Source of the DNA: Macrostomum lignano
Lineage: Eukaryota
Length of the DNA stretch: 64,000 bases
NCBI GenBank assembly: GCA_002269645.1
Contig: NIVC01001401.1
Span: forward strand, 138,761 to 202,760
Reading direction: 5' to 3'
How positions within the stretch are numbered: position 1 is the stretch's first letter; every line of letters begins with the position of its first letter. Under the pieces are notes generated by a model. The model was not told the origin of the DNA, searched no databases, and was given only the letters and a program-made list of their open reading frames with translations. Shown one piece after another: positions 1-64,000 of the stretch. The translations under genes were made by a program, and so were the position numbers.

Positions 1-2764
1 CCGCAGGATAGATCCAAGCGACGGAGGTGGGTGCTCGGGGTCTGGAGGGGGAATTCGAGGGGAATTTTTTATTCGGCTTAGATTAGGGCTAGTGGGGAAT
101 TGCTCAGTTTAGATAAGGGCTAGTGGGAAATTGCTCAGCTTAGATAAGGCTAGTGGGGCATTGCTCAGCTTAGATAAGAACTAGTGGGAAATTGCTCAGC
201 TTAGATAAGGGCTAGTGGGGCATTGCTCAGCTTAGATAAGGGCTAGTGGGGCATTGCTCAGCTTAGATAAGAACTAGTGGGAAATTGCTCAGCTTAGATA
301 AGGGCTAGTGGGGAATTGCGCAGCTTAGATAAGGGCTAGTGGGCATTGCTCAGCTTAGATAAGGGCTAGTGGGGCATTGCTCAGCTTAGATAAGGGCTAG
401 TGGGGCATTGCTCAGCTTAGATAAGAACTAGTGGGAAATTGCTCAGCTTAGATAAGGGCTAGTGGGAAATTGCTCAGCTTAGATAAGGGCTAGTGGGGCA
501 TTGCTCAGCTTAGATAAGAACTAGTGGGAAATTGCTCAGCTTAGATAAGGCTAGTGGGGCATTGCTCAGCTTAGATAAGGGCTAGTGGGGCATTGCTCAG
601 CTTAGATAAGAACTAGTGGGAAATTGCTCAGCTTAGATAAGGCTAGTGGGGAATTGCGCAGCTTAGATAAGGCTAGTGGGGCATTGCTCAGCTTAGATAA
701 GGGCTAGTGGGGCATTGCTCAGCTTAGATAAGGGCTAGTGGGGCATTGCTCAGCTTAGATAAGAACTAGTGGGAAATTGCTCAGCTTAGATAAGGGCTAG
801 TGGGGCATTGCTCAGCTTAGATAAGGGCTAGTGGGGCATTGCTCAGCTGTGATAAGAACTAGTGGGAAATTGCTCAGCTTAGATAAGGGCTAGTGGGGAA
901 TTGCGCAGCTAGTAAAAGCCATCAATAGAAATTGCTAAGATTAATAAGGACTCACGTACTCCAGTATATACGCCTTTGTGCTGAAAAATCTTTCTCACCA
1001 TGACAACCGCCCTGTAGCAACGCCAAGCATCAAAGCTGTTTGCCCCAGCGAAGGCTGGACTAACGGCGGCTCCACAGTCATCATTGTGGGAGAGAACTTC
1101 TTCGACGGATTGCAGGTGGTATTTGGCACCATGCTGGTCTGGAGCGAGGTGAGTTCAATTTATTTTCATGTAGCTCTCTCATTTAACAGTATTTTAACGG
1201 GACCTTTCGCACTCCTTTGGCAGATGATTACGTCACATGCCATCCGAGTGCAGACTCCACCGCGTCACATACCAGGCGTAGTGGAAGTGACCCTGTCCTA
1301 CAAGTCCAAGCAGTTTTGCAAGAACGCGCCCGGCGTCTTTGTTTACACTTGTAAGAATTTGCAGTTTGTGCTGCTTTCGTAGTCTCGTAGCTCTACTAAA
1401 AGTAGCTTTGATGGGTTGGCGCTCGTATGTCTTAACATATACATGTAAATTGCTGTGTAGTTAAGTTGTATTGGCCAGGGTTGAAGGCTTCAGTACACAT
1501 TCTCTCCCCCAGCCCTCATGGAGCCGACCATAGACTATGGATTAAAGCGACTATGCCAGCTCATCCGCAGTCTCTCTCCCTGTCCCCATTCTCTCCCCCA
1601 GCCCTCACGGAGCCGACCATAGACTATGGATTCCAGCGACTATGCCAGCTCATACGCAGTCTCTCTCCCTGCCCCCCATTCTCTCCCCCAGCCCTCACGG
1701 AGCCGACCATAGACTATGGATTCCAGCGACTGTGCAAGCTCATACCGAGACACCCGGGCGACCCAGACCGACTGCCGAAAGAGATTATTCTAAAGCGAGC
1801 CGCAGACGTGGCCGAAGCTCTGTACACCATGCCGAGGCAGCACCAGCAGATGCAGCAGGCGCAGCAGCAACAGCAGCAAATTCATCACCAGCAGGCGCCG
1901 CCTCCACCGCCACTCAGTCCGTCAATGCAGGCGGCCAACAACAACAGCTTCCATGTAAGTTCGCAAAAATACCTTGGCTCCGCATTAATATCCGATTTTA
2001 TTGCAATAAAAGTTCACTGTCAAGAATCGACACCATTCCGCAGTCTTACACCAGCCAGCTCGCGTCTCATCTGCTGACTCGGTGGCCGGTCAGTGGTCAT
2101 CCTCGGCTATGGCGGCCGCTGCCGCAGCTGCCGCCGCTGCAGCTTCGACGGACGAGTACAACCGGCCAGTTGGTGGGTCCAGACAGGGTCAGCTGCCTCA
2201 CCATCACCAGCAGCATCAGCAACAGCAGCATCTTCAGCAACAGCAGCAGCAGCAGCAGCATCATCACCATCATGCAGTGCAGCATCCGGGATATGCTGAT
2301 CTTCAGCAGCAGCAGCAGCACCACCACCACCAGACGTTGGCTTCAAACGGCGGATCGGAAGTTGGAAATAACAACGACAACGGCACAGCTGCAGCCGCCG
2401 CCGCAGCCGCCGCAGCCGCCGCAGCAGCCGCCGCAGCCTCCTATCCTACTGCCGCCTCAGGCAGTATGGGAATGCAGATGGGCATGCAGATGGGCATGCA
2501 GATGGGCGTACCAATGGGCATGCCGGCGGTTACTGGGCCCGGTCAGGACTTTCTGCACGGAGCGCGTAAGTTTTAGCCAGCAAAACTCTTTTGTTGCTAC
2601 TTATTGATGATTTGTTAGTAGTGTACATTGTATGTAGCACACCACTTTCTAAACATTTTGCAGGCATGTCCTCTCTGCCCTTCACCTCAGTCAACCCGTT
2701 CGCTCTGAGCAGCTCGGGGCCGACTTACCCTGGCGGCGGCTCCATCGCTTCGCCAGTAAAATGA
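1..2764 (+). CDS. coe: COE (collier/Olf1/EBF) transcription factor, 3' part (IPT/TIG domain, atypical HLH, low-complexity C-terminus); 5' end lies outside the window
   Basis: Exons <1-26, 1018-1148, 1224-1350, 1692-1954, 2094-2565, 2664-2764, all GT-AG and phase-consistent. Translation [85 protein letters not shown]...[44 protein letters not shown] matches the EBF/collier IPT and HLH signatures. Ends [12 protein letters not shown]...SPVK*. Confidence 0.96.
72..912. repeat. 31-bp minisatellite (AAGGGCTAGTGGGGCATTGCTCAGCTTAGAT)n in COE intron
   Basis: About 27 tandem copies with minor variants, read directly. Confidence 0.95.
1497..1745 (+). repeat. Tandem 89/90-bp duplication of COE splice acceptor plus HLH exon start (2 extra copies)
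   Basis: CATTCTCTCCCCCAG|CCCTCA(C/T)GGAGCCGACCATAGACTATGGATT recurs with exon starts at 1513, 1602 and 1692 (spacings 89 and 90 bp). Confidence 0.93.
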
Positions 2765-4518
2765 AGCTGAGACTCCTGCCTAGCAACTAAATCAGCTGCA
2801 TCAGAGCTCAGACAATTTTGATCGCATCATCCACCTTATTTACAAGAATTTGGGCATCAATCCCTTGATCTGCTACTGTCTGAACAGTGCGTTTTCTGTG
2901 ACCAGTTTTCATGCCTCGAACATGCGCTCTATACATTACTGACAATTTATTGTACAAACAGTAGGCGAGTATGCTAATTGCCAGAATAATTTAGTTTGTA
3001 GTGTCTTGAATTTTTTCAAACTAATCAGCTGATTCAAAACTGTGCACCAATGACTGACAAGATAAATTCTAACAATGCGCGAAATTAAAAAAGCAGTAAA
3101 ACAAAACGAAACATTTATTTAAACTCAAGAATTTAAAATGAACTCTGCTGGGAGCTGTTTCTTAGTTTATAATTCAGTTAAATAGAGATTTATTAATAAT
3201 TTGTTTGTTTAATGTGATTCGCATCAACACAAATATAGTAGTGTACAGGTAAATTGATGATTAACTATAGGCATCAGCGCTAGAAAGAACACACTGTTTG
3301 CACTCTGTGCCTGGGTTAATTGACAAGCTGTTGACGGCTAAGGCGAACTTGATGATTTTTGAACGAACGGAGCGAGCAACAAGTTTTCCAAAAATATTAT
3401 CTGAGTACTGAATGATGCAGACAGAAGAGATTTATTACGCATGGAAATGCTTTGACAGCACCGCCAATGCTAGTTGAACAGGTATTGGTTCATTGGGGGG
3501 ACAAACAAGCAGTTATGAGCAAAGAGGCAATCAAGAAAGTTCAACTAGCAGGGGCGGTCACTAAATTTCCACTATCTCTCTGTCTTGTTTGACTGCGCGA
3601 GTTGACAAAATGAAAGTTATCTAACAGCGATATTTAACAATGAGTTGCTAATGACAATGAAGGCCCTATAGGAATTACAATTTTCGATGCTCGAAGACAT
3701 GTTAATCTGTGGATTGCAACGAAAAGTACGCTGGAAGGTTAATAAGCTAGAAATTCTATCAAATATCAAATATACATTCTAAACAGTTTCGAAAGCTACG
3801 CGTGAAGCAGAACTAGCTAAAATTGTAAAAGCGATAAACAGCAGCATATGTACAATAGTGGCCGGCACCACCAGCCGAGTCTGTCAGCGCCATGGCTTGG
3901 TGCCTGCAGATAAACAAGGAAGGAACGGTGTTTTTTCTGTCAAATATTTAATAAAAATTGCAATACTATTTACCAGCGGAGAGTGTAAACTCACCTCAGC
4001 TCCTCCACCTTCCCGAATGGCGGAGGGGACCCTCCAGCTCTCGGGCGGCTCCCGACTGCTCAAAAGCGCTGCTCACCCGGCCTAGCATTTTATAGCCTCT
4101 CGGAGCGCAGACTGCATTCCAGGTGGTTGGGGAGTGGGGACCCACCCCCCGCTGTCCTCAGTCCCTTAGACCCCTGTAGCCAGTGGCAACGATGACCCCC
4201 CCCCCCCTGGGTGCCTTCGAACCCCTCTTGGCAGATAAAAGAGAGACAAAATAGAAATTCGACACAATAGAAGGCAGAGGCTGAAATTTAGTTAGAGAAC
4301 AGAAGAAACAATCCGACAAAAGAAATGAGCAACAATTTCAATGCCGAGCTGCTGCACCCTCCCACTCAGGCTGACAGGAGGGGGCCTGCAGAGGCTGCCA
4401 GCTCAAGTTATGAGCCGCGGCAACAGTAAGGGCTGGACAGTACCTTGTTAACAAGGCGCCTGGTTTACCTGAGCTTCTGCTTGCGGTTGCTTTGGGCTGC
4501 TGTGGTTGCTTTGCATAC

Positions 4519-5089
<571 letters not shown>

Positions 5090-6005
5090 AGCTGTTTAGC
5101 CTTGCTTTGAGTTTCTCAACCCCAGCCCCCCCCCCCCACCCAAATACTAGAGTTGGCAGCGGACAGAAGCACCGCTAAAAGCAGGTGAAACGCTGCGGCC
5201 CAACTTTGTTGCGAATAACAATGGGCTTGTGGATGCAGTTGGTATGAACTGGGGAGGGGGCAGGTGCCCAGCCCACTTTGGCTACTCCAGCAGGGCTTCC
5301 ATTGTGCCGCCACCGCAGCGCGAGACTTTGAGTTCGGGCAGTGCAGCACTATTTGAGCGTAAAATATTATTATACTTAAATCTTCACCCTATATGCTGCT
5401 ACTCAAGTGAGCAACTCAGACTGCAGGTTTGAGCAAAGGGTGGGTGGGGGTCGCACCTGAGGCAATCTACCCAGAGCCATCGAAGCTTGTCTGTCCCTCC
5501 GCTTTGAGTCGCAATAGTTGGTTAAGTGAGAGACTGAGATGAAGCTTTGGATGCAGAATGACTGTCAAAACAATATGCGGAGCAAGTTCTGCATAGCCAA
5601 ACGAGCTACCTACTTATTTCAATGTACTTATTTAGCGCGGTCAAAGCAATTTTCAGTGGATGGAAAGAAATTTACATTACCCAACAATGTTACACATATG
5701 GACAGCAACAAAAACAATGTACAATATCAAGTTTTTCTGTCAAAGACACGAATATTTTTGACATGGCGAACATGGTTAACTTGCTTACATTTTACATAGA
5801 GAAATATCGAAATTTTTAATCTCGAGCTCTGGACTTTGATATACGATACCACTGTTGCCTTCAGTTAGATAAAGCTGAAAGTAAAGTTGTTTCTTGTCCA
5901 TATGTGCGAAATTGTTGGGTTAAAATTTCAGGTTTGGCAAGTTCATTCCATCAAAAAGTTCGAAGAAAATTATCGTTACGTTTGGGACATCTACGGATTA
6001 CAATT

Positions 6006-7020
6006 ACTAGGCACTTCAGTGCATCTACTGGCACCTCAATGCATCTACTGGCACCTCAATGCATCTACTGGCACCTCAATGCATCTACTGGCACCTCAAT
6101 GCATCTACTGGCACCTCAATGCATCTACTGGCACCTCAATGCATCTACTGGCACCTCAATGCATCTACTGGCACCTCAATGCATCTACTGGCACCTCAAT
6201 GCATCTACTGGCACCTCAATGCATCTACTGGCACCTCAATGCATCTACTGGCACCTCAATGCATCTACTGGCACCTCAATGCATCTAATGGCACCTCAAT
6301 GCATCTACTGACACCTCAATGCATCTACTGACACCTCAATCCATCTAATGGCACCTCAATGCATCTACTGACACCTCAATCCATCTAATGGCACCTCAAT
6401 GCATCTACTGGCACCTCAATGCATCTACTGGCACCTCAATGCATCTACTGGCACCTCAATGCATCTACTGGCACCTCAATGCATCTACTGGCACCTCAAT
6501 GCATCTAATGGCACCTCAATGCATCTACTGACACCTCAATGCATCTACTGACACCTCAATCCATCTAATGGCACCTCAATGCATCTACTGACACCTCAAT
6601 CCATCTAATGGCACCTCAATGCATCTACTGGCACCTCAATGCATCTACTGGCACCTCAATGCATCTACTGGCACCTCAATGCATCTACTGGCACCTCAAT
6701 GCATCTACTGGCACCTCAATACATCTACTGACACTTCAATACATCTACTGACACTTCAATACATCTACTGACACTTCAATACATCTACTGACACTTCAAT
6801 ACATCTACTGGCACCTCAATGCATCTACTGGCACCTCAATGCATCTGACTGGCTCTTCAGTGCATCTACTGACACTTCAATGCCTCTACTGACACTTCAA
6901 TGCATCTACTGACACCTCAATGCATCTACTGACACCTCAATCCATCTAATGGCACCTCAATGCATCTACTGGCAACTCAATACATCTACTGACACTTCAA
7001 TACATCTACTGGCAGCTCAA
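6006..7020. repeat. 20-bp minisatellite (GCATCTACTGGCACCTCAAT)n
   Basis: About 50 tandem copies. Confidence 0.96.
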
Positions 7021-7990
7021 TTTATAAATCTACTGATGCTTTTATTTCAATTCTGTTAGACTACATACTACTTGGTTAAGTAGTGACACAATATTCTAAT
7101 ACCGGAAAGAGTGAATGCAATTTGTCAGGCATTTTCAGTATCTCCGATGCAGCTGAGGGCCGAAATCTCAGGTAACTATATATAAGCTTATCCCCAATAT
7201 GCAGCGCAGATCGCACCTATATGGAAACGAGCTCCCAAACCTCTCAATGCTTCCCAGGAAGTTGAATTATTCACACCTGACTAATTGCTGACTATATAGT
7301 CATATCAGTGCATATAGTTTATAGTTGTACAATATTTATTAATCGGACAGTATTAGGTTTCTGTATACAGTATATTATATATACTACTATTCTAAGCTGC
7401 AGTTTGTTAAATAAACAAGTAGTATGTGTGTGTGTAGAGGAGGGCAAGGGTGTTAGGCTGGGAAGGTCAAGATTTTCTGCTTTCCTTGCATTCTTTGCAC
7501 TGGCATTGCAAGTGTGTGTACACAGCAGTTACTAGAATAGACTTGGCTACTTACTGGCTGGAGGAGGGAGCCCTGGCCCGGATTTGGAAATTCTTACGAT
7601 AATACGGCAGTCATCCCCTCCCCTGTGCTAACTGCTAGTTAGTCCCTAGCTACTCGAATCGGCTGCTTTGGAACTTCCTTTGCGTCTGGTTCAGATCGAC
7701 TGAGGGGAGGGGGGGGTAGTGCGAGATATTCTGACCAAAGTTGGCGAACATTGGAGCAGAAAGATGCACAGAGCCAGTCTGCAAAGTCCAACTACTACTG
7801 TGTGGTGCGAAGTGTGCGCTCAATAAAAAGAAGCGGGTATAGCGGGATGCCCGGATGCGAGATAAGAAGGAAGTGAGAATAAGGTGCGATAGTCCTTATG
7901 AGTCCTGATAGAGTCCTTTAGGAGTCCATTGAGAGTCCCGAGAGAGCTCCAGGTGTCACATGAGTGCCAAGGCGCGATTCTGGAACTTCT

Positions 7991-8408
7991 GCTGTAGAGT
8001 CGGGCTGTAGTAGGGTCGGGCTGTAGTAGGATCGGGCTGTAGTAGGGTCGGGCTGTAGTAGGGTCGGGCTGTAGTAGGGTCGGGCTGTAGTAGGGTCGGG
8101 CTGTAGTAGGGTCGGGCTATAGTAGGGTCGGGCTATAGTAGGATCGGGCTGTAGTAGGGTCGGGCTGTAGTAGGGTCGGGCTGTAGTAGGGTCGGGCTGT
8201 AGTAGGATCGGGCTGTAGTAGGGTCGGGCTGAAGTAGGGTCGGGCTGTAGTAGGGTCGGGCTGTAGTAGGGTCGGGCTGTAGTAGGGTCGGGCTGTAGTA
8301 GGGTCGGGCTGTAGTAGGGTCGGGCTGTAGTAAGGTCGGGCTGTAGTAGGTTCGGGCTGTAGTAGGATCGGGCTGTAGTAGGGTCGGGCTGTAGTAGGTC
8401 GGGCTGCA
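7991..8408. repeat. 16-bp minisatellite (GTAGTAGGGTCGGGCT)n
   Basis: About 26 tandem copies. Confidence 0.95.
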
Positions 8409-8834
8409 GTTGGAAGGCCTGTGGCTATAATCGCACTATTTCATATATCATGTCCCCTTCATCCTGTCCCCCAAGACAGCCCGTTGCAAGCTACAACGGA
8501 AGTCAATTTTGCTTAACAAGCAAAGAAGAAGCAAGCGTCTTCTTTCATCTGCTACTGAAGTAGATGGATATCAGACTGGTGTTTGTGATTACTTTTCCGA
8601 CAATAGAAAAGTTCGAACCAACATTCATGCATGTAGTGTAATTGCCGAAACTTTTTGTCCTGAAGAGGACGTCGTCAATGTTTAGTTTAAATTTAAACGA
8701 AAGAGTGAAGGAAAACATATTTATACATGTATTGTATACTTGGGTTGAAAAGATATGAAACAATTAGTGAAATTATCCATGCTAATTGTAGCTTTTGGTC
8801 AGTTTTTGGCAATCAAGGTAGGAGTTCCAAAAAT

Positions 8835-9793
8835 ATCAGAATCTCCCCCATCTCAGAATCTCCCCCATCTCAGAATCTCCCCTATCTCAGAATTTCCCCC
8901 ATCTCAGAATCTCCCCCATCTCAGAATCTCCCTTATTACAGAATCTCCCCCATCTCAGAATCTCCCCCATCTCAGAATCTCCCCATCTCAGAATCTCCCC
9001 CATCTCAGACTCTCCCCCATCTCAGAATCTCCCCATCTCAGAATCTCCCCCATCTCAGAATCTCCCTCATCTCAGAATCTCGATCCCCAATCTCAGAATC
9101 TCCCCCATCTCAGAATCTCCCCCATCTCAGAATCTCGATCCCCCATCTCAGAATCTCCCCCATCTCAGAATCTCCCCCATCTCAGAATCTCGATCCCCCA
9201 TCTCAGAATCTCCCCCATCTCAGAATCTCCCCCATCTCAGAATCTCCCCTATCTCAGAATCTCTCCCATCTCGGAGTCTCTCCCCATCTCAGAATCTCTC
9301 CCATCTCGGAGTCTCTCCCCATCTCAGAATCTCTCCCATCTCGGAGTCTCTCCCATCTCAGAATCTCCCCCATCTCAGAATCTCCCCCATCTCAGAATCT
9401 CTCCCATCTCGGAGTCTCTCCCCATCTCAGAATCTCTCCCATCTCGGAGTCTCCCCCATCTCAGAATCTCCCCCATCTCAGAATCTCCCCCATCTAAGAA
9501 TCTCCCCCATCTCAGAATCTCCCCCATCTCAGAATCTCCCCCATCTCAGAATCTCGATCCCCCATCTCAGAATCTCCCCCATCTCAGAATCTCCCCCATC
9601 TCAGAATCTCCCCCATCTCAGAATCTCTCCCATCTCAGAATCTCCCCCATCTCAGAATCTCCCCCATCTAAGAATCTCCCCCATCTCAGAATCTCCCCCA
9701 TCTCAGAATCTCCCCCATCTCAGAATCTCCCCCATCTCAGATCTCCCCCATCTCAGAATCTCACCCATCTAAGAATCTCCCCCATCTCAGAAT
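8835..9793. repeat. 16/17-bp minisatellite (ATCTCAGAATCTCCCCC)n
   Basis: Tandem copies with length variants; explains ORFs 8727-9497 and 8755-9918. Confidence 0.95.
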
Positions 9794-10436
9794 TTCCCTG
9801 TCCCCTTTCCGTGCTTCGCCAGCAGCGCACAGACATGGAGCCCAGTGCTTGCCCGATGCCAGCGCTCCTTGACCGCGAGCACTGTCCACTCGGCCACCGC
9901 GCAGCCCACCAAGGGTGATTAGATTCCTTTCCTCATCCATCCTTCTTCCTCAACAGCGCACCCTTAAACTGTTCCACTCCCCGGCAGCAAAGTGGCGGCA
10001 AACACAATTACTTCGCATCAGCCCCACCTCCCAAAACTCGCCCTGAGCAGCGAGAAGTTCTCCGTCAGTTTCCCTGCTGCCTCCGTTTGTCATTTTCTGT
10101 ACAACCAATTTATTCTGCCAGTGCTGCCGCTGCCGCTGCTCACAAGGGCTGCTCTAGAAAAAACCGACTGGAGTGAGCAAGGTAATCAATAAGGGAACTC
10201 TGTCTCGTCCTTCTTAACCGTTGCATCGGCCTTGGATCCACTTGATCAGCCATTTTGGTGGTCTACGATTATTCTGTTCCTGACAGGCGGCAGGCTGAGG
10301 CGTGAGATGGACATGGTGCGAGGCTGGAGATGGGGGCGGGGTGGGGGACCAAGATCTCTGGGTCTGATTTCGAAACCTCAATCCAAATCATGAGCTTATC
10401 GAACGCCAATAACATTAATGAGACTTAAAAAGCTTA

Positions 10437-10972
10437 CTTCGCAACCTCAACTATGAGACTTCGCAACCTCAACTATGAGACTTCGCAACCTCAACCATGA
10501 CACTTCGCAACCTCAACTATGAGACTTCGCAACCTCAACTATGAGACTTCGCAACCTTAACTATGACACTTCGCAACCTCAACCATGACACTTCGCAACC
10601 TCAACTATGACACTTCGCAACCTCAACTATGAGACTTCGCAACCTCAACTATGACACTTCGCAACCTCAACTATGAGACTTCGCAACCTTAACTATGAGA
10701 CTTCGCAACCTCAACTATGAGACTTCGCAACCTCAACTATGAGACTTCGCAACCTTAACTATGAGACTTCGCAACCTCAACTATGAGACTTCACAACCTC
10801 AACTATGAGACTTCACAACCTCAACTATGAGACTTCACAACCTCAACTATGAGACTTCACAACCTCAACTATGAGACTTCGCAACCTCAACCATGAGACT
10901 TTGCAACCATGAGACTTCGCAACCTCAACCATGAGACTTCGGAACCTCAATCATGAGACTTCGGAACCTCAA
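10437..10972. repeat. 22-bp minisatellite (CTTCGCAACCTCAACTATGAGA)n
   Basis: About 24 tandem copies. Confidence 0.95.
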
Positions 10973-11583
10973 TATATGCACGGCCATCAAGTTTCAACAG
11001 TAAAAATTCTGGCATCAGACTTCTATGCTTGAATTCCTATTTTGATCACTCAGGTTGCGGCGTTTCATTAGCACCGAGAAACAGTTTGCCAAATCTCGTA
11101 TGTTCCGCTTCAAGCGGGGCCTCAGGGAAGAAGCAGACGGCTGCTCCACCCACTCCAACAGCCTCCCCATCGTAACGTGGAACCGCATTCTAAGAAAATC
11201 CCGCTAAATACCGCTGCAAACGCAGAAAGGAAAAGAAAAAGAAAGAAACGAAAGAATTGGCAACATGAGAGAGAAAAAGATAACCGTCAAGCTTTGGCCG
11301 TCAAAATGCTTTCAACTGCAGCTTCCCTCATCAACCGCCCCCGGAGGTGCACCGAAGGCGTGCGTTTAGTTTCGCTTGGTGATTCGAATTACGGATTAAT
11401 GCACAATATCCATGCAATAAAAATGTGGAAATTCTTTTTCTTAGCTTCAAACCCCCAGGCGAAGCAGTGCCGGCGATTTTCCACCTGGGGCCCGTAAATG
11501 GAGGCGATTTTAAGAGAGAAATTATACTACCAACAGGGACCACTGTAAGTCACCTGGACTGGAAGCCAGAAGAGCGAAGTGTC

Positions 11584-12005
11584 CTAACCCTAACTAACCC
11601 TAAACCTAACCCAAAACCTAACCCTAAACCTAACGCTAAACCTAAACCTAAAGCTAAACCTAAACCTAACCCTAAAGCTAAACCTAAACTAAATCTAAAC
11701 CTAACTCTAAACATAACCCTAAACAAAACACTAAACCTAAACCAAAACTTCACCCTAAACCAAAACCTAACCCTAAACCAAAACCTAACCCTAAACCAAA
11801 ACCTAACCCTAAACCAAAACCTAACCCTAAACCAAAACCTAACCCTAAACCAAAACCTAACCCTAAACCAAAACCAAACCCTAAACCTAAACTTAAACCT
11901 TACCCTAAACCTAACCCTAACCCAAAGCCTAAACCAAAACCTAAACCTAAACCTTACCATAAACCTTACCCTAAACATAAACCGAAAACTAAATCTAACC
12001 CAAAC
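11584..12005. repeat. Degenerate telomere-like (CCCTAA/CCTAAA) array with 18-bp higher-order unit
   Basis: CTAACCCTAAACCAAAAC repeats and hexamer variants. Confidence 0.85.
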
Positions 12006-12564
12006 CCACGCGCAATTCAGTTTCTAAAATCAGTTCCCGACTTGATTCCATTTTGTGTCATTTGGCATCTTAAAATCTTTGGCATCTTTAAACTGGAGTT
12101 TGATCTCCAGTCCAAGTGGTTGTCAGGGGGATCCCTGATCTCTAAACTAGCGCACACCCTAACACACCAACTGTCTGACACCGAAGGCTGCCGTTCATCA
12201 TCCGGTCCCAGACTCCCGTCCAGCCTCCACCTTTCCCACCACATCCCTGTTCCCTACTGGCCTGCCCGCAGGGGGCCTCATTAAAGTAGATGGAAAAAAT
12301 GGCGCTGACGAGACTGGAAGAATTTAATTTATTCTGCATGCAATTTTTCATACTTTTATCCTCTAGATCCTGGTCTATCTTAGTCTCATCTATTGAATAA
12401 CCTGTTTTTTGGTTGTTGTCTCTCGCGCAATAGAATTCATAGAGATTGTCTTTGACTGTGCATGTGACTCGGCTGTGCGCTGCAACACTTCCAAGAGGTC
12501 ATCCCGCAGCTCCTGGTCTGATTGGCTGTCAGAAAGACAGAAAGACGCCCTTGTCAAAGAAACA

Positions 12565-13930
12565 GAAACATGATACAGAAACAGGATACAGAAACAGCAA
12601 CAGAAACAGTATGCAAAAACAGAAACAGAAACAGTATGCAAGACAGAAACAGAAACAGGATGCAGAAATAGAATAATACAGAAACAGGATGATACAGAAA
12701 CAGGATGATACAGAAACAGGATGATGCAGAAACAGGATGATACAGAAACAGGATGATACAGAAACAGGATGATGCAGAAACAGGATGATACAGAAACAGG
12801 ATGATACAGAAACAGGATGATGCAGAAACAGAATGAAACAGAAACAGGATGATGCAGAAACAGAATGAAACAGAAACAGGATGATACAGAAACAGGATGA
12901 TACAGAAACACGATGATACAGAAACAGGATGATACAGAAACAGGATGATACAGAAACAGGATGATACAGAAACAGAATGATACAGAAACAGGATGATACA
13001 GAAACAGGATGATACAGAAACAGGATGATACAGAAACAGGATGATGCAGAAACAGAATGATACAGAAACAGGATGATACAGAAACAGGATGATGCAGAAA
13101 CAGGATGATACAGAAACAGGATGATACAGAAACAGGATGATGCAGAAACAGGATGATACAGAAACAGGATGATACAGAAACAGGATGAAACAGAAACAGG
13201 ATGATGCAGAAACAGAATGAAACAGAAACAGGATGATACAGAAACAGAATGAAACAGAAACAGGATGATACAGAAACAGGATGATACAGAAACAGGATGA
13301 TACAGAAACAGGATGATACAGAAACAGGATGATGCAGAAACAGAATGAAACAGAAACAGGATGATACAGAAACAGGATGATACAGAAACAGGATGATACA
13401 GAAACATGATGATACAGAAACAGGATGATGCAGAAACAGAATGAAACAGAAACAGGATGATACAGAAACAGGATGATACAGAAACAGGATGATACAGAAA
13501 CAGGATGATACAGAAACAGGATGATACAGAAACAGGATGATACAGAAACAGGATGATACAGAAACAGGATGATACAGAAACAGGATGATACAGAAACAGG
13601 ATGATACAGAAACAGGATGATACAGAAACAGGATGATACAGAAACAGGATGATGCAGAAACAGGATGATGCAGAAACAGGATGATACAGAAACAGGATGA
13701 TGCAGAAACAGAATGAAACAGAAACAGGATGATACAGAAACAGGATGAAACAGAAACAGGATGATACAGAAACAGGATGATACAGAAACAGGATGATGCA
13801 GAAACAGGATGATACAGAAACAGGATGATACAGAAACAGGATGATGCAGAAACAGAATGATACAGAAACAGGATGATACAGAAACAGGATGATACAGAAA
13901 CAGGATGATGCAGAAACAGAATGAAACAGA
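12565..13930. repeat. 16-bp minisatellite (GATACAGAAACAGGAT)n
   Basis: About 85 copies; explains ORF 12529-14031. Confidence 0.95.
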
Positions 13931-14369
13931 GTTTCTACAAGACCGGAATGAACAGCACAGCAGTCATGAAGTGGAAAGCAGATGATTTTAGCCAAGGGCT
14001 GACGAGAGCAACATCCCAGATGATAAGCCACTCGGATAGGCTTTTATTCTCTTGGAACGAATCGCACGGGGCGAATGGGGCAAATTTGGCGAGCCGGCGA
14101 GGATCGGGGGGCTGATGGGGGGAGAAAAATCCCCATCAAGGAGGCAGTGTATATAAGGCATTATTCCCGCTGCAAGCCGGCTATTTGTCAGGCTTGCCCA
14201 GAGATTTCCTGGATCGATTTTTGGGAAAACACGCGCATTCTGACAGGCCCTACGCCTTCCATTGTAACTGGGGGTAAGCGGCCGCTGATTTTGATCGAGT
14301 CTGACTGCCGACTTGCACCGGCTGTTTGCTGCACTGACTCGGGCATTGAAACTTTGCCCGTCTTCTTTA

Positions 14370-15545
14370 GAATCCCTAGCTTAGATCCCGATCTTGAATC
14401 CCGAGCTTAGATCCGATCTTGAATACTTAGCTTAGATCCCGATCTTGAATCCGAGCTTAGATCCGATCTTGAATTCCTAGCTTAGATCCCGATCTTGAAT
14501 ACTTAGCTTAGATCCCGATCTTGAATCCCGAGCTTAGATCCCGATCTTGAATCCCGAGCTTAGATCCCTATCTTGAATCCCGAGCTTAGATCCCGATCTT
14601 GAATCCCGAGCTTAGATCCGATCTTGAATTCCTAGCTTAGATCCGATCTTGAATTCCTAGCATAGATCCCGATCTTGAATACTTAGCTTAGATCCCGATC
14701 TTGAATTCCTAGCTTAGATCCGATCTTGAATTCCTAGCTTAGATCCCGATCTTGAATCCCGAGCTTAGATCCGATCTTGAATTCCTAGCTTAGATCCCGA
14801 TCTTGAATACTTAGCTTAGATCCCGATCTTGAATCCCGAGCTTAGATCCCGATCTTGAATCCCGAGCTTAGATCCCGATTGTGAATCCCGAGCTTAGATC
14901 CCGATATTGAATCCCGAGCTCAGATCCTGATCTTGAATCCCGAGCTTAGATCCCGATCTTGAATCCCGAGCTTAGATCCCGATCTTGAATCCCGAGCTTA
15001 GATCCCGATCTTGAAACCCTAGCTTAGATCCCGATCTTGAATCCCGAGCTTAGATCCCGATCTTGAATACTTAGCTTAGATCCCGATCTTAAATTCCTAG
15101 CTTAGATCCCGATCTTGAATCCCGAGCTTAGATCCCGATCTTGAATCCCGAGCTTAGATCCCGATCTTGAAACCCTAGCTTAGATCCCGATCTTGAATCC
15201 CGAGCTTAGATCCCGATCTTGAATACTTAGCTTAGATCCCGATCTTGAATACTTAGCTTAGATCCCGATCTTGAATCCCGAGCTTAGATCCCGATCTTGA
15301 ATCCCGAGCTTAGATCCCGATCTTGAATCCCGAGCTTAGATCCCGATCTTGAATCCCGAGCTCAGATCCTGATCTTGAATCCCGAGCTTAGATCCCGATC
15401 TTGAATACTTAGCTTAGATCCCGATCTTGAATCCCGAGCTTAGATCCCGATTTTGAATCCCGAGCTTAGATCCCGATCTTGAATTCCTAGCTTAGATCCC
15501 GATCTTGAATCCCGAGCTTAGATCCCGATCTTGAATACTTAGCTC
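14370..15545. repeat. 26-bp minisatellite (GAGCTTAGATCCCGATCTTGAATCCC)n
   Basis: About 45 tandem copies. Confidence 0.95.
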
Positions 15546-16010
15546 AGGTCCTGGTCCTGATCCCAATCTCGAACCCAACCCCTGTTCTTGATCCTGATCC
15601 CAACCCTATGGAGAATGCTTTTACAAGAACGCGACAGTGAAGAACTGCAAAGGCAGTCTTCGCGACAATATAAAGTGCCTTCTGTGTTGACTGGGGTAGG
15701 ACTAAGAACACTCTTTCCATCGGACTTGGATATTCGTGTTCGATAGAAAATGAAAGTGCATGGAATTTACAAGTTAGCGAGATTACCAATTGTTCATAGC
15801 TGGGACCAAATCTGCAATGTGCGAAAATGAATTTTCTTAAGTAAACAGGACTTCTTCATCAGCTGCTCGCTCACCTCGATGCCTTCTCTTCTAGATTATT
15901 AATTTTCCGCGCTTTCATTTTCTTCAACCTTTACTGAAAGTAGTGTGTTTGTAATGATAGTTTCCTCCACTGACTTACATCCTTACCCTGCGCGCAGCCC
16001 GCCAGTTACC

Positions 16011-19000
16011 ATGGTAACAAGCGACAGCGCCGCGAAAAACGACGCCGACAACAGTCGAAAGGCGGACGCGGAAGCAAAGCGGCGCGCCCGTGGCGCCGAG
16101 GCCGCCACAGCAATGGCAATGACGTCGGTGACCCTCGCGGAGACGTCGGCGACCCCGGCGGCTAAGCCGCATCGAGACGCCGCTGCTTCCGGTCGTCGGA
16201 GTAGACGGGGCGAGTCCAAGCACCGACGCAAGGATCAGAGACATCAGCAGCAACATCAGCACAGCTTCCTAGCTGCAGCGGTGGCGGCCACCGCCGCGGC
16301 CACAGTCGGGCTGCACTCGCTAGAAACGAAAGCGCCGATCGCGCACGACGATGAAGAAGACGAGGGGGCTGCGGCAGCGGCGGCAGCGGCTACGGGCTCA
16401 GACGCCGCCGCCCTGCTGGTTGCCGCTGCGTCAGGCGGCGGCGGTCCGACGCAAAACGGCGTCTCCGATGGGTGTAGAAGCGGCGTGAATACTCTGGCGA
16501 ATCCGAGTGCAGCTGAAGGTGACAGAACTCACTTTTGCGTACCTATGGGAGGCTCACCATTGTTACTCCATAGACTGGATTCCAGCGACCGTGCCAGCTC
16601 ATCCCCAGTCTCTCTCCCTGTCCCCATTCTCTCCCCCAGCCCTCACGGAGCCGACCATAGACTATGTATTCCAGCGACCGTGCCAGCTCATCCCCAGTCT
16701 CTCTCCCTGCCCCCATTCTCTCCCCCAGCCCTCACGGAGCCGACCATAGACTATGGATTCCAGCGACTATGCCAGCTCATCCCCAGTCTCTCTCCCTGCC
16801 CCCATTCTCTCCCCCAGCCCTCACGGAGCCGACCATAGACTATGGATTCCAGCGACTGTGCCAGCTCATCCCCAGTCTCTCTCCCTGCCCCCATTCTCTC
16901 CCCCAGCCCTCACGGAGCCGACCATAGACTATGGATTCCAGCGACTGTGCCAGCTCATCCCCAGTCTCTCTCCCTGTCCCTATTCTCTCCCCCAGCCCTC
17001 ACGGAGCCGACCATAGACTATGGATTCCAGCGACTATGCCAGCTCATCCCCAGTCTCTCTCCCTGCCCCCATTCTCTCCCCCAGCCCTCACGGAGCCGAC
17101 CATAGACTATGGATTCCAGCGACTATGCCAGCTCATCCCCAGTCTCTCTCCCTGCCCCCATTCTCTCCCCCAGCTCTCACGGAGCCGACCATAGACAATA
17201 GATTTATACATAGAGGTAGCTAAATTCTTAAGCTACTTTAAGTAGTTCAAAAGCAACTTTGAAAATGTGCCGCAACTTTTATTTTAGTTTTAATTGGCTC
17301 TCTGAAGTATATGCGCAGAACAGAACTATCTGCGGGTACAAAAGTGAACACTAGAGTCACCGTGACACTTAGGTTTGATTGGCACAGCTGATCGCTCAAT
17401 GGAGACCCTCAAGTTTTCATCAGCAAATGTCGTCGGTTCGTAGCAATTAAAAAATTTAAACGTTTATTTGGCCGCCAAAGGTGATAAAGAGGAATTAATA
17501 AACAAATATGATAAACTATAAACGAAACTAAACTAACTGCGTTTGGGCATGACGCCAATGGAATAAGCTGATTTTCAACTACGCTATTCCAAACGGATCT
17601 AGAATCTGCTTTAGGGATGGCAGTTTCCACTCCAGATATTCTACTAGTTATAGATCTCCATGGATAGCCTTTGATGATAGGTAATGTTAAATCATGGATA
17701 TATCTTCAGACCCAAGCCTAGCTTAGATGGTCCAGGCTCCGACCACATGCTGGGGTCTGTCCAAGCGCAAACTGGTCAAACCAATCTGCACCGCTGCTGC
17801 CACCCTGCTTGGGCTCACAGCACTGTTTCTGGACGCGGAGAGCAGAAATGCGAAAGTTTTGCCCCCTACTAACAATTTTAACTGCTTTGCCTGTCTTGTC
17901 TGCTTCAGTGCTTCAGTAAAGCAGATTCGCCAAAAGTTGTTAACTTTTGCGGCATCCCATCCGACAGTCCATCCCGGGGTCGCGCTAAGATATTATCCCC
18001 TTAGCTGGGCCAAGAAGACCGAAAAACTAGAATTTGGAGTGGCAACTCTTCTTTCCAGGCCAGTTCTTTGACACTAAATGAAACTGGTATCCCTTTATCC
18101 CAAGGGATCGGGATCGGGATCGGGATCGGGATCGGGATCGGGATCGGGATCGGGATCGGGATCGGGATCGGGATCGGGATCGGGATCGGGATCGGGATCG
18201 GGATCGAGACCGCGATTCGACAGAAGATCTGAGAGAAAAGTTTCTACTCCAAATTCTGGTTCTGGGTGTCCTTGGCTGGGGCCGTCCCTCAAGTAGACCA
18301 CACGGGTTGCCCGCCAATAAACCAGCGATCATGCAGTCCCGCTTCGCTTCATATATTAGCCATCCCCGTTATCCTCTACATGGATGCACTTTTCCTTTGT
18401 CTCTGCACACCGACCGTGCAGAGCCAGTCGGGGCCGCGTTGAAGGGCATCGAGGACGACAACCTGACAGGCGGCCTGCTCACCGAACGCGAGTGCCAGGC
18501 TCTGGTCCTGAGAAATCTGCATTACCGGCCTCGCCCATTCAGCGCCTTCACAACCTACAGCGACGCGATGCAGAGCGAAGACGACATCGAGGAGCTGCGA
18601 GCGACGGCCGGCCAGCGAACGTCCAACTACGACAATTTGCCTGCGTCAGCCGCTGCTGCAGCTGCTGCTGCTGCGGGTTCGCCGCCGGAAAGGCCGGTGC
18701 GAACGAGGCGTCAGGATGCGCAGACGAAGCTGCTGCTGGCGCCACTGGCCGCCGGCGGCGGGGTGACGTCTGCGGCTGCGGCGGAGACTGAAGATGACAG
18801 TGAGAGTCAGATTGACAGGGAGTTGAAGGGAGGGATGAAGGATGTGAAGATAAATCGAGATTCAAGAAGAGATTCGTAAATGGATTCGTGAATGGATTCG
18901 TGAATGGATTCGTGAATGGATTCGTGAATGGATTCATAAATGGATTCGTGAATGGATTCATAAATGGATTCGTGAATGGATTCGTGAATGGATTCGTGAA

Positions 19001-22000
19001 TGGATTCGTGAATGGATTCGTGAATGGATTCATAAATGGATTCGTGAATGGATTCGTAAATGGATTCGTAAATGGATTCGTGAATGGATTCGTAAATGGA
19101 TTCGTGAATGGATTCGTGAATGGATTCGTGAATGGATTCGTGAATGGATTCGTAAATGGATGCGTGAATGGATTCGTGAATGGATTCGTGAATGGATTTG
19201 TGAATGGATTCGTGAATGTATTCGTGAATGGATTCGTGAATGGATTCGTGAATGGATTCGTGAATGGATTCGTGAATGGATTCGTGAATGGATGCGTGAA
19301 GGGATTCGTGAATTGATTCGTGAATGGATTCGTGAATGGATTCGTGAATGGATTCGTGAATTGATTCGTGAATGGATTCGTGAATGGATTCGTGAATGGA
19401 TGCGTGAAGGGATTCGTGAATGGATTCGTGAATGGATTCGTGAATGGATTCGTGAATGGATTCGTGAATGTATTCGTGAATGGATTCGTGAATGGATTCG
19501 TGAATGGATTCGTGAATGGATTCGTGAATGGATGCGTGAAGGGATTCGTGAATTGATTCGTGAATGGATTCGTGAATGGATTCGTGAATGGATTCGGCAA
19601 AAGGTCAAGAAAAAGAGGTGACCCTTCAGTCCAGCTTAAATCCTGCCGCCGCTCGCAGAGGCGGCAGACACCGATGGCAAGAAGGCCGCCGCCGACCAGG
19701 CGACAGACTCGCCCGAGAAGCAGAAAAATCAGCAGCAGCAGCAGCAGCAGCAGAACGACGGCAAGCCGCCCACTCGGCCGAAGGTGTCGAAGTGGAAGCG
19801 ACGAAGGCGTCGCTGCGTCTCCTGCCTGAAGACCTCCGTGGCCTTCCTGTTCTCGCACATCGGCCTGTGCCTGCTGGTGATTGGCTACACCCTGTCAGGG
19901 GCTTACCTGTTCGTCTACCTGGAGCACGATCGGTCGGTCATGGACAATCGGATGTACACGGAGAGCGTGGCTCAGACGAGAATTCATATGAGGTTTGAGA
20001 CTGGGACTGGGAAGGAAGCTGCTGAGAGCTTGCCCTAAGAAAATATTGATAATCTGAGCCACTAGATTATTTAAGAATAGATCTAAAAATTGAGACAAGA
20101 GAGACTGGATCTATAGACTAGAATAGGAAGACTATGCGAGACTAGATCTGGGAAACTCGATATACGAGACTAGATCAGGAAGACTAGATCTAAAGACTAA
20201 GAGCTGAGAGTCTAAATCTGAGAGACTAGATCATTGAGACTAGATCTTAGAGACTAAATAAGGGAGACTAAATCTGTGAGACTTGATAATAAAGACTAAG
20301 TCTACGAGACTTGATATGAAAGACTAGATCTGAGAGACTAAATCTGAGAGACTAGATCTGAGAGACTAGATCTGAGAGACTAGATCTGAGAGACTAGATC
20401 TGAGAGACTAGATCTGAGAGACTAGATCTGAGAGACTAGATCTGAGAGGCTAGATCTGAGAGACTAGATCTGAGAGACTTGATCTGAGAGGCTAGATCTG
20501 AGAGACTAGATCTGAGAGACTAGATTTGAGAGACTAGATCTGAGAGACTAGATCTGAGAGACTAGATCTAAAAGACTAGATCTAAGAGACTAGAACTCAG
20601 ACTCTACACAATCAACCCTGTCTATCGATAGAAGCTTACAAAAATCAAGAACTTCGAAAGTTGAACACGCACTCTATTCAGGCCTTTCATACCATCAGTT
20701 GCAAGATCCCTGCTTCTCAGGAATGTATTCTTTCCTCCTAGCCAGCCATGCGGGGTGAACCTCAGATTAATAATTAACTGAGTAACCCCAGCAGCTGTTG
20801 CGGCAGAGAACGGGGATGGAGTAGAGGTGCCGGAAAAACAAACTAAAATTCGATTCGCACTCAAGCAGATTTTCGGCAAACAAAGGAAGAGAGGAGAGTC
20901 TCAGTGAACATGAATAATTCACTGATGCGGCGCTTAGTATTGCACTTGAGCTCGTAGGATCAGCAGTGGGAGGTCTTGGTAATGCGCGCTCAAGACCTCA
21001 TTGCCAATCCACTGTAATTGCAGTGCACTAACTGAACTCGACCAATTAGAGAAATTCTTGCTTTTAATTGCGGTAGGAAATCATGTTAATGTTTTTCTGG
21101 GCCAAATTTATGGATGTTACTCATCTAGCTTGTTGATTACTCATCTATAGCTTGTAGATCACTCATATATAGCTTGTAGATTACTCATATATAGCTTGTA
21201 GATTACTCATATATAGCTTGTAGATTACTCATATATAGCTTGTAGATTACTCATATATAGCTCGTAGATTACTCATATATAGCTTGTAGATTACTCATAT
21301 ATAGCTTGTATATTACTCATATATAGCTTGTAGATTACTCATATATAGCTTGTATATTACTTATCTAGTCTGTAGATTACTCATCTAGCTACAACTGCCC
21401 AACCCCACAGCGGCAACATGACCCAACCAGTCGTCGAGATGATCCAGGAGCTCAAGTCGGACTTTGAGCAGTTGTTTCACGTTCTAGAAGACATGGCAGA
21501 TGAGTCCTACAAGAAGCTGCTCAACATCAGCCAGATGCTGAGTTCGAGTCGGCTCCGACTGGCCGACGCCGTGCGCGAAGTTGGCGACGCAAATTCGCAG
21601 CTGTTGCACCAGCTTCAGGGGGACTTCACCCAGCATGAGGACAGCATCGAGACGCAGGTGGGGGTCCTCGGCAGCCTCCTGTCCAACATCAGCTGTCCGC
21701 CGTGCCCGTTTGGGCATCCGGGTGGCAACCGGTCTGGCAGCACCGGTCGCAGCATGCAGGACTACACTAACATGGTGCACAGGATCCGACAGCAGCTGGA
21801 TAAGTAAGCGGGTCCGCGACAACTGACTGCCCAAGAATAAACTCTAACCTAAAATCTAAGCTAAACCCTAACCTAAACCCTATAACCTAAACCCAATAAC
21901 CTACACCCTAACCAAAACCCTATATCCTAAACCCTATAACCTAAACCCTAACCTACACCTAACCTAAACCCTATAACCTAAACCCTATAACCTAAACCCT

Positions 22001-25000
22001 AACCTAAACCCTATAACCTAAACTCTAACCTAAACCCTAACCTTAACCATAACTTTAGCCCTAACCCTAACCTAAATCGTAGACAGAAGAGAATAAGCAT
22101 CGTATAAGCAATAAAATCGATTAAAAAATCGATCGAAAAAAAATCTATATTAACAAATCAATATTAAAATATCGATCATGAAAAAACGAGACTGAATGAA
22201 TCAATGAGTAAAAAAACGGATTATTAGGTCAATAGTCCATTTATTATTAATAGAAAATTACTATATATATATAAGTAACAGACAACTGAAAATCCGAAAA
22301 TGCTTCATCTTCAGCAATCAAATTTTCTATAAAAAATTCAGATCTCAGCTCGGCATCCGCAAGGAGCTTCGGCAGGCTGTCAACTCGGCGAAGGCTCGCA
22401 TCCGAGAGGAGGTGTTCCAGCTGTTCAATCATTCAACCGCCTACCGGCGCCAGGTGCTGCAGGTGCAGGCCTCTTTAGAATTGATGCAGGCCAGCCTCTA
22501 CAATTTCACCAGCGTTGCCCACCTCGAGTTGGAGAACAATCGAGTTCTGCTAGAGAAAATCAAAGGCGGTAAAGATTATTCCACTGTTGGCACCAATACT
22601 ATGATGGCCAGGTACAATTATTCGGCCACTTTGCGTACCTGGGCGCTGAAACTGGAGGAGTCTGTTTACAGCTACGCCATGCGGGGCTGGAGTCGGCCGG
22701 ACGAGGACAAGCCGGGTGTCAATCAGACTATCTGGACTTTTCCTGGCGCTCTGCTGTACGCCATCACCATAGTGACTACCATTGGTGAGCGGCGCTTGTG
22801 ACTATTGCTGATGTACTGATTTTCTACTTGTATCCATACATGCTTCTGACTCTGTGATCTCATCTCTCCACACTCCTGACTCTGTGATCTAGTCTCTCCA
22901 CACTCCTGACTCTGCGATCTAGTCTCTCCACACTCCTGACTCTGTGATCTAGTCTCTCCACTCTTCTGACTCTGTGATCTAGTCTCTCTACTCATATCGC
23001 TCTGCGATCTAGTCTCTCCACTCTCCTGGCCCCGAGATCTAGTCTCTCCACTCTTCTGGCTCCGTGATCTAATCTCTCAACTATTCTGACTCCGTGATCT
23101 AGTCTCTCCACTCTTCTGGCTCCGTGATCTAATCTCTCAACTATTCTGACTCCGTGATTCTAGTCTCTCCACTCTCCTGGCCCCGAGATTTAGTCTCTCC
23201 TCTTCAGATTTTCCCTCTCTCTTTTAGTCTTGCTTTGCGAATTGGCGGTGGGAAGTTTATAATAAGAGCGCATAGTGTACTTTTGCTGTGAGACTACATG
23301 TATGTCATTCATCCTGGGAGTTCTGGCTGTCCCCCCTCCGAAGTTGTGCATCCAATTCGCAGGACGTCTAGCTTGGCTAATCGGTTTTCTGTGTTAATCA
23401 GAGCGATCATTAAATTTTTATGCGTTGCCAGGGCACTGATGTCTCAACTGATCTTTCTAGCATATCTATGCATCTGTGAGTTTATGTATCCATGCAATCC
23501 ATGCATCTATACTTCTAGGTATATGCATCTATCTAGGGGTGAGCGTCGGACTCACGACTGAAAGGTCGGGGGTTCGATTCTCGAGCCACCTCGGAACAAT
23601 TTGTGTCCTTGAGCAAGACATTAGCTGGGGTAATTGAGGGTGTGTGTGGCGACCCCCCCTCCCCAGTCCTTAGACTGAACAGGCGTACGCAGCCTTCAGA
23701 TGTGCTGCGCATCTAGACATCTATATCAATCTATATATCCATGCATCTATAAATCTATGCATCTATATTATTACCTAGGAAGTGTCACCACGAGCTGAAA
23801 TACGTGTAGAATACGAGCCCATACCGTATATCATGACCATGGACACGGCAGAGTGGACTTCAATTACAATCTGCAATAATTGCCTGCAAGCAATTGGGGA
23901 AATCCCATTTTTGAATTCGCATCGGTTAACCAGCTGAGTAAGCCCCAAAAAAATTGGTCCCAGTGTAATCTGTATGCTTTCAATTAAAGATTTCTGAAGC
24001 GAAACTGCAGATGATTATGCACAGACTTAGCCAAGCAAATGGTATCGATCAGTGCAGTTACCTCGCTCAGTTGCCTACAGTGCCAGCCAGCCAGATTGGT
24101 CAGCCATGCCTTCACACTGATGACCTCTTCGGGAGGCGGATCACCGTTCTTTTATGATCATTTTTCTCTTTTTCTGTGTCTGTCTCTTCCATATCTCCTC
24201 TGGTTTGAAAGTCTTCCCAATTGCGAGATTAAACTGTCGAGGGCTATTGAACCTAAAAATCATAAAAATGCATGGCACAACTCGACTCCTTGGTTTCATG
24301 AATCCATTTTATCATCTCTGTTACAAATACTGTCACATAGTCAGCTAAGAATGACAAAATAGATTCATAAAACCAATGAGCCGAGCCATGCAATTTTAAT
24401 GAATTTCAGGCACAGGACATGTACAAATGTACGTAGAATAAAACATTAAGCTTTATGAATATCAATAGAGCTATAACAAAGGCACAACATATCAAAAGAT
24501 GAACATTGGGTCTGCCTCCTGCTGAAAAAAGATTTTCTTGGAAAAATTTTTTCCAAGAAACGAGATTTCCCGTCCTTGTACTTGAGTAGTCCTTGCTGAG
24601 AATTTTATTTCTAAGAAATTCACTACAATGCCCCCCTCCGTTTTTCTACTATTGGATTTTGGACTGCTGTTATCGTTTAGTCCTGGCCTCAGTCGTAGAT
24701 TTTCAAGCTAAATTGGCCAATTCCAAGAAAACAGGTCCGACAGTCGAGACGGATTCGATCTTAATTAAGAGGAAAGCCAACATTCTGGCTAGCTGTGCAA
24801 CTATCGGTAAAACCCAAGTTGCGCGGGGCCGCATCCCAGCGGGATTGGGGGGGGGGGGGGCATGGACAAACCAGAGCTGTGCGTTCTGCAGTTTGCCGTT
24901 GTCCTTCAAATCTCGTCCCGATGCAAAACCAGCATGCAGTACCTGTGTTCTGCGCTAGTTTTGGCCTCTCATGGTTCGCTCACGGTCAGAGAGAGAAGGG

Positions 25001-26750
25001 GCCACGAATTTCAAACTGTTTCTAAGAAAAGGAAACAGGTCGAGTTGGTTATTAAAAGATTCAAGGGCACTGAGGGAGCGGAGAGGCAGATTCAAGGGCA
25101 CTGAGGGAAGGGAGAGGAAGATTCAAGGACACTGAGGGAAGGGAGAGGCAGATTCAAGGGCACTGAGAGAGCGGAGAGGCAGATTCAAGGGCACTGAGGG
25201 AGCGGAGAGGCAGATTCAAGGACACTGAGGGAGCGGAGAGGCAGATTCAAGGACACTGAGGGAAGGGAGAGGCAGATTCAAGGGCACTGAGGGAGCGGAG
25301 AGGCAGATTCAAGGACACTGAGGGAAGGGAGAGGCAGATTCAAGAACACTGAGGGAGCGGAGAGGCAGATTCAAGGACACTGAGGGAAGGGAGAGGCAGA
25401 TTCAAGGACACTGAGGGAAGGGAGAGGCAGATTCAAGGGCACTGAGGGAGCGGAGAGGCAGATTCAAGGACACTGAGGGAAGGGAGAGGCAGATTCAAGA
25501 ACACTGAGGGAGCGGAGAGGCAGATTCAAGGACACTGAGGGAAGGGAGAGGCAGATTCAAGGACACTGAGGGAGCGGAGAGGCAGATTCAAGGACACTGA
25601 GGGAGCGGAGAGGCAGATTCAAGGACACTGAGGGAGCGGAGAGGCAGATTCAAGGACACTGAGGGAGCGGAGAGGCAGATTCAAGGACACTGAAGAAACA
25701 GAATGGCAGATTTCTTACTATTTACGGACTACTTACGGACGCATTCAAACACAAAGGGCTATTGCTACTACAAGTAGTGCAAATTTTAATTAATTGTATA
25801 AAATTGGTCCCAAACTGGCTGCCATCGCAGGCTACGGCCACGTGGCGCCCAAAACGGTTGCCGGCCGGCTGTGCACCATCTTCTACGCCATGGTGGGCAT
25901 CCCGCTGATGCTGCTATGCCTGCACAACCTCGGCTCCTTCCTGGCTGACGTGTTTCGCCTCTGCTACCAGCACTGCTGCCTCCGTCTGTGGCGCAGACGA
26001 CGGATGCGCCGGCTGGCCCGCCATCACGAGGCCATCAGCAGTCGCAGTCGGCGGGGCCGGGTGCGCGCCTTTGACCAGCTGTCGGAGATCATGCCCATCT
26101 CCAGCCGCTACCGGTCCCGACGGAGCAACCGTAGCGGCGCTACAGTCCGGCGCGGCGGCGGCGGCGGCAGCGGACGGAGCGGTCTGTCGACGGCTACGAC
26201 GGCCGGCGGGCGACACGGGGCGGCGGAGGCGACGCTGGGCGGCAACGGTGGATCGCCGCCAGCGATGATGTCGCGTCGACGAATCTTCCAGCTGGCCGAC
26301 CCGAGCACCGGGCAGACGCTGGACCTGTGCGTGCTACCGCCGGCGTCGGTGGGAACCGCCGGGCGGGCCGCCAGCTCCTACGCCGCCTCGACGCCAGTCA
26401 GCAGCGTCGAGGATCTCGGCGAAGTAATCCGCGTGCCGGTCTGGCTGACCCTGACGGTGTTCTGCATCTACATCCTGACCGGGGCGGTGCTGTTCTACTC
26501 CTGGGAGCAGTGGGGCTTCATGGACTCCGTCTATTTCGTGTTCATCACCCTGACAACCATCGGGCTGGGTGACTTCGTGCCCGGCATGCAAGAGTCGTCC
26601 TGGACTGACGAGGCCAAGCCAATCACCTGCGGCCTGTACCTGCTGTTCGGCCTGGCCATGATCGCCATGTGCTTCCAGCTGATGCAGGAGGAGGCCAAGG
26701 ACAAGGTGAAATCGTTCGGCAGAAAGATCGGACTGCTGGACGATGGCTGA
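16011..26750 (+). CDS. Two-pore-domain potassium channel (K2P, invertebrate TWK/TWIK-like), about 991 aa, with greatly enlarged M1-P1 extracellular loop
   Basis: Exons 16011-16518, 18422-18799, 19659-19992, 21411-21803, 22342-22784, 25831-26750 (2976 nt, phases 1,1,2,2,1 all consistent, GT-AG). M1 [24 protein letters not shown]; P1 [17 protein letters not shown]|GYGHVAPKT; M2 [19 protein letters not shown]; M3 [21 protein letters not shown]; P2 [25 protein letters not shown]; M4 [18 protein letters not shown]. Exons 1-2 are assigned by phase and composition only, so they are less certain. Confidence 0.93.
16569..17197 (+). repeat. About 7 copies of an 89-bp unit derived from the COE acceptor/HLH exon, inside K2P intron 1
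   Basis: Unit CCAGCGACTATGCCAGCTCATCCCCAGTCTCTCTCCCTGCCCCCATTCTCTCCCCCAGCCCTCACGGAGCCGACCATAGACTATGGATT is nearly identical to 1497-1745; it translates [18 protein letters not shown]. Confidence 0.95.
18104..18205. repeat. (GGGATC)17 microsatellite
   Basis: Perfect hexamer repeat. Confidence 0.97.
18870..19594. repeat. 12-bp minisatellite (GTGAATGGATTC)n filling K2P intron 2
   Basis: About 60 copies; source of several spurious ORFs. Confidence 0.96.
20323..20590. repeat. 14-bp minisatellite (TAGATCTGAGAGAC)n, with degenerate copies back to about 20100
   Basis: Tandem copies read directly. Confidence 0.92.
21113..21390. repeat. 22-bp minisatellite (TTACTCATATATAGCTTGTAGA)n
   Basis: About 12 copies. 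Confidence 0.92.
21843..22075. repeat. Degenerate telomere-like (AACCCT/AACCTA) array in K2P intron 4
   Basis: CCCTAACCTAAACCCTATAA-type repeats. Confidence 0.82.
22843..23200. repeat. 30-bp minisatellite (CTGACTCTGTGATCTAGTCTCTCCACACTC)n
   Basis: About 12 diverging copies immediately after the exon 5 donor. Confidence 0.9.
23532..23690 (+). mobile_element. tRNA-derived SINE fragment
   Basis: tRNA-like head with B-box GGTTCGATTC (23571-23580), followed by TGTGTCCTTGAGCAAGACA, which resembles the conserved central motif of CORE/V/Meta-type SINEs. Confidence 0.65.
25057..25693. repeat. 31-bp minisatellite (GGCAGATTCAAGGACACTGAGGGAGCGGAGA)n
   Basis: About 20 copies. Confidence 0.95.
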
Positions 26751-29169
26751 AGGCTGGCTGGGCCTAGCAACCAGCTGGAGAAGAAGGATGCTGCACTCAA
26801 AAATTGTTCGATTTTTTTGCCGGTTTTTGCTGCAAAATTCGAAATGTTTCTTTTGTGGTTTCTAGCAATACTTTGATCGCCTGTTGCTAAAACCATTTTT
26901 TAAACTCGATTTTTTTTGTAATATTTTGTTGACCACAGCTTGGATAAAACTCAGTCAATTTAGCCCTAATAATGAAAACCTACACCTCGCTAATGCATTG
27001 TTATAGTTACTTAAGGTAGATTAAGTCTCTTGAAAATCCGGGCCCAAAACAAGTACAATTATAAGACATTCAATTGGGGGGGGGGGCGGTTGAGTGTAGA
27101 TACGAAAAGGATGGGGTGGAGTGCGCGACTGAGGAAAAAGGCGAGATTGAAGAGCCAATCAGAAAGCAGCGAAGGAGAGAGATAAGAATAACAAGACTGA
27201 ACTAGATTAAGAAAACAGAGTAAACAGAGACGAGGGCAGATGAATAGAATAGATGACTAAGAAAGTCGCAACATGGCATTGTTCAGCAACTAAAACCGGC
27301 CTCCAATAAAAAAATTACAAATTTGCGAGTGTATAGCATCTTTGTATTTTAGTTGTCTGTGTGCCCGATACTAAATGACAATACAATTTTTGTAATTTGC
27401 AATCGATTTTTTTGTAGATTATCATCAAGAAATGAAAAAATAACAAAAAAATAGAACCAATTCATTATAAATAATATTCTTGTCAGCTTGTCATTAATAA
27501 AAAACTGCTTCAATGTGCCCCTACTTACTTATTCATACTACTGAATAGAAAGATTAGTGGTACCATTGCTAGCGACTGAGGATTTTTCCAATTTTCCAAT
27601 TTTAAATGAGTGGATCAAGACACTGCGTTTTCGCTCAGCTGACTCACTTTGACACCTCCCCTAAATCGAGTGGCGACATAAACTTAAATTCATTTCAGTA
27701 AACTACTGTTAATTTAAGTAGAGGGTGTAGATTTTTTAGAAGAGAAAATGATTAATGAGTATATAGGATTGACCATAGACTGTTTTTACATAGCAGAAAG
27801 GCTGGTGCAGGGCCAGCGTGTGTGAATGAAAGAAGGGTGAGGGTGAGGGTAGTTGTGAGACCTGCACCAATAAAAACGATCAATTGCATTACTGACCCAG
27901 GATTGATTTTTGATTGCTTGCATTCTCACTGAAGCAAGGAATTTAGTTTCAATTCATTTGCAACATCTGGCAAACGATTTCTCTGCCAATTTCTGTTAAG
28001 ACGGGGCCAATTGGAAGGAGCTTAATGCTTTGATTGACAAATATTGACTCCGAGATGATGGTACGAACGAGGTCTGCGCCGTCTCAGACGCGTTGAGCAG
28101 ATGTCCACTCGCGTATGATATTCACTTTCCTGGAAGCTTTTACATAGGAGAGCAGCGTCACTCTCAAGCCGTCAATGCACTTTAGAGCTGCCAAGAGCTT
28201 AGGAGCTTCCAAAAACCATGCAAGACGGTAAACGAGGTCTGACTCTCGCGCTAACGGCTTGTGTGCCACGAAATATTGACCGGGGGGGTTATCTTGCGAT
28301 TCGCAACACATAATGGCCAATCCCAAAGTACAGAGAGAATGTACATTCCTAACGATTAAAATGTCAGAAAGTCAGGCCCGCTGTATAACCAGTGTGAGCG
28401 TTTGTACGAGTGCGTGCCTGCTTGAATGTGCTCAGGAGTCTGCCGAATGGGGAGAATTGCCGAAGGCGTTTCGCCAGGGTCCCAACGAAGCCCCCTCCAA
28501 TTATCAATTATTGTGGGGGTTAGCCGGTATCTCATGGCACCCCGGGCCATTTGGCAAAGTGAGTTTCTGAGGTAAATAAAATAATGATGAGGACGCATCT
28601 TTTTTCAATCTTAAAACCGCACATTTTGCTTCGATGTGCTTTCCCCCTACTGTCAGTAGGCTAGCTTAGGATTTTCTCTCTATTCTCTCATCTAGGCTGA
28701 GTTCTATACTAACTTATGACATTACTATTAATTATGTTAGATACTCAATGTACTTACCTTAGAATGAGATTAAAAACATTCCTCCCAGACTTAGTGTCTC
28801 CTGTCTAGACTGTCAGAGGTCAATCCGCCTCAGACCCAGACAGTCTGACCTTCAAAGATGCGTAAACAATCCAAAATTAGAATCCTGACCCCCTGATTTG
28901 TGACTTTTTCACTATTTTTAGTGATTTGTGACGGTCTAGCTGTCACTTTTAGCTCCAGCCTGTCTGGGTCAAAGAGGTCTTTCCAGCTTTCTCCCCACTC
29001 GCTCTGTTACCTTCTCCTTTGATTTATGTGCGTTTTGCAGTCACTTTTGGCGCCAGGATGTCTAGACAAGTGACTTTTATTATGCTTTGCACATGATTTA
29101 TGACCGCACCTGTCAACTCCCCTGGGGTCTGAAGGCCACCTGGTGGGGTGGGTTTTGGAGTTTTGAGCT

Positions 29170-29330
29170 CAGCCAATCAGAGATGACCTGACTGCCCCCG
29201 GCTCGTCCAATCGGAAAATTCGGCGCCTATTTTAACAAAAGCTCTCAGCCAATCAGAAAATTCGGCGCGCGATATAACAAATCGGCCGCATGAGAGCTAT
29301 AAAAGGCGGCAACTCGACCTACGCTCGAAA
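29170..29330 (+). promoter_or_regulatory. Pol II-type core promoter: three CCAAT boxes plus TATA box
   Basis: CCAAT at 29173, 29208 and 29249 (the last two within a repeated CCAATC(G/A)GAAAATTCGGCGC), TATAAAAG at 29298-29305. Confidence 0.55.
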
Positions 29331-31299
29331 AGGCCTGCTTGGACCTCCCTTCTTGCACGGTCCTAACCCCGTCTTAGATGGCTCCTTCGGCATCTGCTGC
29401 GTCTTCGACGTCTGATCCCCCTTCCCCCGGCAGTTTCGGCTTCAGCAGCTAAGCTCCCCTTGAGAGGCATCACTAGTACTTCCCGGTCGTGAACAAAGAG
29501 CAGCAACAGCAACCGGCAAGTGAAGAGTAACGGCGGCACTCGTCAGTTAAGATCAGCAGCAGCATCCCATCCGAGCGTTTCGGTCTCTGCGGATCCCTTG
29601 GCTACCGGCAGTTAGGTCCTCTGATTGGTTTGGTGAGAGGCTATCTTGACCTGCTAAACTGGGTGCGCCCTTTGTCTGACCCCTTCCTAGGTAGTCTGAT
29701 AGGATTTGCACTTTTGTTTGCTTGCTTTTTGTGTGCCAAACTCGAGGCAAAAGTTTCATATAATACTAAAAGTAGCCATTTGCTCTGACTCGATCTAAGG
29801 TGTTTAGGATTGCGGATTAAGTGAGAAAGTTAAATCTGGAAGTTAAAGACTTAGCGTTTTCTTTCTTTTTTCGCAATGCCAGCTGAGATGAGCGGCTAAA
29901 TCTAGAGGCAGAGGTCACGGTGGACCGGAAGCGGCACAGTTCCCAGTCAATCAGACAATCTAAGAAATCATTATGTTAAGCATGCAAATTAAGAGCCAGA
30001 CTGGCGCTTTGGCGCGGTCACAGGCAGTTAAGTGGCTAAAGTAAGTTAAATATTAGTCTAAAGATCTCCGAAAGTGACAATGCATCTACATCATCGCTAT
30101 CTGTCGACGTGTTAACACATTTAGTGCCAAAAGCGTGCAGTTACGTGTACTTTTACATGTACTTCTGGGAATTTGGTAATGAAATAGTACATTTAGTAGT
30201 GTATGAAGGCTCGCCAGCGCAAGAACCCCCTGCAAAAGTCCTCACTGTCCCTGCATGGCCAATGCGATCTTAGTCCCAGCAGCGTCCCTTCTATTCGGCT
30301 ATGACTTCGAGATTTAGACAGCTAAAAGACACTAGATGGCAGGTAAGTGCAGTGCCCCTCTAGTCGGAAGTCCGATTTCGATAGCTCCGGTTTGGTGAGC
30401 CGGGGCGCACGGACTGGTGGCAGCGGGTTAGTTAATCTGCGGATTAGCTAATCTCTACCTTTCAAATTCTCCCTGCTTGTCTCTCGCTGTCTTCTCTTAG
30501 CTATAGGACCTTGCTGCTCGTCCACAATCTAGCTACCATGGGGCTGACCATCTGACAGGAGTGAGAGGCCAGAGCTTTAAGTGATTCATTTCTGACTTCT
30601 GAGACCCGAAGCTATAGGCTTAAAAAGGCCGAACCCATCAATAAGACAAAAAATCGATGCACTTCGATCTGATTTCCTAAAATAAATAGCTATACTATTA
30701 AGAAACAGACAGCGCTCTGCATTTCACTGTATAGCTCTCGATAGTATATATTATAATTATAAATAATTCGCATAAAGTGCCACGCTGGAACAAAAAGAGA
30801 TCAATACTACCTAGCCTTACTTGCAGTAGTACTGATGATAATTGCGGAATTTCAAAAAAAGAACAACAAAAAACGGCACACAAGACGCGAGAGTACATTA
30901 ATAAGTTAGTGAAAGTTTACTAAAGAAGTCACTAGAGATATGTACAAATATTCTTTTTGCTTTGTCATTTTTGTTCGATCGGAGAACTCGCGGTCAATTA
31001 CCGATTGGGCCAAAAATGTGGCGCCTAACAAAATGTAAGCTGAGATGTGCTCAAAATGTCTCCATAAGCTGGAGAGGAACAAACTGGGCAACATGGTTAT
31101 GAAACCCAAAATATGCAATGCCAGCCATCTGATAAAGTTGGCTTTTTCTGTCATGAAAACACAAAGCTGCAGATTAAACAAAAACAAACAGTTTATAGGA
31201 ATTGAAAAACACAAATATCCAATTGAAATTGATTGCTCTGAGAAGAGTGGAATACTCAGGTATACAATTCAATATTCGATGGCTTTGCATTTGATTGGC

Positions 31300-31495
31300 T
31301 AGTGCCTTGCTCTCTGATTGGCTAGTGCCTGGCTATCTGATTGGCTGGTGCCTGGCTATCTGATTGGCTGGTGCCTGGCTATCTGATTGGCTGGTGCCTG
31401 GCTATCTGATTGGCTGGTGCCTGGCTATCTGATTGGCTGGTGCCTGGCTATCTGATTAGCTAGTGCCTTGCTCCTTGATTGGCTAGTGCCTGGCT
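31300..31495. repeat. 23-bp minisatellite (CTGATTGGCTGGTGCCTGGCTAT)n
   Basis: About 8 copies, each containing ATTGG. Confidence 0.9.
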
Positions 31496-31707
31496 GTTAA
31501 AATGATATCACAAAAGTACATTTTGTTACGATATTATCACAAACGGGAGACAGGTAGCTAAGCAGAAAAAATCTAGAAAAAATGTAATAAAACTTAAGTG
31601 CAAAAAACACGTTTCGCATTTACTAAAAACATAGTTAATACATTTGCGCCAAAAAGAACACCAAAGAAAATTCAATTTTTTAAATAGTCAATCGTTGCAC
31701 TGATTAG

Positions 31708-31904
31708 TCAGAGAGTCACGTGACAGCCGAACAGCTGCAGCAGCTGCCGGTGCACGCGGACCGCCAGGCCGGCCTGCCGCAGCACTTCGCCGTCGCAGTT
31801 CCACACGGACCCGGCCGGATTGTCCAGAACGCGCACGGAAAACTGGCGGACTCGGTGGACCTGTGTGAGGGGTGGGCGCCCGTTGGTGGGTGCTGGGGTC
31901 AGAT

Positions 31905-31958
<54 letters not shown>

Positions 31959-34900
31959 CCAGCCATCAGAGCAGTCTTCCAACCTGCACGCAGTCGAGCT
32001 GGAACTGTGGCTCCACAGGTGCGGGTGGCGTAGGCGGAGGCGGCGGCAGCGAGTCGTCGATAGCGGAGGCGCCGGCCGCGGCGGTGGACAAGCGCACGGG
32101 GCAGCTGCTGACGCGGTACAGGTGGCGCAGGAACTCCGCCTTGCTGCAGTCGCGCACCAGCACCAGGTCGGTGCAGCCGTCGCCCAGGTGGGCAAACGGC
32201 ACGGCACCGGCGGCGCTCTTAGTCGATCGGCAGGGCATCAGGAAGCTGTTGACGGCGACGAAGCGACCGGTGACGGTGCGGAGCTGCCGCCGTTGCGGCT
32301 CCTTCGCCTCCGGGGCGCACTCGGCGAGCGCGTCCGATGAGCAGACTGAGCAGTCGCGAGTGCACACAGCGTGGCATCTGAATTGGAATGGCGATGCAAC
32401 ATAGCTACCTATGGACTTTTAATGGCATCGCAAAATACCCTGCAGAATTTTAATAGCATCAAAATCTATCTAAAATACCCCCCACGGAGAATCGGTGAGG
32501 TAGCCCAAAATACCCCCATGGAGAATCGGTGAGGTAGCCCAAAATACCCCCATGGAGAATCGGTGAGGTAGCCCAAAATACCCCCATGGAGAATCGGTGA
32601 GGCAGCCCAAAATACCCCCATGGAGAATCGGTGAGGTAGCACAAAACACCCCCATGGAGAATCGGTGAGGCAGCCCAAAATACCCCCATGGAGAATCGGT
32701 GAGGTAGCCCAAAATACCCCCATGGAGAATCGGTGAGGCAGCCCAAAATACCCCCATGGAGAATCGGTGAGGTAGCCCAAAATACCCCGGGAGAATTGGT
32801 GAGGCAGTCCCCTAAACCGCAGATCAACCCGCAGCTCACCTGCCGTCGGCCTCCAAAAAGCTGATCTCCAGAGCGTGAGACCGCAGGTTGAGCAGCCGGT
32901 GAGCTCCCACCAGGTCGTACCTGGCCGGCCCCATCCAGCGCAGCGGCTCGCTGGACCTGGCCACCTCGCCAAAATAGCCGTAGCCCAGCAGGCTGATATT
33001 ATACGTCAGGAACTGGCCGGAATCGGAGTACACGGACGCCATGTCCATGGCGACGCGTCGGCCGAGAATTATTTGAACAATGGCGGTGAGAGCGTCGCTT
33101 GTGCCGTTGATGCTGTGGACTACGGTGTCCGTGCTGCCTGCAGGGAGCGAGGGGCGATTGCAGTTTACTTTTTGCGAACTATTATTGGCGGGGAATCCTT
33201 AATGATCGTATGGGAATTCCTAATGATTTTTGGACGGGAATCCCAATGATTGTTGAAGGGTAATCCAAATAATTGTTGGAAAAGAAATTCCTGAAGGGAA
33301 ATAGAAAAACTTATAGAAGGTAAATGACTGTAAAAAGGAAATCCCAATGGCTATAAAAAGGAATCTCTAATGAATATAAAAAGGAATCCCTAACGACTTT
33401 TGGAAGGGAATCCAAAATGATTGTTGGAAGGGAATCCCTAATGACTGTCAAATGGGGAATCCCTAATGATTGTAAAAGGGGAATCCTTAATGACTGTAAA
33501 AATGGGAATCTCTAAGGACTGTGAAAGGGAAATCCCTAATATCTGTAAAAGGGGAATCCTTAATGACTGTCAAAGGGGAATCCCTAATATCTGTAATAGG
33601 GGAATCCTTAATGACTGTCAAAGGGGAATCCCTAATTATTTAAAAGGGAAATCCCTAATGATTATAAAAGGGGAATCCTTAATGACTGTAAAAGGGAATC
33701 CCTAATTACTGTAAAAGGGGAATCCCTAAATAATATAAAAGGGGAATCCCTAATGACTGTAAAAAGGTAATCCCTAATGACTGTGAAAGGAGAATTCCTA
33801 GTGACTGTAAAAGATTCCCCAACTATCCTTGGATGGGATCCGCCAATGACTGCGGGAAGGAAACGCCCCCCCCCCCAGCGCTTGCTGGGAGCTCGCATTT
33901 ACCAGCTGGCACAATGCCAATCGTGTGATCGGGCCGCAGCTCAGGATCGTCAACAGTGTGAGCAGTCAGGCCTTCGTCCAGTCGCTTGCGCAGCAGCAGG
34001 CCGTGGAACAGCTCAGACAAGATGCCGTCGCCGCCGACCCCAACAATGCTGGAATAGAAATAAAAAAATTGAAGGATTAAGCTAAGCTCGAACAGATGTG
34101 CCCCATTCGATGCCTGCACATCTTAAATTTTATTCAATCTTCTTTTCTGTAAAATATATTTTTTTGTGGACTACTGTTTATTTTATTGAATTTTTGCTTT
34201 GGGCCTTTATGTCAGCAAAAACTCTATTACAATATCATAGCTATTTGAACTATGATAATGACTTTCAGAATATATTATCAATCACAATTTCAAAAAAATT
34301 GATTTACATGTATGATATGCTTTTCCAGTTCATATCCAGTATGAGGATCTGTGAGATTGGCGGCGGCCCAGCAACTGAGGATCTGTGAGGCTGGCCCAGC
34401 AACTGAGGATCTGGGAGGCTGGCCCAGCAACTGAGGATCTGGGAGGCTGGCCCAGCAACTGAGGATCTGGGAGGCTGGCCCAGAAACTGAGGATCTGGGA
34501 GGCTGGCCCAGAAACTGAGGATCTGGGAGGCTGGCCCAGAAACTGAGGATCTGTGAGGCTGGCCCAGCAACTGAAACTCTGGGAGGCTGGCCCAGAAACT
34601 GAGGATCTGTGAGGCTGGCCCAGCAACTGAGGATCTGGGAGGCTGGCCCAGAAACTGAAACTCTGTTAGGCTGGCCCAGAAACTGAAACTCTGGGAGGCT
34701 GGCCCGGCAACTGAGGATCTGGGAGGCTGGCCCAGCAACTGAAACTCTGGGAGGCTGGCCCAGAAACTGAGGATCTGGGAGGCTGGCCCAGAAACTGAGG
34801 ATCTGTGAGGCTGGTCCAGCAACTAATGAGTCTTGGAAGTGTAATTAATGGTAAAACAACAAATAATTTCTGAGCTGTGTGTGACAGCTCAGTGTCAAGC

Positions 34901-36765
34901 ACTTCGATTTCCACAGACCAAAAAAATAGAAATTTCTCTGCTTAGCCTACTGCTAGTAGCATTTCAGTGGCAAGCAGTCCAACAGGAAAGAAACCAACCC
35001 GTCAAACGACTGCAGCTTCTCTTGCATCAGAAAGTCCTTGGCGTGGTGTCGCCGTTCCGTGTGCACGAACCGCGCGGCTACCCGGCACTGCCGCAGCGCC
35101 GGCCGCAGCAGCCGGTCGCAGAGGCGCACCGCGCCGCCGCCTCCGCTCACCGGGTTGACGAACACCAGCAGGGAGCGCGGCCGCCTGTGCCGACCAGCCG
35201 CGGCCTCCAGCTGGGGCGTCAGCAAAGCCAGCAGGCTGGAGCAGTCAGACAGGCCGGTCAGCTGGATTTGCTGAAGCCGCCAACGGCAGTCGCCGGTTTG
35301 TACAGCCGCCACCAGCTCGAGCTGTTGCTTCTGCTGCTGCTGCTGTTGCTGCTTCTGCTGCTGCTTTTGGCTGCCCGAAATATCCGGAGTGGCCTGAGCG
35401 TGCAGAATGTCGTCCAGCTGGTACTGCGCGCCTGGCGGAGCGGGTAGCGGTGTACATCATAGGGAGCAGGTGTGTACATCACTGAGATGGGTGTGCACTA
35501 GGGGTCACAATCCCGGGATTTTGTGACCCCTAGTGTGTACATCATAGGGAGCGGGTGTGGAAAACAATAGTTGCCATGCCAAAAAATAACTGGCTATGGC
35601 TGAGGGTTTCTAGTTAATATTTCTGGGCATCACTCTGGGTAGCATGACTCCAATATAAGCAATACAAGAACACGATACACAAGGCTTTAAGTAAGTCCTA
35701 AGCCAGATCAACCGAACTTGTGTGAATCTGTAAGACACACAATTAAAATAATTGAAATTCCTACACTAAGTTACTGGTTTAGGCTACACTCGGAGAATAG
35801 TGTCTGCGTTTTCACTTAGCTAAAAGAACTAAAGTGAAAATCTAAGCGAGATAACACAGCCTTTCAGTCAGCACGTTTGTCCGTGGCAAGATCGAAAACA
35901 GATAAGAAAAATTGATAAGCAACGTTCAGCCAAATTAACAACTCCCCAGCGTACAACTATAGTACATGTAGAGTGGCTGCAACGTGAAATCAATAATTAT
36001 TTTATCATTTTTTATATTTAATTTAGGCTAAACTTAAGTGAGACGTGGGGAGTAAAGATAAAAGATAAGCATTCTTGAATGTACCCTCTAGAGAATTCTA
36101 GCAATATCTACGCACTTGGCTTATTGCAGATATAGATAGACAGCCTAAACAGCTTGGTTAAAAAAGTCAGACAGGCAAAGTGGGAAGACAGGCGGAGAAA
36201 AGAAGAAAAACAGAGAGAGCGCTAGATTTCTGCACCCGTACAGTGTACGTGATAGCTAGAGTTTTCTGCGCTTATGCAGAAAATAGCTGCGACTGCGAGT
36301 ACGCGAGCACTTTTCGCGCGTACTTACAGTGACTGACTGGGTTGAGTGCGCCAAGTTCAATGAGAGCTACGGGCAGCCTTACCTATTCGTGTTAATTAAG
36401 TAAACATGTATTGTACTATACAGAACACATGTAATGCACTTTGGCCTTGACTCTCATTGACCGAACAGGGATTCGAACCCAGTACGTTGAGCGCGAGAGT
36501 TAGACGCGTTACTGCTTGAGCTGTTTGCCACCCCTTTCAGGAGTCAGGACCATGAGAAGGGAATTTCTCTAGAATATTCTTGTTGAGTTATAAAATTTAT
36601 GTTGAGAAAAATGTCAGACATACCTGATGAGATGACAGAGCAGTGGGCCTGAGCACGCCAGGACAGGCACTGGTCTATCAGGTTCAGTGTCAGAGTGCAT
36701 GGATTGCCTTTGTGCAAGCAGTCGAAATGATAAATTTCTGATAGGCATTCCAATGAATTGGACAT
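31708..36765 (-). CDS. cerk: Ceramide kinase (PH-like N-terminus plus DAGK-type catalytic domain), 521 aa
   Basis: Minus-strand exons 36765-36624, 35431-34999, 34048-33903, 33137-32840, 32377-31984, 31860-31708 (1566 nt, phases consistent). Motifs RPRSLLVFVNPVSG, SFDG|IVGVGGDG, IVPAG|STD, LLGYGYFG, CERK-specific CxxxCxxC (CTRDCSVC), AHLGDGCTDLVLVR, SVWNCDGEVL...RVHRQLLQLFG. Confidence 0.95.
31901..31958. repeat. (CAGA)n microsatellite in last CERK intron
   Basis: Tetranucleotide run. Confidence 0.95.
32468..32805. repeat. 34-bp minisatellite (AAAATACCCCCATGGAGAATCGGTGAGGTAGCCC)n
   Basis: About 10 copies in CERK intron 4. Confidence 0.93.
33170..33800. repeat. Degenerate minisatellite based on AAAGGGGAATCCCTAATGACTGT
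   Basis: Recurrent GGGAATCCCTAAT core in CERK intron 3. Confidence 0.8.
34340..34825. repeat. 28-bp minisatellite (CTGAGGATCTGGGAGGCTGGCCCAGCAA)n
   Basis: About 17 copies in CERK intron 2. Confidence 0.94.
35491..35540. mobile_element. 34-bp palindromic mini-element with hAT-like 8-bp target site duplication
   Basis: GTGTGCAC [TAGGGGTCACAA-TCCCGGGATT-TTGTGACCCCTA] GTGTGTAC: 12-bp perfect TIRs; the 8-bp flanks differ by one base. Confidence 0.55.
36459..36533 (-). mobile_element. tRNA-derived SINE head or tRNA pseudogene
   Basis: Reverse complement GGGTGGCAAACAGCTCAAGCAGTAACGCGTCTAACTCTCGCGCTCAACGTACTGGGTTCGAATCCCTGTTCGGTC has A-box-like AGCTCAAGCAG and B-box GGTTCGAATCC, but the anticodon and acceptor stems do not pair properly. 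Confidence 0.55.
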
Positions 36766-38565
36766 TTTCCAGTTATTACTCTTCCAAGCTGGATGCAACT
36801 TCTTGTTGATCCTCTAATGTAGAGTTGTTAGATGCAAATCATTTTTTTATTCCATATCATTCTGGCACACAAGGCAGTAATCAATGGACATTACAGTGCA
36901 ACAATAGAAATATAACCTAATGAGACAGACTAAATTACTATTTCAATATGCTAGTTATTGTATACTTAATTAAAATTTGATAAAAATGCTTTCAGAAAAA
37001 TAGCATGGTATAAGTACTATAGCATCTTAAGCTATAAAGCTAAAATATATATATTACTTTTATTAAGAACATTCATTTAATATTTGTAGATGACTTATCT
37101 TTGACTTTGTTATAAACTATTTAAAAGAATTGCTAATAATTGATTTCTAGGTCATACAACTAAGCAAAGAGGCTTTATCAAAGAATATAATTTAAGAAAG
37201 TTTGAAAAGCTTTACTTGATTATCAGTTTATAATTATTGCTTACTTTGGTTTTTTTAAAAAGCCAACTTAATTAAACATTGAAAAAATAAATATTTAAAT
37301 AGTAATAAAACATTTATAAGAACAAAAAACAATGTTAAAGAATATACTATAATGTTTAAGTTGGTATACAATTATATTATTTTTAAGAATCCTGACAAAA
37401 TTTTGAAAACTTCTGAATGTATAAGCCTAGAAAAAATTAAGATGAGAGCAGATAAATAAAAGAAATGGCAAAAAACTTCTTATAAGCTGATATTAAATGA
37501 AAACAATTTGGAAAAAAGGAACTAGACCTAGTGGATTAGCAAATTTGCAAGAATTAAAAAATATCCACCATTTGTTGCTAATTAGTCTAGATAAAACTTT
37601 TCAGATTTAGTTATATAGATTAGCCAGGAAGTTATATTTTGATACAGGCCAACAAGGTAACAACAGTAGCAAATGTTTCTCGCAAATCATAAAAAAATAA
37701 AAACAGATTAAGCTAAGTTATTAATCACAGTGTATCGTACGCTACTTGGATCAACACCTTTCGCTCATGAGTTATTGATTCAATACTAAACTAGACGGGT
37801 CACTATCACAATCACAAGCCTCTACTCGCTTTCGTCATAGGCAATATAGCAAAACGTTGACACACTTGCAAGTTTTAAACTATTTAAGTCAAAATTAGTA
37901 TGTGTACCAAAATGTGTTAAAATAAAAAATTCGGGTACAGGGCTAGAGATGTCTCTGCTATACATACACTCATGTTAGTCAAGTGTAACAAACACTCTCA
38001 GGTCCTAACTCTTGAGTCCCAGTTCGAAGAAAATTTTAAGTTTGAATACAGAATATGAATTACCTGTTTTAACAAATATAAGCGTAACTCAGATACTTAT
38101 ATTGTTTTCTAATTTAAAATTTCGAATAAAGCCTCTTCTATATACATAAAACACTTTCGATTATCTTAAAAAATTATTCATAGTAATCGATCAGCTGGTT
38201 GAAATGTTTAATAACTGCTCTATAAATATCGATCGTTTGTTCGATTATGACTAATCCAAGTAATCCTCTCGTGCTTCACTTCCATAGGTTCCTCTGTCTT
38301 GCTCTTGAGTTTTCTTGCTCTCTGGCTTGTTAGATAGTCAAACTAGGCAAGGCAAGGCATGAGAAAAGAACTGTAAACCCGAGCAAATTAAGTTTCAGTG
38401 CATGCAATTCCTTTCTCTACATGTACGTGGGTTCATGTATCTTAATTTTAGGAAGCCTGTATATAAACTTCATATTCATCGAACATATTAAACGTATTTT
38501 ACGTAAGTCTCCCACTCCTATTAATATTCTCTGGCTTACAGGAAGAAGACAATCAGTCACGCATA

Positions 38566-41500
38566 ATGCGAAGTCTAGCAGAGTTTACGAATAATTCTCA
38601 GCTGTGTGGCTTTATTCTGCTGCTGACTGTTGCTGGCTGCATCTTGGTTCTTGCACTATTTATCATTCTCTGCGTGCCACGCTGCGTTAAGGCCAATAAA
38701 TACAGGGTAATTATTGCTTTATTGATTCAGAGCTCATATTGAACGTTTGTCACCACGATTGATAATGGCAATAAATGTGCAAAATTCTATTTTGAACAGG
38801 TTTTCACACCGCAATCGGAGTCGCCAGTTCAGACGCAGCCCACTACACCGACATTTCCTCTTCTGCCTCCGTCAATCGAAGCATCTTCGGCAACGCCAGC
38901 GTTGGACTCCAGCAACAGTAGTAACTTTGGTGGCAGTCACGGCAGTCGATGGCCAAGCAGCCAGCTGTTGCTGGATCCGACCGCCGCAATGCTGGAGCCG
39001 GCGGCCAGATTCCTGATACCGCGAGTCCGGTTAGCAACGCCTGAGGCTGCTCCGCCATCAGGAGTCATCCTGGGTGAGCTGGGGCGAGGAGTCTGGGACC
39101 CCTAGTTAATAACGTGCCGGTGGCAGTTTGTTTCAAGCACTGCAGGGGGTACTGTAGAAAGGGGTACTGGTCAGACATTGATGGACAAGTCAGTGTAGGG
39201 TCAAGGATTGTAGGGTCAGGCACTGTAAGGTCAGGCACTGTAGGGTCAGGTATTGTAGGGTCAGGCATTGTAGGATCAGGCACTGTAGGGTCAGGCACGG
39301 TAGGGTCAGGCACTGTAGGGTCAGGCTATGTAGGGTCAGGCAATGTAGGGTCAGGCATTGTAGGGTCTGGCATTGTAAGGTCAGGCACTGTAGGGTCAGG
39401 TATTGTAGGATCAGGCATTGTAGGATCAGGCACTGTAGGGTCAGGCACGGTAGGGTCAGGCACTGTAGGGTCAGGCAATGTAGGGTCAGGCATTGTAGGG
39501 TCAGGGACTGTAGGGTCAGGCATTGGTGGGTAGACTGTTACAATATCTTGAGCACTGACTCTGCATACCAACTCACTAAAACACACGCGACCGGAAGCTC
39601 CGGACCCGCTGCGCATGGACCGGAAGCACCTGTACTTCCTGAGCGAACTCGGCCCGGCCTGGTTCGGCCCGTAGTTCGAGCCGACTGCACCCGCTACGGC
39701 GAGAGCCTCCGCGACCGGGTCATCGTCCGGCTGCTCACCTGCGGCGACAGTCGAGGCCGGAATAGGCGGCATTTCTTGGCCGATTTGCAGGCCTATCGGG
39801 AGTGCTCGGCTGATCCGTGCGTCCTTCGGCTGCTAGCGATCTGCCCGGAGGAGCCCTGCTTGGCCGTGATGGAGGCCGCGGCTGTGAGGGGCTTCAATTC
39901 TGACCTGGATATAGTTAGTTAGCCAGTTAGTTTTGTCACAAGAAACTTTGGGGACCTCCGCAAACCAGCGTGGCAGTTGACCCGCAGCCCGCAAAGCAGG
40001 CGCACGCTATCAAAGGGTGCAGAGCTCATCTTAGAGAACACTCAGGGCCTTGGAATTTGTGTGGCCACATGCTGAGGTACCGAGGTACTTGGGCGAGAGA
40101 GTTAGACTGAGATTACTGAGATTACTCTGCACTGTATGGGCAGCTCTGAGAATGAATTTAGTTTATGGTCCTACAGGTATAACGGGTTGATATCCCTCAG
40201 GTGTTAACTGGTGGTTGATCTGTCTCAGGTGGTAACTGGTTGATCTGTCTCAGGTGGTAACTGGTGGTTGATCTGTCTCAGGTGGTAACTGGTTGATCTG
40301 TCTCAGGTGGTAACTGGTGGTTGATCTGTCTCAGGTGATAACTGGAGGTTGATCTGTCTCAGGTGTTAACTGGTGGTTGATCTGTCTCAGGTGTTAACTG
40401 GTTGATCTGTCTCAGGTGGTAACTGGTTGATCTGTCTCAGGTGTTAACTGGTTGATCTGTCTCAGGTGGTAACTGGTGGTTGATCTGTCTCAGGTGTTAA
40501 CTGGTGGTTGATCTGTCTCAGGTGTTAACTGGTTGATCTGTCTCAGGTGGTAACTGGTTGATCTGTCTCAGGTGGTAACTGGTTGATCTGTCTCAGGTGG
40601 TAACTGGAGGTTGATCTGTCTCAGATGTTAACTGGTTGATCTGTCTCAGGTGTTAACTGGTTGATCTGTCTGAGGTGTTAACTGGTGGTTGATCTGTCTC
40701 AAGTGGTAACTGGTTGATCTGTCTCAAGTGGTAACTGGTTGATCTGTCTCAGGTGGTAACTGGTTGATCTGTCTCAAGTGGTAACTGGTTGATCTGTCTC
40801 AGGTGGTATCTGGTTGATCTGTCTCAGGTGTTAACTGGAGGTTGATCTGTCTCAAGTGGTAACTGGTTGATCTGTCTCAGGTGTTAACTGGAGGTTGATC
40901 TGTCTCAAGTGGTAACTGGTTGATCTGTCTCAGGTGGTAACTGGTGGTTGATCTGTCTCAGGTGGTATCTGGTTGATCTGTCTCGGGTGTTAACTGGTTG
41001 ATCTGTCTCAGGTGTTAACTGGAGGTTGATCTGTCTCAAGTGGTAACTGGTTGATCTGTCTCAGGTGGTAACTGGTGGTTGATCTGTCTCAGGTGGTAAC
41101 TGGTTGATCTGTCTCAGGTGGTAACTGGTTGATCTGTCTCAGGTGTTAACTGGTGGTTGATCTGTCTCAGGTGGTAACTGGTTGATCTGTCTCAGGTGGT
41201 AACTGGTTGATCTGTCTCAGGTGGTAACTGGTTGATCTGTCTCAGGTGGTAACTGGTTGATCTGTCTCAGGTGGTAACTGGTTGATCTGTCTCAGGTGGT
41301 AACTGGTTGATCTGTCTCAGGTGGTAACTGGTTGATCTGTCTCAGGTGGTAACTGATGGTTGATCTGTCTCAGGTGGTAACTGGTTGATCTGTCTCAGGT
41401 AGTAACTGGTTGATCTGTCTCAGGTGGTAACTGGTGGTTGATCTGTCTCAGGTGGTAACTGGTGGTTGATCTGTCTCAGGTGTTGACTGGTGGTTGATCT

Positions 41501-44500
41501 GTCTCAGGTGGTAACTGATTGATCTGTCTCAGGTGTTAACTGGTGGTTGATCTGTCTCAGGTGGTAACTGGTTGATCTGTCTCAGGTGGTAACTGGTTGA
41601 TCTGTCTCAGGTGGTAACTGGTTGATCTGTCTCAGGTGGTAATTGGTTGATCTGTCTCAGGTGTTGACTGGTTGATCTGTCTCAGGTGGTAACTGATGGT
41701 TGATCTGTCTCAGGTGGTAACTGGTTGATCTGTCTCAGGTAGTAACTGGTTGATCTGTCTCAGGTGGTAACTGGTGGTTGATCTGTCTCAGGTGGTAACT
41801 GGTTGATCTGTCTCAGGTGGTAACTGGTTGATCTGTCTCAGGTGGTAACTGGTTGATCTGTCTCAGGTGTTAACTGGTTGATCTGTCTCAGGTGGTAACT
41901 GGTTGATCTGTCTCAGGTAGTAACTGGTTGATCTGTCTCAGGTGTTGACTGGTGGTTGATCTGTCTCAGGTGGTAACTGGTTGATCTGTCTCAGGTAGTA
42001 ACTGGTTGATCTGTCTCAGGTGGTAACTGGTGGTTGATCTGTCTCAGGTGGTAACTGGTTGATCTGTCTCAGGTGGTAACTGGTTGATCTGTCTCAGGTG
42101 GTAACTGGTTGATCTGTCTCAGGTGGTAATTGGTTGATCTGTCTCAGGTGTTGACTGGTTGATCTGTCTCAGGTGGTAACTGATGGTTGATCTGTCTCAG
42201 GTGGTAACTGGTTGATCTGTCTCAGGTAGTAACTGGTTGATCTGTCTCAGGTGGTAACTGGTGGTTGATCTGTCTCAGGTGGTAACTGGTTGATCTGTCT
42301 CAGGTGGTAACTGGTTGATCTGTCTCAGGTGGTAACTGGTTGATCTGTCTCAGGTGTTAACTGGTGGTTGATCTGTCTCAGGTGTTGACTGGTGGTTGAT
42401 CTGTCTCAGGTGGTAACTGGTTGATCTGTCTGAGGTGTTAACTGGTGGTTGATCTGTCTCAGGTGGTAACTGGTTGATCTGTCTCAGGTGTTAACTGGTG
42501 GTTGATCTGTCTCAGGTGGTAACTGGTTGATCTGTCTCAGGTGGTAACTGGTTGATCTGTCTCAGGTGGTAACTGGTTGATCTGTCTCAGGTGGTAACTG
42601 GTTGATCTGTCTCAGGTGGTAACTGGTTGATCTGTCTCAGGTGTTAACTGATGGTTGATCTGTCTCAGGTGGTAACTGGTGGTTGATCTGTCTCAGGTGG
42701 TAACTGGTTGATCTGTCTCAGGTGGTAACTGGTTGATCTGTCTCAGGTGGTATCTGGTTGATCTGTCTCGGGTGTTAACTGGTGGTTGATCTGTCTCAGG
42801 TGGTAACTGGTTGATCTGTCTCAGGTGGTAACTGGTTGATCTGTCTCAGGTGGTAACTGGTGGTTGATCTGTCTCAGGTGTTAACTGGTGGTTGATCTGT
42901 CTCAGGTGGTAACTGGTGGTTGATCTGTCTCAGGTGTTGACTGGTGGTTGATCTGTCTCAGGTGGTAACTGGTTGATCTGTCTGAGGTGTTAACTGGTGG
43001 TTGATCTGTCTCAGGTGGTAACTGGTTGATCTGTCTCAGGTGTTAACTGGTGGTTGATCTGTCTCAGGTGGTAACTGGTTGATCTGTCTCAGGTGGTAAC
43101 TGGTTGATCTGTCTCAGGTGGTAACTGGTTGATCTGTCTCAGGTGGTAACTGGTTGATCTGTCTCAGGTGTTAACTGATGGTTGATCTGTCTCAGGTGGT
43201 AACTGGTGGTTGATCTGTCTCAGGTGGTAACTGGTTGATCTGTCTCAGGTGGTAACTGGTTGATCTGTCTCAGGTGGTAACTGGTTGATCTGTCTCAGGT
43301 GGTAACTGATGGTTGATCTGTCTCAGGTGGTACCTGATTGATCTGTCTCAGGTGTTAACTGGAGGTTGATCTGTCTCAGGTGGTAACTGGTTGATCTGTC
43401 TCAGGTGGTAACTGGTTGATCTGTCTCAAGTGGTAACTGGTTGATCTGTCTCAGGTGGTAACTGGTTGATCTGTCTCAGGTGTTAACTGGAGGTTGATCT
43501 GTCTCAGATGTTAACTGGGTGTAAACAACCCTTAACAAATCGAATATTAACATCCTTAGGTAAACAAACAGTTATGCCAGACTCTATAAACTCATGCTAT
43601 TAACCCCTTTAGACCGACCTGAAGTCCCTGTTGCTGTCCGAGCGCCAACACGCTGTGACATGCGGCAGCAAGCTTCTGGCTGACAACTTGACGATTCGAT
43701 TCGCCTCCCAGGCCAGCCGCGGACTGGCCGCCCTTCACGACAAAGGATTCGTCTATCAGGATGTTGGAGCCAGGAACTACCAGGTAGCAACCGGCTCCAT
43801 GGTTGTGAAAATTGGCGACTATGGGTGCACACAGCTTCTGCATCCGGTGAGGCTCTTGGTAGCTGACTTTGCCGCGCGTATTTCTGAAACTCGGGTCACA
43901 GGGAAGTTGAACTTCTATTATCGGGTCACAGGGAAGTTGACCTTCAATTCTTGGGTCACAGGGGAAGTTGACCTTCAATTCTTGGGTCTCAAGATTTGAT
44001 CTTTTATTTAAAGAATACCACCCTATAGCTTCATAACAGTTGGTGCCTTTTTGCTGGCATTAAAAAACGTCAAGAAAAGCTGTCGCTTACACTGCAGAGC
44101 GACTATGGAGTCGTGAATGGCGATCTTGTGCCCTTGCGCTGGTTGGCTCCTGAGACGCTTCGCGGAAAGGCGGCGGCAGTGACAGTGGCTGACCAGACAG
44201 CTCAAGCCAACGTTTGGTAAGCTGCCTTAGATTAAGTTGCCCGGCCTTAATCCGCGTGAGGTCACTCCAAAGTTCTCTTCTAGCACCCCTTCTAGCACTC
44301 CTTCTAGCACCCCTTCTAGCACTCCTTCTAGTACTCCTTCTAGCACTCATTCTAGCACCCCTTCTAGCACCCCTTCTAGCACCCCTTCTACCACCCCTTA
44401 TAGCACCCCTTCTAGTACTCCTTCTAGCACCCCTTCTACCACCCCTTCTAGCACCCCTTCTAGTACTCCTTCTAGCACTCCTTCTAGCACCCCTTCTACC

Positions 44501-45803
44501 ACCCCTTCTAGCACTCCTTCTAGCACTCCTTCTAGTACTCCTTCTAGTACTCCTTCTAGTACCCCTTCTAGCACCCCTTCTAGTACTCCTTCTAGCACTC
44601 CTTCTACCACCCCTTCTAGCACTCCTTCTAGCACTCCTTCTAGTACTCCTTCTAGTACTCCTTCTAGCACTCCTTCTAGCACCCCTTCTACCACCCCTTC
44701 TAGCACTCCTTCTAGTACTCCTTCTAGTACTCCTTCTAGCACTCCTTCTAGCACCCCTTGTAGCACTCCTTCTAGCACCCCTTCTAGCACCCCTTCTAGC
44801 ACCCCTTCTAGCACCCTTTCTAGCACCCCTTCTAGCACCCCTTCTAGCACCCCTTGTAGCACCCCTTCTAACTAAAATGCGGCAACCACAGGTCCCTCGG
44901 AGTGCTATTGCTGGAATTGTGCACCTTGGCTGAGCTACCGCACAGGCGACTGTCGGATGCTCAGCTGCTGACCGAGCTGGCAGCCGGCAGAATCGACCTG
45001 AGCGCCGGGCTGCTCCGGGAGGCCTCGGAGGCCATCATCGGCGGCTGCGAAGGCGGTTGCGAGGCGGGCGACTCGCTGTGAGTTCTCAACTAGCTGCCCG
45101 CTTGCTCAAACTCAATGAAGTAGCCATCTAGCTGCGAGTGTGCGGTCTGTTGATAAATAAATGTGAACACCCGACCTTGTCAATTACTTTATTCACATGA
45201 CCACGTGACCCCTCGTATTGATTGTGACCTTCGAGAATCTCTTCGAGGACCTTCTAATTAACATTCGAAGGAACATCTATGACCCGCTTAATGGCCATCA
45301 CCTTCCTAATAGACGGTAACCCTCCATCACCTCCGGAGACAGAGCAGTTCAGCGGTAAAAGCGGCTGTCTCTCGTGCCTCGACACCCTTGGTTGCAGAGT
45401 GCGTGCCCGCGTACTGTACTGGCGTATTGGCGTGTTTGAATGTGCTCGCGCTGGTTGGCGTTGCGCCAGGGCACTCCTGCAATTATTATTATTGTTATCT
45501 TTGACCCCTCTCAAAGTCCATGACCCCAAGCTCTCCCTGGCACACTGCCAGCACCCTGCATGCTCACCCAGCTTCCATCTGCACCGTCCCCTTCATCTCG
45601 CCCACCGCTGCCACAGCCGGGAGCTGCTCGGCCAGTGCCTTCGCCAATCCCCGGGCTGCCGACCCTCGGCCCGGCAGGTCTCCGAGCTGGCCGACCGTCA
45701 GCTGCTCCGCCGGTTGTCCGAATCCAAGCGCAGGCGACGGTCGCTGCCGGCCCCGAATAGCAGCGTGCGCGCCAAGCTGCGACTGTTGGACAGCGTTGAT
45801 TGA
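38566..45803 (+). CDS. LMTK/AATK (lemur tyrosine kinase)-like single-pass membrane kinase; probable pseudokinase; 1-bp frameshift at about 39671 in this sequence
   Basis: Exons 38566-38706 (TM GFILLLTVAGCILVLALFIILCV), 38800-39073, about 39553 (or 39598)-39883, 43613-43846, 44098-44216, 44892-45077, 45617-45803. Motifs DRKHLYFLSELGPAWFGP, TDLKSLL, YQDVGARN, VKIGDYG, VPLRWLAPE, ANVWSLGV, C...PGCRPS. IGDYG, GxxWFG and NVWSLGV are LMTK-family hallmarks. The exon 3 acceptor is weak and uncertain. Confidence 0.85.
39195..39525. repeat. 15-bp minisatellite (CTGTAGGGTCAGGCA)n
   Basis: About 22 copies in kinase intron 2. Confidence 0.94.
40195..43515. repeat. 3.3-kb 25/28-bp minisatellite (GTTGATCTGTCTCAGGTGGTAACTG)n
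   Basis: More than 120 copies in kinase intron 3; the 28-bp variant has an extra GTG. Confidence 0.97.
43885..43980. repeat. Short tandem triplication (CGGGTCACAGGGAAGTTGA core, about 29 bp)
   Basis: Three diverged copies. Confidence 0.75.
44276..44872. repeat. 12-bp minisatellite (CCCTTCTAGCAC)n
   Basis: About 50 copies in kinase intron 5. Confidence 0.95.
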
Positions 45804-46740
45804 CAGGTTGATTGACAGGTTGATTGACACGTTGATTGACACGTTGATTGACAGATTGATAGTCAGGTTGATTGTCAGGTTGATTGTCAGGTTGATTGAC
45901 AGGTTAATTGAAGGGTTGATTGACAGGTTGATAGTCAGGTTGGTTGTCAGGTTGATTGTCAGGTTGATTGACAGGTTGATTTTCAGGTTGATTGACAGGT
46001 AGATTGTCAGGTTGATTGACAGGTTGATTGACAGATTGATAGTCAGGTTGATTGTCAGGTTGATTGTCAGGTTGATTGTCAGGTTGATAGTCAGGTTGAA
46101 AGTCAGGTTGGTTGTCAGGTTGATAGTCAGGTTGGTTGTCAGGTTGATTGTCAGGTTGATTGACAGATTGATAGTCAGGTTGATTGACAGGTTGATTGAC
46201 AGGTTGATAGTCAGGTTGATTGACAGGTTGATTGACACGTTGATTGTCAGGTTGATTGACAGATTGATAGTCAGGTTGATTGACAGATTGATAGTCAGGT
46301 TGATTGTCAGGTTGATTGTCAGGTTGATTGTCAGGTTGATAGTCAGGTTGAAAGTCAGGTTGGTTGTCAGGTTGATAGTCAGGTTGGTTGTCAGGTTGAT
46401 TGTCAGGTTGATTGACAGGTTGATTTTCAGGTTGATTGACAGGTAGATTGTCAGGTTGATTGACAGGTTGATTTTCAGGTTGATTGTCAGGTTGATTGAC
46501 AGGTTGATTGTCAGACTGATTGACAGGTAGATTGTCAGGTTGATTGACAGGTTGATTTTCAGGTTGATTGTCAGGTTGGTTGTCAGGTTGGTTGTCAGGT
46601 TGATTGTCAGGTTGATTGTCAGGTTGATTTTCAGGTTGGTTGTCAGGTTGATTGTCAGGTTGATTGACAGGTTGATTGTCAGACTGATTGACAGTTTGAT
46701 TGTCAGGTTGATTGACAGGTTGATTGTCAGGTTGATTCAC
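45797..46740. repeat. 12-bp minisatellite (CAGGTTGATTGT/A)n starting at the kinase stop codon
   Basis: About 78 copies. Confidence 0.95.
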
Positions 46741-47624
46741 GGCATTGATTTGCAGGTTGACTGACAGCATTGACAAATAGGGTTGATTGATAGGGGATTA
46801 GGAACAAAGTTGACAATATTAGAACTTAGTGCAGAAATCCCATCTCCAAAATAATCGCCCTAAGATTAAAAGCTTCAATAAAATCGCATGACTTCTTCAC
46901 TTTGATCAACTTTGATCGAGAAAAGCCGTAACGAACAAGCAAATTTTTAGTTTCTCCACATTTCCTATTCCATTTTTGATTGTGCAGGGAGCCAACCGGC
47001 TAATCACGTGACTCCGTTAATTTCCTGTCTTAGGCGTTTCAGATAAAAAAATTCTTCTTACCTACGAGTACCACAGACTTGTTTTCTCCCATTGTGCTAT
47101 GCCGTGAATTCTCTGACCAAATATGTTTCTCAAGAATGCAATTTTTAGGAAAAAAGAAAGTAGAAAATATTTCATGGAAGTCTCCGTATGATTAGGCGAC
47201 TTTGGACTTTTAGTGGAAAAGTTCTATCCCGTTTTGATTCAACTTTCAATGCATACTACTTTGATCGCAGCTGGAGTAGCATAAGCTGCTGATTGAGTTT
47301 TTTTTAATTTTGAAAACTTTTGTCTTTGTCCAGTCTTACTTGTATAACTGCGAAGTTTTGTTACACGTTTTAAAGCACAGAACATGTAATAAAGTTTTAA
47401 CACCGTTAGATGCTGTACCATATTTAGTCTTTCAGTGAAATACTTTATTCAAATTGTTCAATATATAAGTTTACATTGTATACATGTCGTTCAATGCAAG
47501 CTTAACAGTGCAATTTTTGTTGCAAAATTATTGTTGCAATCTGTTACTTTTTCAATTGAGATTGCACTTTTGTTAGTGGCTTTCTTGGGGTGCGAGAACT
47601 TCTGAATCTGGCTGCAGGTTGACT

Positions 47625-48372
47625 CTGTCTAACTGCAGATTTTATCAATCAAACTGCAGATTTTTATCAATCAAACTGCAGATTTTTATCAATCAAACTG
47701 CAGATTTTATCAATCAAACTGCAGATTTTATCAATCAAACTGCAGATTTTTATCAATCAAACTGCAGAGTTTATCAATCAAACTGCAGAGTTTATCAATC
47801 AAACTGCAGATTTTATCAATCAAACTGCAGAGTTTATCAATCAAACTGCAGAGTTTATCAATCAAACTGCAGAGTTTATCAATCAAACTGCAGACTTTAT
47901 CAATCAAACTGCAGATTTTATCAATCAAACTGCAGAGTTTATCAATCAAAGTGCAGACTTTATCAATCAAACTGCAGATTTTATCAATCAAACTGCAGAG
48001 TTTATCAATCAAAGTGCAGATTTTATCAATCAAACTGCAGATTTTATCTATCAAACTGCAGATTTTATCTATCAAACTGCAGATTTTATCTATCAAACTG
48101 CGGATTTTATCAATCAAACTGCAGATTTTATCTATCAAACTGCGGATTTTATCTATCAAACTGCAGATTTTATCTATCAAACTGCGGATTTTATCTATCA
48201 AACTGCAGATTTTATCTATCAAACTGCGGATTTTATCTATCAAACTGCAGATTTTATCTATCAAACTGCAGATTTTATCTATCAAACTGCAGATTTTATC
48301 TATCAAACTGCGGATTTTATCAATCAAACTGCAGATTTTATCTATCAAACTGCGGATTTTATCTATCAAACT
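47625..48372. repeat. 21-bp minisatellite (TCAATCAAACTGCAGATTTTA)n
   Basis: About 35 copies. Confidence 0.95.
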
Positions 48373-49269
48373 AAAGATTTTTTATGCACTCGAACGTTTG
48401 ATTATTTTACGTTGTTTAAACTCAATTAAACTAAAGGTTTTCCGTAAAAAAGCATGACAGCAATACTTAGGAAATTGACGCTCAGTTAAGTCTTTTACAC
48501 AATGCTACTCGTAAAATACATAATTAGCACGCTTCGACTATACTTAAACTCTTCTCTACAAAATCTGTTTCTGGTTGTTAATTTTTTGTGCCGCTAATTT
48601 CTGGCAACTTGACAACGGGCCAAAGATATATTATTCAACAAGAGCATCAATTGTGGCACACACTTGCTAAGAGTGTATTGCAGATAGGCTTTGTTCAGGA
48701 CCAGCTCTTGGATCTCTGCTTCTCTCAGTTCTCCCTTGCTAAGCGAATAGAACGAGAATTGTAGCGAACATTGCAGCAGCAGCAGCAGCAGCATCGGTGC
48801 CTGCCGTCTTCAACTGCATGGAGCCAAGGTGACCCAGACGACAGGACTTGGAGTTGCCAACTCTTGCCCAAGCCAAATCCCCTCTTAACAATCCAGACTC
48901 CTGGCTCTAGGTCTCCTTGATCGGAGCCCACGCGCAACTGTAGCGAAACACAGCCACCCCCAACCCTCCCCTTCCATGGAGCCATTGCATTCGGGATTCG
49001 AAAATTAGTATTTTGAACAAGAGAAAATATTCAATGAAAAAAGGACTGATTCGGAAGCTGGAAAATGGGAAAGCAGTTTCGGAGCCTCATTGCTGGACAT
49101 TTGAGATGCAGGGATGCTGCGCCTTCCTCATCAGAGCGTTGGAGCATCGGGTTTCTAAGAAATTGATACAAGTGCCGCGGCTCTCCTCTGATCTGTCACT
49201 GGCTGTCATTGTGCAGCTCGTCCGCCCACCTGCCAGCTCCTCACCCGCTCCCCTCTCCTCCTCCGCGGC

Positions 49270-49361
49270 CGACTCTCCGGCCAGAGCCCTTGGGTTCGAT
49301 TCCCTGCGCGGGTCACGCTAATTAACGGGAGGGCTGAATAAGCGCTACGTTCTAAATATTA
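49270..49361 (+). mobile_element. Short SINE-like remnant whose 3' tail runs into the (AACT)n array
   Basis: B-box GGTTCGATTCC at 49293-49303, then TAAGCGCTACGTTCTAAAT resembling L2-type 3' ends, directly followed by (AACT)n. Confidence 0.4.
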
Positions 49362-49693
<332 letters not shown>

Positions 49694-49959
49694 GTCCCAC
49701 TCGTAGAGGTGCTTTACAAATGCTTTTAAACAAAATCATCACCTCCATATGTGGGTCCTCGCGCTAGAAAAGGTGCAAATTTACGCCTAACAACCAATGC
49801 TTTGCTGCTTTGGGTTCGAAGGGCACTGGTTTTGATATTTTGTACTTTGGAGTTTCCTACTTCAAAACAAAAAGTTACCAACGGTACATATCGAATACCG
49901 CGACCCAGTCCGGCCTCTAGGCTTTACTTGTACCTTGTTTTTCTCACTCCCCCTCCCAC

Positions 49960-50540
49960 TTACTCGCCCTCTCACTCTCTCACACTCTCACTCTCTCTCC
50001 CCCTCTCTCTCCCTCTCACTCCCCCTCTCACTATTACTCTCTATCTACCTCTCACTCTCCCTCCTACTCTCACTCTCCCACTCACTCTCCCCCTTCTCTC
50101 TCTCCCTTTCACTCTCCCTTCCACTGAATCTCCCCCACTCTCCCTCTCATTATCCCTCTCCATCTTCCTCTCACTCTCCTTCTCCTTCTCACTCTCCCTC
50201 CCACTAACTCTCTCCCTCTCTCTCTCCTTCTCCCTCTCCCTCTTCCTTTCACTATCCCTCTCCATCTTCCTCTCACTCTCCTTCTCCTTCTCACTCTCCC
50301 TCCCACTAACTCTCTCCCTCTCTCTCCTTCTCCCTCTCCCTCTTCCTTTCACTATCCCTCTCCATCTTTCCCTCACTCTCCCTCTCACTCCCATTCTCTC
50401 TCATTCTCCCTCTCCTTCTCACTCTCCCTCTCACTCTTCTTCCTCTCACTCTCCCTCTCACTCTCCCTCTCCATCTCCATCTCACTCTCCCTTTCTCTCA
50501 TCCTATTCTCTATCTTCGTCTCCCTCCCTCCCCCTCTCCT
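49960..50540. repeat. Polypyrimidine/polypurine (CT-rich) low-complexity tract with internal duplication
   Basis: Almost G-free on the + strand. Confidence 0.9.
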
Positions 50541-50949
50541 CTCCTGCTTCATTTCGACAAACAGAAATTGGGTCAGTCTTGAAAATTGCAACAACTCGCT
50601 TTAACGATTCATAAAAACTGCTAAAGAGCCGGCAGTAGGCGAAGGTGCATGCACTTACTACTATTTCACCCACTCATTTTGTGTAGACTAAAGTAAGCAA
50701 ATTCTCCGTCTATGAGGCAATTCAGAACCCTCCGCCATCAATCAGCAGTTCTCATTCGCTCAGCCCGCAAGCAGTTGGCCGCCCTCGCCCACCTTGGGCG
50801 GCTCTCATTGGCTGGCGTTTTTTCAGTCAGTCAGAATCTTTGCTCGGTTTTTTAACTCGCGCGATATCAAGCCAACACCTGGGAGTCCCCCGATTGAGTC
50901 GTCTGTTAAAATTTGCTTTGCCAGCACTTGCTTAGCGAGAAAAGCCACA

Positions 50950-55949
<5,000 letters not shown>

Positions 55950-56117
55950 CATTCTGAGAGCGTTCTCTGTCCTGTGAAAACATCTCAAGAGAGCGGCTAC
56001 GAGCGCTTCTTACGAAGCTTATATTCGAAAAATCTTTGTCAGACTTCAACGTGGCCCTTTAAGTGAGGCGACTTCATAAAGCTTTATTGACAATAGTAGA
56101 GGGTAAGGGTTACTGTC

Positions 56118-56385
56118 GTCTATGGTAAAGCCTCACCAAAAGTACATGTACAGGCTACAGCTGCGTCTATGGTAAAGCCTCACCAGAAGTACAGGCTACA
56201 GCTGCGTCTATGGTAAAGCCTCACCAAAAGTACAGGCTATAGCTGTGTCTATGGTAAAGCCTCACCAAAAGTACAGGCTATAGCTGTGTCTATGGTAAAG
56301 CCTCACCAAAAGTACAGGCTACAGCTGCGTCTATGGTAAAGCCTCACCAAAAGTACAGGCTACAGCTGCGTCTATGGTAAAGCCC
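56118..56385. repeat. 41-bp minisatellite (CTGCGTCTATGGTAAAGCCTCACCAAAAGTACAGGCTACAG)n
   Basis: About 6 copies. Confidence 0.93.
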
Positions 56386-57279
56386 TCATTAAAAAGAGAA
56401 TAGGAGCTGGTCTGGTCTAATTCCAACTGTTGCAATAAAAATTATAACAATTAATTGTTGTTTTTACAATTCAATTTTCAAAGAAATATCAAATTTTGAA
56501 CATTTTTCATTGTCGCTTTAGGCACTCTTGTCCAAATATCCAGATCCTGTTTGTTAAATAGCTACTGTACTTGGATAAAAATGTCACACTGCACTTTTTT
56601 TTGCGAAAAAAAGAATAAAAATTAAAGTTTGCAAATGCCCCTATGCTATTGATGTCAGTGAAATGGTAGGTAGTGCTAGTGACATGTAGGTGTTGTTTGC
56701 AGTTAGTCATTACGATTTTATTGATTACAAAAGCGTTATTTATCATGCCTCACTGAATTAAGCTTCACTGATTGCAAATAAAAATGGCATAATACACAGG
56801 TGCGTCATTCGTTCATTGTTGCTTAACCCGCGTCCAAACTATAAAAGCTAATTAATTGGTATTGCTGTCACTCGAGCTTCTCTCTTTTTGAGCAAATATT
56901 TAAGCTCCATTTTCAGCTACAAATTAACATTAGCAATACCAAGCCAATTTCATCAGCACGCCGACCACGTGTCTGCAGCAAATCGGACGCGAACTTCGGA
57001 CTTCGACTATGGACACTCTGCTTCAAATTTCTATGAGGTCTCTGAGCTGTCTCTGAGCTAAGGGGTGTATTGAATGCACTGGCGCTTAAAAGGGAAATCC
57101 GACCTTCTGGAAGATTTAATATCTCGACAATCCGGAGGGATGGCAACTTGATTCTTGTTTGAAAAGGTGCGCAACAAAAAGTTTACCCGCGTTCTTGAAG
57201 TTCGTGTGCCTGCGTTGCTACGTTACGGCGCAGCAAAACATGTTAGGGATGTGATTTCACCCCGGTAGTTCAACTGTTA

Positions 57280-57635
57280 AGCTACCAATTAAGCTACCAT
57301 TTTAACTACCATTCGAGCTTCCATTTTAACAACCATTCGAGCTACCATTTTAACAACCATTCGAGCTACCATTTTAACAACCATTCGAGCTACCATTTTA
57401 ACAACCATTCGAGCTACCATTTTAACTACCATTCGAGCTACCATTTTAACAACCATTCGAGCTACCATTTTAACAACCATTCGAGCTACCATTTAAACTA
57501 CCATTCGAGCTACCATTTTAAGTACCATTCGAGCTACCATTTTAACTACCATTCGAGGTACCATTTAAGCTACCATTCAAGCTACCAATTAAGCTACCAG
57601 TTAAGCTACTGCTTAAGCTACCATTCGAGCTACCA
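57280..57635. repeat. 24-bp (2x12) minisatellite (GCTACCATTTTAACAACCATTCGA)n
   Basis: Tandem copies. Confidence 0.92.
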
Positions 57636-58164
57636 TTCTTGCTACAATATAAGCTAAGCACTACAAGGAAAGCATACCCGTACGCTACAAAAAGTACATG
57701 AACAGTTTCTGAGAACGCGGCAACACTCGAGTTAGGATAAAACTCCAAACGGCCAACCAAGCGGAGCACAGTGTATTGTAAATACGCCGTACAGGTGTAT
57801 TATTAATATTTCACAAATGAATAAACAAAATAACACGAAATAATTTGCCATTAGCGCGGCAGTGCAGATTGCAAATCAAAATATTTTAACTGCTCTTAGG
57901 GCAGACATGCATCGAATCGTAATGAAAGCCATTGCGTTTGTTGATACGCCAAGGTTTAAGCAGGAGATCAGTTTGCGTTTCGGGTGCAAGGCACCTGCGC
58001 CTAGCAACTACTTGTCTCTCACACCAATATTAACTATCTGATCTTCACTGGGATACCTGTAAATCTATCTGCATATTTTTATTGAAAATTTACAGATCTC
58101 CACACAATTACCGTTTCGTTCAATTCAAGTATTCACCAACTGTAACACATCCATACCAAAAAAT

Positions 58165-58890
58165 CTATGGACAATACCCCAGCTGATCTACAGACAATAT
58201 CCCAGCTGATCTGCAGACAATATCCCAGCTGATCTAGACAATACTCAATCTGATCTAGACAATACCCAATCTGATCTGCAGACAATATCCCATCTGATCT
58301 GCAGACAATACCACAGCTGATCTGCAGACAATACCCCAGCTGATCTGCAGACAATACCACATCTGATCTGCAGACAATATCCCAGCTGATTTGCAGATAA
58401 TACCCTAGCTTATCTACAGACAATATTCAAACAGATATACAGACAATATTCAAACAGATATACAGACAATATCTAAACAGATATACAGACAATATCCAAA
58501 CAGATATACAGAAAATATCTCAGCTAATCTACGCGCTAGTACAAACATATCCCAGCTGATCTACAAACATATCCCAGCTGATCTACAAACATATCCCAGC
58601 TGATCTACAAACATATCCCAGTTGATCTACAAACATATCCCAGCTGATCTACAAACATATCCCAGCTGATCTACAAACATATCCCAGTTGATCTACAAAC
58701 ATATCCCAGCTGATCTACAAACATATCCCAGCTGATCTACAAACATATCCCAGCTGATCTACAAACATATCCCAGCTGATCTACAAACATATCCCAGCTG
58801 ATCTACAAACATATCCCAGCTGATCTACAAACATATCCCAGCTGATCTACAAACATATCCCAGCTGATCTACAAACATATCCCAGCTGAT
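58165..58890. repeat. 22-bp minisatellite family (ATCCCAGCTGATCTACAAACAT / ...CTGCAGACAAT)n
   Basis: Two related sub-arrays. Confidence 0.92.
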
Positions 58891-59469
58891 ATTCCCTAAA
58901 ACTATTGTAATGTTAACAGGCAGTATCGCTCCAAAAAATCTCAATATTCTCAAGAATCTACACATCATATTCATACAACGAATTCACAATAAAAACGCTT
59001 ACAGAAACAAATTAGCAAGCACATCACGGCAAGGCAAAACGCGATTTAAGCGGGCGGTCATGCAGAGAAGCTAATAATGTAATATAAAATATAATCTTTT
59101 TAAAAAAGCCAAGAGACAGCAAAGCAATTACAGAAAAAATCGACTGTAAGAAGTCCAGCGAAAATGTTATCATTTAGTGCGCGCATAAGAGAAAGAGAGA
59201 ACAATTATGAAATATAGACAGAGATCATCTCAGCGTAAGATTAAGGATCAAATTAATATATTAATAGATAATCTCGACAGAGTAAATATCTCAAATAGCA
59301 ACAATTTATATTATAGATGAAGCTAGCATATTACTCTTATAAATATTTGAAAATGGCCACGGTATAAGCAGGCGAAAGATATGAATACGAGCTTTTAATA
59401 TGAGCGCTGTTTACTGCTAATCTAAAATAAGGTGGCCTACGGTAGCAAATATAGAATTATTTTTAAGTG

Positions 59470-60200
59470 GAATCACCTAGAGGGGAGTTCACCGAGAAAA
59501 AAGTTCACCTAGAGGGGAGTTCACCTAGAAAGAAGTTCACCTAGAGGGGGTTCACATAGAAAGAAGTTCACGTAGAGGGGAGTTCACCTAGAAAGAAGTT
59601 CACCTAGAGGGGGTTCACATAGAAAGAAGTTCACCTAGAGGGGAGTTCCCCTAGAAAGAAGTTCACCTAGAGGGGAGTTCACCTAGAAAGAAATTCACCT
59701 AGAGGGGAGTTCACCTAGAAAGAAGTTCACCTAGAGGGTAGTTCACACAGAAAGAAGTTCACCTAGAGGGGGTTCACATAGAAAGAAGTTCACCTATTGG
59801 GGGTTCACATAGAAAGAAGTTCACCTAGAGGGGGTTCACATAGAAAGAAGTTCACCTAGAGGGGAGTTCCCCTAGAAAGAAGTTCACCTAGAGGGGAGTT
59901 CACCTAGAAAGAAGTTCACCTAGAGGGGGTTCACATAGAAAGAAGTTCACCTAGAGGGGAGTTCCCCTAGAAAGACGTTCACCTAGAGGGGAGTTCCCCT
60001 AGAAAGACGTTCACCTAGAGGGGAGTTCACCTAGAAATAAGTTCACCTAGAGGGGGTTCACATAGAAAGAAGTTCACCTAGAGGGGATTCACATAGAAAA
60101 AAGTTCACCTAGAGGGTTCACCTAGAAAGAAGTTCACCTAGAGGGGTTCACCTAGAAAGTTCACTTAAAGGGGAGTTCACCCATAGGGGAGTTCACCTTA
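59470..60200. repeat. 32-bp (2x16) minisatellite (GTTCACCTAGAGGGGAGTTCACCTAGAAAGAA)n
   Basis: About 22 copies. Confidence 0.94.
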
Positions 60201-60709
60201 ACTATTAGTAGCAATTAGCAGATAAAAAATCTTCAATAGAAATTTCTCCAATAAAAGAAGGAAGCATAAAACTACAAAACAATTTCAATTGTCAACTAAA
60301 AAAACAGAGAACAATTCCGAATCGCTATGAATTTTAGCAATTTCTATATTATATAAATATCAGAGTTTTATAACGCGACGCAGGCAACCAATGCAGTCAG
60401 ATATTCAATATATACTACTGAAATAACAGCTACTGGTAGCGATATTATGCAACTGAAAAACAGCAGTAAAAAATTAATAATAAAATAATAACTTCTCAAG
60501 TAAAGCTGTGTGTACTTTGATTTTTAAAAACAGACAATCGCCACTATGTGGAGCGCACAAAACAGTAATCATATAATCACGCATATAAACTTTTAAGGAC
60601 GTCAGCTAAAAAAGCAAGTAGATGAAGAGATTAACATTTTTGGGAGACTGATAGAATGAACTGCTGTGAGTAATTTACAGCTCTAGGATTTTTACTCTAG
60701 ACAGCGCTA

Positions 60710-61215
60710 ACATCCTTAATTGGGGAGATTTCTGAGCATCCTCAATTGGGGAGATTTCTGAACATCCTTAATTGGGGAGATTCCTGAACATCCTTAATTG
60801 GGGAGATTTCTGAACATCCTCAATTGGGGAGATTTCTGAGCATCCTCAATTGGGGAGATTTCTGAATATCCTCAATTGGGGAGATTTCTGAACACCCTCA
60901 ATTGGGGAGATTTCTGAGCATCCTCAATTGGGGAGATTTCTGAGCATCCTCAATTGGGGAGATTTCTGAATATCCTCAATTGGGGAGATTTCTGAACACC
61001 CTCAATTGGGGAGATTTTTGAGCATCCTCAATTGGGGAGATTTCTGAACACCCTCAATTGGGGAGATTTCTGAACATCCTCAATTGGGGAGATTTCTGAG
61101 CATCCTCAATTGGGGAGATTTCTGAATATCCTCAATTGGGGAGATTTCTGAACACCCTCAATTGGGGAGATTTTTGAGCATCCTCAATTGGGGAGATTTC
61201 TGAATATCCTCAAAT
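60710..61215. repeat. 26-bp minisatellite (AATTGGGGAGATTTCTGAACATCCTC)n
   Basis: About 19 copies. Confidence 0.94.
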
Positions 61216-61292
61216 GCGGGATTTCTAAGCACCTAAAATCCTGCAAAATAACAAATCCCCCAAAAACGGCATATGGGATTTTTTAGGATTTT

Positions 61293-61661
61293 TCACGCCA
61301 AGCCGGCCTTATGCCTAGCCAACAGGCCTGTCAGCTGTTCGCTAGTCTCGTTGCCGCCAAAGTCCAACTCCCGACTGATGGAATCCTCATCGGCGCCCAA
61401 AGAGCGCACTAATCCGACCGTGCCGCCGGCTCCGCCGTTTGCGACGCCGCCAACGACTGTAGCGGCTGCTCGCTGCTGCGAGACGCGCTCCGATTGAGCC
61501 GCCATTGAAGGCGTCTGCATCTGCCAGGTGGCCTCCAGCAGCGACGGACGCCGGGTGGTCATTCTGACGCCTGCCGGCGCAGTGGCGGCAGGGACAGCGG
61601 CGGTGGCGGTGGAAGAGTGAGGCGGATGTCTGTGGGTCGATGCGCGTTTTCTGGCGCCCAC
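61293..61661 (-). CDS. Probable exon of an unidentified minus-strand gene extending beyond the window (reading frame uncertain)
   Basis: GC-rich island between two arrays, preceded on the minus strand by CCCCTAGCAG|G. All three frames are open for some distance (VGARKRAS...RELDFGG...KAGLA*, or WAPENAHRPTDIRLTLPPPPP...ASE*). No recognisable domain. Confidence 0.35.
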   Translation of the reverse strand: MGARKRASTHRHPPHSSTATAAVPAATAPAGVRMTTRRPSLLEATWQMQTPSMAAQSERVSQQRAAATVVGGVANGGAGGTVGLVRSLGADEDSISRELDFGGNETSEQLTGLLARHKAGLA

Positions 61662-61715
61662 CTGCTAGGGGATGCAGGTGGTTGAAGTTCAAGGTGAGTG
61701 GCGCGTAGGTGCACG

Positions 61716-63170
61716 TCAAATTGGAACTCCAACATCCTGAGATTGGAACTCCAACATCCTGAGATTGGAACTCCAACATCCTTAGATTGGAATCCAACAT
61801 CCTCAGATTGGAACTCCAACATCCTTAGATTGGAACTGCAACATCCTCAGATTGGAACTCCAACATCCTCAGATTGGAATCCAACATCCTTAGATTGGAA
61901 CTCCAACATCTTCAGATGGGAACTCCAATCCAACATCTTCAGATTGGAACTCCAACATCTTCAGATGGGAACTCCAATCCAACATCTTCAGATTGGAATC
62001 CAACATCCTCAGATTGGAATCCAACATCCTTAGATTGGAACTGCAACATCCTCAGATTGGAACTCCAACATCCTCAGATTGGAATCCAACATCCTTAGAT
62101 TGGAACTCCAACATCTTCAGATGGGAACTCCAATCCAACATCTTCAGATTGGAACTCCAACATCTTCAGATGGGAACTCCAATCCAACATCTTCAGATTG
62201 GAATCCAAAATCCTCAGATTGGAACTCAAATATTCTCAGATTGGAATCCAACATCCTCAGATTGGAATCCAACATCCTCAGATTGGAATCCAACATCTTC
62301 AGATGGGAACTCCAACATCCTCAGATGGGAACTCCAATCCAACATCTTCAGATGGGAACTCCAACATCCTCAGATGGGAACTCCAATCCAACATCTTCAG
62401 TTTGGAATCCAACATCCTTAGATTGGAACTCCAACATCTTCAGATGGGAACTCCAATCCAACATCTTCAGATTGGAATCCAACATCCTTAGATTGAACTC
62501 CAACATCTTCAGATGGGAACTCCAATCCAACATCTTCAGATTGGAATCCAACATCCTCAGATTGGAATCCAACATCTTCAGATTGGAATCCAACATCCTC
62601 AGATTGGAATCCAACATCTTCAGATTGGAATCCAACATCTTCAGATTGGAATCCAACATCCTCAGATTGGAATCCAACATCCTCAGATTGGAATCCAACA
62701 TCTTCAGATTGGAATCCAACATCCTCAGATTGGAATCCAACATCCTCAGATTGGAATCCAACATCCTCAGATTGGAATCCAACATCTTCAGATTGGAATC
62801 CAACATCCTCAGATTGGAATCCAACATCCTCAGATTGGAATCCAACATCCTCAGATTGGAATCCAACATCCTCAGATTGGAATCCAACATCTTTAGATTG
62901 GAATCCAACATCCTCAGATTGGAATCCAACATCCTCAGATTGGAATCCAACATCCTCAGATTGGAATCCAACATCCTCAGATTGGAATCCAACATCTTTA
63001 GATTGGAATCCAACATCCTCAGATTGGAATCCAACATCCTCAGATTGGAATCCAACATCCTCAGATTGGAACTCCAACATCCTCAGATTGGAATCCAACA
63101 TCCTCAGATTGGAACTCCAACATCCTCAGATTGGAATCCAACATCCTCAGATTGGAACTCCAACATCCTC
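61716..63170. repeat. 21-bp minisatellite (GATTGGAATCCAACATCCTCA)n with longer variants
   Basis: About 65 copies; source of many spurious ORFs. Confidence 0.96.
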
Positions 63171-63719
63171 TAGGATACAGTGCGTCAAATAATGGTCTAC
63201 TATAGACAATATCTAAACCTGCATAGTACACTAGCTTGACATCCTAGGTTCAAATTTGTAAACGCCGATGATAATAAATGAGCAGAGAAAAAGGCAAACA
63301 GAAAGTTGAAGCCATGCTCAGTGCAGGAATTATTTTTAGCTTTTATGACAGCCGACTCAGTGAGTGCTAAATACTCGAAACACTTTAAATTCCTACACAA
63401 CACTCTACTATGAGTAGAAAAGCACGAGTAGGCAAGGATGTATAAATATTAATGGCAAAAATGCTGAGACCATAGCTCTTACTGAAACCAGTTAGTATAA
63501 AAATGGGTGATCGCATTTCTCAATTGTTCAGCTGGTCAGGCTGGTCAGTATGTGAGGTTAGACAGGGTTATAATTAATTTATTCACCTGGGGAAGAATAC
63601 CATTCTTTTATGTACCGATGCTAATCGTGGATTTACATTCCCTCTTGTTAAATGTTAGTAAATTGAAAAAGATGCAAAACACCCCTTTATTTATACTCTA
63701 GACAGCACTGCTCTCGGTT

Positions 63720-64000
63720 CTGTCACTCCCGCCCCTAGATACTTCCCTCCCACCTTCCGTAGATACTGTCTGTCACTCCTGCCCCTAGATACTTCCCTCC
63801 CACCTTCCGTAGATACTGTCTGTCACTCCTGCCCCTAGATACTTCCCTCCCACCTTCCGTAGATACTGTCTGTCACTCCTGCCCCTAGATACTTCCCTCC
63901 CACCTTCCCTAGATACTGTCCGTCACTCTCGCCTCCCCTTTGATACGGTCAGTCCCCGCCACCCCTAGATACAGTCACTCCCCGCCACCCCTTTGATACG
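63720..64000. repeat. 50-bp minisatellite (TGTCACTCCTGCCCCTAGATACTTCCCTCCCACCTTCCGTAGATACTGTC)n
   Basis: About 4 regular copies plus a degenerate end, truncated by the window edge. Confidence 0.9.

Follow-up and report, generated by a model that had tools for sequence, protein, structure and literature searches.

Partial duplication of the dimerisation motif is known in the COE (Collier/Olf/EBF) family from the HLHLH arrangement of vertebrate EBF, in which the duplicate of helix 2 is constitutively coded, ancient and fixed. Closely spaced competing acceptors are known from NAGNAG and wider tandem acceptors, which lie 3-12 nt apart and yield in-frame insertions or frameshifted isoforms. Intragenic minisatellites (VNTRs) are built of head-to-tail units of tens of bases, the outermost of which are degenerate; they have relatives at further loci, and make up repetitive coding or purely intronic tracts. 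Additionally, tandem duplication of a segment that bears a splice site can leave a protein unchanged, the redundant copy being spliced out (Hellsten et al., 2011, PMC3265369), and in the Rogers model and the potato RdRp cases it is an exonic AGGT that is duplicated, giving rise to a new intron (PMC3265369, PMC4974935). Presented here is a coe gene of the flatworm Macrostomum lignano in which the repeated unit takes in a splice acceptor along with the first part of the helix-loop-helix (HLH) exon.

The window analysed is a stretch of 64,000 nt (contig NIVC01001401.1, positions 138,761 to 202,760), and its first gene, on the forward strand, is by sequence comparison the 3′ half of a M. lignano-type coe gene. 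Pfam detected an IPT/TIG domain (53.9 bits) followed by the COE-specific HLH (COE1_HLH, 103.6 bits, positions 1-44 of 44), the succession that characterizes COE proteins, and PDB matches were obtained to 3MLP (E-value = 3.9e-83) and 3N50 (E-value = 2.1e-81). The window starts downstream of the region for the N-terminal zinc-knuckle DNA-binding domain (PF16422), and the preceding exon is present by its last 8 residues only (1-26, ...RRIDPSDG, phase 1, donor GT at 27-28), which match residues 92-99 of P0047, a M. lignano COE fragment. Exon A (1018-1148), located by tblastn to COE proteins and by Pfam, encodes the first half of the IPT/TIG domain and exon B (1224-1350) the second half, ending in phase 1 with a single T. 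The canonical HLH exon (1692-1954), supported by Pfam and PDB matches, encodes helix 1, the loop, a single helix 2 and a Gln/Pro-rich tail, and keeps all conserved HLH residues. It is followed by exon D (2044-2565), a low-complexity C-terminal region delimited by homolog comparison, and by exon E (2664-2764), the last coding one, where 29 of 29 residues match P0047 and the stop TGA occupies 2762-2764. The single helix 2 of the flatworm protein matches twice in 3MLP and 3N50, in line with the preliminary description of this DNA, according to which helix 2 is doubled in vertebrate EBFs and single here. Arrays also occur in introns of the coe gene itself, such as a 31-bp minisatellite of 27 copies upstream of exon A (76-910, TRF score 1334).

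At the acceptor of the HLH exon, Tandem Repeats Finder (TRF) reported a repeat of period 89 at 1498-1745 (2.8 copies, 94% matches, score 440), and a 31-mer taken from the unit was counted 9 times across the window, where 100 shuffles predict 0. The repeat thus fits the definition of a minisatellite, two or more units of 10-100 nt arranged head to tail well in excess of what chance would give. Each 89/90-nt unit joins 14 nt from the end of the intron to ~57-68 nt from the start of the COE HLH exon, and further contains a pyrimidine-rich junction of 17-22 nt. The native, non-repeated part of the intron, as read from the sequence, extends from 1351 to 1498. Copy 1 (1499-1587, 89 nt) carries an AG at 1511-1512 and would open an exon at 1513; copy 2 (1588-1677, 90 nt) carries an AG at 1600-1601, would open an exon at 1602 and ends in a C6 run (1672-1677); copy 3 (1678-1745) carries the canonical AG at 1690-1691 and the true start of the HLH exon at 1692. 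The likeness of copy 3 to the other two stops near 1745-1749. Copies 1 and 2 differ by five substitutions and one indel. Copy 1 is the most diverged (T>M, FQ>LK), just as the preliminary description had stated, and has lost the invariant F and Q of helix 1. Copy 2 keeps every invariant residue of helix 1, K>Q being its sole change.

The three acceptors share the donor of exon B (GT 1351-1352) and would lead to three distinct translations. An exon from 1692 gives the canonical COE HLH, [28 protein letters not shown]. An exon from 1602, 90 nt upstream, gives an in-frame extra 30 aa, [30 protein letters not shown], which produces a second partial COE1_HLH match in Pfam. An exon from 1513, a further 89 nt upstream, shifts the frame (ORF 1518-1622) and ends at the TAG at 1620-1622; its product covers HLH positions 1-17 of 44 only, below the Pfam cut-off. 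These results uphold the earlier account of three exon starts, of their frames, of the TAG stop, of a repeated helix-1 stretch in the +30 product and of a truncated product that loses most of the HLH. Concerning the 30 added residues, their count and frame were right and their register was off by one. The codon split at each acceptor consists of T from exon B and CC from the new exon, so the first residue after the junction is Ser; it would be Ala only if the acceptor were read through.

The signals for splicing differ among the three sites. All of them have an AG, a pyrimidine tract and a plausible branch point, and those at 1602 and 1692 are stronger than those at 1513, the pyrimidine tract being longer there. 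Specifically, pyrimidine content at -22 to -4 is 0.89 at 1602 and 1692 and 0.74 at 1513, with 0.47-0.74 in the other introns of the gene. A yUnAy branch-point candidate (CTCAT) is found 38-39 nt upstream of 1602 and 1692 only, followed by an AG-free stretch, and the 1351-1498 intron part offers only weak candidates and has a further AG lying 17 nt ahead of the first acceptor (1513). The acceptors are identical from -14 to +7, the differences lying further upstream and, in copy 1, at exon base +8. Taken together, these features would favour 1602 and 1692 over 1513.

A second locus with the same unit, overlooked in the preliminary description, is present ~15 kb downstream. Array S (16568-17204, forward strand; 7.2 copies, TRF score 1176, 97% matches) lies outside the coe gene and repeats the acceptor, the helix-1 coding fragment and the pyrimidine-rich junction. 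Its translation matches COE1_HLH positions 1-19, from which we conclude that it derives from COE. The coe repeat is a genuine three-copy 89/90-nt minisatellite and belongs to a small local repeat family with array S as the other member. Among 30 arrays tested, only the 89-nt unit had a second locus within the window. Arrays of three and seven copies occur in one window, and the copy number of this minisatellite is probably variable. Minisatellites make up 39.8% of the window, in 41 array intervals; for the M. lignano genome, simple and tandem repeats have been reported at 15% (PMC5730564). A transposon carrying variable arrays was also considered and rejected, as an array-masked self-comparison of the window found no shared repeats between the inter-array sequences. 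Rooting of the COE copies against array S by their junction hexamers (canonical exon ACCGAG, copy 2 ACGCAG, copy 1 CCGCAG, array S CCCCAG) gave no consistent order within these few informative sites, every tree requiring a reversal or recombination. Dating of the duplication against the 2.2% paralog divergence was not significant, with 4-5 events counted over 89 nt and a Poisson p of roughly 0.05-0.14.

The nearby related array raises the concern that the assembly gives a wrong COE copy number or wrong homopolymer lengths, through misplaced array S reads or long-read indels. Mis-represented paralogs have been stressed as a problem of M. lignano assemblies (PMC10733133), and a 1-nt deletion in a GG pair of exon D, described below, could be a sequencing error. 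Nevertheless, five substitutions separate copy 1 from copy 2, and the two differ from the S consensus at diagnostic unit positions (G 69, A 67, AA 46-47, T 21), so they are not S reads or stutter copies. Additionally, no frameshift interrupts a 957-nt potassium-channel ORF (25794-26750) or four other exons of COE. We give an artefact of this kind only a slim chance.

The reading that we hold to be somewhat more probable than its negation is that decoy or alternative acceptors arise from a minisatellite seeded on the intron-exon boundary of what may be a decaying homeolog. In the simplest view, the duplication would have come about incidentally, through the tandem-repeat formation seen throughout the region, and not as a selected domain duplication. 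Production of normal COE would require the distal acceptor at 1692, in which case the two upstream copies would amount to 179 extra intronic bases; 1602 may act as a competing site yielding the +30-aa in-frame product, and 1513 as a minor site whose product ends prematurely. The decay of copy 1 at invariant residues is what is expected of intron sequence. Against this reading stand the rules by which the nearest or first-transcribed 3′ splice site is chosen: they favour upstream sites, and under them frameshifted or +30 transcripts would be abundant. The only M. lignano COE model in the protein database, P0047, likewise counts against it, the HLH exon being left out of that model.

The preliminary description had gone further and proposed that a helix of the HLH had been duplicated independently, which could affect dimerisation. 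Under that explanation 1602 would be substantially used, the extra copy would alter dimerisation or the IPT-HLH geometry, and the extra C would be kept for the sake of the frame. The signals at 1602 are indeed as strong as those at 1692, and the site is transcribed first. Copy 2, stop-free and in frame as assembled, is the only one of nine full units to measure 90 nt, the other eight (copy 1 and the seven units of array S) measuring 89 nt, and its in-frame spacing is due to one extra C in the C6 run. However, the seven S units come from one founder, so the comparison is effectively one of two lineages against one, and no kind of mutation or assembly error is commoner than a one-base change in a C run. 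Nor does the retention of the invariant residues by copy 2 speak for selection, as array S keeps the same helix-1 residues despite its location outside the gene. In the product Pfam recognises two HLH stretches, and a single-sequence model of the +30 isoform shows both H1 copies as helical with a disordered linker between them, although this model is monomeric and, at a mean pLDDT of 51.7, supports secondary structure only.

Comparison with other proteins also speaks against a functional duplication. A collection of 5.8 billion proteins, among matches listed at ~0.57 to 1.75 times the length of the query, yielded no COE protein of M. lignano that spans the HLH junction; the one fragment, P0047, does not include the HLH exon. 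Among 33 aligned homologs, no insertion is present at this junction except in the models P0015, P0019 and P0038, whose inserts are short, do not resemble helix 1 and look like intron read-through. In the best 150 of 392 representatives, a duplication of helix 1 only is absent, and the one protein with two helix-1 matches has the whole HLH module duplicated. Judged from these comparisons and from array S, the helix duplication appears neither to recur in related proteins nor to be under purifying selection. The proposal of an independent duplication therefore lacks support on several counts. Its unit is a minisatellite with a seven-copy array outside the gene, in a window that is 40% minisatellite; the 1602 frame hangs on one homopolymer base; the protein collection searched gave no transcript or annotated protein with 1602; and the gene copy bears other signs of relaxed constraint or sequence error. 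We regard a functional helix-1 duplication as quite unlikely. The narrower proposition, that 1602 is used and that selection holds the 90-nt copy in frame to give an isoform with the order H1, Pro-rich linker, H1, loop and H2, we hold to be a shade more doubtful still; if true, it would represent a minisatellite-born invertebrate counterpart to the duplicated helix 2 of vertebrates, and dimerisation or IPT-HLH spacing would be altered.

The other signs just mentioned concern exons B and D. Codon 1335-1337 is GTC (Val), at a position that is Arg in the other M. lignano model and in each of the 33 aligned homologs. The frame of exon D changes between two conserved motifs, SYTSQLA (2044-2064) and [10 protein letters not shown] (from 2067), so that one base is apparently missing near 2064/2065, in the GG pair; an alternative acceptor 11 nt downstream (exon from 2055) would restore the frame. 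The frameshift near 2065 and the R>V change could be bypassed, tolerated or sequencing errors. They could also mark a decaying homeolog in a neopolyploid, under relaxed constraint, in which 1513 would capture much of the splicing, with a premature stop as the result, and the tandem acceptors would be one of several disabling lesions. Three oddities then coincide in one gene copy (an out-of-frame first acceptor, the exon D frameshift and Val at an invariant Arg), and redundancy is provided by a genome most of which is reported to be present in three paralogous copies ~2% apart (PMC10733133). Furthermore, the P0047 model skips both the HLH exon and the following one, which is compatible with annotators or transcripts finding no open frame here. 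On the other hand, exons A, B, C (the HLH exon) and E are otherwise intact and highly conserved, the frameshift is avoidable through the exon from 2055 or is perhaps an assembly indel, and the local signals at 1513 are the weakest of the three. Decay to this extent, with 1513 as a major site, is in our judgment unlikely, though it deserves some weight.

Returning to the favoured reading, of a minisatellite that generates decoy or alternative acceptors, its implications depend on which sites are used. If the upstream acceptors are used, the locus would be a natural experiment in 3′ splice-site choice with distinguishable outputs (normal, +30 aa and premature stop), in a conserved neuronal transcription factor of an animal in which transgenesis is possible, and it would exemplify how a protein domain can be varied at one stroke by a minisatellite. 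With the distal site as the sole one in use, it would be a clean case of intron lengthening by tandem duplication with the gene unaffected. Either way, it advises caution for gene annotation in a repeat-rich polyploid genome.

Compared with the known systems, the locus shares with the HLHLH of vertebrate EBF/COE a partial internal duplication of the dimerisation motif, but the flatworm duplicate consists of helix 1 together with its splice acceptor, and is young, minisatellite-like and also amplified outside the gene. As in NAGNAG and wider tandem acceptors, close competing acceptors could lead to in-frame insertion or frameshifted isoforms, yet the spacing is 89/90 nt and duplication of the entire 3′ splice region has given every site a pyrimidine tract and a candidate branch point of its own. 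Like VNTRs, the array has head-to-tail units, a degenerate edge copy and a related array at another locus, whereas its unit spans the intron-exon boundary of a deeply conserved domain. Finally, in common with the Rogers model, the Hellsten cases and potato RdRp (PMC3265369, PMC4974935), a splice signal has been duplicated and the redundant copy is removable by splicing; here, instead of an exonic AGGT that creates a new intron, it is the 3′ end of an existing intron that is duplicated, which would result in a longer intron with decoy acceptors.

Within its first 2.8 kb the window carries, on the + strand, the 3' half of a gene for a COE (Collier/Olf/EBF) protein. The exons of this gene, all on the + strand, were located by visual inspection and by tblastn comparison with COE proteins: the end of the preceding exon (exon -1, 1-26), exons A (1018-1148) and B (1224-1350) of the IPT/TIG domain, the helix-loop-helix (HLH) exon (1692-1954), a low-complexity exon, here exon D (2044-2565), and the last coding exon (2664-2764). 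The spliced product contains the Pfam TIG domain (53.9 bits) and a complete COE1_HLH domain (103.6 bits, positions 1-44/44), and matches the solved structures 3MLP (E = 3.9e-83) and 3N50 (E = 2.1e-81). The sole near-identical database protein among the matches found is P0047, a Macrostomum lignano entry (UniRef A0A1I8IWB3), with 122/123 residues matching over exons -1, A and B together with the last coding exon. Its model leaves out the HLH exon and the one after it, with exon B running straight into the last exon (1350 to 2664) in a compatible phase; this junction would yield a COE without the dimerisation motif and may reflect either a genuine isoform or a work-around in annotation. No M. 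lignano COE with the HLH exon was found in the protein collection (queries of 169, 346 and 455 residues), and exact look-up gave no contigs carrying the window ORFs or P0047. In P0123, a related flatworm COE, the last 25 IPT residues (GVVEV…FVYT) are absent and HIP is joined directly to AMTEPTIDY (compare 1276-1350 in the window), which implies a putative internal donor, in phase 1, in the equivalent of exon B.

At the boundary of the HLH exon, Tandem Repeats Finder reported 2.8 copies of an 89-nt unit (1498-1745, 94% matching, score 440). The unit consists of the final 14 nt of the intron (ATTCTCTCCCCCAG), the initial 57-68 nt of the HLH exon and a pyrimidine-rich junction (TCTCTCTCCCTGCCCCC[C]). 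The acceptor AGs end at 1512, 1601 and 1691, and the three tandem acceptors of the preliminary description, opening exons at 1513, 1602 and 1692, are present in the sequence. Translation from the shared donor at 1350 (phase 1, T before the junction) agrees with the frames proposed there: acceptor 1692 leads to the canonical COE HLH sequence, 1602 adds 30 residues in frame, and the out-of-frame reading from 1513 ends at TAG 1620-1622. Comparison of the units (copies 1, 2 and 3 at 1499-1587, 1588-1677 and 1678-1745) also confirmed copy 1 as the most diverged (T>M, FQ>LK), with 5 substitutions and one indel relative to copy 2.

The same 89-nt unit recurs outside the COE gene. Array S (16568-17204) holds 7.2 copies of it (TRF score 1176, 97% matching), each with the acceptor, the helix-1 coding fragment and the pyrimidine-rich junction, and of the 30 arrays tested no other had a unit that occurs at a further locus within the window. 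Its flanks showed no similarity to the COE gene. Translated, array S matches the first 19 positions of COE1_HLH (Pfam), and since these residues are conserved across animals the unit must originate from the COE gene. The array comes straight after an ORF (15945-16838) that is rich in GC and in Ala/Gln and has no Pfam domain apart from this match; the tandem copies of S offer seven strong sequences that resemble 3' splice sites. M. lignano is a species with spliced-leader trans-splicing, and these sequences could, as candidates, act as trans-splicing acceptors.

At a Lys codon, C replaces A (K>Q) in every S unit as well as in copies 1 and 2, so that all of them descend from a single diverged copy. 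At the junction, the hexamer of the exon is ACCGAG, against ACGCAG in copy 2, CCGCAG in copy 1 and CCCCAG in S; every tree needs reversal or recombination, so that S may have been founded from the COE array or COE copies 1-2 may have been converted from S. The 5' part of copy 2 is like copy 3 and its 3' part like copy 1, a mixture that unequal exchange from an older two-copy state would explain. Diagnostic positions set copies 1 and 2 apart from the S consensus, and they are therefore not misplaced S reads, while their five substitution differences from one another make it unlikely that the copy number is an assembly artefact. The frames are another matter, as they depend on homopolymer lengths as assembled. 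The 90-nt length of copy 2 comes from a C-run of six (1672-1677), against five or equivalent in the other units, so that the in-frame status of 1602 hangs on one base. The extra C can be read three ways: as chance, as an assembly error, or as a frame-restoring change kept by selection. A length of 90 nt is found in COE copy 2 only, against 89 nt in COE copy 1 and 7/7 S units, a comparison of little weight since the S units come from one founder and it amounts effectively to two lineages versus one.

The surroundings are rich in such arrays. Altogether, 41 minisatellite intervals make up 39.8% of the window, a tandem-repeat share (~40%) far above the 15% of simple and tandem repeats reported genome-wide for M. 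lignano (PMC5730564). Units are mostly 4-54 nt, with two longer ones of 89 and 95 nt, and differ from array to array; the spacing between arrays ranges from a few hundred bases to several kb, and the separating sequences, when compared, had no repeats in common. The intron just upstream itself bears 27 copies of a 31-mer (76-910). Most simply, the COE triplet can be read as a small minisatellite that by chance was seeded on an intron-exon boundary, rather than as a selected duplication of a domain. Telomere-like arrays of degenerate CCTAAA/CCCTAA variants were also detected inside this minisatellite-rich stretch, at 11583-12007 and 21838-22072. The large chromosome of M. lignano arose by fusion, and these arrays may be interstitial telomeric sequence. 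Neighbouring genes, namely a two-pore-type potassium channel ORF (25794-26750; Ion_trans_2, 98 bits) and DM (doublesex/mab-3) DNA-binding-domain ORFs at 53186-53629 and 54441-55079 (55 and 24 bits), fit an ordinary animal chromosome region.

Acceptor choice was predicted from sequence signals. Between -14 and +7 all three sites share one sequence, and the differences lie upstream: at -22 to -4 pyrimidines make up 89% in 1602 and 1692, which also have a yUnAy branch-point candidate (CTCAT) at -38/-39 and an AG-free stretch of 29-30 nt, while 1513 has 74% pyrimidines, weak branch-point candidates only and an AG 17 nt upstream. With pyrimidine scores of 0.47-0.74 in the other four COE introns, 1602 and 1692 are the best predicted acceptors in the gene on local signals. 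Proximity and transcription order favour upstream 3' splice sites, which counts against a preference for the two distal ones. The canonical copy keeps all conserved HLH residues, whereas the invariant Phe and Gln are gone from copy 1, as expected if copy 1 is intron and copy 3 exon. Copy 2 retains both residues, and as array S does too, their retention is uninformative on selection.

At the protein level, Pfam recognised two HLH stretches in the product of acceptor 1602, and in that of 1513 only HLH positions 1-17/44, below the cut-off. AlphaFold was run on the contiguous piece 1604-1843 as a single sequence. The model, whose low mean pLDDT (51.7) makes it informative on helices and not on packing or dimers, tentatively has the two helix-1 copies as helices at residues 8-20 and 37-46 and helix 2 at 59-75, and gives low confidence to the Pro-rich linker. 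Duplication of helix 1 only was found in 0/33 aligned homologs and in none of the best 150 of 392 helix-1-matching representatives (from 1.84 billion proteins). Among these best 150, the sole protein with two helix-1 matches is P0358 (323 aa), whose membrane-like N-terminus is not of COE type and which has two complete COE-type HLH modules in tandem. The +30 isoform would be unique if expressed, and we regard expression of the in-frame duplication via 1602 as improbable. Of the independent helix duplication first proposed, the anatomy and the frames hold; the inference that it could change dimerisation is unsupported, and is weakened by the extragenic sister array S and by the state of the gene copy.

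Regarding this state, the SYTSQLA motif (2044-2064) and the next conserved motif (from 2067) of exon D lie in different reading frames. The two are contiguous in homologs, as FNSYTSQLAVSV…QW, and therefore one base is missing near 2064/2065, where the window has GCGTC for the expected GCG-GTC. Use of the AG 11 nt further downstream, opening the exon at 2055, would bring the frame back but lose the first motif. Additionally, codon 1335-1337 (GTC) encodes Val in the IPT/TIG motif PG-R-FVY, at a position that is Arg in 33/33 aligned homologs and in P0047. Most of the M. lignano genome is reported in three paralogous copies ~2% apart (PMC10733133), which makes a decaying homeolog, with this coe copy under relaxed constraint, a serious rival. 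The apparent frameshift, the Val at an invariant Arg and the P0047 model lacking the HLH exon and the next one all speak for it, although the 1-nt deletion in exon D (2044-2070) may be a genuine lesion or an indel of the assembly, and the latter would explain the frame break equally well.

Compared with known systems, the helix-2 duplication of vertebrate EBFs concerns the same family as the flatworm COE, but a different helix, and is ancient and constitutive in vertebrates. Near concepts are tandem alternative acceptors for the sites at 1513, 1602 and 1692, intragenic minisatellites for the COE array, and the creation or extension of introns when segments bearing a splice site are duplicated in tandem (Hellsten et al., 2011, PMC3265369). 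The COE acceptor triplet is a fresh instance of known phenomena and not a new category.

What the first reader, a model, noticed from the sequence alone, without database searches (positions are those of the whole stretch)
16569..17197. A COE splice-acceptor/HLH-exon fragment has been amplified into a 7-copy minisatellite inside a different gene 15 kb away
Seen: the 89-bp unit is almost identical to the COE intron/exon junction repeat at 1497-1745, and encodes [14 protein letters not shown], the start of the COE HLH. It sits in the same orientation 50 bp downstream of the K2P exon 1 donor. The array starts and ends at the same point in the unit (CATAGAC...ATAGAC). Inference: a small piece of a transcription-factor gene was excised or copied, amplified (for example by rolling-circle replication of an 89-bp circle or by repeated template switching), and inserted ectopically. 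This shows the source sequence of a new minisatellite, and could be the general mechanism behind the private arrays throughout this genome.
Basis: partly seen in the sequence, partly recalled or inferred. Interest (0 to 1): 0.85.

Follow-up and report, generated by a model that had tools for sequence, protein, structure and literature searches.

The report
Exon-junction minisatellite copied to a neighbouring gene
In this flatworm sequence (almost certainly Macrostomum lignano), an 89-base piece spanning a splice acceptor and the start of a conserved exon of the COE transcription-factor gene was duplicated in place, then copied 15 kb downstream, where it now forms a 7-copy tandem array: a clear case of a minisatellite with a traceable source, made by ordinary DNA repair or replication errors.

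Summary
An 89-bp x 7.2 array lies at 16568-17204. It is 95-97% identical to an 89-bp x 2.8 array at 1498-1745 and occurs nowhere else in the window. The last COE copy is the real acceptor and the start of the COE helix-loop-helix (HLH) exon (Pfam COE1_HLH, E=1e-30), so the sequence came from COE.

All non-terminal COE copies and all seven downstream copies share the same unit-to-unit junction and a derived Lys-to-Gln change. The 89-bp period therefore arose once. The downstream array's edges lie inside the exon-derived part, which points to copying from an already tandem COE repeat.

The downstream array is 7 whole units bounded by an 8-bp direct repeat, CCATAGAC. Its flanks are unique, with no transposon, retrocopy or segmental-duplication marks. 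Variants shared between units rule out a single amplification followed only by point mutation.

My best reading is a nearby, microhomology-mediated template switch or ectopic repair copy, followed by unequal exchange within the array. Reintegration of a circle is the main rival.

"K2P exon 1" is plausible (GC-rich open frame, compatible splice phase) but has no homology support. None of the other 34 arrays has a single-copy source in the window, so the proposed general mechanism is unsupported. This is a neat new example of a known process, of moderate to low interest.

The parts
1224..1350 (+). COE exon encoding the C-terminal half of the IPT/TIG domain ([42 protein letters not shown]). It ends in phase 1; the donor GT is at 1351-1352.
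   Evidence: Pfam TIG E=2e-11. Identical, apart from one R/V difference, to M. lignano UniRef A0A1I8IWB3 (P0056). Sequence read.
1351..1691 (+). COE intron of 341 bp. Its last 194 bp are repeat copies.
   Evidence: Donor GTAAGA at 1351 and acceptor CCCCCAG ending at 1691.
1498..1745 (+). Source array: 2.8 copies of the 89-bp unit across the COE acceptor. The structure is S0-f-S0-f-S0, where S0 is ~70-74 bp of native junction and f is a 15-19 bp pyrimidine filler. Unit C2 is 90 bp.
   Evidence: TRF; unit table.
1511..1512 (+). Pseudo-acceptor AG number 1. Its use would add 179 nt, shift the frame and reach TAG after 37 codons.
1600..1601 (+). Pseudo-acceptor AG number 2. Its use would add exactly 90 nt, an in-frame 30-aa insertion ([30 protein letters not shown]).
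   Evidence: continuous ORF 1436-2074.
1692..1954 (+). Genuine COE HLH exon ([44 protein letters not shown]...).
   Evidence: Pfam COE1_HLH 1-44/44, E=1.3e-30; COE/EBF homologues across animals.
16011..16519 (+). Putative first coding exon of the downstream gene: a GC-rich, low-complexity open frame starting [11 protein letters not shown]... The donor is AAG|GTGACA, phase 1. Assignment to the K2P gene is inferred.
   Evidence: Open frame; GC 0.66-0.69 against 0.37-0.46 in the flanks; no Pfam match, and the combined-exon query found no homologue.
16568..17204 (+). Ectopic 89-bp minisatellite, 7.2 copies (K1-K7 plus a terminal CCATAGAC). Each unit carries the COE polypyrimidine tract, the AG and 58 nt of exon-derived sequence. 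AG dinucleotides are at 16638, 16727, 16816, 16905, 16994, 17083 and 17172.
16568..16575 (+). Left copy of the 8-bp direct repeat CCATAGAC that bounds the array. The adjacent unit K1 lacks the next 2 nt (TA).
17189..17196 (+). Right copy of the 8-bp direct repeat CCATAGAC. The predicted empty site is TTGTTACTCCATAGACAATAGATTT.
   Evidence: Flanks show no significant similarity to the unit.
18422..18799 (+). Putative exon 2 of the downstream gene. Its acceptor at 18420-18421 is phase-compatible with the 16519 donor. This would place the array in a 1.9-kb first intron.
   Evidence: inference; no homology support.
25794..26747 (+). Two-pore-domain K+ channel coding block containing both pore domains. 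It identifies the downstream gene.
   Evidence: Pfam Ion_trans_2, 2 stretches, E=2.7e-28.

Best explanation
The 7-copy array at 16568-17204 is a DNA-level ectopic copy of a tandem duplication that first arose at the acceptor of the COE HLH exon. Step 1 (shown by sequence): about 70-74 bp spanning the 3' end of the intron and the first 58 nt of the exon was tandemly duplicated in place, with a 15-19 bp pyrimidine filler that is itself a diverged copy of the polypyrimidine tract. This fixed an 89-bp period and left 2.8 copies. Step 2 (inferred): a broken or stalled 3' end in the first intron or 5' region of the neighbouring K2P gene, ending in ...CCATAGAC, paired with the same 8 bases in the COE repeat 15 kb away. 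It copied repeat units, through synthesis-dependent strand annealing or replicative template switching (FoSTeS/MMBIR type), and returned through the same microhomology. The result is a whole number of units bounded by CCATAGAC. Step 3 (inferred from the variant pattern): copy number and variant distribution were then reshaped by slippage, unequal exchange and perhaps occasional gene conversion with the COE array. No function is implied. A side effect is that the COE gene now has three tandem 3' splice sites, and the neighbouring gene has seven sense-oriented copies of a proven 3' splice site.
For: The COE origin is secure. The unit's coding part is the start of the Pfam COE1_HLH domain and is conserved across animals. 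The period arose once: the junction and filler sequence and the derived C at unit position 29 (AAG Lys to CAG Gln) are shared by C1, C2 and K1-K7 but absent from the real exon. Direction: the COE array's edges are the native intron and exon, whereas both K-array edges lie in the middle of the exon-derived part at CCATAGAC. That is expected when an existing tandem repeat is copied in an arbitrary phase set by microhomology. The two are distinct loci and not misplaced reads: unit position 39 is C in 7/7 K units and G in both COE copies, and each array has private variants. Homology stops at the array edges. The flanks are unique in the window and lack inverted repeats. Positions 24, 25 and 55 carry variants shared by several K units, and the position 25 and 55 variants are also found in COE copies. 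My rough estimate of that coincidence is p~0.03-0.1. This indicates heterogeneous templates and/or later exchange. Proximity: a random reinsertion into a ~760-Mb genome (size from PMC5730564) would land within 15 kb of its source with probability ~4e-5, which favours a distance-dependent mechanism. Microhomology-mediated spread of satellite repeats to new loci is documented in Drosophila (PMC7403614).
Against: Nothing in one sequence separates template switching from integration of a circular multimer at the same microhomology; both predict n units plus an 8-bp direct repeat. The 8-bp repeat is weak evidence, because a remainder of 0-16 bp out of 89 has roughly 10-20% chance probability. The proximity argument suffers from ascertainment, since only 64 kb could be inspected and genome-wide copy number is unknown. 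Parsimony on unit variants needs one homoplasy under either direction of transfer; K retains the exon-like C at position 39 and G at position 25 in some units, so it did not descend from today's C1/C2 as they now stand. The origin of the filler is not demonstrated. The array could not be confirmed against reads or a second assembly.
Confidence: 0.55

Rival explanations
1. Circle route. Recombination between adjacent COE repeat units releases a unit-multiple circle (89 bp or n x 89 bp). The circle is amplified by rolling-circle replication, or is already multimeric, and integrates by a single crossover at the 8-bp CCATAGAC microhomology in the K2P intron.
For: A whole number of units flanked by a duplicated 8-mer is exactly what single-crossover integration of a circle gives. 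eccDNA made of exact multiples of tandem repeats is widespread (PMC3225859, abstract). It has also been proposed as a vehicle for satellite spread (PMC7403614).
Against: An 89-bp monomer is very small for a double-stranded circle (inference). One-shot amplification predicts initially identical units, yet three sites carry variants shared by several units, two of them matching COE variants. A free circle has no evident reason to land 15 kb from its source in a ~760-Mb genome. No circle data are available.
Confidence: 0.2
2. Reverse direction. A single ~74-bp COE junction fragment first landed in the K2P intron, became tandem there, and two units were later transferred back into COE by gene conversion.
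For: K units keep exon-like states at position 39 (all 7) and position 25 (4 of 7), where C1/C2 are derived. The COE array length of 248 bp equals one native S0 plus two whole units.
Against: The K array should then begin and end at the S0 boundaries, but both ends lie inside the exon-derived part at CCATAGAC. C2 keeps the exon-like A at position 37, which no K unit has. This route also needs an extra long-range event.
Confidence: 0.1
3. Both arrays belong to a dispersed, possibly transposon-borne repeat family that once captured a COE fragment. The K2P copy came from a third locus or a mobile element.
For: Genome-wide copy number could not be checked. M. lignano is rich in repeats, with 15% simple/tandem repeats and 21% LTR elements (PMC5730564). 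Several other array pairs in the window have related units.
Against: No terminal inverted repeats and no poly(A). Flanks are unique in the window and homology ends at the array edges. No further copy exists in 64 kb. No array-encoded peptide appears in 5.8 billion database proteins, and there is no match in metagenome contigs.
Confidence: 0.08
4. Assembly artefact: COE-repeat reads were wrongly placed or chimerically joined into the K2P intron.
For: The genome is repeat-rich, partly duplicated and known to be hard to assemble (PMC5730564).
Against: There is a fixed difference between the arrays (position 39) and K-specific variants in an ordered pattern. The flanks are clean and unique, and the window has no N gaps. 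A 637-bp array is easily spanned by long reads (inference).
Confidence: 0.05

Closest known systems
Spread of euchromatic satellite repeats to new loci by microhomology-mediated repair, interlocus gene conversion or eccDNA reintegration (Rsp-like/1.688 on the Drosophila simulans-clade X; Sproul et al. 2020, PMC7403614)
   Same: A tandem repeat appears at a new locus with a short microhomology at the junction (7 bp there, 8 bp here). Later expansion occurs within the locus by unequal exchange. The candidate mechanisms are the same (MMEJ, FoSTeS/MMBIR, SDSA template switch, eccDNA).
   Different: Here there is one event and not dozens. No pre-existing satellite sits at the target. The repeat is a minisatellite of identifiable genic origin (splice acceptor plus conserved exon start), and the source lies only 15 kb away.
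Minisatellite birth by tandem duplication or slippage between short direct repeats (Haber and Louis model, cited from my own knowledge; microhomology-mediated tandem duplication, PMC8639346; polymerase-theta-dependent tandem duplications, PMC13031629)
   Same: The COE-side array looks like a small tandem duplication that then gained a third copy. A junctional filler resembling nearby sequence is typical of templated insertions in end-joining repair (own knowledge).
   Different: The duplicated segment straddles a functional 3' splice site of an essential-looking domain exon. A second array exists at a distance.
Expansion of tandem repeats during double-strand-break repair by synthesis-dependent strand annealing (yeast work by Paques, Leung and Haber 1998; own knowledge, not checked here)
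   Same: This would explain how a 2.8-copy template yields a 7-copy product in one or a few repair events, and why units look like mosaics of template variants.
   Different: The process is demonstrated for allelic or plasmid templates with long homology. Here invasion would rest on about 8 bp.
Tandem alternative 3' splice sites created by acceptor duplication
   Same: Three identical PPT-AG modules sit 89 and 90 nt apart upstream of the COE HLH exon, and the middle one is in frame.
   Different: Use of the upstream sites is untested. Known tandem acceptors such as NAGNAG are a few nucleotides apart, not 90.

Membership tests
Minisatellite (tandem repeat, unit ~10-100 bp) | Head-to-tail copies of a 10-100 bp unit | tested here: met
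   Period 89, 7.2 copies, 97% matches, no indels; unit table.
Minisatellite (tandem repeat, unit ~10-100 bp) | Copy-number polymorphism between individuals or strains | not testable with these tools
   No second M. lignano assembly or reads could be reached.
Array derived from the COE/EBF HLH exon junction | The unit contains sequence homologous to the functional exon and its acceptor | tested here: met
   95-97% identity to 1498-1745. The real exon matches Pfam COE1_HLH at E=1.3e-30. The unit translates to [14 protein letters not shown].
eccDNA / rolling-circle-derived array | Whole number of units bounded by a duplicated (micro)homology | tested here: met
   7 units plus CCATAGAC at both ends. 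The same structure is predicted by a template switch, so this does not discriminate.
eccDNA / rolling-circle-derived array | Units initially identical, with variation explained by independent point mutations | tested here: not met
   Positions 24, 25 and 55 have variants shared by 2-4 units; positions 25 and 55 match COE variants.
eccDNA / rolling-circle-derived array | Matching circles detectable in cells | not testable with these tools
   This needs Circle-seq or 2D gels.
Transposon-borne gene-fragment capture (Pack-type DNA elements, Helitrons, MITEs with internal arrays) | Terminal inverted repeats, hairpin or target-site duplication, and flanks repeated elsewhere | tested here: not met
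   No inverted repeats around the array. The flanks match only low-complexity GC/CAG tracts in the window. Genome-wide status is unknown.
Retrocopy (RNA-mediated) | Intron absent, poly(A) tail, target-site duplication | tested here: not met
   The unit includes about 31 nt of intron (polypyrimidine tract plus AG). No A-tract is present.
Segmental duplication of the COE locus | Homology extends into the flanks | tested here: not met
   Flank-versus-unit and flank-versus-window alignments are no better than shuffles.
Intron of the two-pore K+ channel gene | The array lies between two exons of one transcript that also contains the pore domains | tested here: inconclusive
   Pore domains are at 25794-26747. 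The upstream GC-rich ORF ends at a phase-1 donor at 16519, compatible with the acceptor at 18420-18421. There is no Pfam or homologue support and no RNA data.

The most novel reading that the evidence does not exclude
In Macrostomum lignano a distance-dependent template-switching process may routinely seed new minisatellites from nearby sequence, including other arrays and even exon junctions. This would explain why about a third of this gene-rich window consists of private arrays. The COE-to-K2P pair would then be a young event caught before divergence. The seven sense-oriented copies of a working 3' splice site could also act as cis- or SL-trans-splicing decoys that change expression of the channel gene.
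Probability: 0.1. Interest if true: 0.7.

Novelty: new member of a known kind. Interest (0 to 1): 0.38.

Why it matters
The source of a minisatellite unit can rarely be named. Here the source is a splice acceptor plus the first 19 codons of a deeply conserved exon. The intermediate (the 2.8-copy duplication at the source) and the product (7 copies, 15 kb away) sit in the same 64 kb, so the order of events and the junctions can be read directly. This gives a concrete, testable empty-site prediction (TTGTTACTCCATAGACAATAGATTT). It also offers a natural experiment on how a gene tolerates three tandem acceptors (COE) and how a neighbouring gene tolerates seven intruding acceptors, in an animal that also uses trans-splicing. 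It does not reveal a new mechanism or function.

Tried and rejected
1. I looked for other M. lignano sequence to test for an empty site and for genome-wide copy number. The only M. lignano relative found (P0056, UniRef) has no contig on record. A search with the array-encoded 87-aa peptide found only weak COE HLH hits from other organisms. A combined query of the putative K2P 5' exons found nothing. An exact 32-mer search of metagenome contigs found nothing.

2. Transposon or segmental-duplication origin was rejected on the flanks.

3. I thought the left flank (GGAGGCTCACCAT) might be a decayed extra unit. Local alignment against a unit dimer was no better than shuffles, so I dropped the idea.

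4. Single-copy sources for the other 34 arrays: none in the window.

5. An Rfam scan of the whole window found no RNA family.

6. Literature searches for Macrostomum minisatellites or satellites found only the general statements that 15% of the genome is simple/tandem repeat and that assembly is difficult. The 2015 genome paper was not held.

7. Parsimony ordering of the units could not polarise the C-to-K versus K-to-C direction by substitutions alone, because each direction needs one homoplasy. The direction rests on the array boundaries.
Full report
**What is there.** Tandem Repeats Finder reports two arrays of period 89: 7.2 copies at 16568-17204 (97% matches, no indels) and 2.8 copies at 1498-1745. 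I read both regions directly and cut them into units.
- The downstream array has units K1-K7. K1 is 87 bp because it lacks a TA; the others are 89 bp. After K7 comes one more CATAGAC and then unrelated AT-rich sequence.
- The upstream array is a partial copy (C0, from 1498), then C1 (89 bp), C2 (90 bp, one extra C), and C3, which runs on into unique coding sequence.
- A 32-mer and a 34-mer from the unit match only these two places in the 64-kb window, with zero matches expected from shuffles.
- The arrays are 95-97% identical over 180 bp, lie on the same strand and are 14.8 kb apart.

**Organism and genes.**
- The exons at 1224-1350 and 1692-1954 encode the end of the IPT/TIG domain and the whole COE helix-loop-helix (HLH). 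Pfam gives TIG at E=2e-11 and COE1_HLH positions 1-44 of 44 at E=1.3e-30.
- A protein search returns COE/EBF/collier proteins from across animals. The closest is a Macrostomum lignano UniRef entry (P0056), identical to the window's TIG exons and to a downstream exon at about 2650-2750 except for one R/V difference. The window is therefore M. lignano or a very close relative, possibly a paralogous copy.
- Published descriptions of that genome report 15% simple and tandem repeats, 21% LTR elements, heavy redundancy and about 760 Mb (PMC5730564).
- Downstream, the ORF at 25794-26747 has two Ion_trans_2 pore domains (E=3e-28), so a two-pore K+ channel gene is present.
- Its phase (1) fits an acceptor at 18420-18421 in front of the next GC-rich open block.
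- It has no Pfam match. A combined query joining it with the putative exon 2 and the 19640-region exon found no database homologue. Placing the array in K2P intron 1 is therefore likely but unproven.

**Anatomy of the unit.** Each unit has three parts:
- 58 nt identical or nearly identical to the start of the HLH exon (CCCTCACGGAGCCGACCATAGACTATGGATTCCAGCGACT[A/G]TGCCAGCTCAT..);
- a 15-19 nt pyrimidine stretch (TCTCTCTCCCTGCCCC);
- the native end of the intron (CATTCTCTCCCCCAG).

The pyrimidine stretch occurs in neither flank of the COE array. It is about 83% similar to the adjacent polypyrimidine tract, and TRF reports a 19-bp sub-repeat there. It therefore looks like filler templated from next door when the first duplication formed; that last point is inference.

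**Relationships between copies.**
- The real exon has AAG (Lys, conserved in COE proteins) at unit position 29. C1, C2 and all seven K units have CAG.
- The unit-to-unit junction and the filler are shared by C1, C2 and K1-K7. The 89-bp period was therefore invented once, and both arrays descend from that one tandem repeat.
- K3 and K6 are identical and differ from C2 at only two positions.
- Position 39 is a fixed difference: C in 7/7 K units, G in C1 and C2. Together with private variants in each array and the absence of gaps, this argues against misplaced reads.
- Substitutions alone do not polarise the transfer, because either direction needs one homoplasy. K keeps exon-like states at positions 39 and 25; C2 keeps the exon-like A at position 37.
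- The boundaries do polarise it. The COE array is bounded by native intron and native exon. Both edges of the K array fall inside the exon-derived part at CCATAGAC. That is expected if an existing tandem repeat was copied in a phase set by the target. It is not expected if a single fragment first landed there and then became tandem.

**The ends.** The K array is seven units bounded by CCATAGAC at 16568-16575 and 17189-17196. Beyond these, the flanks are no more similar to the unit than shuffled sequence. They match nothing else in the window except low-complexity tracts, and they carry no inverted repeats. The predicted empty site is TTGTTACTCCATAGACAATAGATTT. An 8-bp direct repeat around a whole number of units fits two models equally well: a template switch that entered and left through the same microhomology, and single-crossover integration of a circular multimer. 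A remainder this small would occur by chance about 10-20% of the time, so it is suggestive only.

**Mechanism.** The following origins are excluded by tests here:
- a retrocopy, because intron sequence is included and there is no poly(A);
- a segmental duplication, because there is no flank homology;
- a transposon, within the limits of the window.

A single amplification from an 89-bp monomer followed only by point mutation is also excluded. Three positions (24, 25, 55) carry variants shared by two to four units, often adjacent ones (K1-K2, K4-K5, K6-K7). The variants at positions 25 and 55 are the same as those segregating among the COE copies; my rough estimate for that coincidence is 0.03-0.1. 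The array was therefore built from heterogeneous templates, or reshaped by unequal exchange or conversion, or both.

The source and product are 15 kb apart in a ~760-Mb genome. A free fragment or circle would land that close with probability about 4e-5. This favours a distance-dependent process such as SDSA with an ectopic template or FoSTeS/MMBIR. One caveat applies: only 64 kb could be inspected, so genome-wide copies cannot be excluded.

I put about 0.55 on local microhomology-mediated copying followed by in-array exchange, about 0.2 on the circle route, and smaller weights on reverse direction, a dispersed family and an artefact. [quoted passage not shown] There, 7-bp and 4-bp microhomologies, interlocus conversion, FoSTeS/MMBIR and eccDNA were all considered (PMC7403614). 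eccDNA consisting of exact multiples of tandem repeats is well known (PMC3225859).

**Consequences for the genes (inference, untested).**
- The COE intron now ends in three identical PPT-AG modules, at 1511-1512, 1600-1601 and 1690-1691.
- Using the first adds 179 nt and hits a stop.
- Using the second adds exactly 90 nt, because C2 gained one C, and keeps the frame. This would insert 30 residues ahead of the HLH.
- The seven K-array acceptors are in sense orientation. The putative upstream exon also ends in phase 1, so splicing to any of them would read the COE frame and stop within 37 codons.

Thirty-six arrays with period of at least 12 cover 37% of the window. Apart from the 89-bp pair, none has a copy of its unit outside itself, so nearby single-copy sources are not a general feature. 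Unit-against-unit comparison does show more related pairs than chance. Five pairs reach p<5e-4 where 0.3 are expected among 630 comparisons:
- two neighbouring inverted arrays share an exact 13-mer (20138-20594 and 22843-23200; 0 of 20,000 shuffles);
- two adjacent arrays share 15 of 16 bases (60709-61226 and 61716-63170).

So arrays may sometimes seed arrays locally, which is worth a genome-wide test.

**Verdict.** The feature is real, and its source and order of events are traceable. It was produced by known classes of repair or replication error, and there is no evidence of function. It is a new member of a known kind, of moderate to low interest. The surrounding density of minisatellites in gene space is arguably the more unusual feature.

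Noticed in passing
window 1-64000: Thirty-six minisatellite arrays (period 12-95 bp, 0.1-3.3 kb each) cover about 37% of this gene-containing window, mostly in introns or between exons. This is well above the 15% genome-wide figure published for M. lignano, and I found no paper describing it.
   Followed up: partly
20138-20594 vs 22843-23200; 60709-61226 vs 61716-63170; 7994-8410 vs 39194-39522; 8836-9798 vs 60709-61226: Pairs of otherwise 'private' arrays have related units: an exact 13-mer GAGAGACTAGATC in inverted orientation, AACATCCTCA(G)ATTGG in adjacent arrays, and GTAGGGTC[G/A]GGC 31 kb apart. Five pairs reach p<5e-4 against 0.3 expected, which suggests arrays can seed new arrays nearby.
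   Followed up: partly
1600-1707 (unit C2): The middle COE repeat unit is 90 bp, not 89, because of one extra C in the pyrimidine tract. Use of the pseudo-acceptor at 1600-1601 would therefore give an in-frame +30-aa isoform instead of a frameshift. Whether this reflects selection or chance is unknown.
   Followed up: partly
1224-1350 and about 2650-2750, compared with P0056: The only M. lignano COE model in the database (UniRef A0A1I8IWB3) joins the FVYT exon directly to the [12 protein letters not shown] exon, skipping the HLH and Gln-rich exons. It has the conserved Arg (GRFVYT) where the window has Val (GVFVYT). The window may be a paralogous or homeologous copy, or the published model may have been derailed by the repeated acceptor.
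   Followed up: no
11583-12007 and 21838-22072: Two interstitial telomere-like arrays, with mixed CCTAAA / CCCTAA (TTTAGG / TTAGGG) units, lie 10 kb apart inside the gene region.
   Followed up: no
unit positions -1 to 12, e.g. 16744-16756: CCATAGACTATGG, which encodes T-I-D-Y-G, is a 6+1+6 palindrome. Both boundaries of the downstream array, and the 2-bp deletion in K1, fall at its centre. A small hairpin-prone site may have guided the breakpoints.
   Followed up: no
18104-18206: A perfect (GGGATC)x17 array with 100% matches lies in the same putative intron as the 89-bp array. Its perfection suggests very recent expansion.
   Followed up: no
16519 and 1350: Both the COE exon upstream of the source repeat and the putative exon upstream of the ectopic array end in phase 1. 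Any splicing into the ectopic units would therefore read the COE frame ([22 protein letters not shown]...) before a stop at codon 37.
   Followed up: partly

What the first reader, a model, noticed from the sequence alone, without database searches (positions are those of the whole stretch)
19920..22735. K2P channel with an extracellular M1-P1 cap of about 280 aa: helical, eight N-glycosylation sequons, CPPCP motif
Known: the K2P cap between M1 and P1 is normally about 55-60 aa, often with one inter-subunit cysteine. Seen: here about 283 aa, built largely from two dedicated exons (21411-21803, 22342-22784). It has amphipathic heptad-like runs ([33 protein letters not shown]; [23 protein letters not shown]), eight sequons (NMT, NIS, NIS, NRS, NHS, NFT, NYS, NQT) and a central CPPCP resembling an antibody hinge disulfide motif. 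Inference: a tall disulfide-linked coiled-coil ectodomain that could act as a tether or ligand/mechanical sensor, an unusual K2P architecture.
Basis: partly seen in the sequence, partly recalled or inferred. Interest (0 to 1): 0.7.

Follow-up and report, generated by a model that had tools for sequence, protein, structure and literature searches.

The report
Flatworm potassium channel with giant cap
A two-pore potassium channel gene of the flatworm Macrostomum lignano really does encode an outer "cap" about five times the usual length, predicted to be a long, sugar-coated helical hairpin with a CPPCP motif at its tip; trematode relatives also have oversized caps, but nobody appears to have described them.

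Summary
The window is Macrostomum lignano DNA. It holds a six-coding-exon K2P gene, identical to GenBank PAA68368.1 (Mlig031602.g1), a model from an RNA-seq-derived annotation.

- **The loop.** The M1-P1 loop is 284 aa (19925-22732). It has eight N-glycosylation sequons (shuffles give 2.2±1.3) and only two cysteines, both in CPPCP.
- **Predicted shape.** AlphaFold predicts a 114-aa helix, an 18-aa Gly/Pro/Ser coil holding CPPCP, then about 130 aa of helix. This is an elongated version of the normal cap hairpin. Confidence is low to moderate.
- **Constraint.** Against a second genomic copy, the loop shows 5 synonymous and 0 non-synonymous differences, so it is under constraint.
- **Relatives.** The loop matches nothing else in 1.84 billion representative proteins, Pfam or the PDB. 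Non-flatworm relatives (TWK-7/9, KCNK18-like) have loops of 67-113 aa. The gene clusters with trematode K2Ps (bootstrap 0.99) whose loops are 184-250 aa but cannot be aligned with this one.

An oversized cap is therefore a trait of this flatworm clade. The Macrostomum form is the longest, and the only one with a heptad signal or CPPCP. Verdict: a new variant of a known kind, of moderate interest.

The parts
14179..14274 (+). Upstream exon of the deposited transcript model (read in frame in the 'partial' GenBank protein; probably 5' UTR)
   Evidence: tblastn of P0001 residues 1-32, 100% identity
16011..16518 (+). Coding exon 1 (ATG at 16011); cytoplasmic N-terminus
18422..18799 (+). Coding exon 2; cytoplasmic N-terminus
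19659..19992 (+). Coding exon 3: end of the N-terminus, M1 (19841-19924) and the first 22 loop residues (from 19925). This is the start of cap helix C1, continuous with M1
   Evidence: AF2 helix 2-72 runs from M1 into the loop
21411..21803 (+). Coding exon 4: 393 nt, phase 2 at both ends, encodes loop only (loop residues 23-154). It holds the ascending helix, the apex and the start of the descending helix, plus four sequons
   Evidence: 393 is divisible by 3, so skipping the exon would keep the reading frame (inference, not tested)
21688..21741 (+). Predicted apex coil (loop residues 116-133, [18 protein letters not shown]). CPPCP is at 21694-21708 and holds the only two Cys of the loop
   Evidence: AF2 coil 163-182 in the core model and 116-133 in the loop-only model; coordinates
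22342..22784 (+). Coding exon 5: loop residues 154-284 (descending helices, four sequons, the conserved GW motif RGWSRPD at 22682-22702), then the P1 helix and TTIG from 22733
25831..26750 (+). Coding exon 6: the rest of the P1 filter (G)YGH, M2 (25863-25955), a roughly 160-aa cytoplasmic M2-M3 linker, M3, P2 (filter TTIGLGD at 26553-26573), M4, and stop TGA at 26748-26750
   Evidence: The phase-1 intron inside the GYG glycine codon is shared with Opisthorchis

Best explanation
This is an expressed, selectively constrained Macrostomum lignano K2P channel gene (Mlig031602.g1). It belongs to a flatworm clade related to the invertebrate TWK-7/TWK-9/KCNK18-like channels, and in this clade the extracellular cap has been greatly enlarged.

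Shown:
- The two ends of the normal cap are kept: the helix that continues from M1, and the GW motif 12 residues before the P1 helix.
- About 210 extra residues lie between them.
- The loop is enriched in sequons, shows a heptad-like pattern, and has accumulated only synonymous changes between gene copies.

Predicted: each subunit forms one long antiparallel helical hairpin. It has about 114 aa going up, an 18-aa Gly/Pro/Ser turn carrying CPPCP, and about 130 aa coming down.

Inferred:
- In the obligate K2P dimer the two hairpins pack into a four-helix stalk above the pore. If straight, it would be up to about 150-170 A tall, against about 35 A for a normal cap.
- The stalk is clamped at its tip by two inter-subunit disulfides of the CPPC pair. 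This is the position where TWIK-1, TREK and TRAAK carry their single apex cysteine.
- The stalk is coated by up to eight N-glycans.
- K+ still leaves through the side portals at the base.
- The most likely role is an enlarged self-interaction and stabilisation domain that fixes homodimer assembly and shields the pore mouth, rather than a dedicated receptor.
For: - **Gene and expression.** The exon model has consistent phases. It is identical to PAA68368.1, and two further copies have the same loop. The GenBank annotation of Mlig_3_7 was built from StringTie/TACO RNA-seq assemblies (PMC5730564).
- **K2P identity.** Two Ion_trans_2 stretches at E=5.6e-34. Filters are TIGYG and TIGLG. A profile of the family matches all solved K2Ps at 1e-62 to 1e-32. 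Foldseek top hits are all K2Ps, TM-score normalised to the target (TMt) 0.5-0.6.
- **Hairpin.** The core AF2 model has helices 2-72, 75-98 and 103-162, coil 163-182, then helices 183-276 and 285-316. The loop-only model has helices 2-115, 134-228 and 234-269. Its nearest shapes in the PDB, none significant, are chemoreceptor and Smc-type antiparallel hairpins.
- **Heptad pattern.** Score 0.62 against 0.47±0.035 in shuffles, exceeded by 0 of 300.
- **Exterior location.** 8 sequons against 2.2±1.35 expected.
- **Constraint.** Between copies g1 and g3 the loop has Sd=5, Nd=0 (pS 0.026). The cytoplasmic N-terminus has pN/pS 0.72, and introns differ by about 3.5-6%.
- **Cap ends conserved.** The alignment places the extra residues between the C1 start and the GW motif.
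- **Background.** The K2P cap is a coiled-coil self-interacting domain with an apex cysteine (PMC4906011).
Against: - Loop confidence in AF2 is low to moderate (pLDDT 40-77; pTM 0.32 for the loop alone). Only monomers were modelled, so the four-helix stalk and its height are inferred.
- The core model shows breaks at loop residues 25-26, 51-54 and 229-236. These would allow folding back into a shorter bundle.
- The heptad measure is home-made. No established coiled-coil predictor was available.
- CxxC motifs can also form an intrachain disulfide.
- The nearest non-flatworm relatives have no loop cysteine at all, so a covalent link is not needed in this subfamily.
- Selection evidence rests on only 5 substitutions between very recent duplicates.
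- Nothing here bears on function.
Confidence: 0.55

Rival explanations
1. Compact ectodomain: the five predicted helices of each loop fold back on each other into a globular helical bundle on top of the pore, not a tall stalk. CPPC would then form an intrachain or structural disulfide.
For: The core AF2 model breaks the helices at core residues 73-74, 99-102 and 277-284. Loop pLDDT is low. Trematode orthologues show no heptad signal and carry Cys-rich segments, which suggests knot-like folds in the clade.
Against: The loop-only model gives an unbroken 114-aa helix and a 95-aa helix. The heptad register runs almost uninterrupted over loop residues 27-95 and 136-215. The turn lies close to the middle of the loop, as a single hairpin requires.
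Confidence: 0.2
2. Receptor or tether: the stalk binds an extracellular partner or matrix component, and transmits force or ligand binding to the selectivity-filter gate through the P1 helix.
For: The loop connects directly to the P1 helix and is under purifying selection. The enlarged cap is retained across a flatworm clade.
Against: No known ligand-binding or adhesion domain is detectable in Pfam, the PDB or 1.84 billion representative proteins. The loop sequence is not conserved between Macrostomum and trematodes, which argues against a conserved partner. No experimental data exist.
Confidence: 0.12
3. Alternative-splicing or annotation effect: exon 4 is a cassette exon, and the main channel isoform has a 153-aa loop without CPPCP.
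For: Exon 4 is 393 nt with the same phase at both ends, so skipping keeps the frame. The Opisthorchis orthologue has no introns at these positions.
Against: All three deposited transcript-derived models include exon 4. Exon 4 has only synonymous differences between copies. Without it the roughly 130-aa descending helices would lack a partner helix. Even the skipped form would keep a loop more than twice the normal length.
Confidence: 0.08
4. Functionless expansion: the extra loop is tolerated filler with no role of its own.
For: There is no sequence conservation between flatworm lineages, and no homologues were found anywhere.
Against: The loop shows 0 non-synonymous against 5 synonymous differences, while the N-terminus of the same gene evolves at pN/pS 0.72. 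Sequon enrichment and an ordered heptad pattern are not expected of filler.
Confidence: 0.05

Closest known systems
Canonical K2P cap, the self-interacting domain of TWIK-1, TRAAK, TREK and TASK (PMC4906011; PDB 3UKM, 3UM7, 4BW5, 6RV2)
   Same: It sits between M1 and P1. The first helix is continuous with M1. It is a two-helix hairpin with heptad a/d residues. There is a cysteine at the turn in many members. It lies above the pore, leaving side portals.
   Different: The loop is 284 aa against about 57 aa in vertebrate K2Ps measured the same way. It has two cysteines in CPPCP instead of one, and eight sequons instead of one or two. No solved K2P has anything comparable.
Invertebrate TWK-7 / TWK-9 / KCNK18 (TRESK)-like channels (e.g. 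Lineus 'TWK-9-like', Folsomia 'TWK-7', Tachypleus 'KCNK18-like')
   Same: These are the best sequence matches for the membrane core, 49-55% identity over 217 conserved residues. They share the [11 protein letters not shown]1 motif and the GW(D)G motif before P1.
   Different: Their loops are 67-85 aa (113 aa in one annelid) and have no cysteine in almost all members.
Trematode orthologues (Schistosoma spp., Heterobilharzia, Trichobilharzia, Opisthorchis, Clonorchis, Paragonimus, Dicrocoelium), annotated as 'KCNK18' or 'TWiK protein 18'
   Same: They fall in the same clade (NJ bootstrap 0.99, 54-57% core identity). They share the phase-1 intron inside the GYG codon. Their loops are long (184-250 aa) and rich in sequons.
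   Different: The loops are not alignable with the Macrostomum loop. The helical part before the GW motif is 126-157 aa against 268 aa. They carry an extra 44-97 aa Cys-rich tail after the GW motif. They have no CPPCP and no significant heptad signal. In Opisthorchis the loop is encoded in one exon together with M1.
IgG1 core hinge CPPCP
   Same: The five-residue motif is identical. In IgG1 it forms two parallel inter-chain disulfides, and the Pro-Pro spacer favours inter-chain over intra-chain pairing (textbook knowledge; compare IgG4 CPSC and the S228P change).
   Different: This is a motif resemblance only. There is no homology, and pairing here is untested.
Antiparallel helical-hairpin four-helix bundles (bacterial chemoreceptor cytoplasmic domain, PDB 3G67 and 2CH7; Smc arm)
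   Same: This is the overall shape of the AF2 loop model: a long hairpin that would dimerise into a four-helix bundle.
   Different: The Foldseek matches are not significant (best E=0.54, TM 0.25-0.31). This is a shape analogy only.

Membership tests
K2P (two-pore-domain K+ channel, KCNK/TWK) | Two pore domains per subunit, in the order M1-P1-M2-M3-P2-M4 | tested here: met
   Pfam Ion_trans_2 at E=5.6e-34 with two stretches. The AF2 helices fit this order. Foldseek top 50 hits are all K2P structures. A family profile hits all solved K2Ps.
K2P (two-pore-domain K+ channel, KCNK/TWK) | K+ selectivity-filter signature T-x-G-[YFL]-G in both P loops | tested here: met
   P1 is TTIGYGH, split by the intron between exons 5 and 6. 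P2 is TTIGLGD at 26553-26573.
K2P (two-pore-domain K+ channel, KCNK/TWK) | Extracellular helical cap formed by the M1-P1 linker | tested here: met
   The loop is predicted helical, with the first helix continuous with M1. Sequon enrichment fits an extracellular location. The size is about five times the norm.
K2P (two-pore-domain K+ channel, KCNK/TWK) | Dimeric assembly and K+ leak current | not testable with these tools
   Needs biochemistry and electrophysiology.
TWK-7/TWK-9/KCNK18-like invertebrate subfamily | Closest sequence relationship of the membrane core, and the GW(D)G motif before P1 | tested here: met
   Best hits. The NJ tree places Macrostomum plus trematodes inside or next to this group, with vertebrate KCNK18 and KCNK4 outside. 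GWSR aligns with GWDG. Only a distance tree on 217 residues was made.
Flatworm long-cap K2P clade (Macrostomum plus trematodes) | Monophyly of the core, a shared intron position, and an M1-P1 loop of at least 184 aa | tested here: met
   Bootstrap 0.99. The phase-1 intron in the GYG codon is shared with Opisthorchis. Loops are 184-284 aa. Homology of the loop sequences themselves was tested and not detected.
Coiled coil | Heptad periodicity of hydrophobic residues in long helices | tested here: inconclusive
   A home-made a/d score beats 300 of 300 shuffles and the helices are long. No established predictor (COILS, MARCOIL, DeepCoil) and no dimer model was available.
Disulfide-linked K2P cap (TWIK-1 Cys69 type) | Cysteine at the apex of the cap hairpin that forms an inter-subunit bond | tested here: inconclusive
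   The only two loop cysteines lie in the predicted turn, so the position criterion is met. Bond formation cannot be tested here.
N-glycosylated ectodomain | Occupied N-x-S/T sites | not testable with these tools
   Only the enrichment of sequons was shown (8 against 2.2±1.35).

The most novel reading that the evidence does not exclude
The stalk is a true extracellular sensor. It would be a 150-A, disulfide-clamped, glycosylated four-helix lever that couples matrix tension or a bound ligand directly to the P1 helix and filter gate. That would make a K2P channel with a built-in receptor ectodomain, with differently built counterparts in schistosomes and liver flukes that are exposed, parasite-specific surfaces.
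Probability: 0.1. Interest if true: 0.85.

Novelty: new variant of a known kind. Interest (0 to 1): 0.5.

Why it matters
The cap is the hallmark of K2P channels, yet its function is still poorly understood. Every solved structure has the same short, roughly 35-A version.

A natural channel with a cap several times longer, kept under purifying selection, offers three things:
- A ready-made experiment on what the cap does, whether assembly, pore shielding or gating.
- A test of whether cap length and an apex disulfide can be varied freely.
- A case of a lineage-specific extracellular domain growing out of an existing helical hairpin.

Orthologues in schistosomes, liver flukes and lung flukes also carry large, fast-evolving, glycosylated caps with no counterpart in vertebrate K2Ps. 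These loops are therefore candidate parasite-specific extracellular epitopes on an ion channel. That is of practical interest, though entirely unexplored.

Tried and rejected
- **Loop alone against Pfam:** only sub-threshold coiled-coil-type noise.
- **Loop alone in the word-indexed 5.8-billion-protein search:** nothing.
- **Loop alone by phmmer against 1.84 billion representatives:** only itself and P0032. P0032 is a 12-fold tandem-repeat artefact whose unit looks like a P450 C-terminus, and was rejected as spurious.
- **Loop against PDB sequences:** best E=0.24.
- **Foldseek of the loop model:** best E=0.54.
- **Loop homology within flatworms:** BLASTP of the Macrostomum loop against the Schistosoma loop, and hhalign against trematode and cestode loop alignments, showed no similarity.
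- **Internal duplication between the two halves of the loop:** local score 34 against 28.8±4.7 in shuffles, P=0.16, rejected.
- **Second gene copy in the window:** none found.
- **Cestode sequences as orthologues:** rejected, because Echinococcus groups with another paralogue.
- **Shared 'dedicated loop exons' as evidence of common origin:** rejected, because Opisthorchis encodes M1, the loop and the P1 helix in one exon.
- **Literature:** searches for flatworm or schistosome K2Ps, long K2P caps and the gene id found nothing relevant.
- **tRNA scan:** ARAGORN found no tRNA in the window.


Full report
**What is in the sequence**

The region lies in a multi-exon eukaryotic gene on the + strand, with introns full of minisatellites. 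Translating the open frames and joining them at GT/AG sites gives six coding exons: 16011-16518, 18422-18799, 19659-19992, 21411-21803, 22342-22784 and 25831-26750. Their phases are compatible and the product is 991 aa.

M1 ([28 protein letters not shown]) ends at 19924. The P1 helix ([18 protein letters not shown]|YGH) begins at 22733. The P1 filter is split by a 3-kb phase-1 intron. Exon 6 carries M2, a roughly 160-aa cytoplasmic linker, M3, P2 (TTIGLGD) and M4.

The M1-P1 loop is 284 aa. The one inaccuracy is that exon 5 also encodes the P1 helix, so only exon 4 is loop-only.

**Is it more than chance?**

- Eight of the 15 loop asparagines sit in sequons. Composition-preserving shuffles give 2.2±1.35 (P about 4e-4). 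The remaining 707 residues, cytoplasmic or membrane, hold only two.
- A simple a/d heptad score averaged over the loop is 0.62, against 0.47±0.035 in shuffles (0 of 300 reach it). The register is nearly continuous over loop residues 27-95 and 136-215.

**Is the gene model real?**

The core protein is 100% identical over its full length to GenBank PAA68368.1, 'hypothetical protein BOX15_Mlig031602g1, partial [Macrostomum lignano]'. That model also has an upstream exon, found at 14179-14274.

The GenBank annotation of assembly Mlig_3_7 was derived from a genome-guided transcriptome: StringTie/TACO on RNA-seq plus a de novo assembly, with ORFs called by TransDecoder (PMC5730564). Exon inclusion therefore reflects transcript assemblies, not ab initio prediction.

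Two further copies, g2 on the same contig and g3 on another, encode an identical protein from residue about 333 onward. That stretch includes the whole loop.

I fetched the g3 locus (L001). Exons 4 and 5 differ from the window at five sites and exon 6 at three. All eight are synonymous. Introns differ by about 3.5-6%. By Nei-Gojobori counting:

| Region | Synonymous differences (Sd) | Non-synonymous differences (Nd) | Ratio |
|---|---|---|---|
| M1-P1 loop | 5 | 0 | pS 0.026, pN 0 |
| Cytoplasmic N-terminus | 5.5 | 11.5 | pN/pS 0.72 |

With 78% of loop sites non-synonymous, five out of five synonymous has a probability of about 5e-4 under neutrality. The sample is small but it points to constraint.

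Exon 4 is 393 nt with phase 2 at both ends, so skipping it would keep the frame. I could not test this. However, the skipped product would leave the roughly 130-aa descending helices without a partner helix.

**What it is**

Pfam finds Ion_trans_2 twice (E=5.6e-34) and nothing above threshold in the loop.

An AlphaFold2 model of the 655-aa core, made with 27 homologues, has mean pLDDT 66 and TM segments at 90 or above. It gives:
- helix 2-72, which is M1 running straight into the loop
- helices 75-98 and 103-162
- a coil at 163-182 holding CPPCP and a Gly/Pro/Ser-rich stretch
- helices 183-276 and 285-316
- then the P1 helix

Its top 50 Foldseek hits are all TREK, TASK or TRAAK structures.

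The loop modelled alone gives helices 2-115, 134-228 and 234-269 (pLDDT 36-77, pTM 0.32). Its nearest PDB shapes, none significant (best E=0.54), are chemoreceptor-type and Smc-type antiparallel hairpins.

An alignment of M1-P1 segments shows that both ends of the usual cap are kept. These are the post-M1 helix and the GW motif, RGWSRPD here against GWDG in relatives, 12 residues before P1. About 210 extra residues lie between them.

The simplest reading is a normal K2P cap hairpin whose two helices have each been lengthened about four- to five-fold, with the turn still in the middle. The turn is where TWIK-1, TREK and TRAAK carry the cysteine that links the two subunits. The cap is described as a coiled-coil self-interacting domain (PMC4906011).

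**Relatives**

The loop alone finds nothing in the word-indexed database. In an exhaustive phmmer scan of 1.84 billion representatives it finds only itself and a tandem-repeat artefact. It finds nothing in the PDB.

The whole core finds invertebrate TWK-7/TWK-9/KCNK18-like channels. Loop lengths, measured from the Glu that ends M1 to the Trp that starts P1, are as follows:

| Group | M1-P1 loop (aa) |
|---|---|
| Nemertean, mollusc, arthropod and nematode relatives | 67-85 |
| One annelid | 113 |
| One unrelated nematode K2P | 121 |
| Fish KCNK4 and KCNK18 | 57 |
| Trematode orthologues | 184-250 |
| Cestode sequences | 134 |
| Macrostomum lignano | 284 |

A second search with a flatworm profile recovered full-length trematode sequences: eight Schistosoma species, Heterobilharzia, Trichobilharzia, Opisthorchis, Clonorchis, two Paragonimus and Dicrocoelium. 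Their loops carry 4-14 sequons and 5-10 cysteines. The cestode sequences have neither sequons nor cysteines.

A neighbour-joining tree on 217 conserved residues joins Macrostomum to the trematodes with bootstrap 0.99. The cestode sequence falls with another paralogue.

Opisthorchis shares the phase-1 intron inside the GYG glycine codon. It encodes M1, the loop and the P1 helix in one exon.

The loops of Macrostomum, trematodes and cestodes show no detectable similarity to each other. Trematodes lengthen the pre-GW part only to 126-157 aa, against 268 aa here. They add a 44-97 aa Cys-rich tail after the GW motif, and they show no significant heptad signal.

An oversized cap is thus a property of this flatworm clade. 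Either it is ancestral and evolving fast, or it was enlarged repeatedly. The Macrostomum version is the longest, the only one with a heptad signal, and the only one with CPPCP.

**Mechanism, with the status of each step**

- Shown: K2P identity, loop size, sequon enrichment, heptad-like pattern, conserved cap ends, constraint between copies, clade distribution.
- Predicted: a helical hairpin with CPPCP in the turn.
- Inferred:
  - dimeric four-helix stalk, up to about 150-170 A if straight (114 residues x 1.5 A)
  - two inter-subunit disulfides, by analogy with the apex cysteine of other K2Ps and with the IgG1 hinge, where CPPC favours inter-chain pairing
  - glycan coat
  - side-portal ion exit
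  - main role as an enlarged assembly and shielding domain

The tether or sensor idea is possible but has no support. The lack of loop conservation across the clade argues against a conserved partner.

**Limits**

- There is no dimer model, no established coiled-coil predictor and no read-level RNA-seq.
- The survey of invertebrate K2Ps covers only the 50 or so sequences that three capped searches returned. It does not cover, for example, all 46 C. elegans TWKs.
- The tree is a distance tree.
- Literature searches of the held library found no description of flatworm K2P caps. That is absence in that library only.

**Verdict**

The feature is real and correctly read by the first stage. It is a new variant of a known kind, an extreme elaboration of the K2P cap shared in differing forms by trematode orthologues. 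It is of moderate interest, and the proposed sensor function is unproven.

Noticed in passing
window 14370-15536, 16568-17204, 18104-18206, 18871-19596, 20138-20594, 21126-21384, 21838-22066, 22843-23200, 25057-25693: Every intron of the K2P gene carries its own unrelated minisatellite array, with periods of 26, 89, 6, 12, 14, 22, 12-14, 30 and 31 bp and up to 60 copies. Together they make up a large part of the intron sequence. The paralogous locus L001 has the same arrays with different copy numbers.
   Followed up: partly
window 21838-22066: The array in intron 4 is built on TAAACCCTAACC, a degenerate telomere-like (CCCTAA-type) repeat at an interstitial position.
   Followed up: no
window 23540-23600: A stretch resembling the 3' half of a tRNA (…GGTCGGGGGTTCGATTCTCGAGCC…) lies in intron 5. 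ARAGORN calls no tRNA anywhere in the window, so it may be a tRNA-derived SINE fragment.
   Followed up: partly
window 948-1379 (+), 31969-32418 (-), 43613-43996 (+), 54366-55076 (+): Exons of neighbouring genes are present: an IPT/TIG domain (E=2e-11), a ceramide-kinase C-terminal domain (E=1.5e-8; the same neighbour follows the g3 copy in L001), a protein-kinase fragment (E=2e-6) and a DM (doublesex/mab-3) DNA-binding domain (E=1.6e-12).
   Followed up: partly
window 16011-19840 versus L001 12266-16765: The cytoplasmic N-terminus of the channel evolves almost neutrally between the g1 and g3 copies (pN/pS 0.72, plus length changes in His/Gln runs). Everything from M1 onward is identical at the protein level.
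   Followed up: yes
P0031, P0052, P0054, P0030, P0023 (public flatworm protein models); L002 2036-2060: Several deposited trematode models end in 'TTIGK[LIF]'. This is read-through into the conserved phase-1 intron inside the GYG codon (checked in Opisthorchis: ATTG|GTAAGTGA). The Taenia asiatica model has an intron-like insert at the same spot, and S. mansoni P0044 lacks much of M1 and the loop. The public annotations of this clade are therefore often truncated or mis-spliced.
   Followed up: partly
window 26553-26573: The second pore loop reads TIGLGD (GLG) in Macrostomum, whereas all trematode orthologues and most relatives have GFG. GLG occurs in some K2Ps such as TWIK-1. Its effect here is unknown.
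   Followed up: no
P0032 (database protein, not in the window): The only non-self hit of the exhaustive loop search is a 1218-aa protein made of about 13 tandem copies of an 87-aa unit resembling a cytochrome P450 C-terminus. The match is a repeat-inflated artefact.
   Followed up: yes
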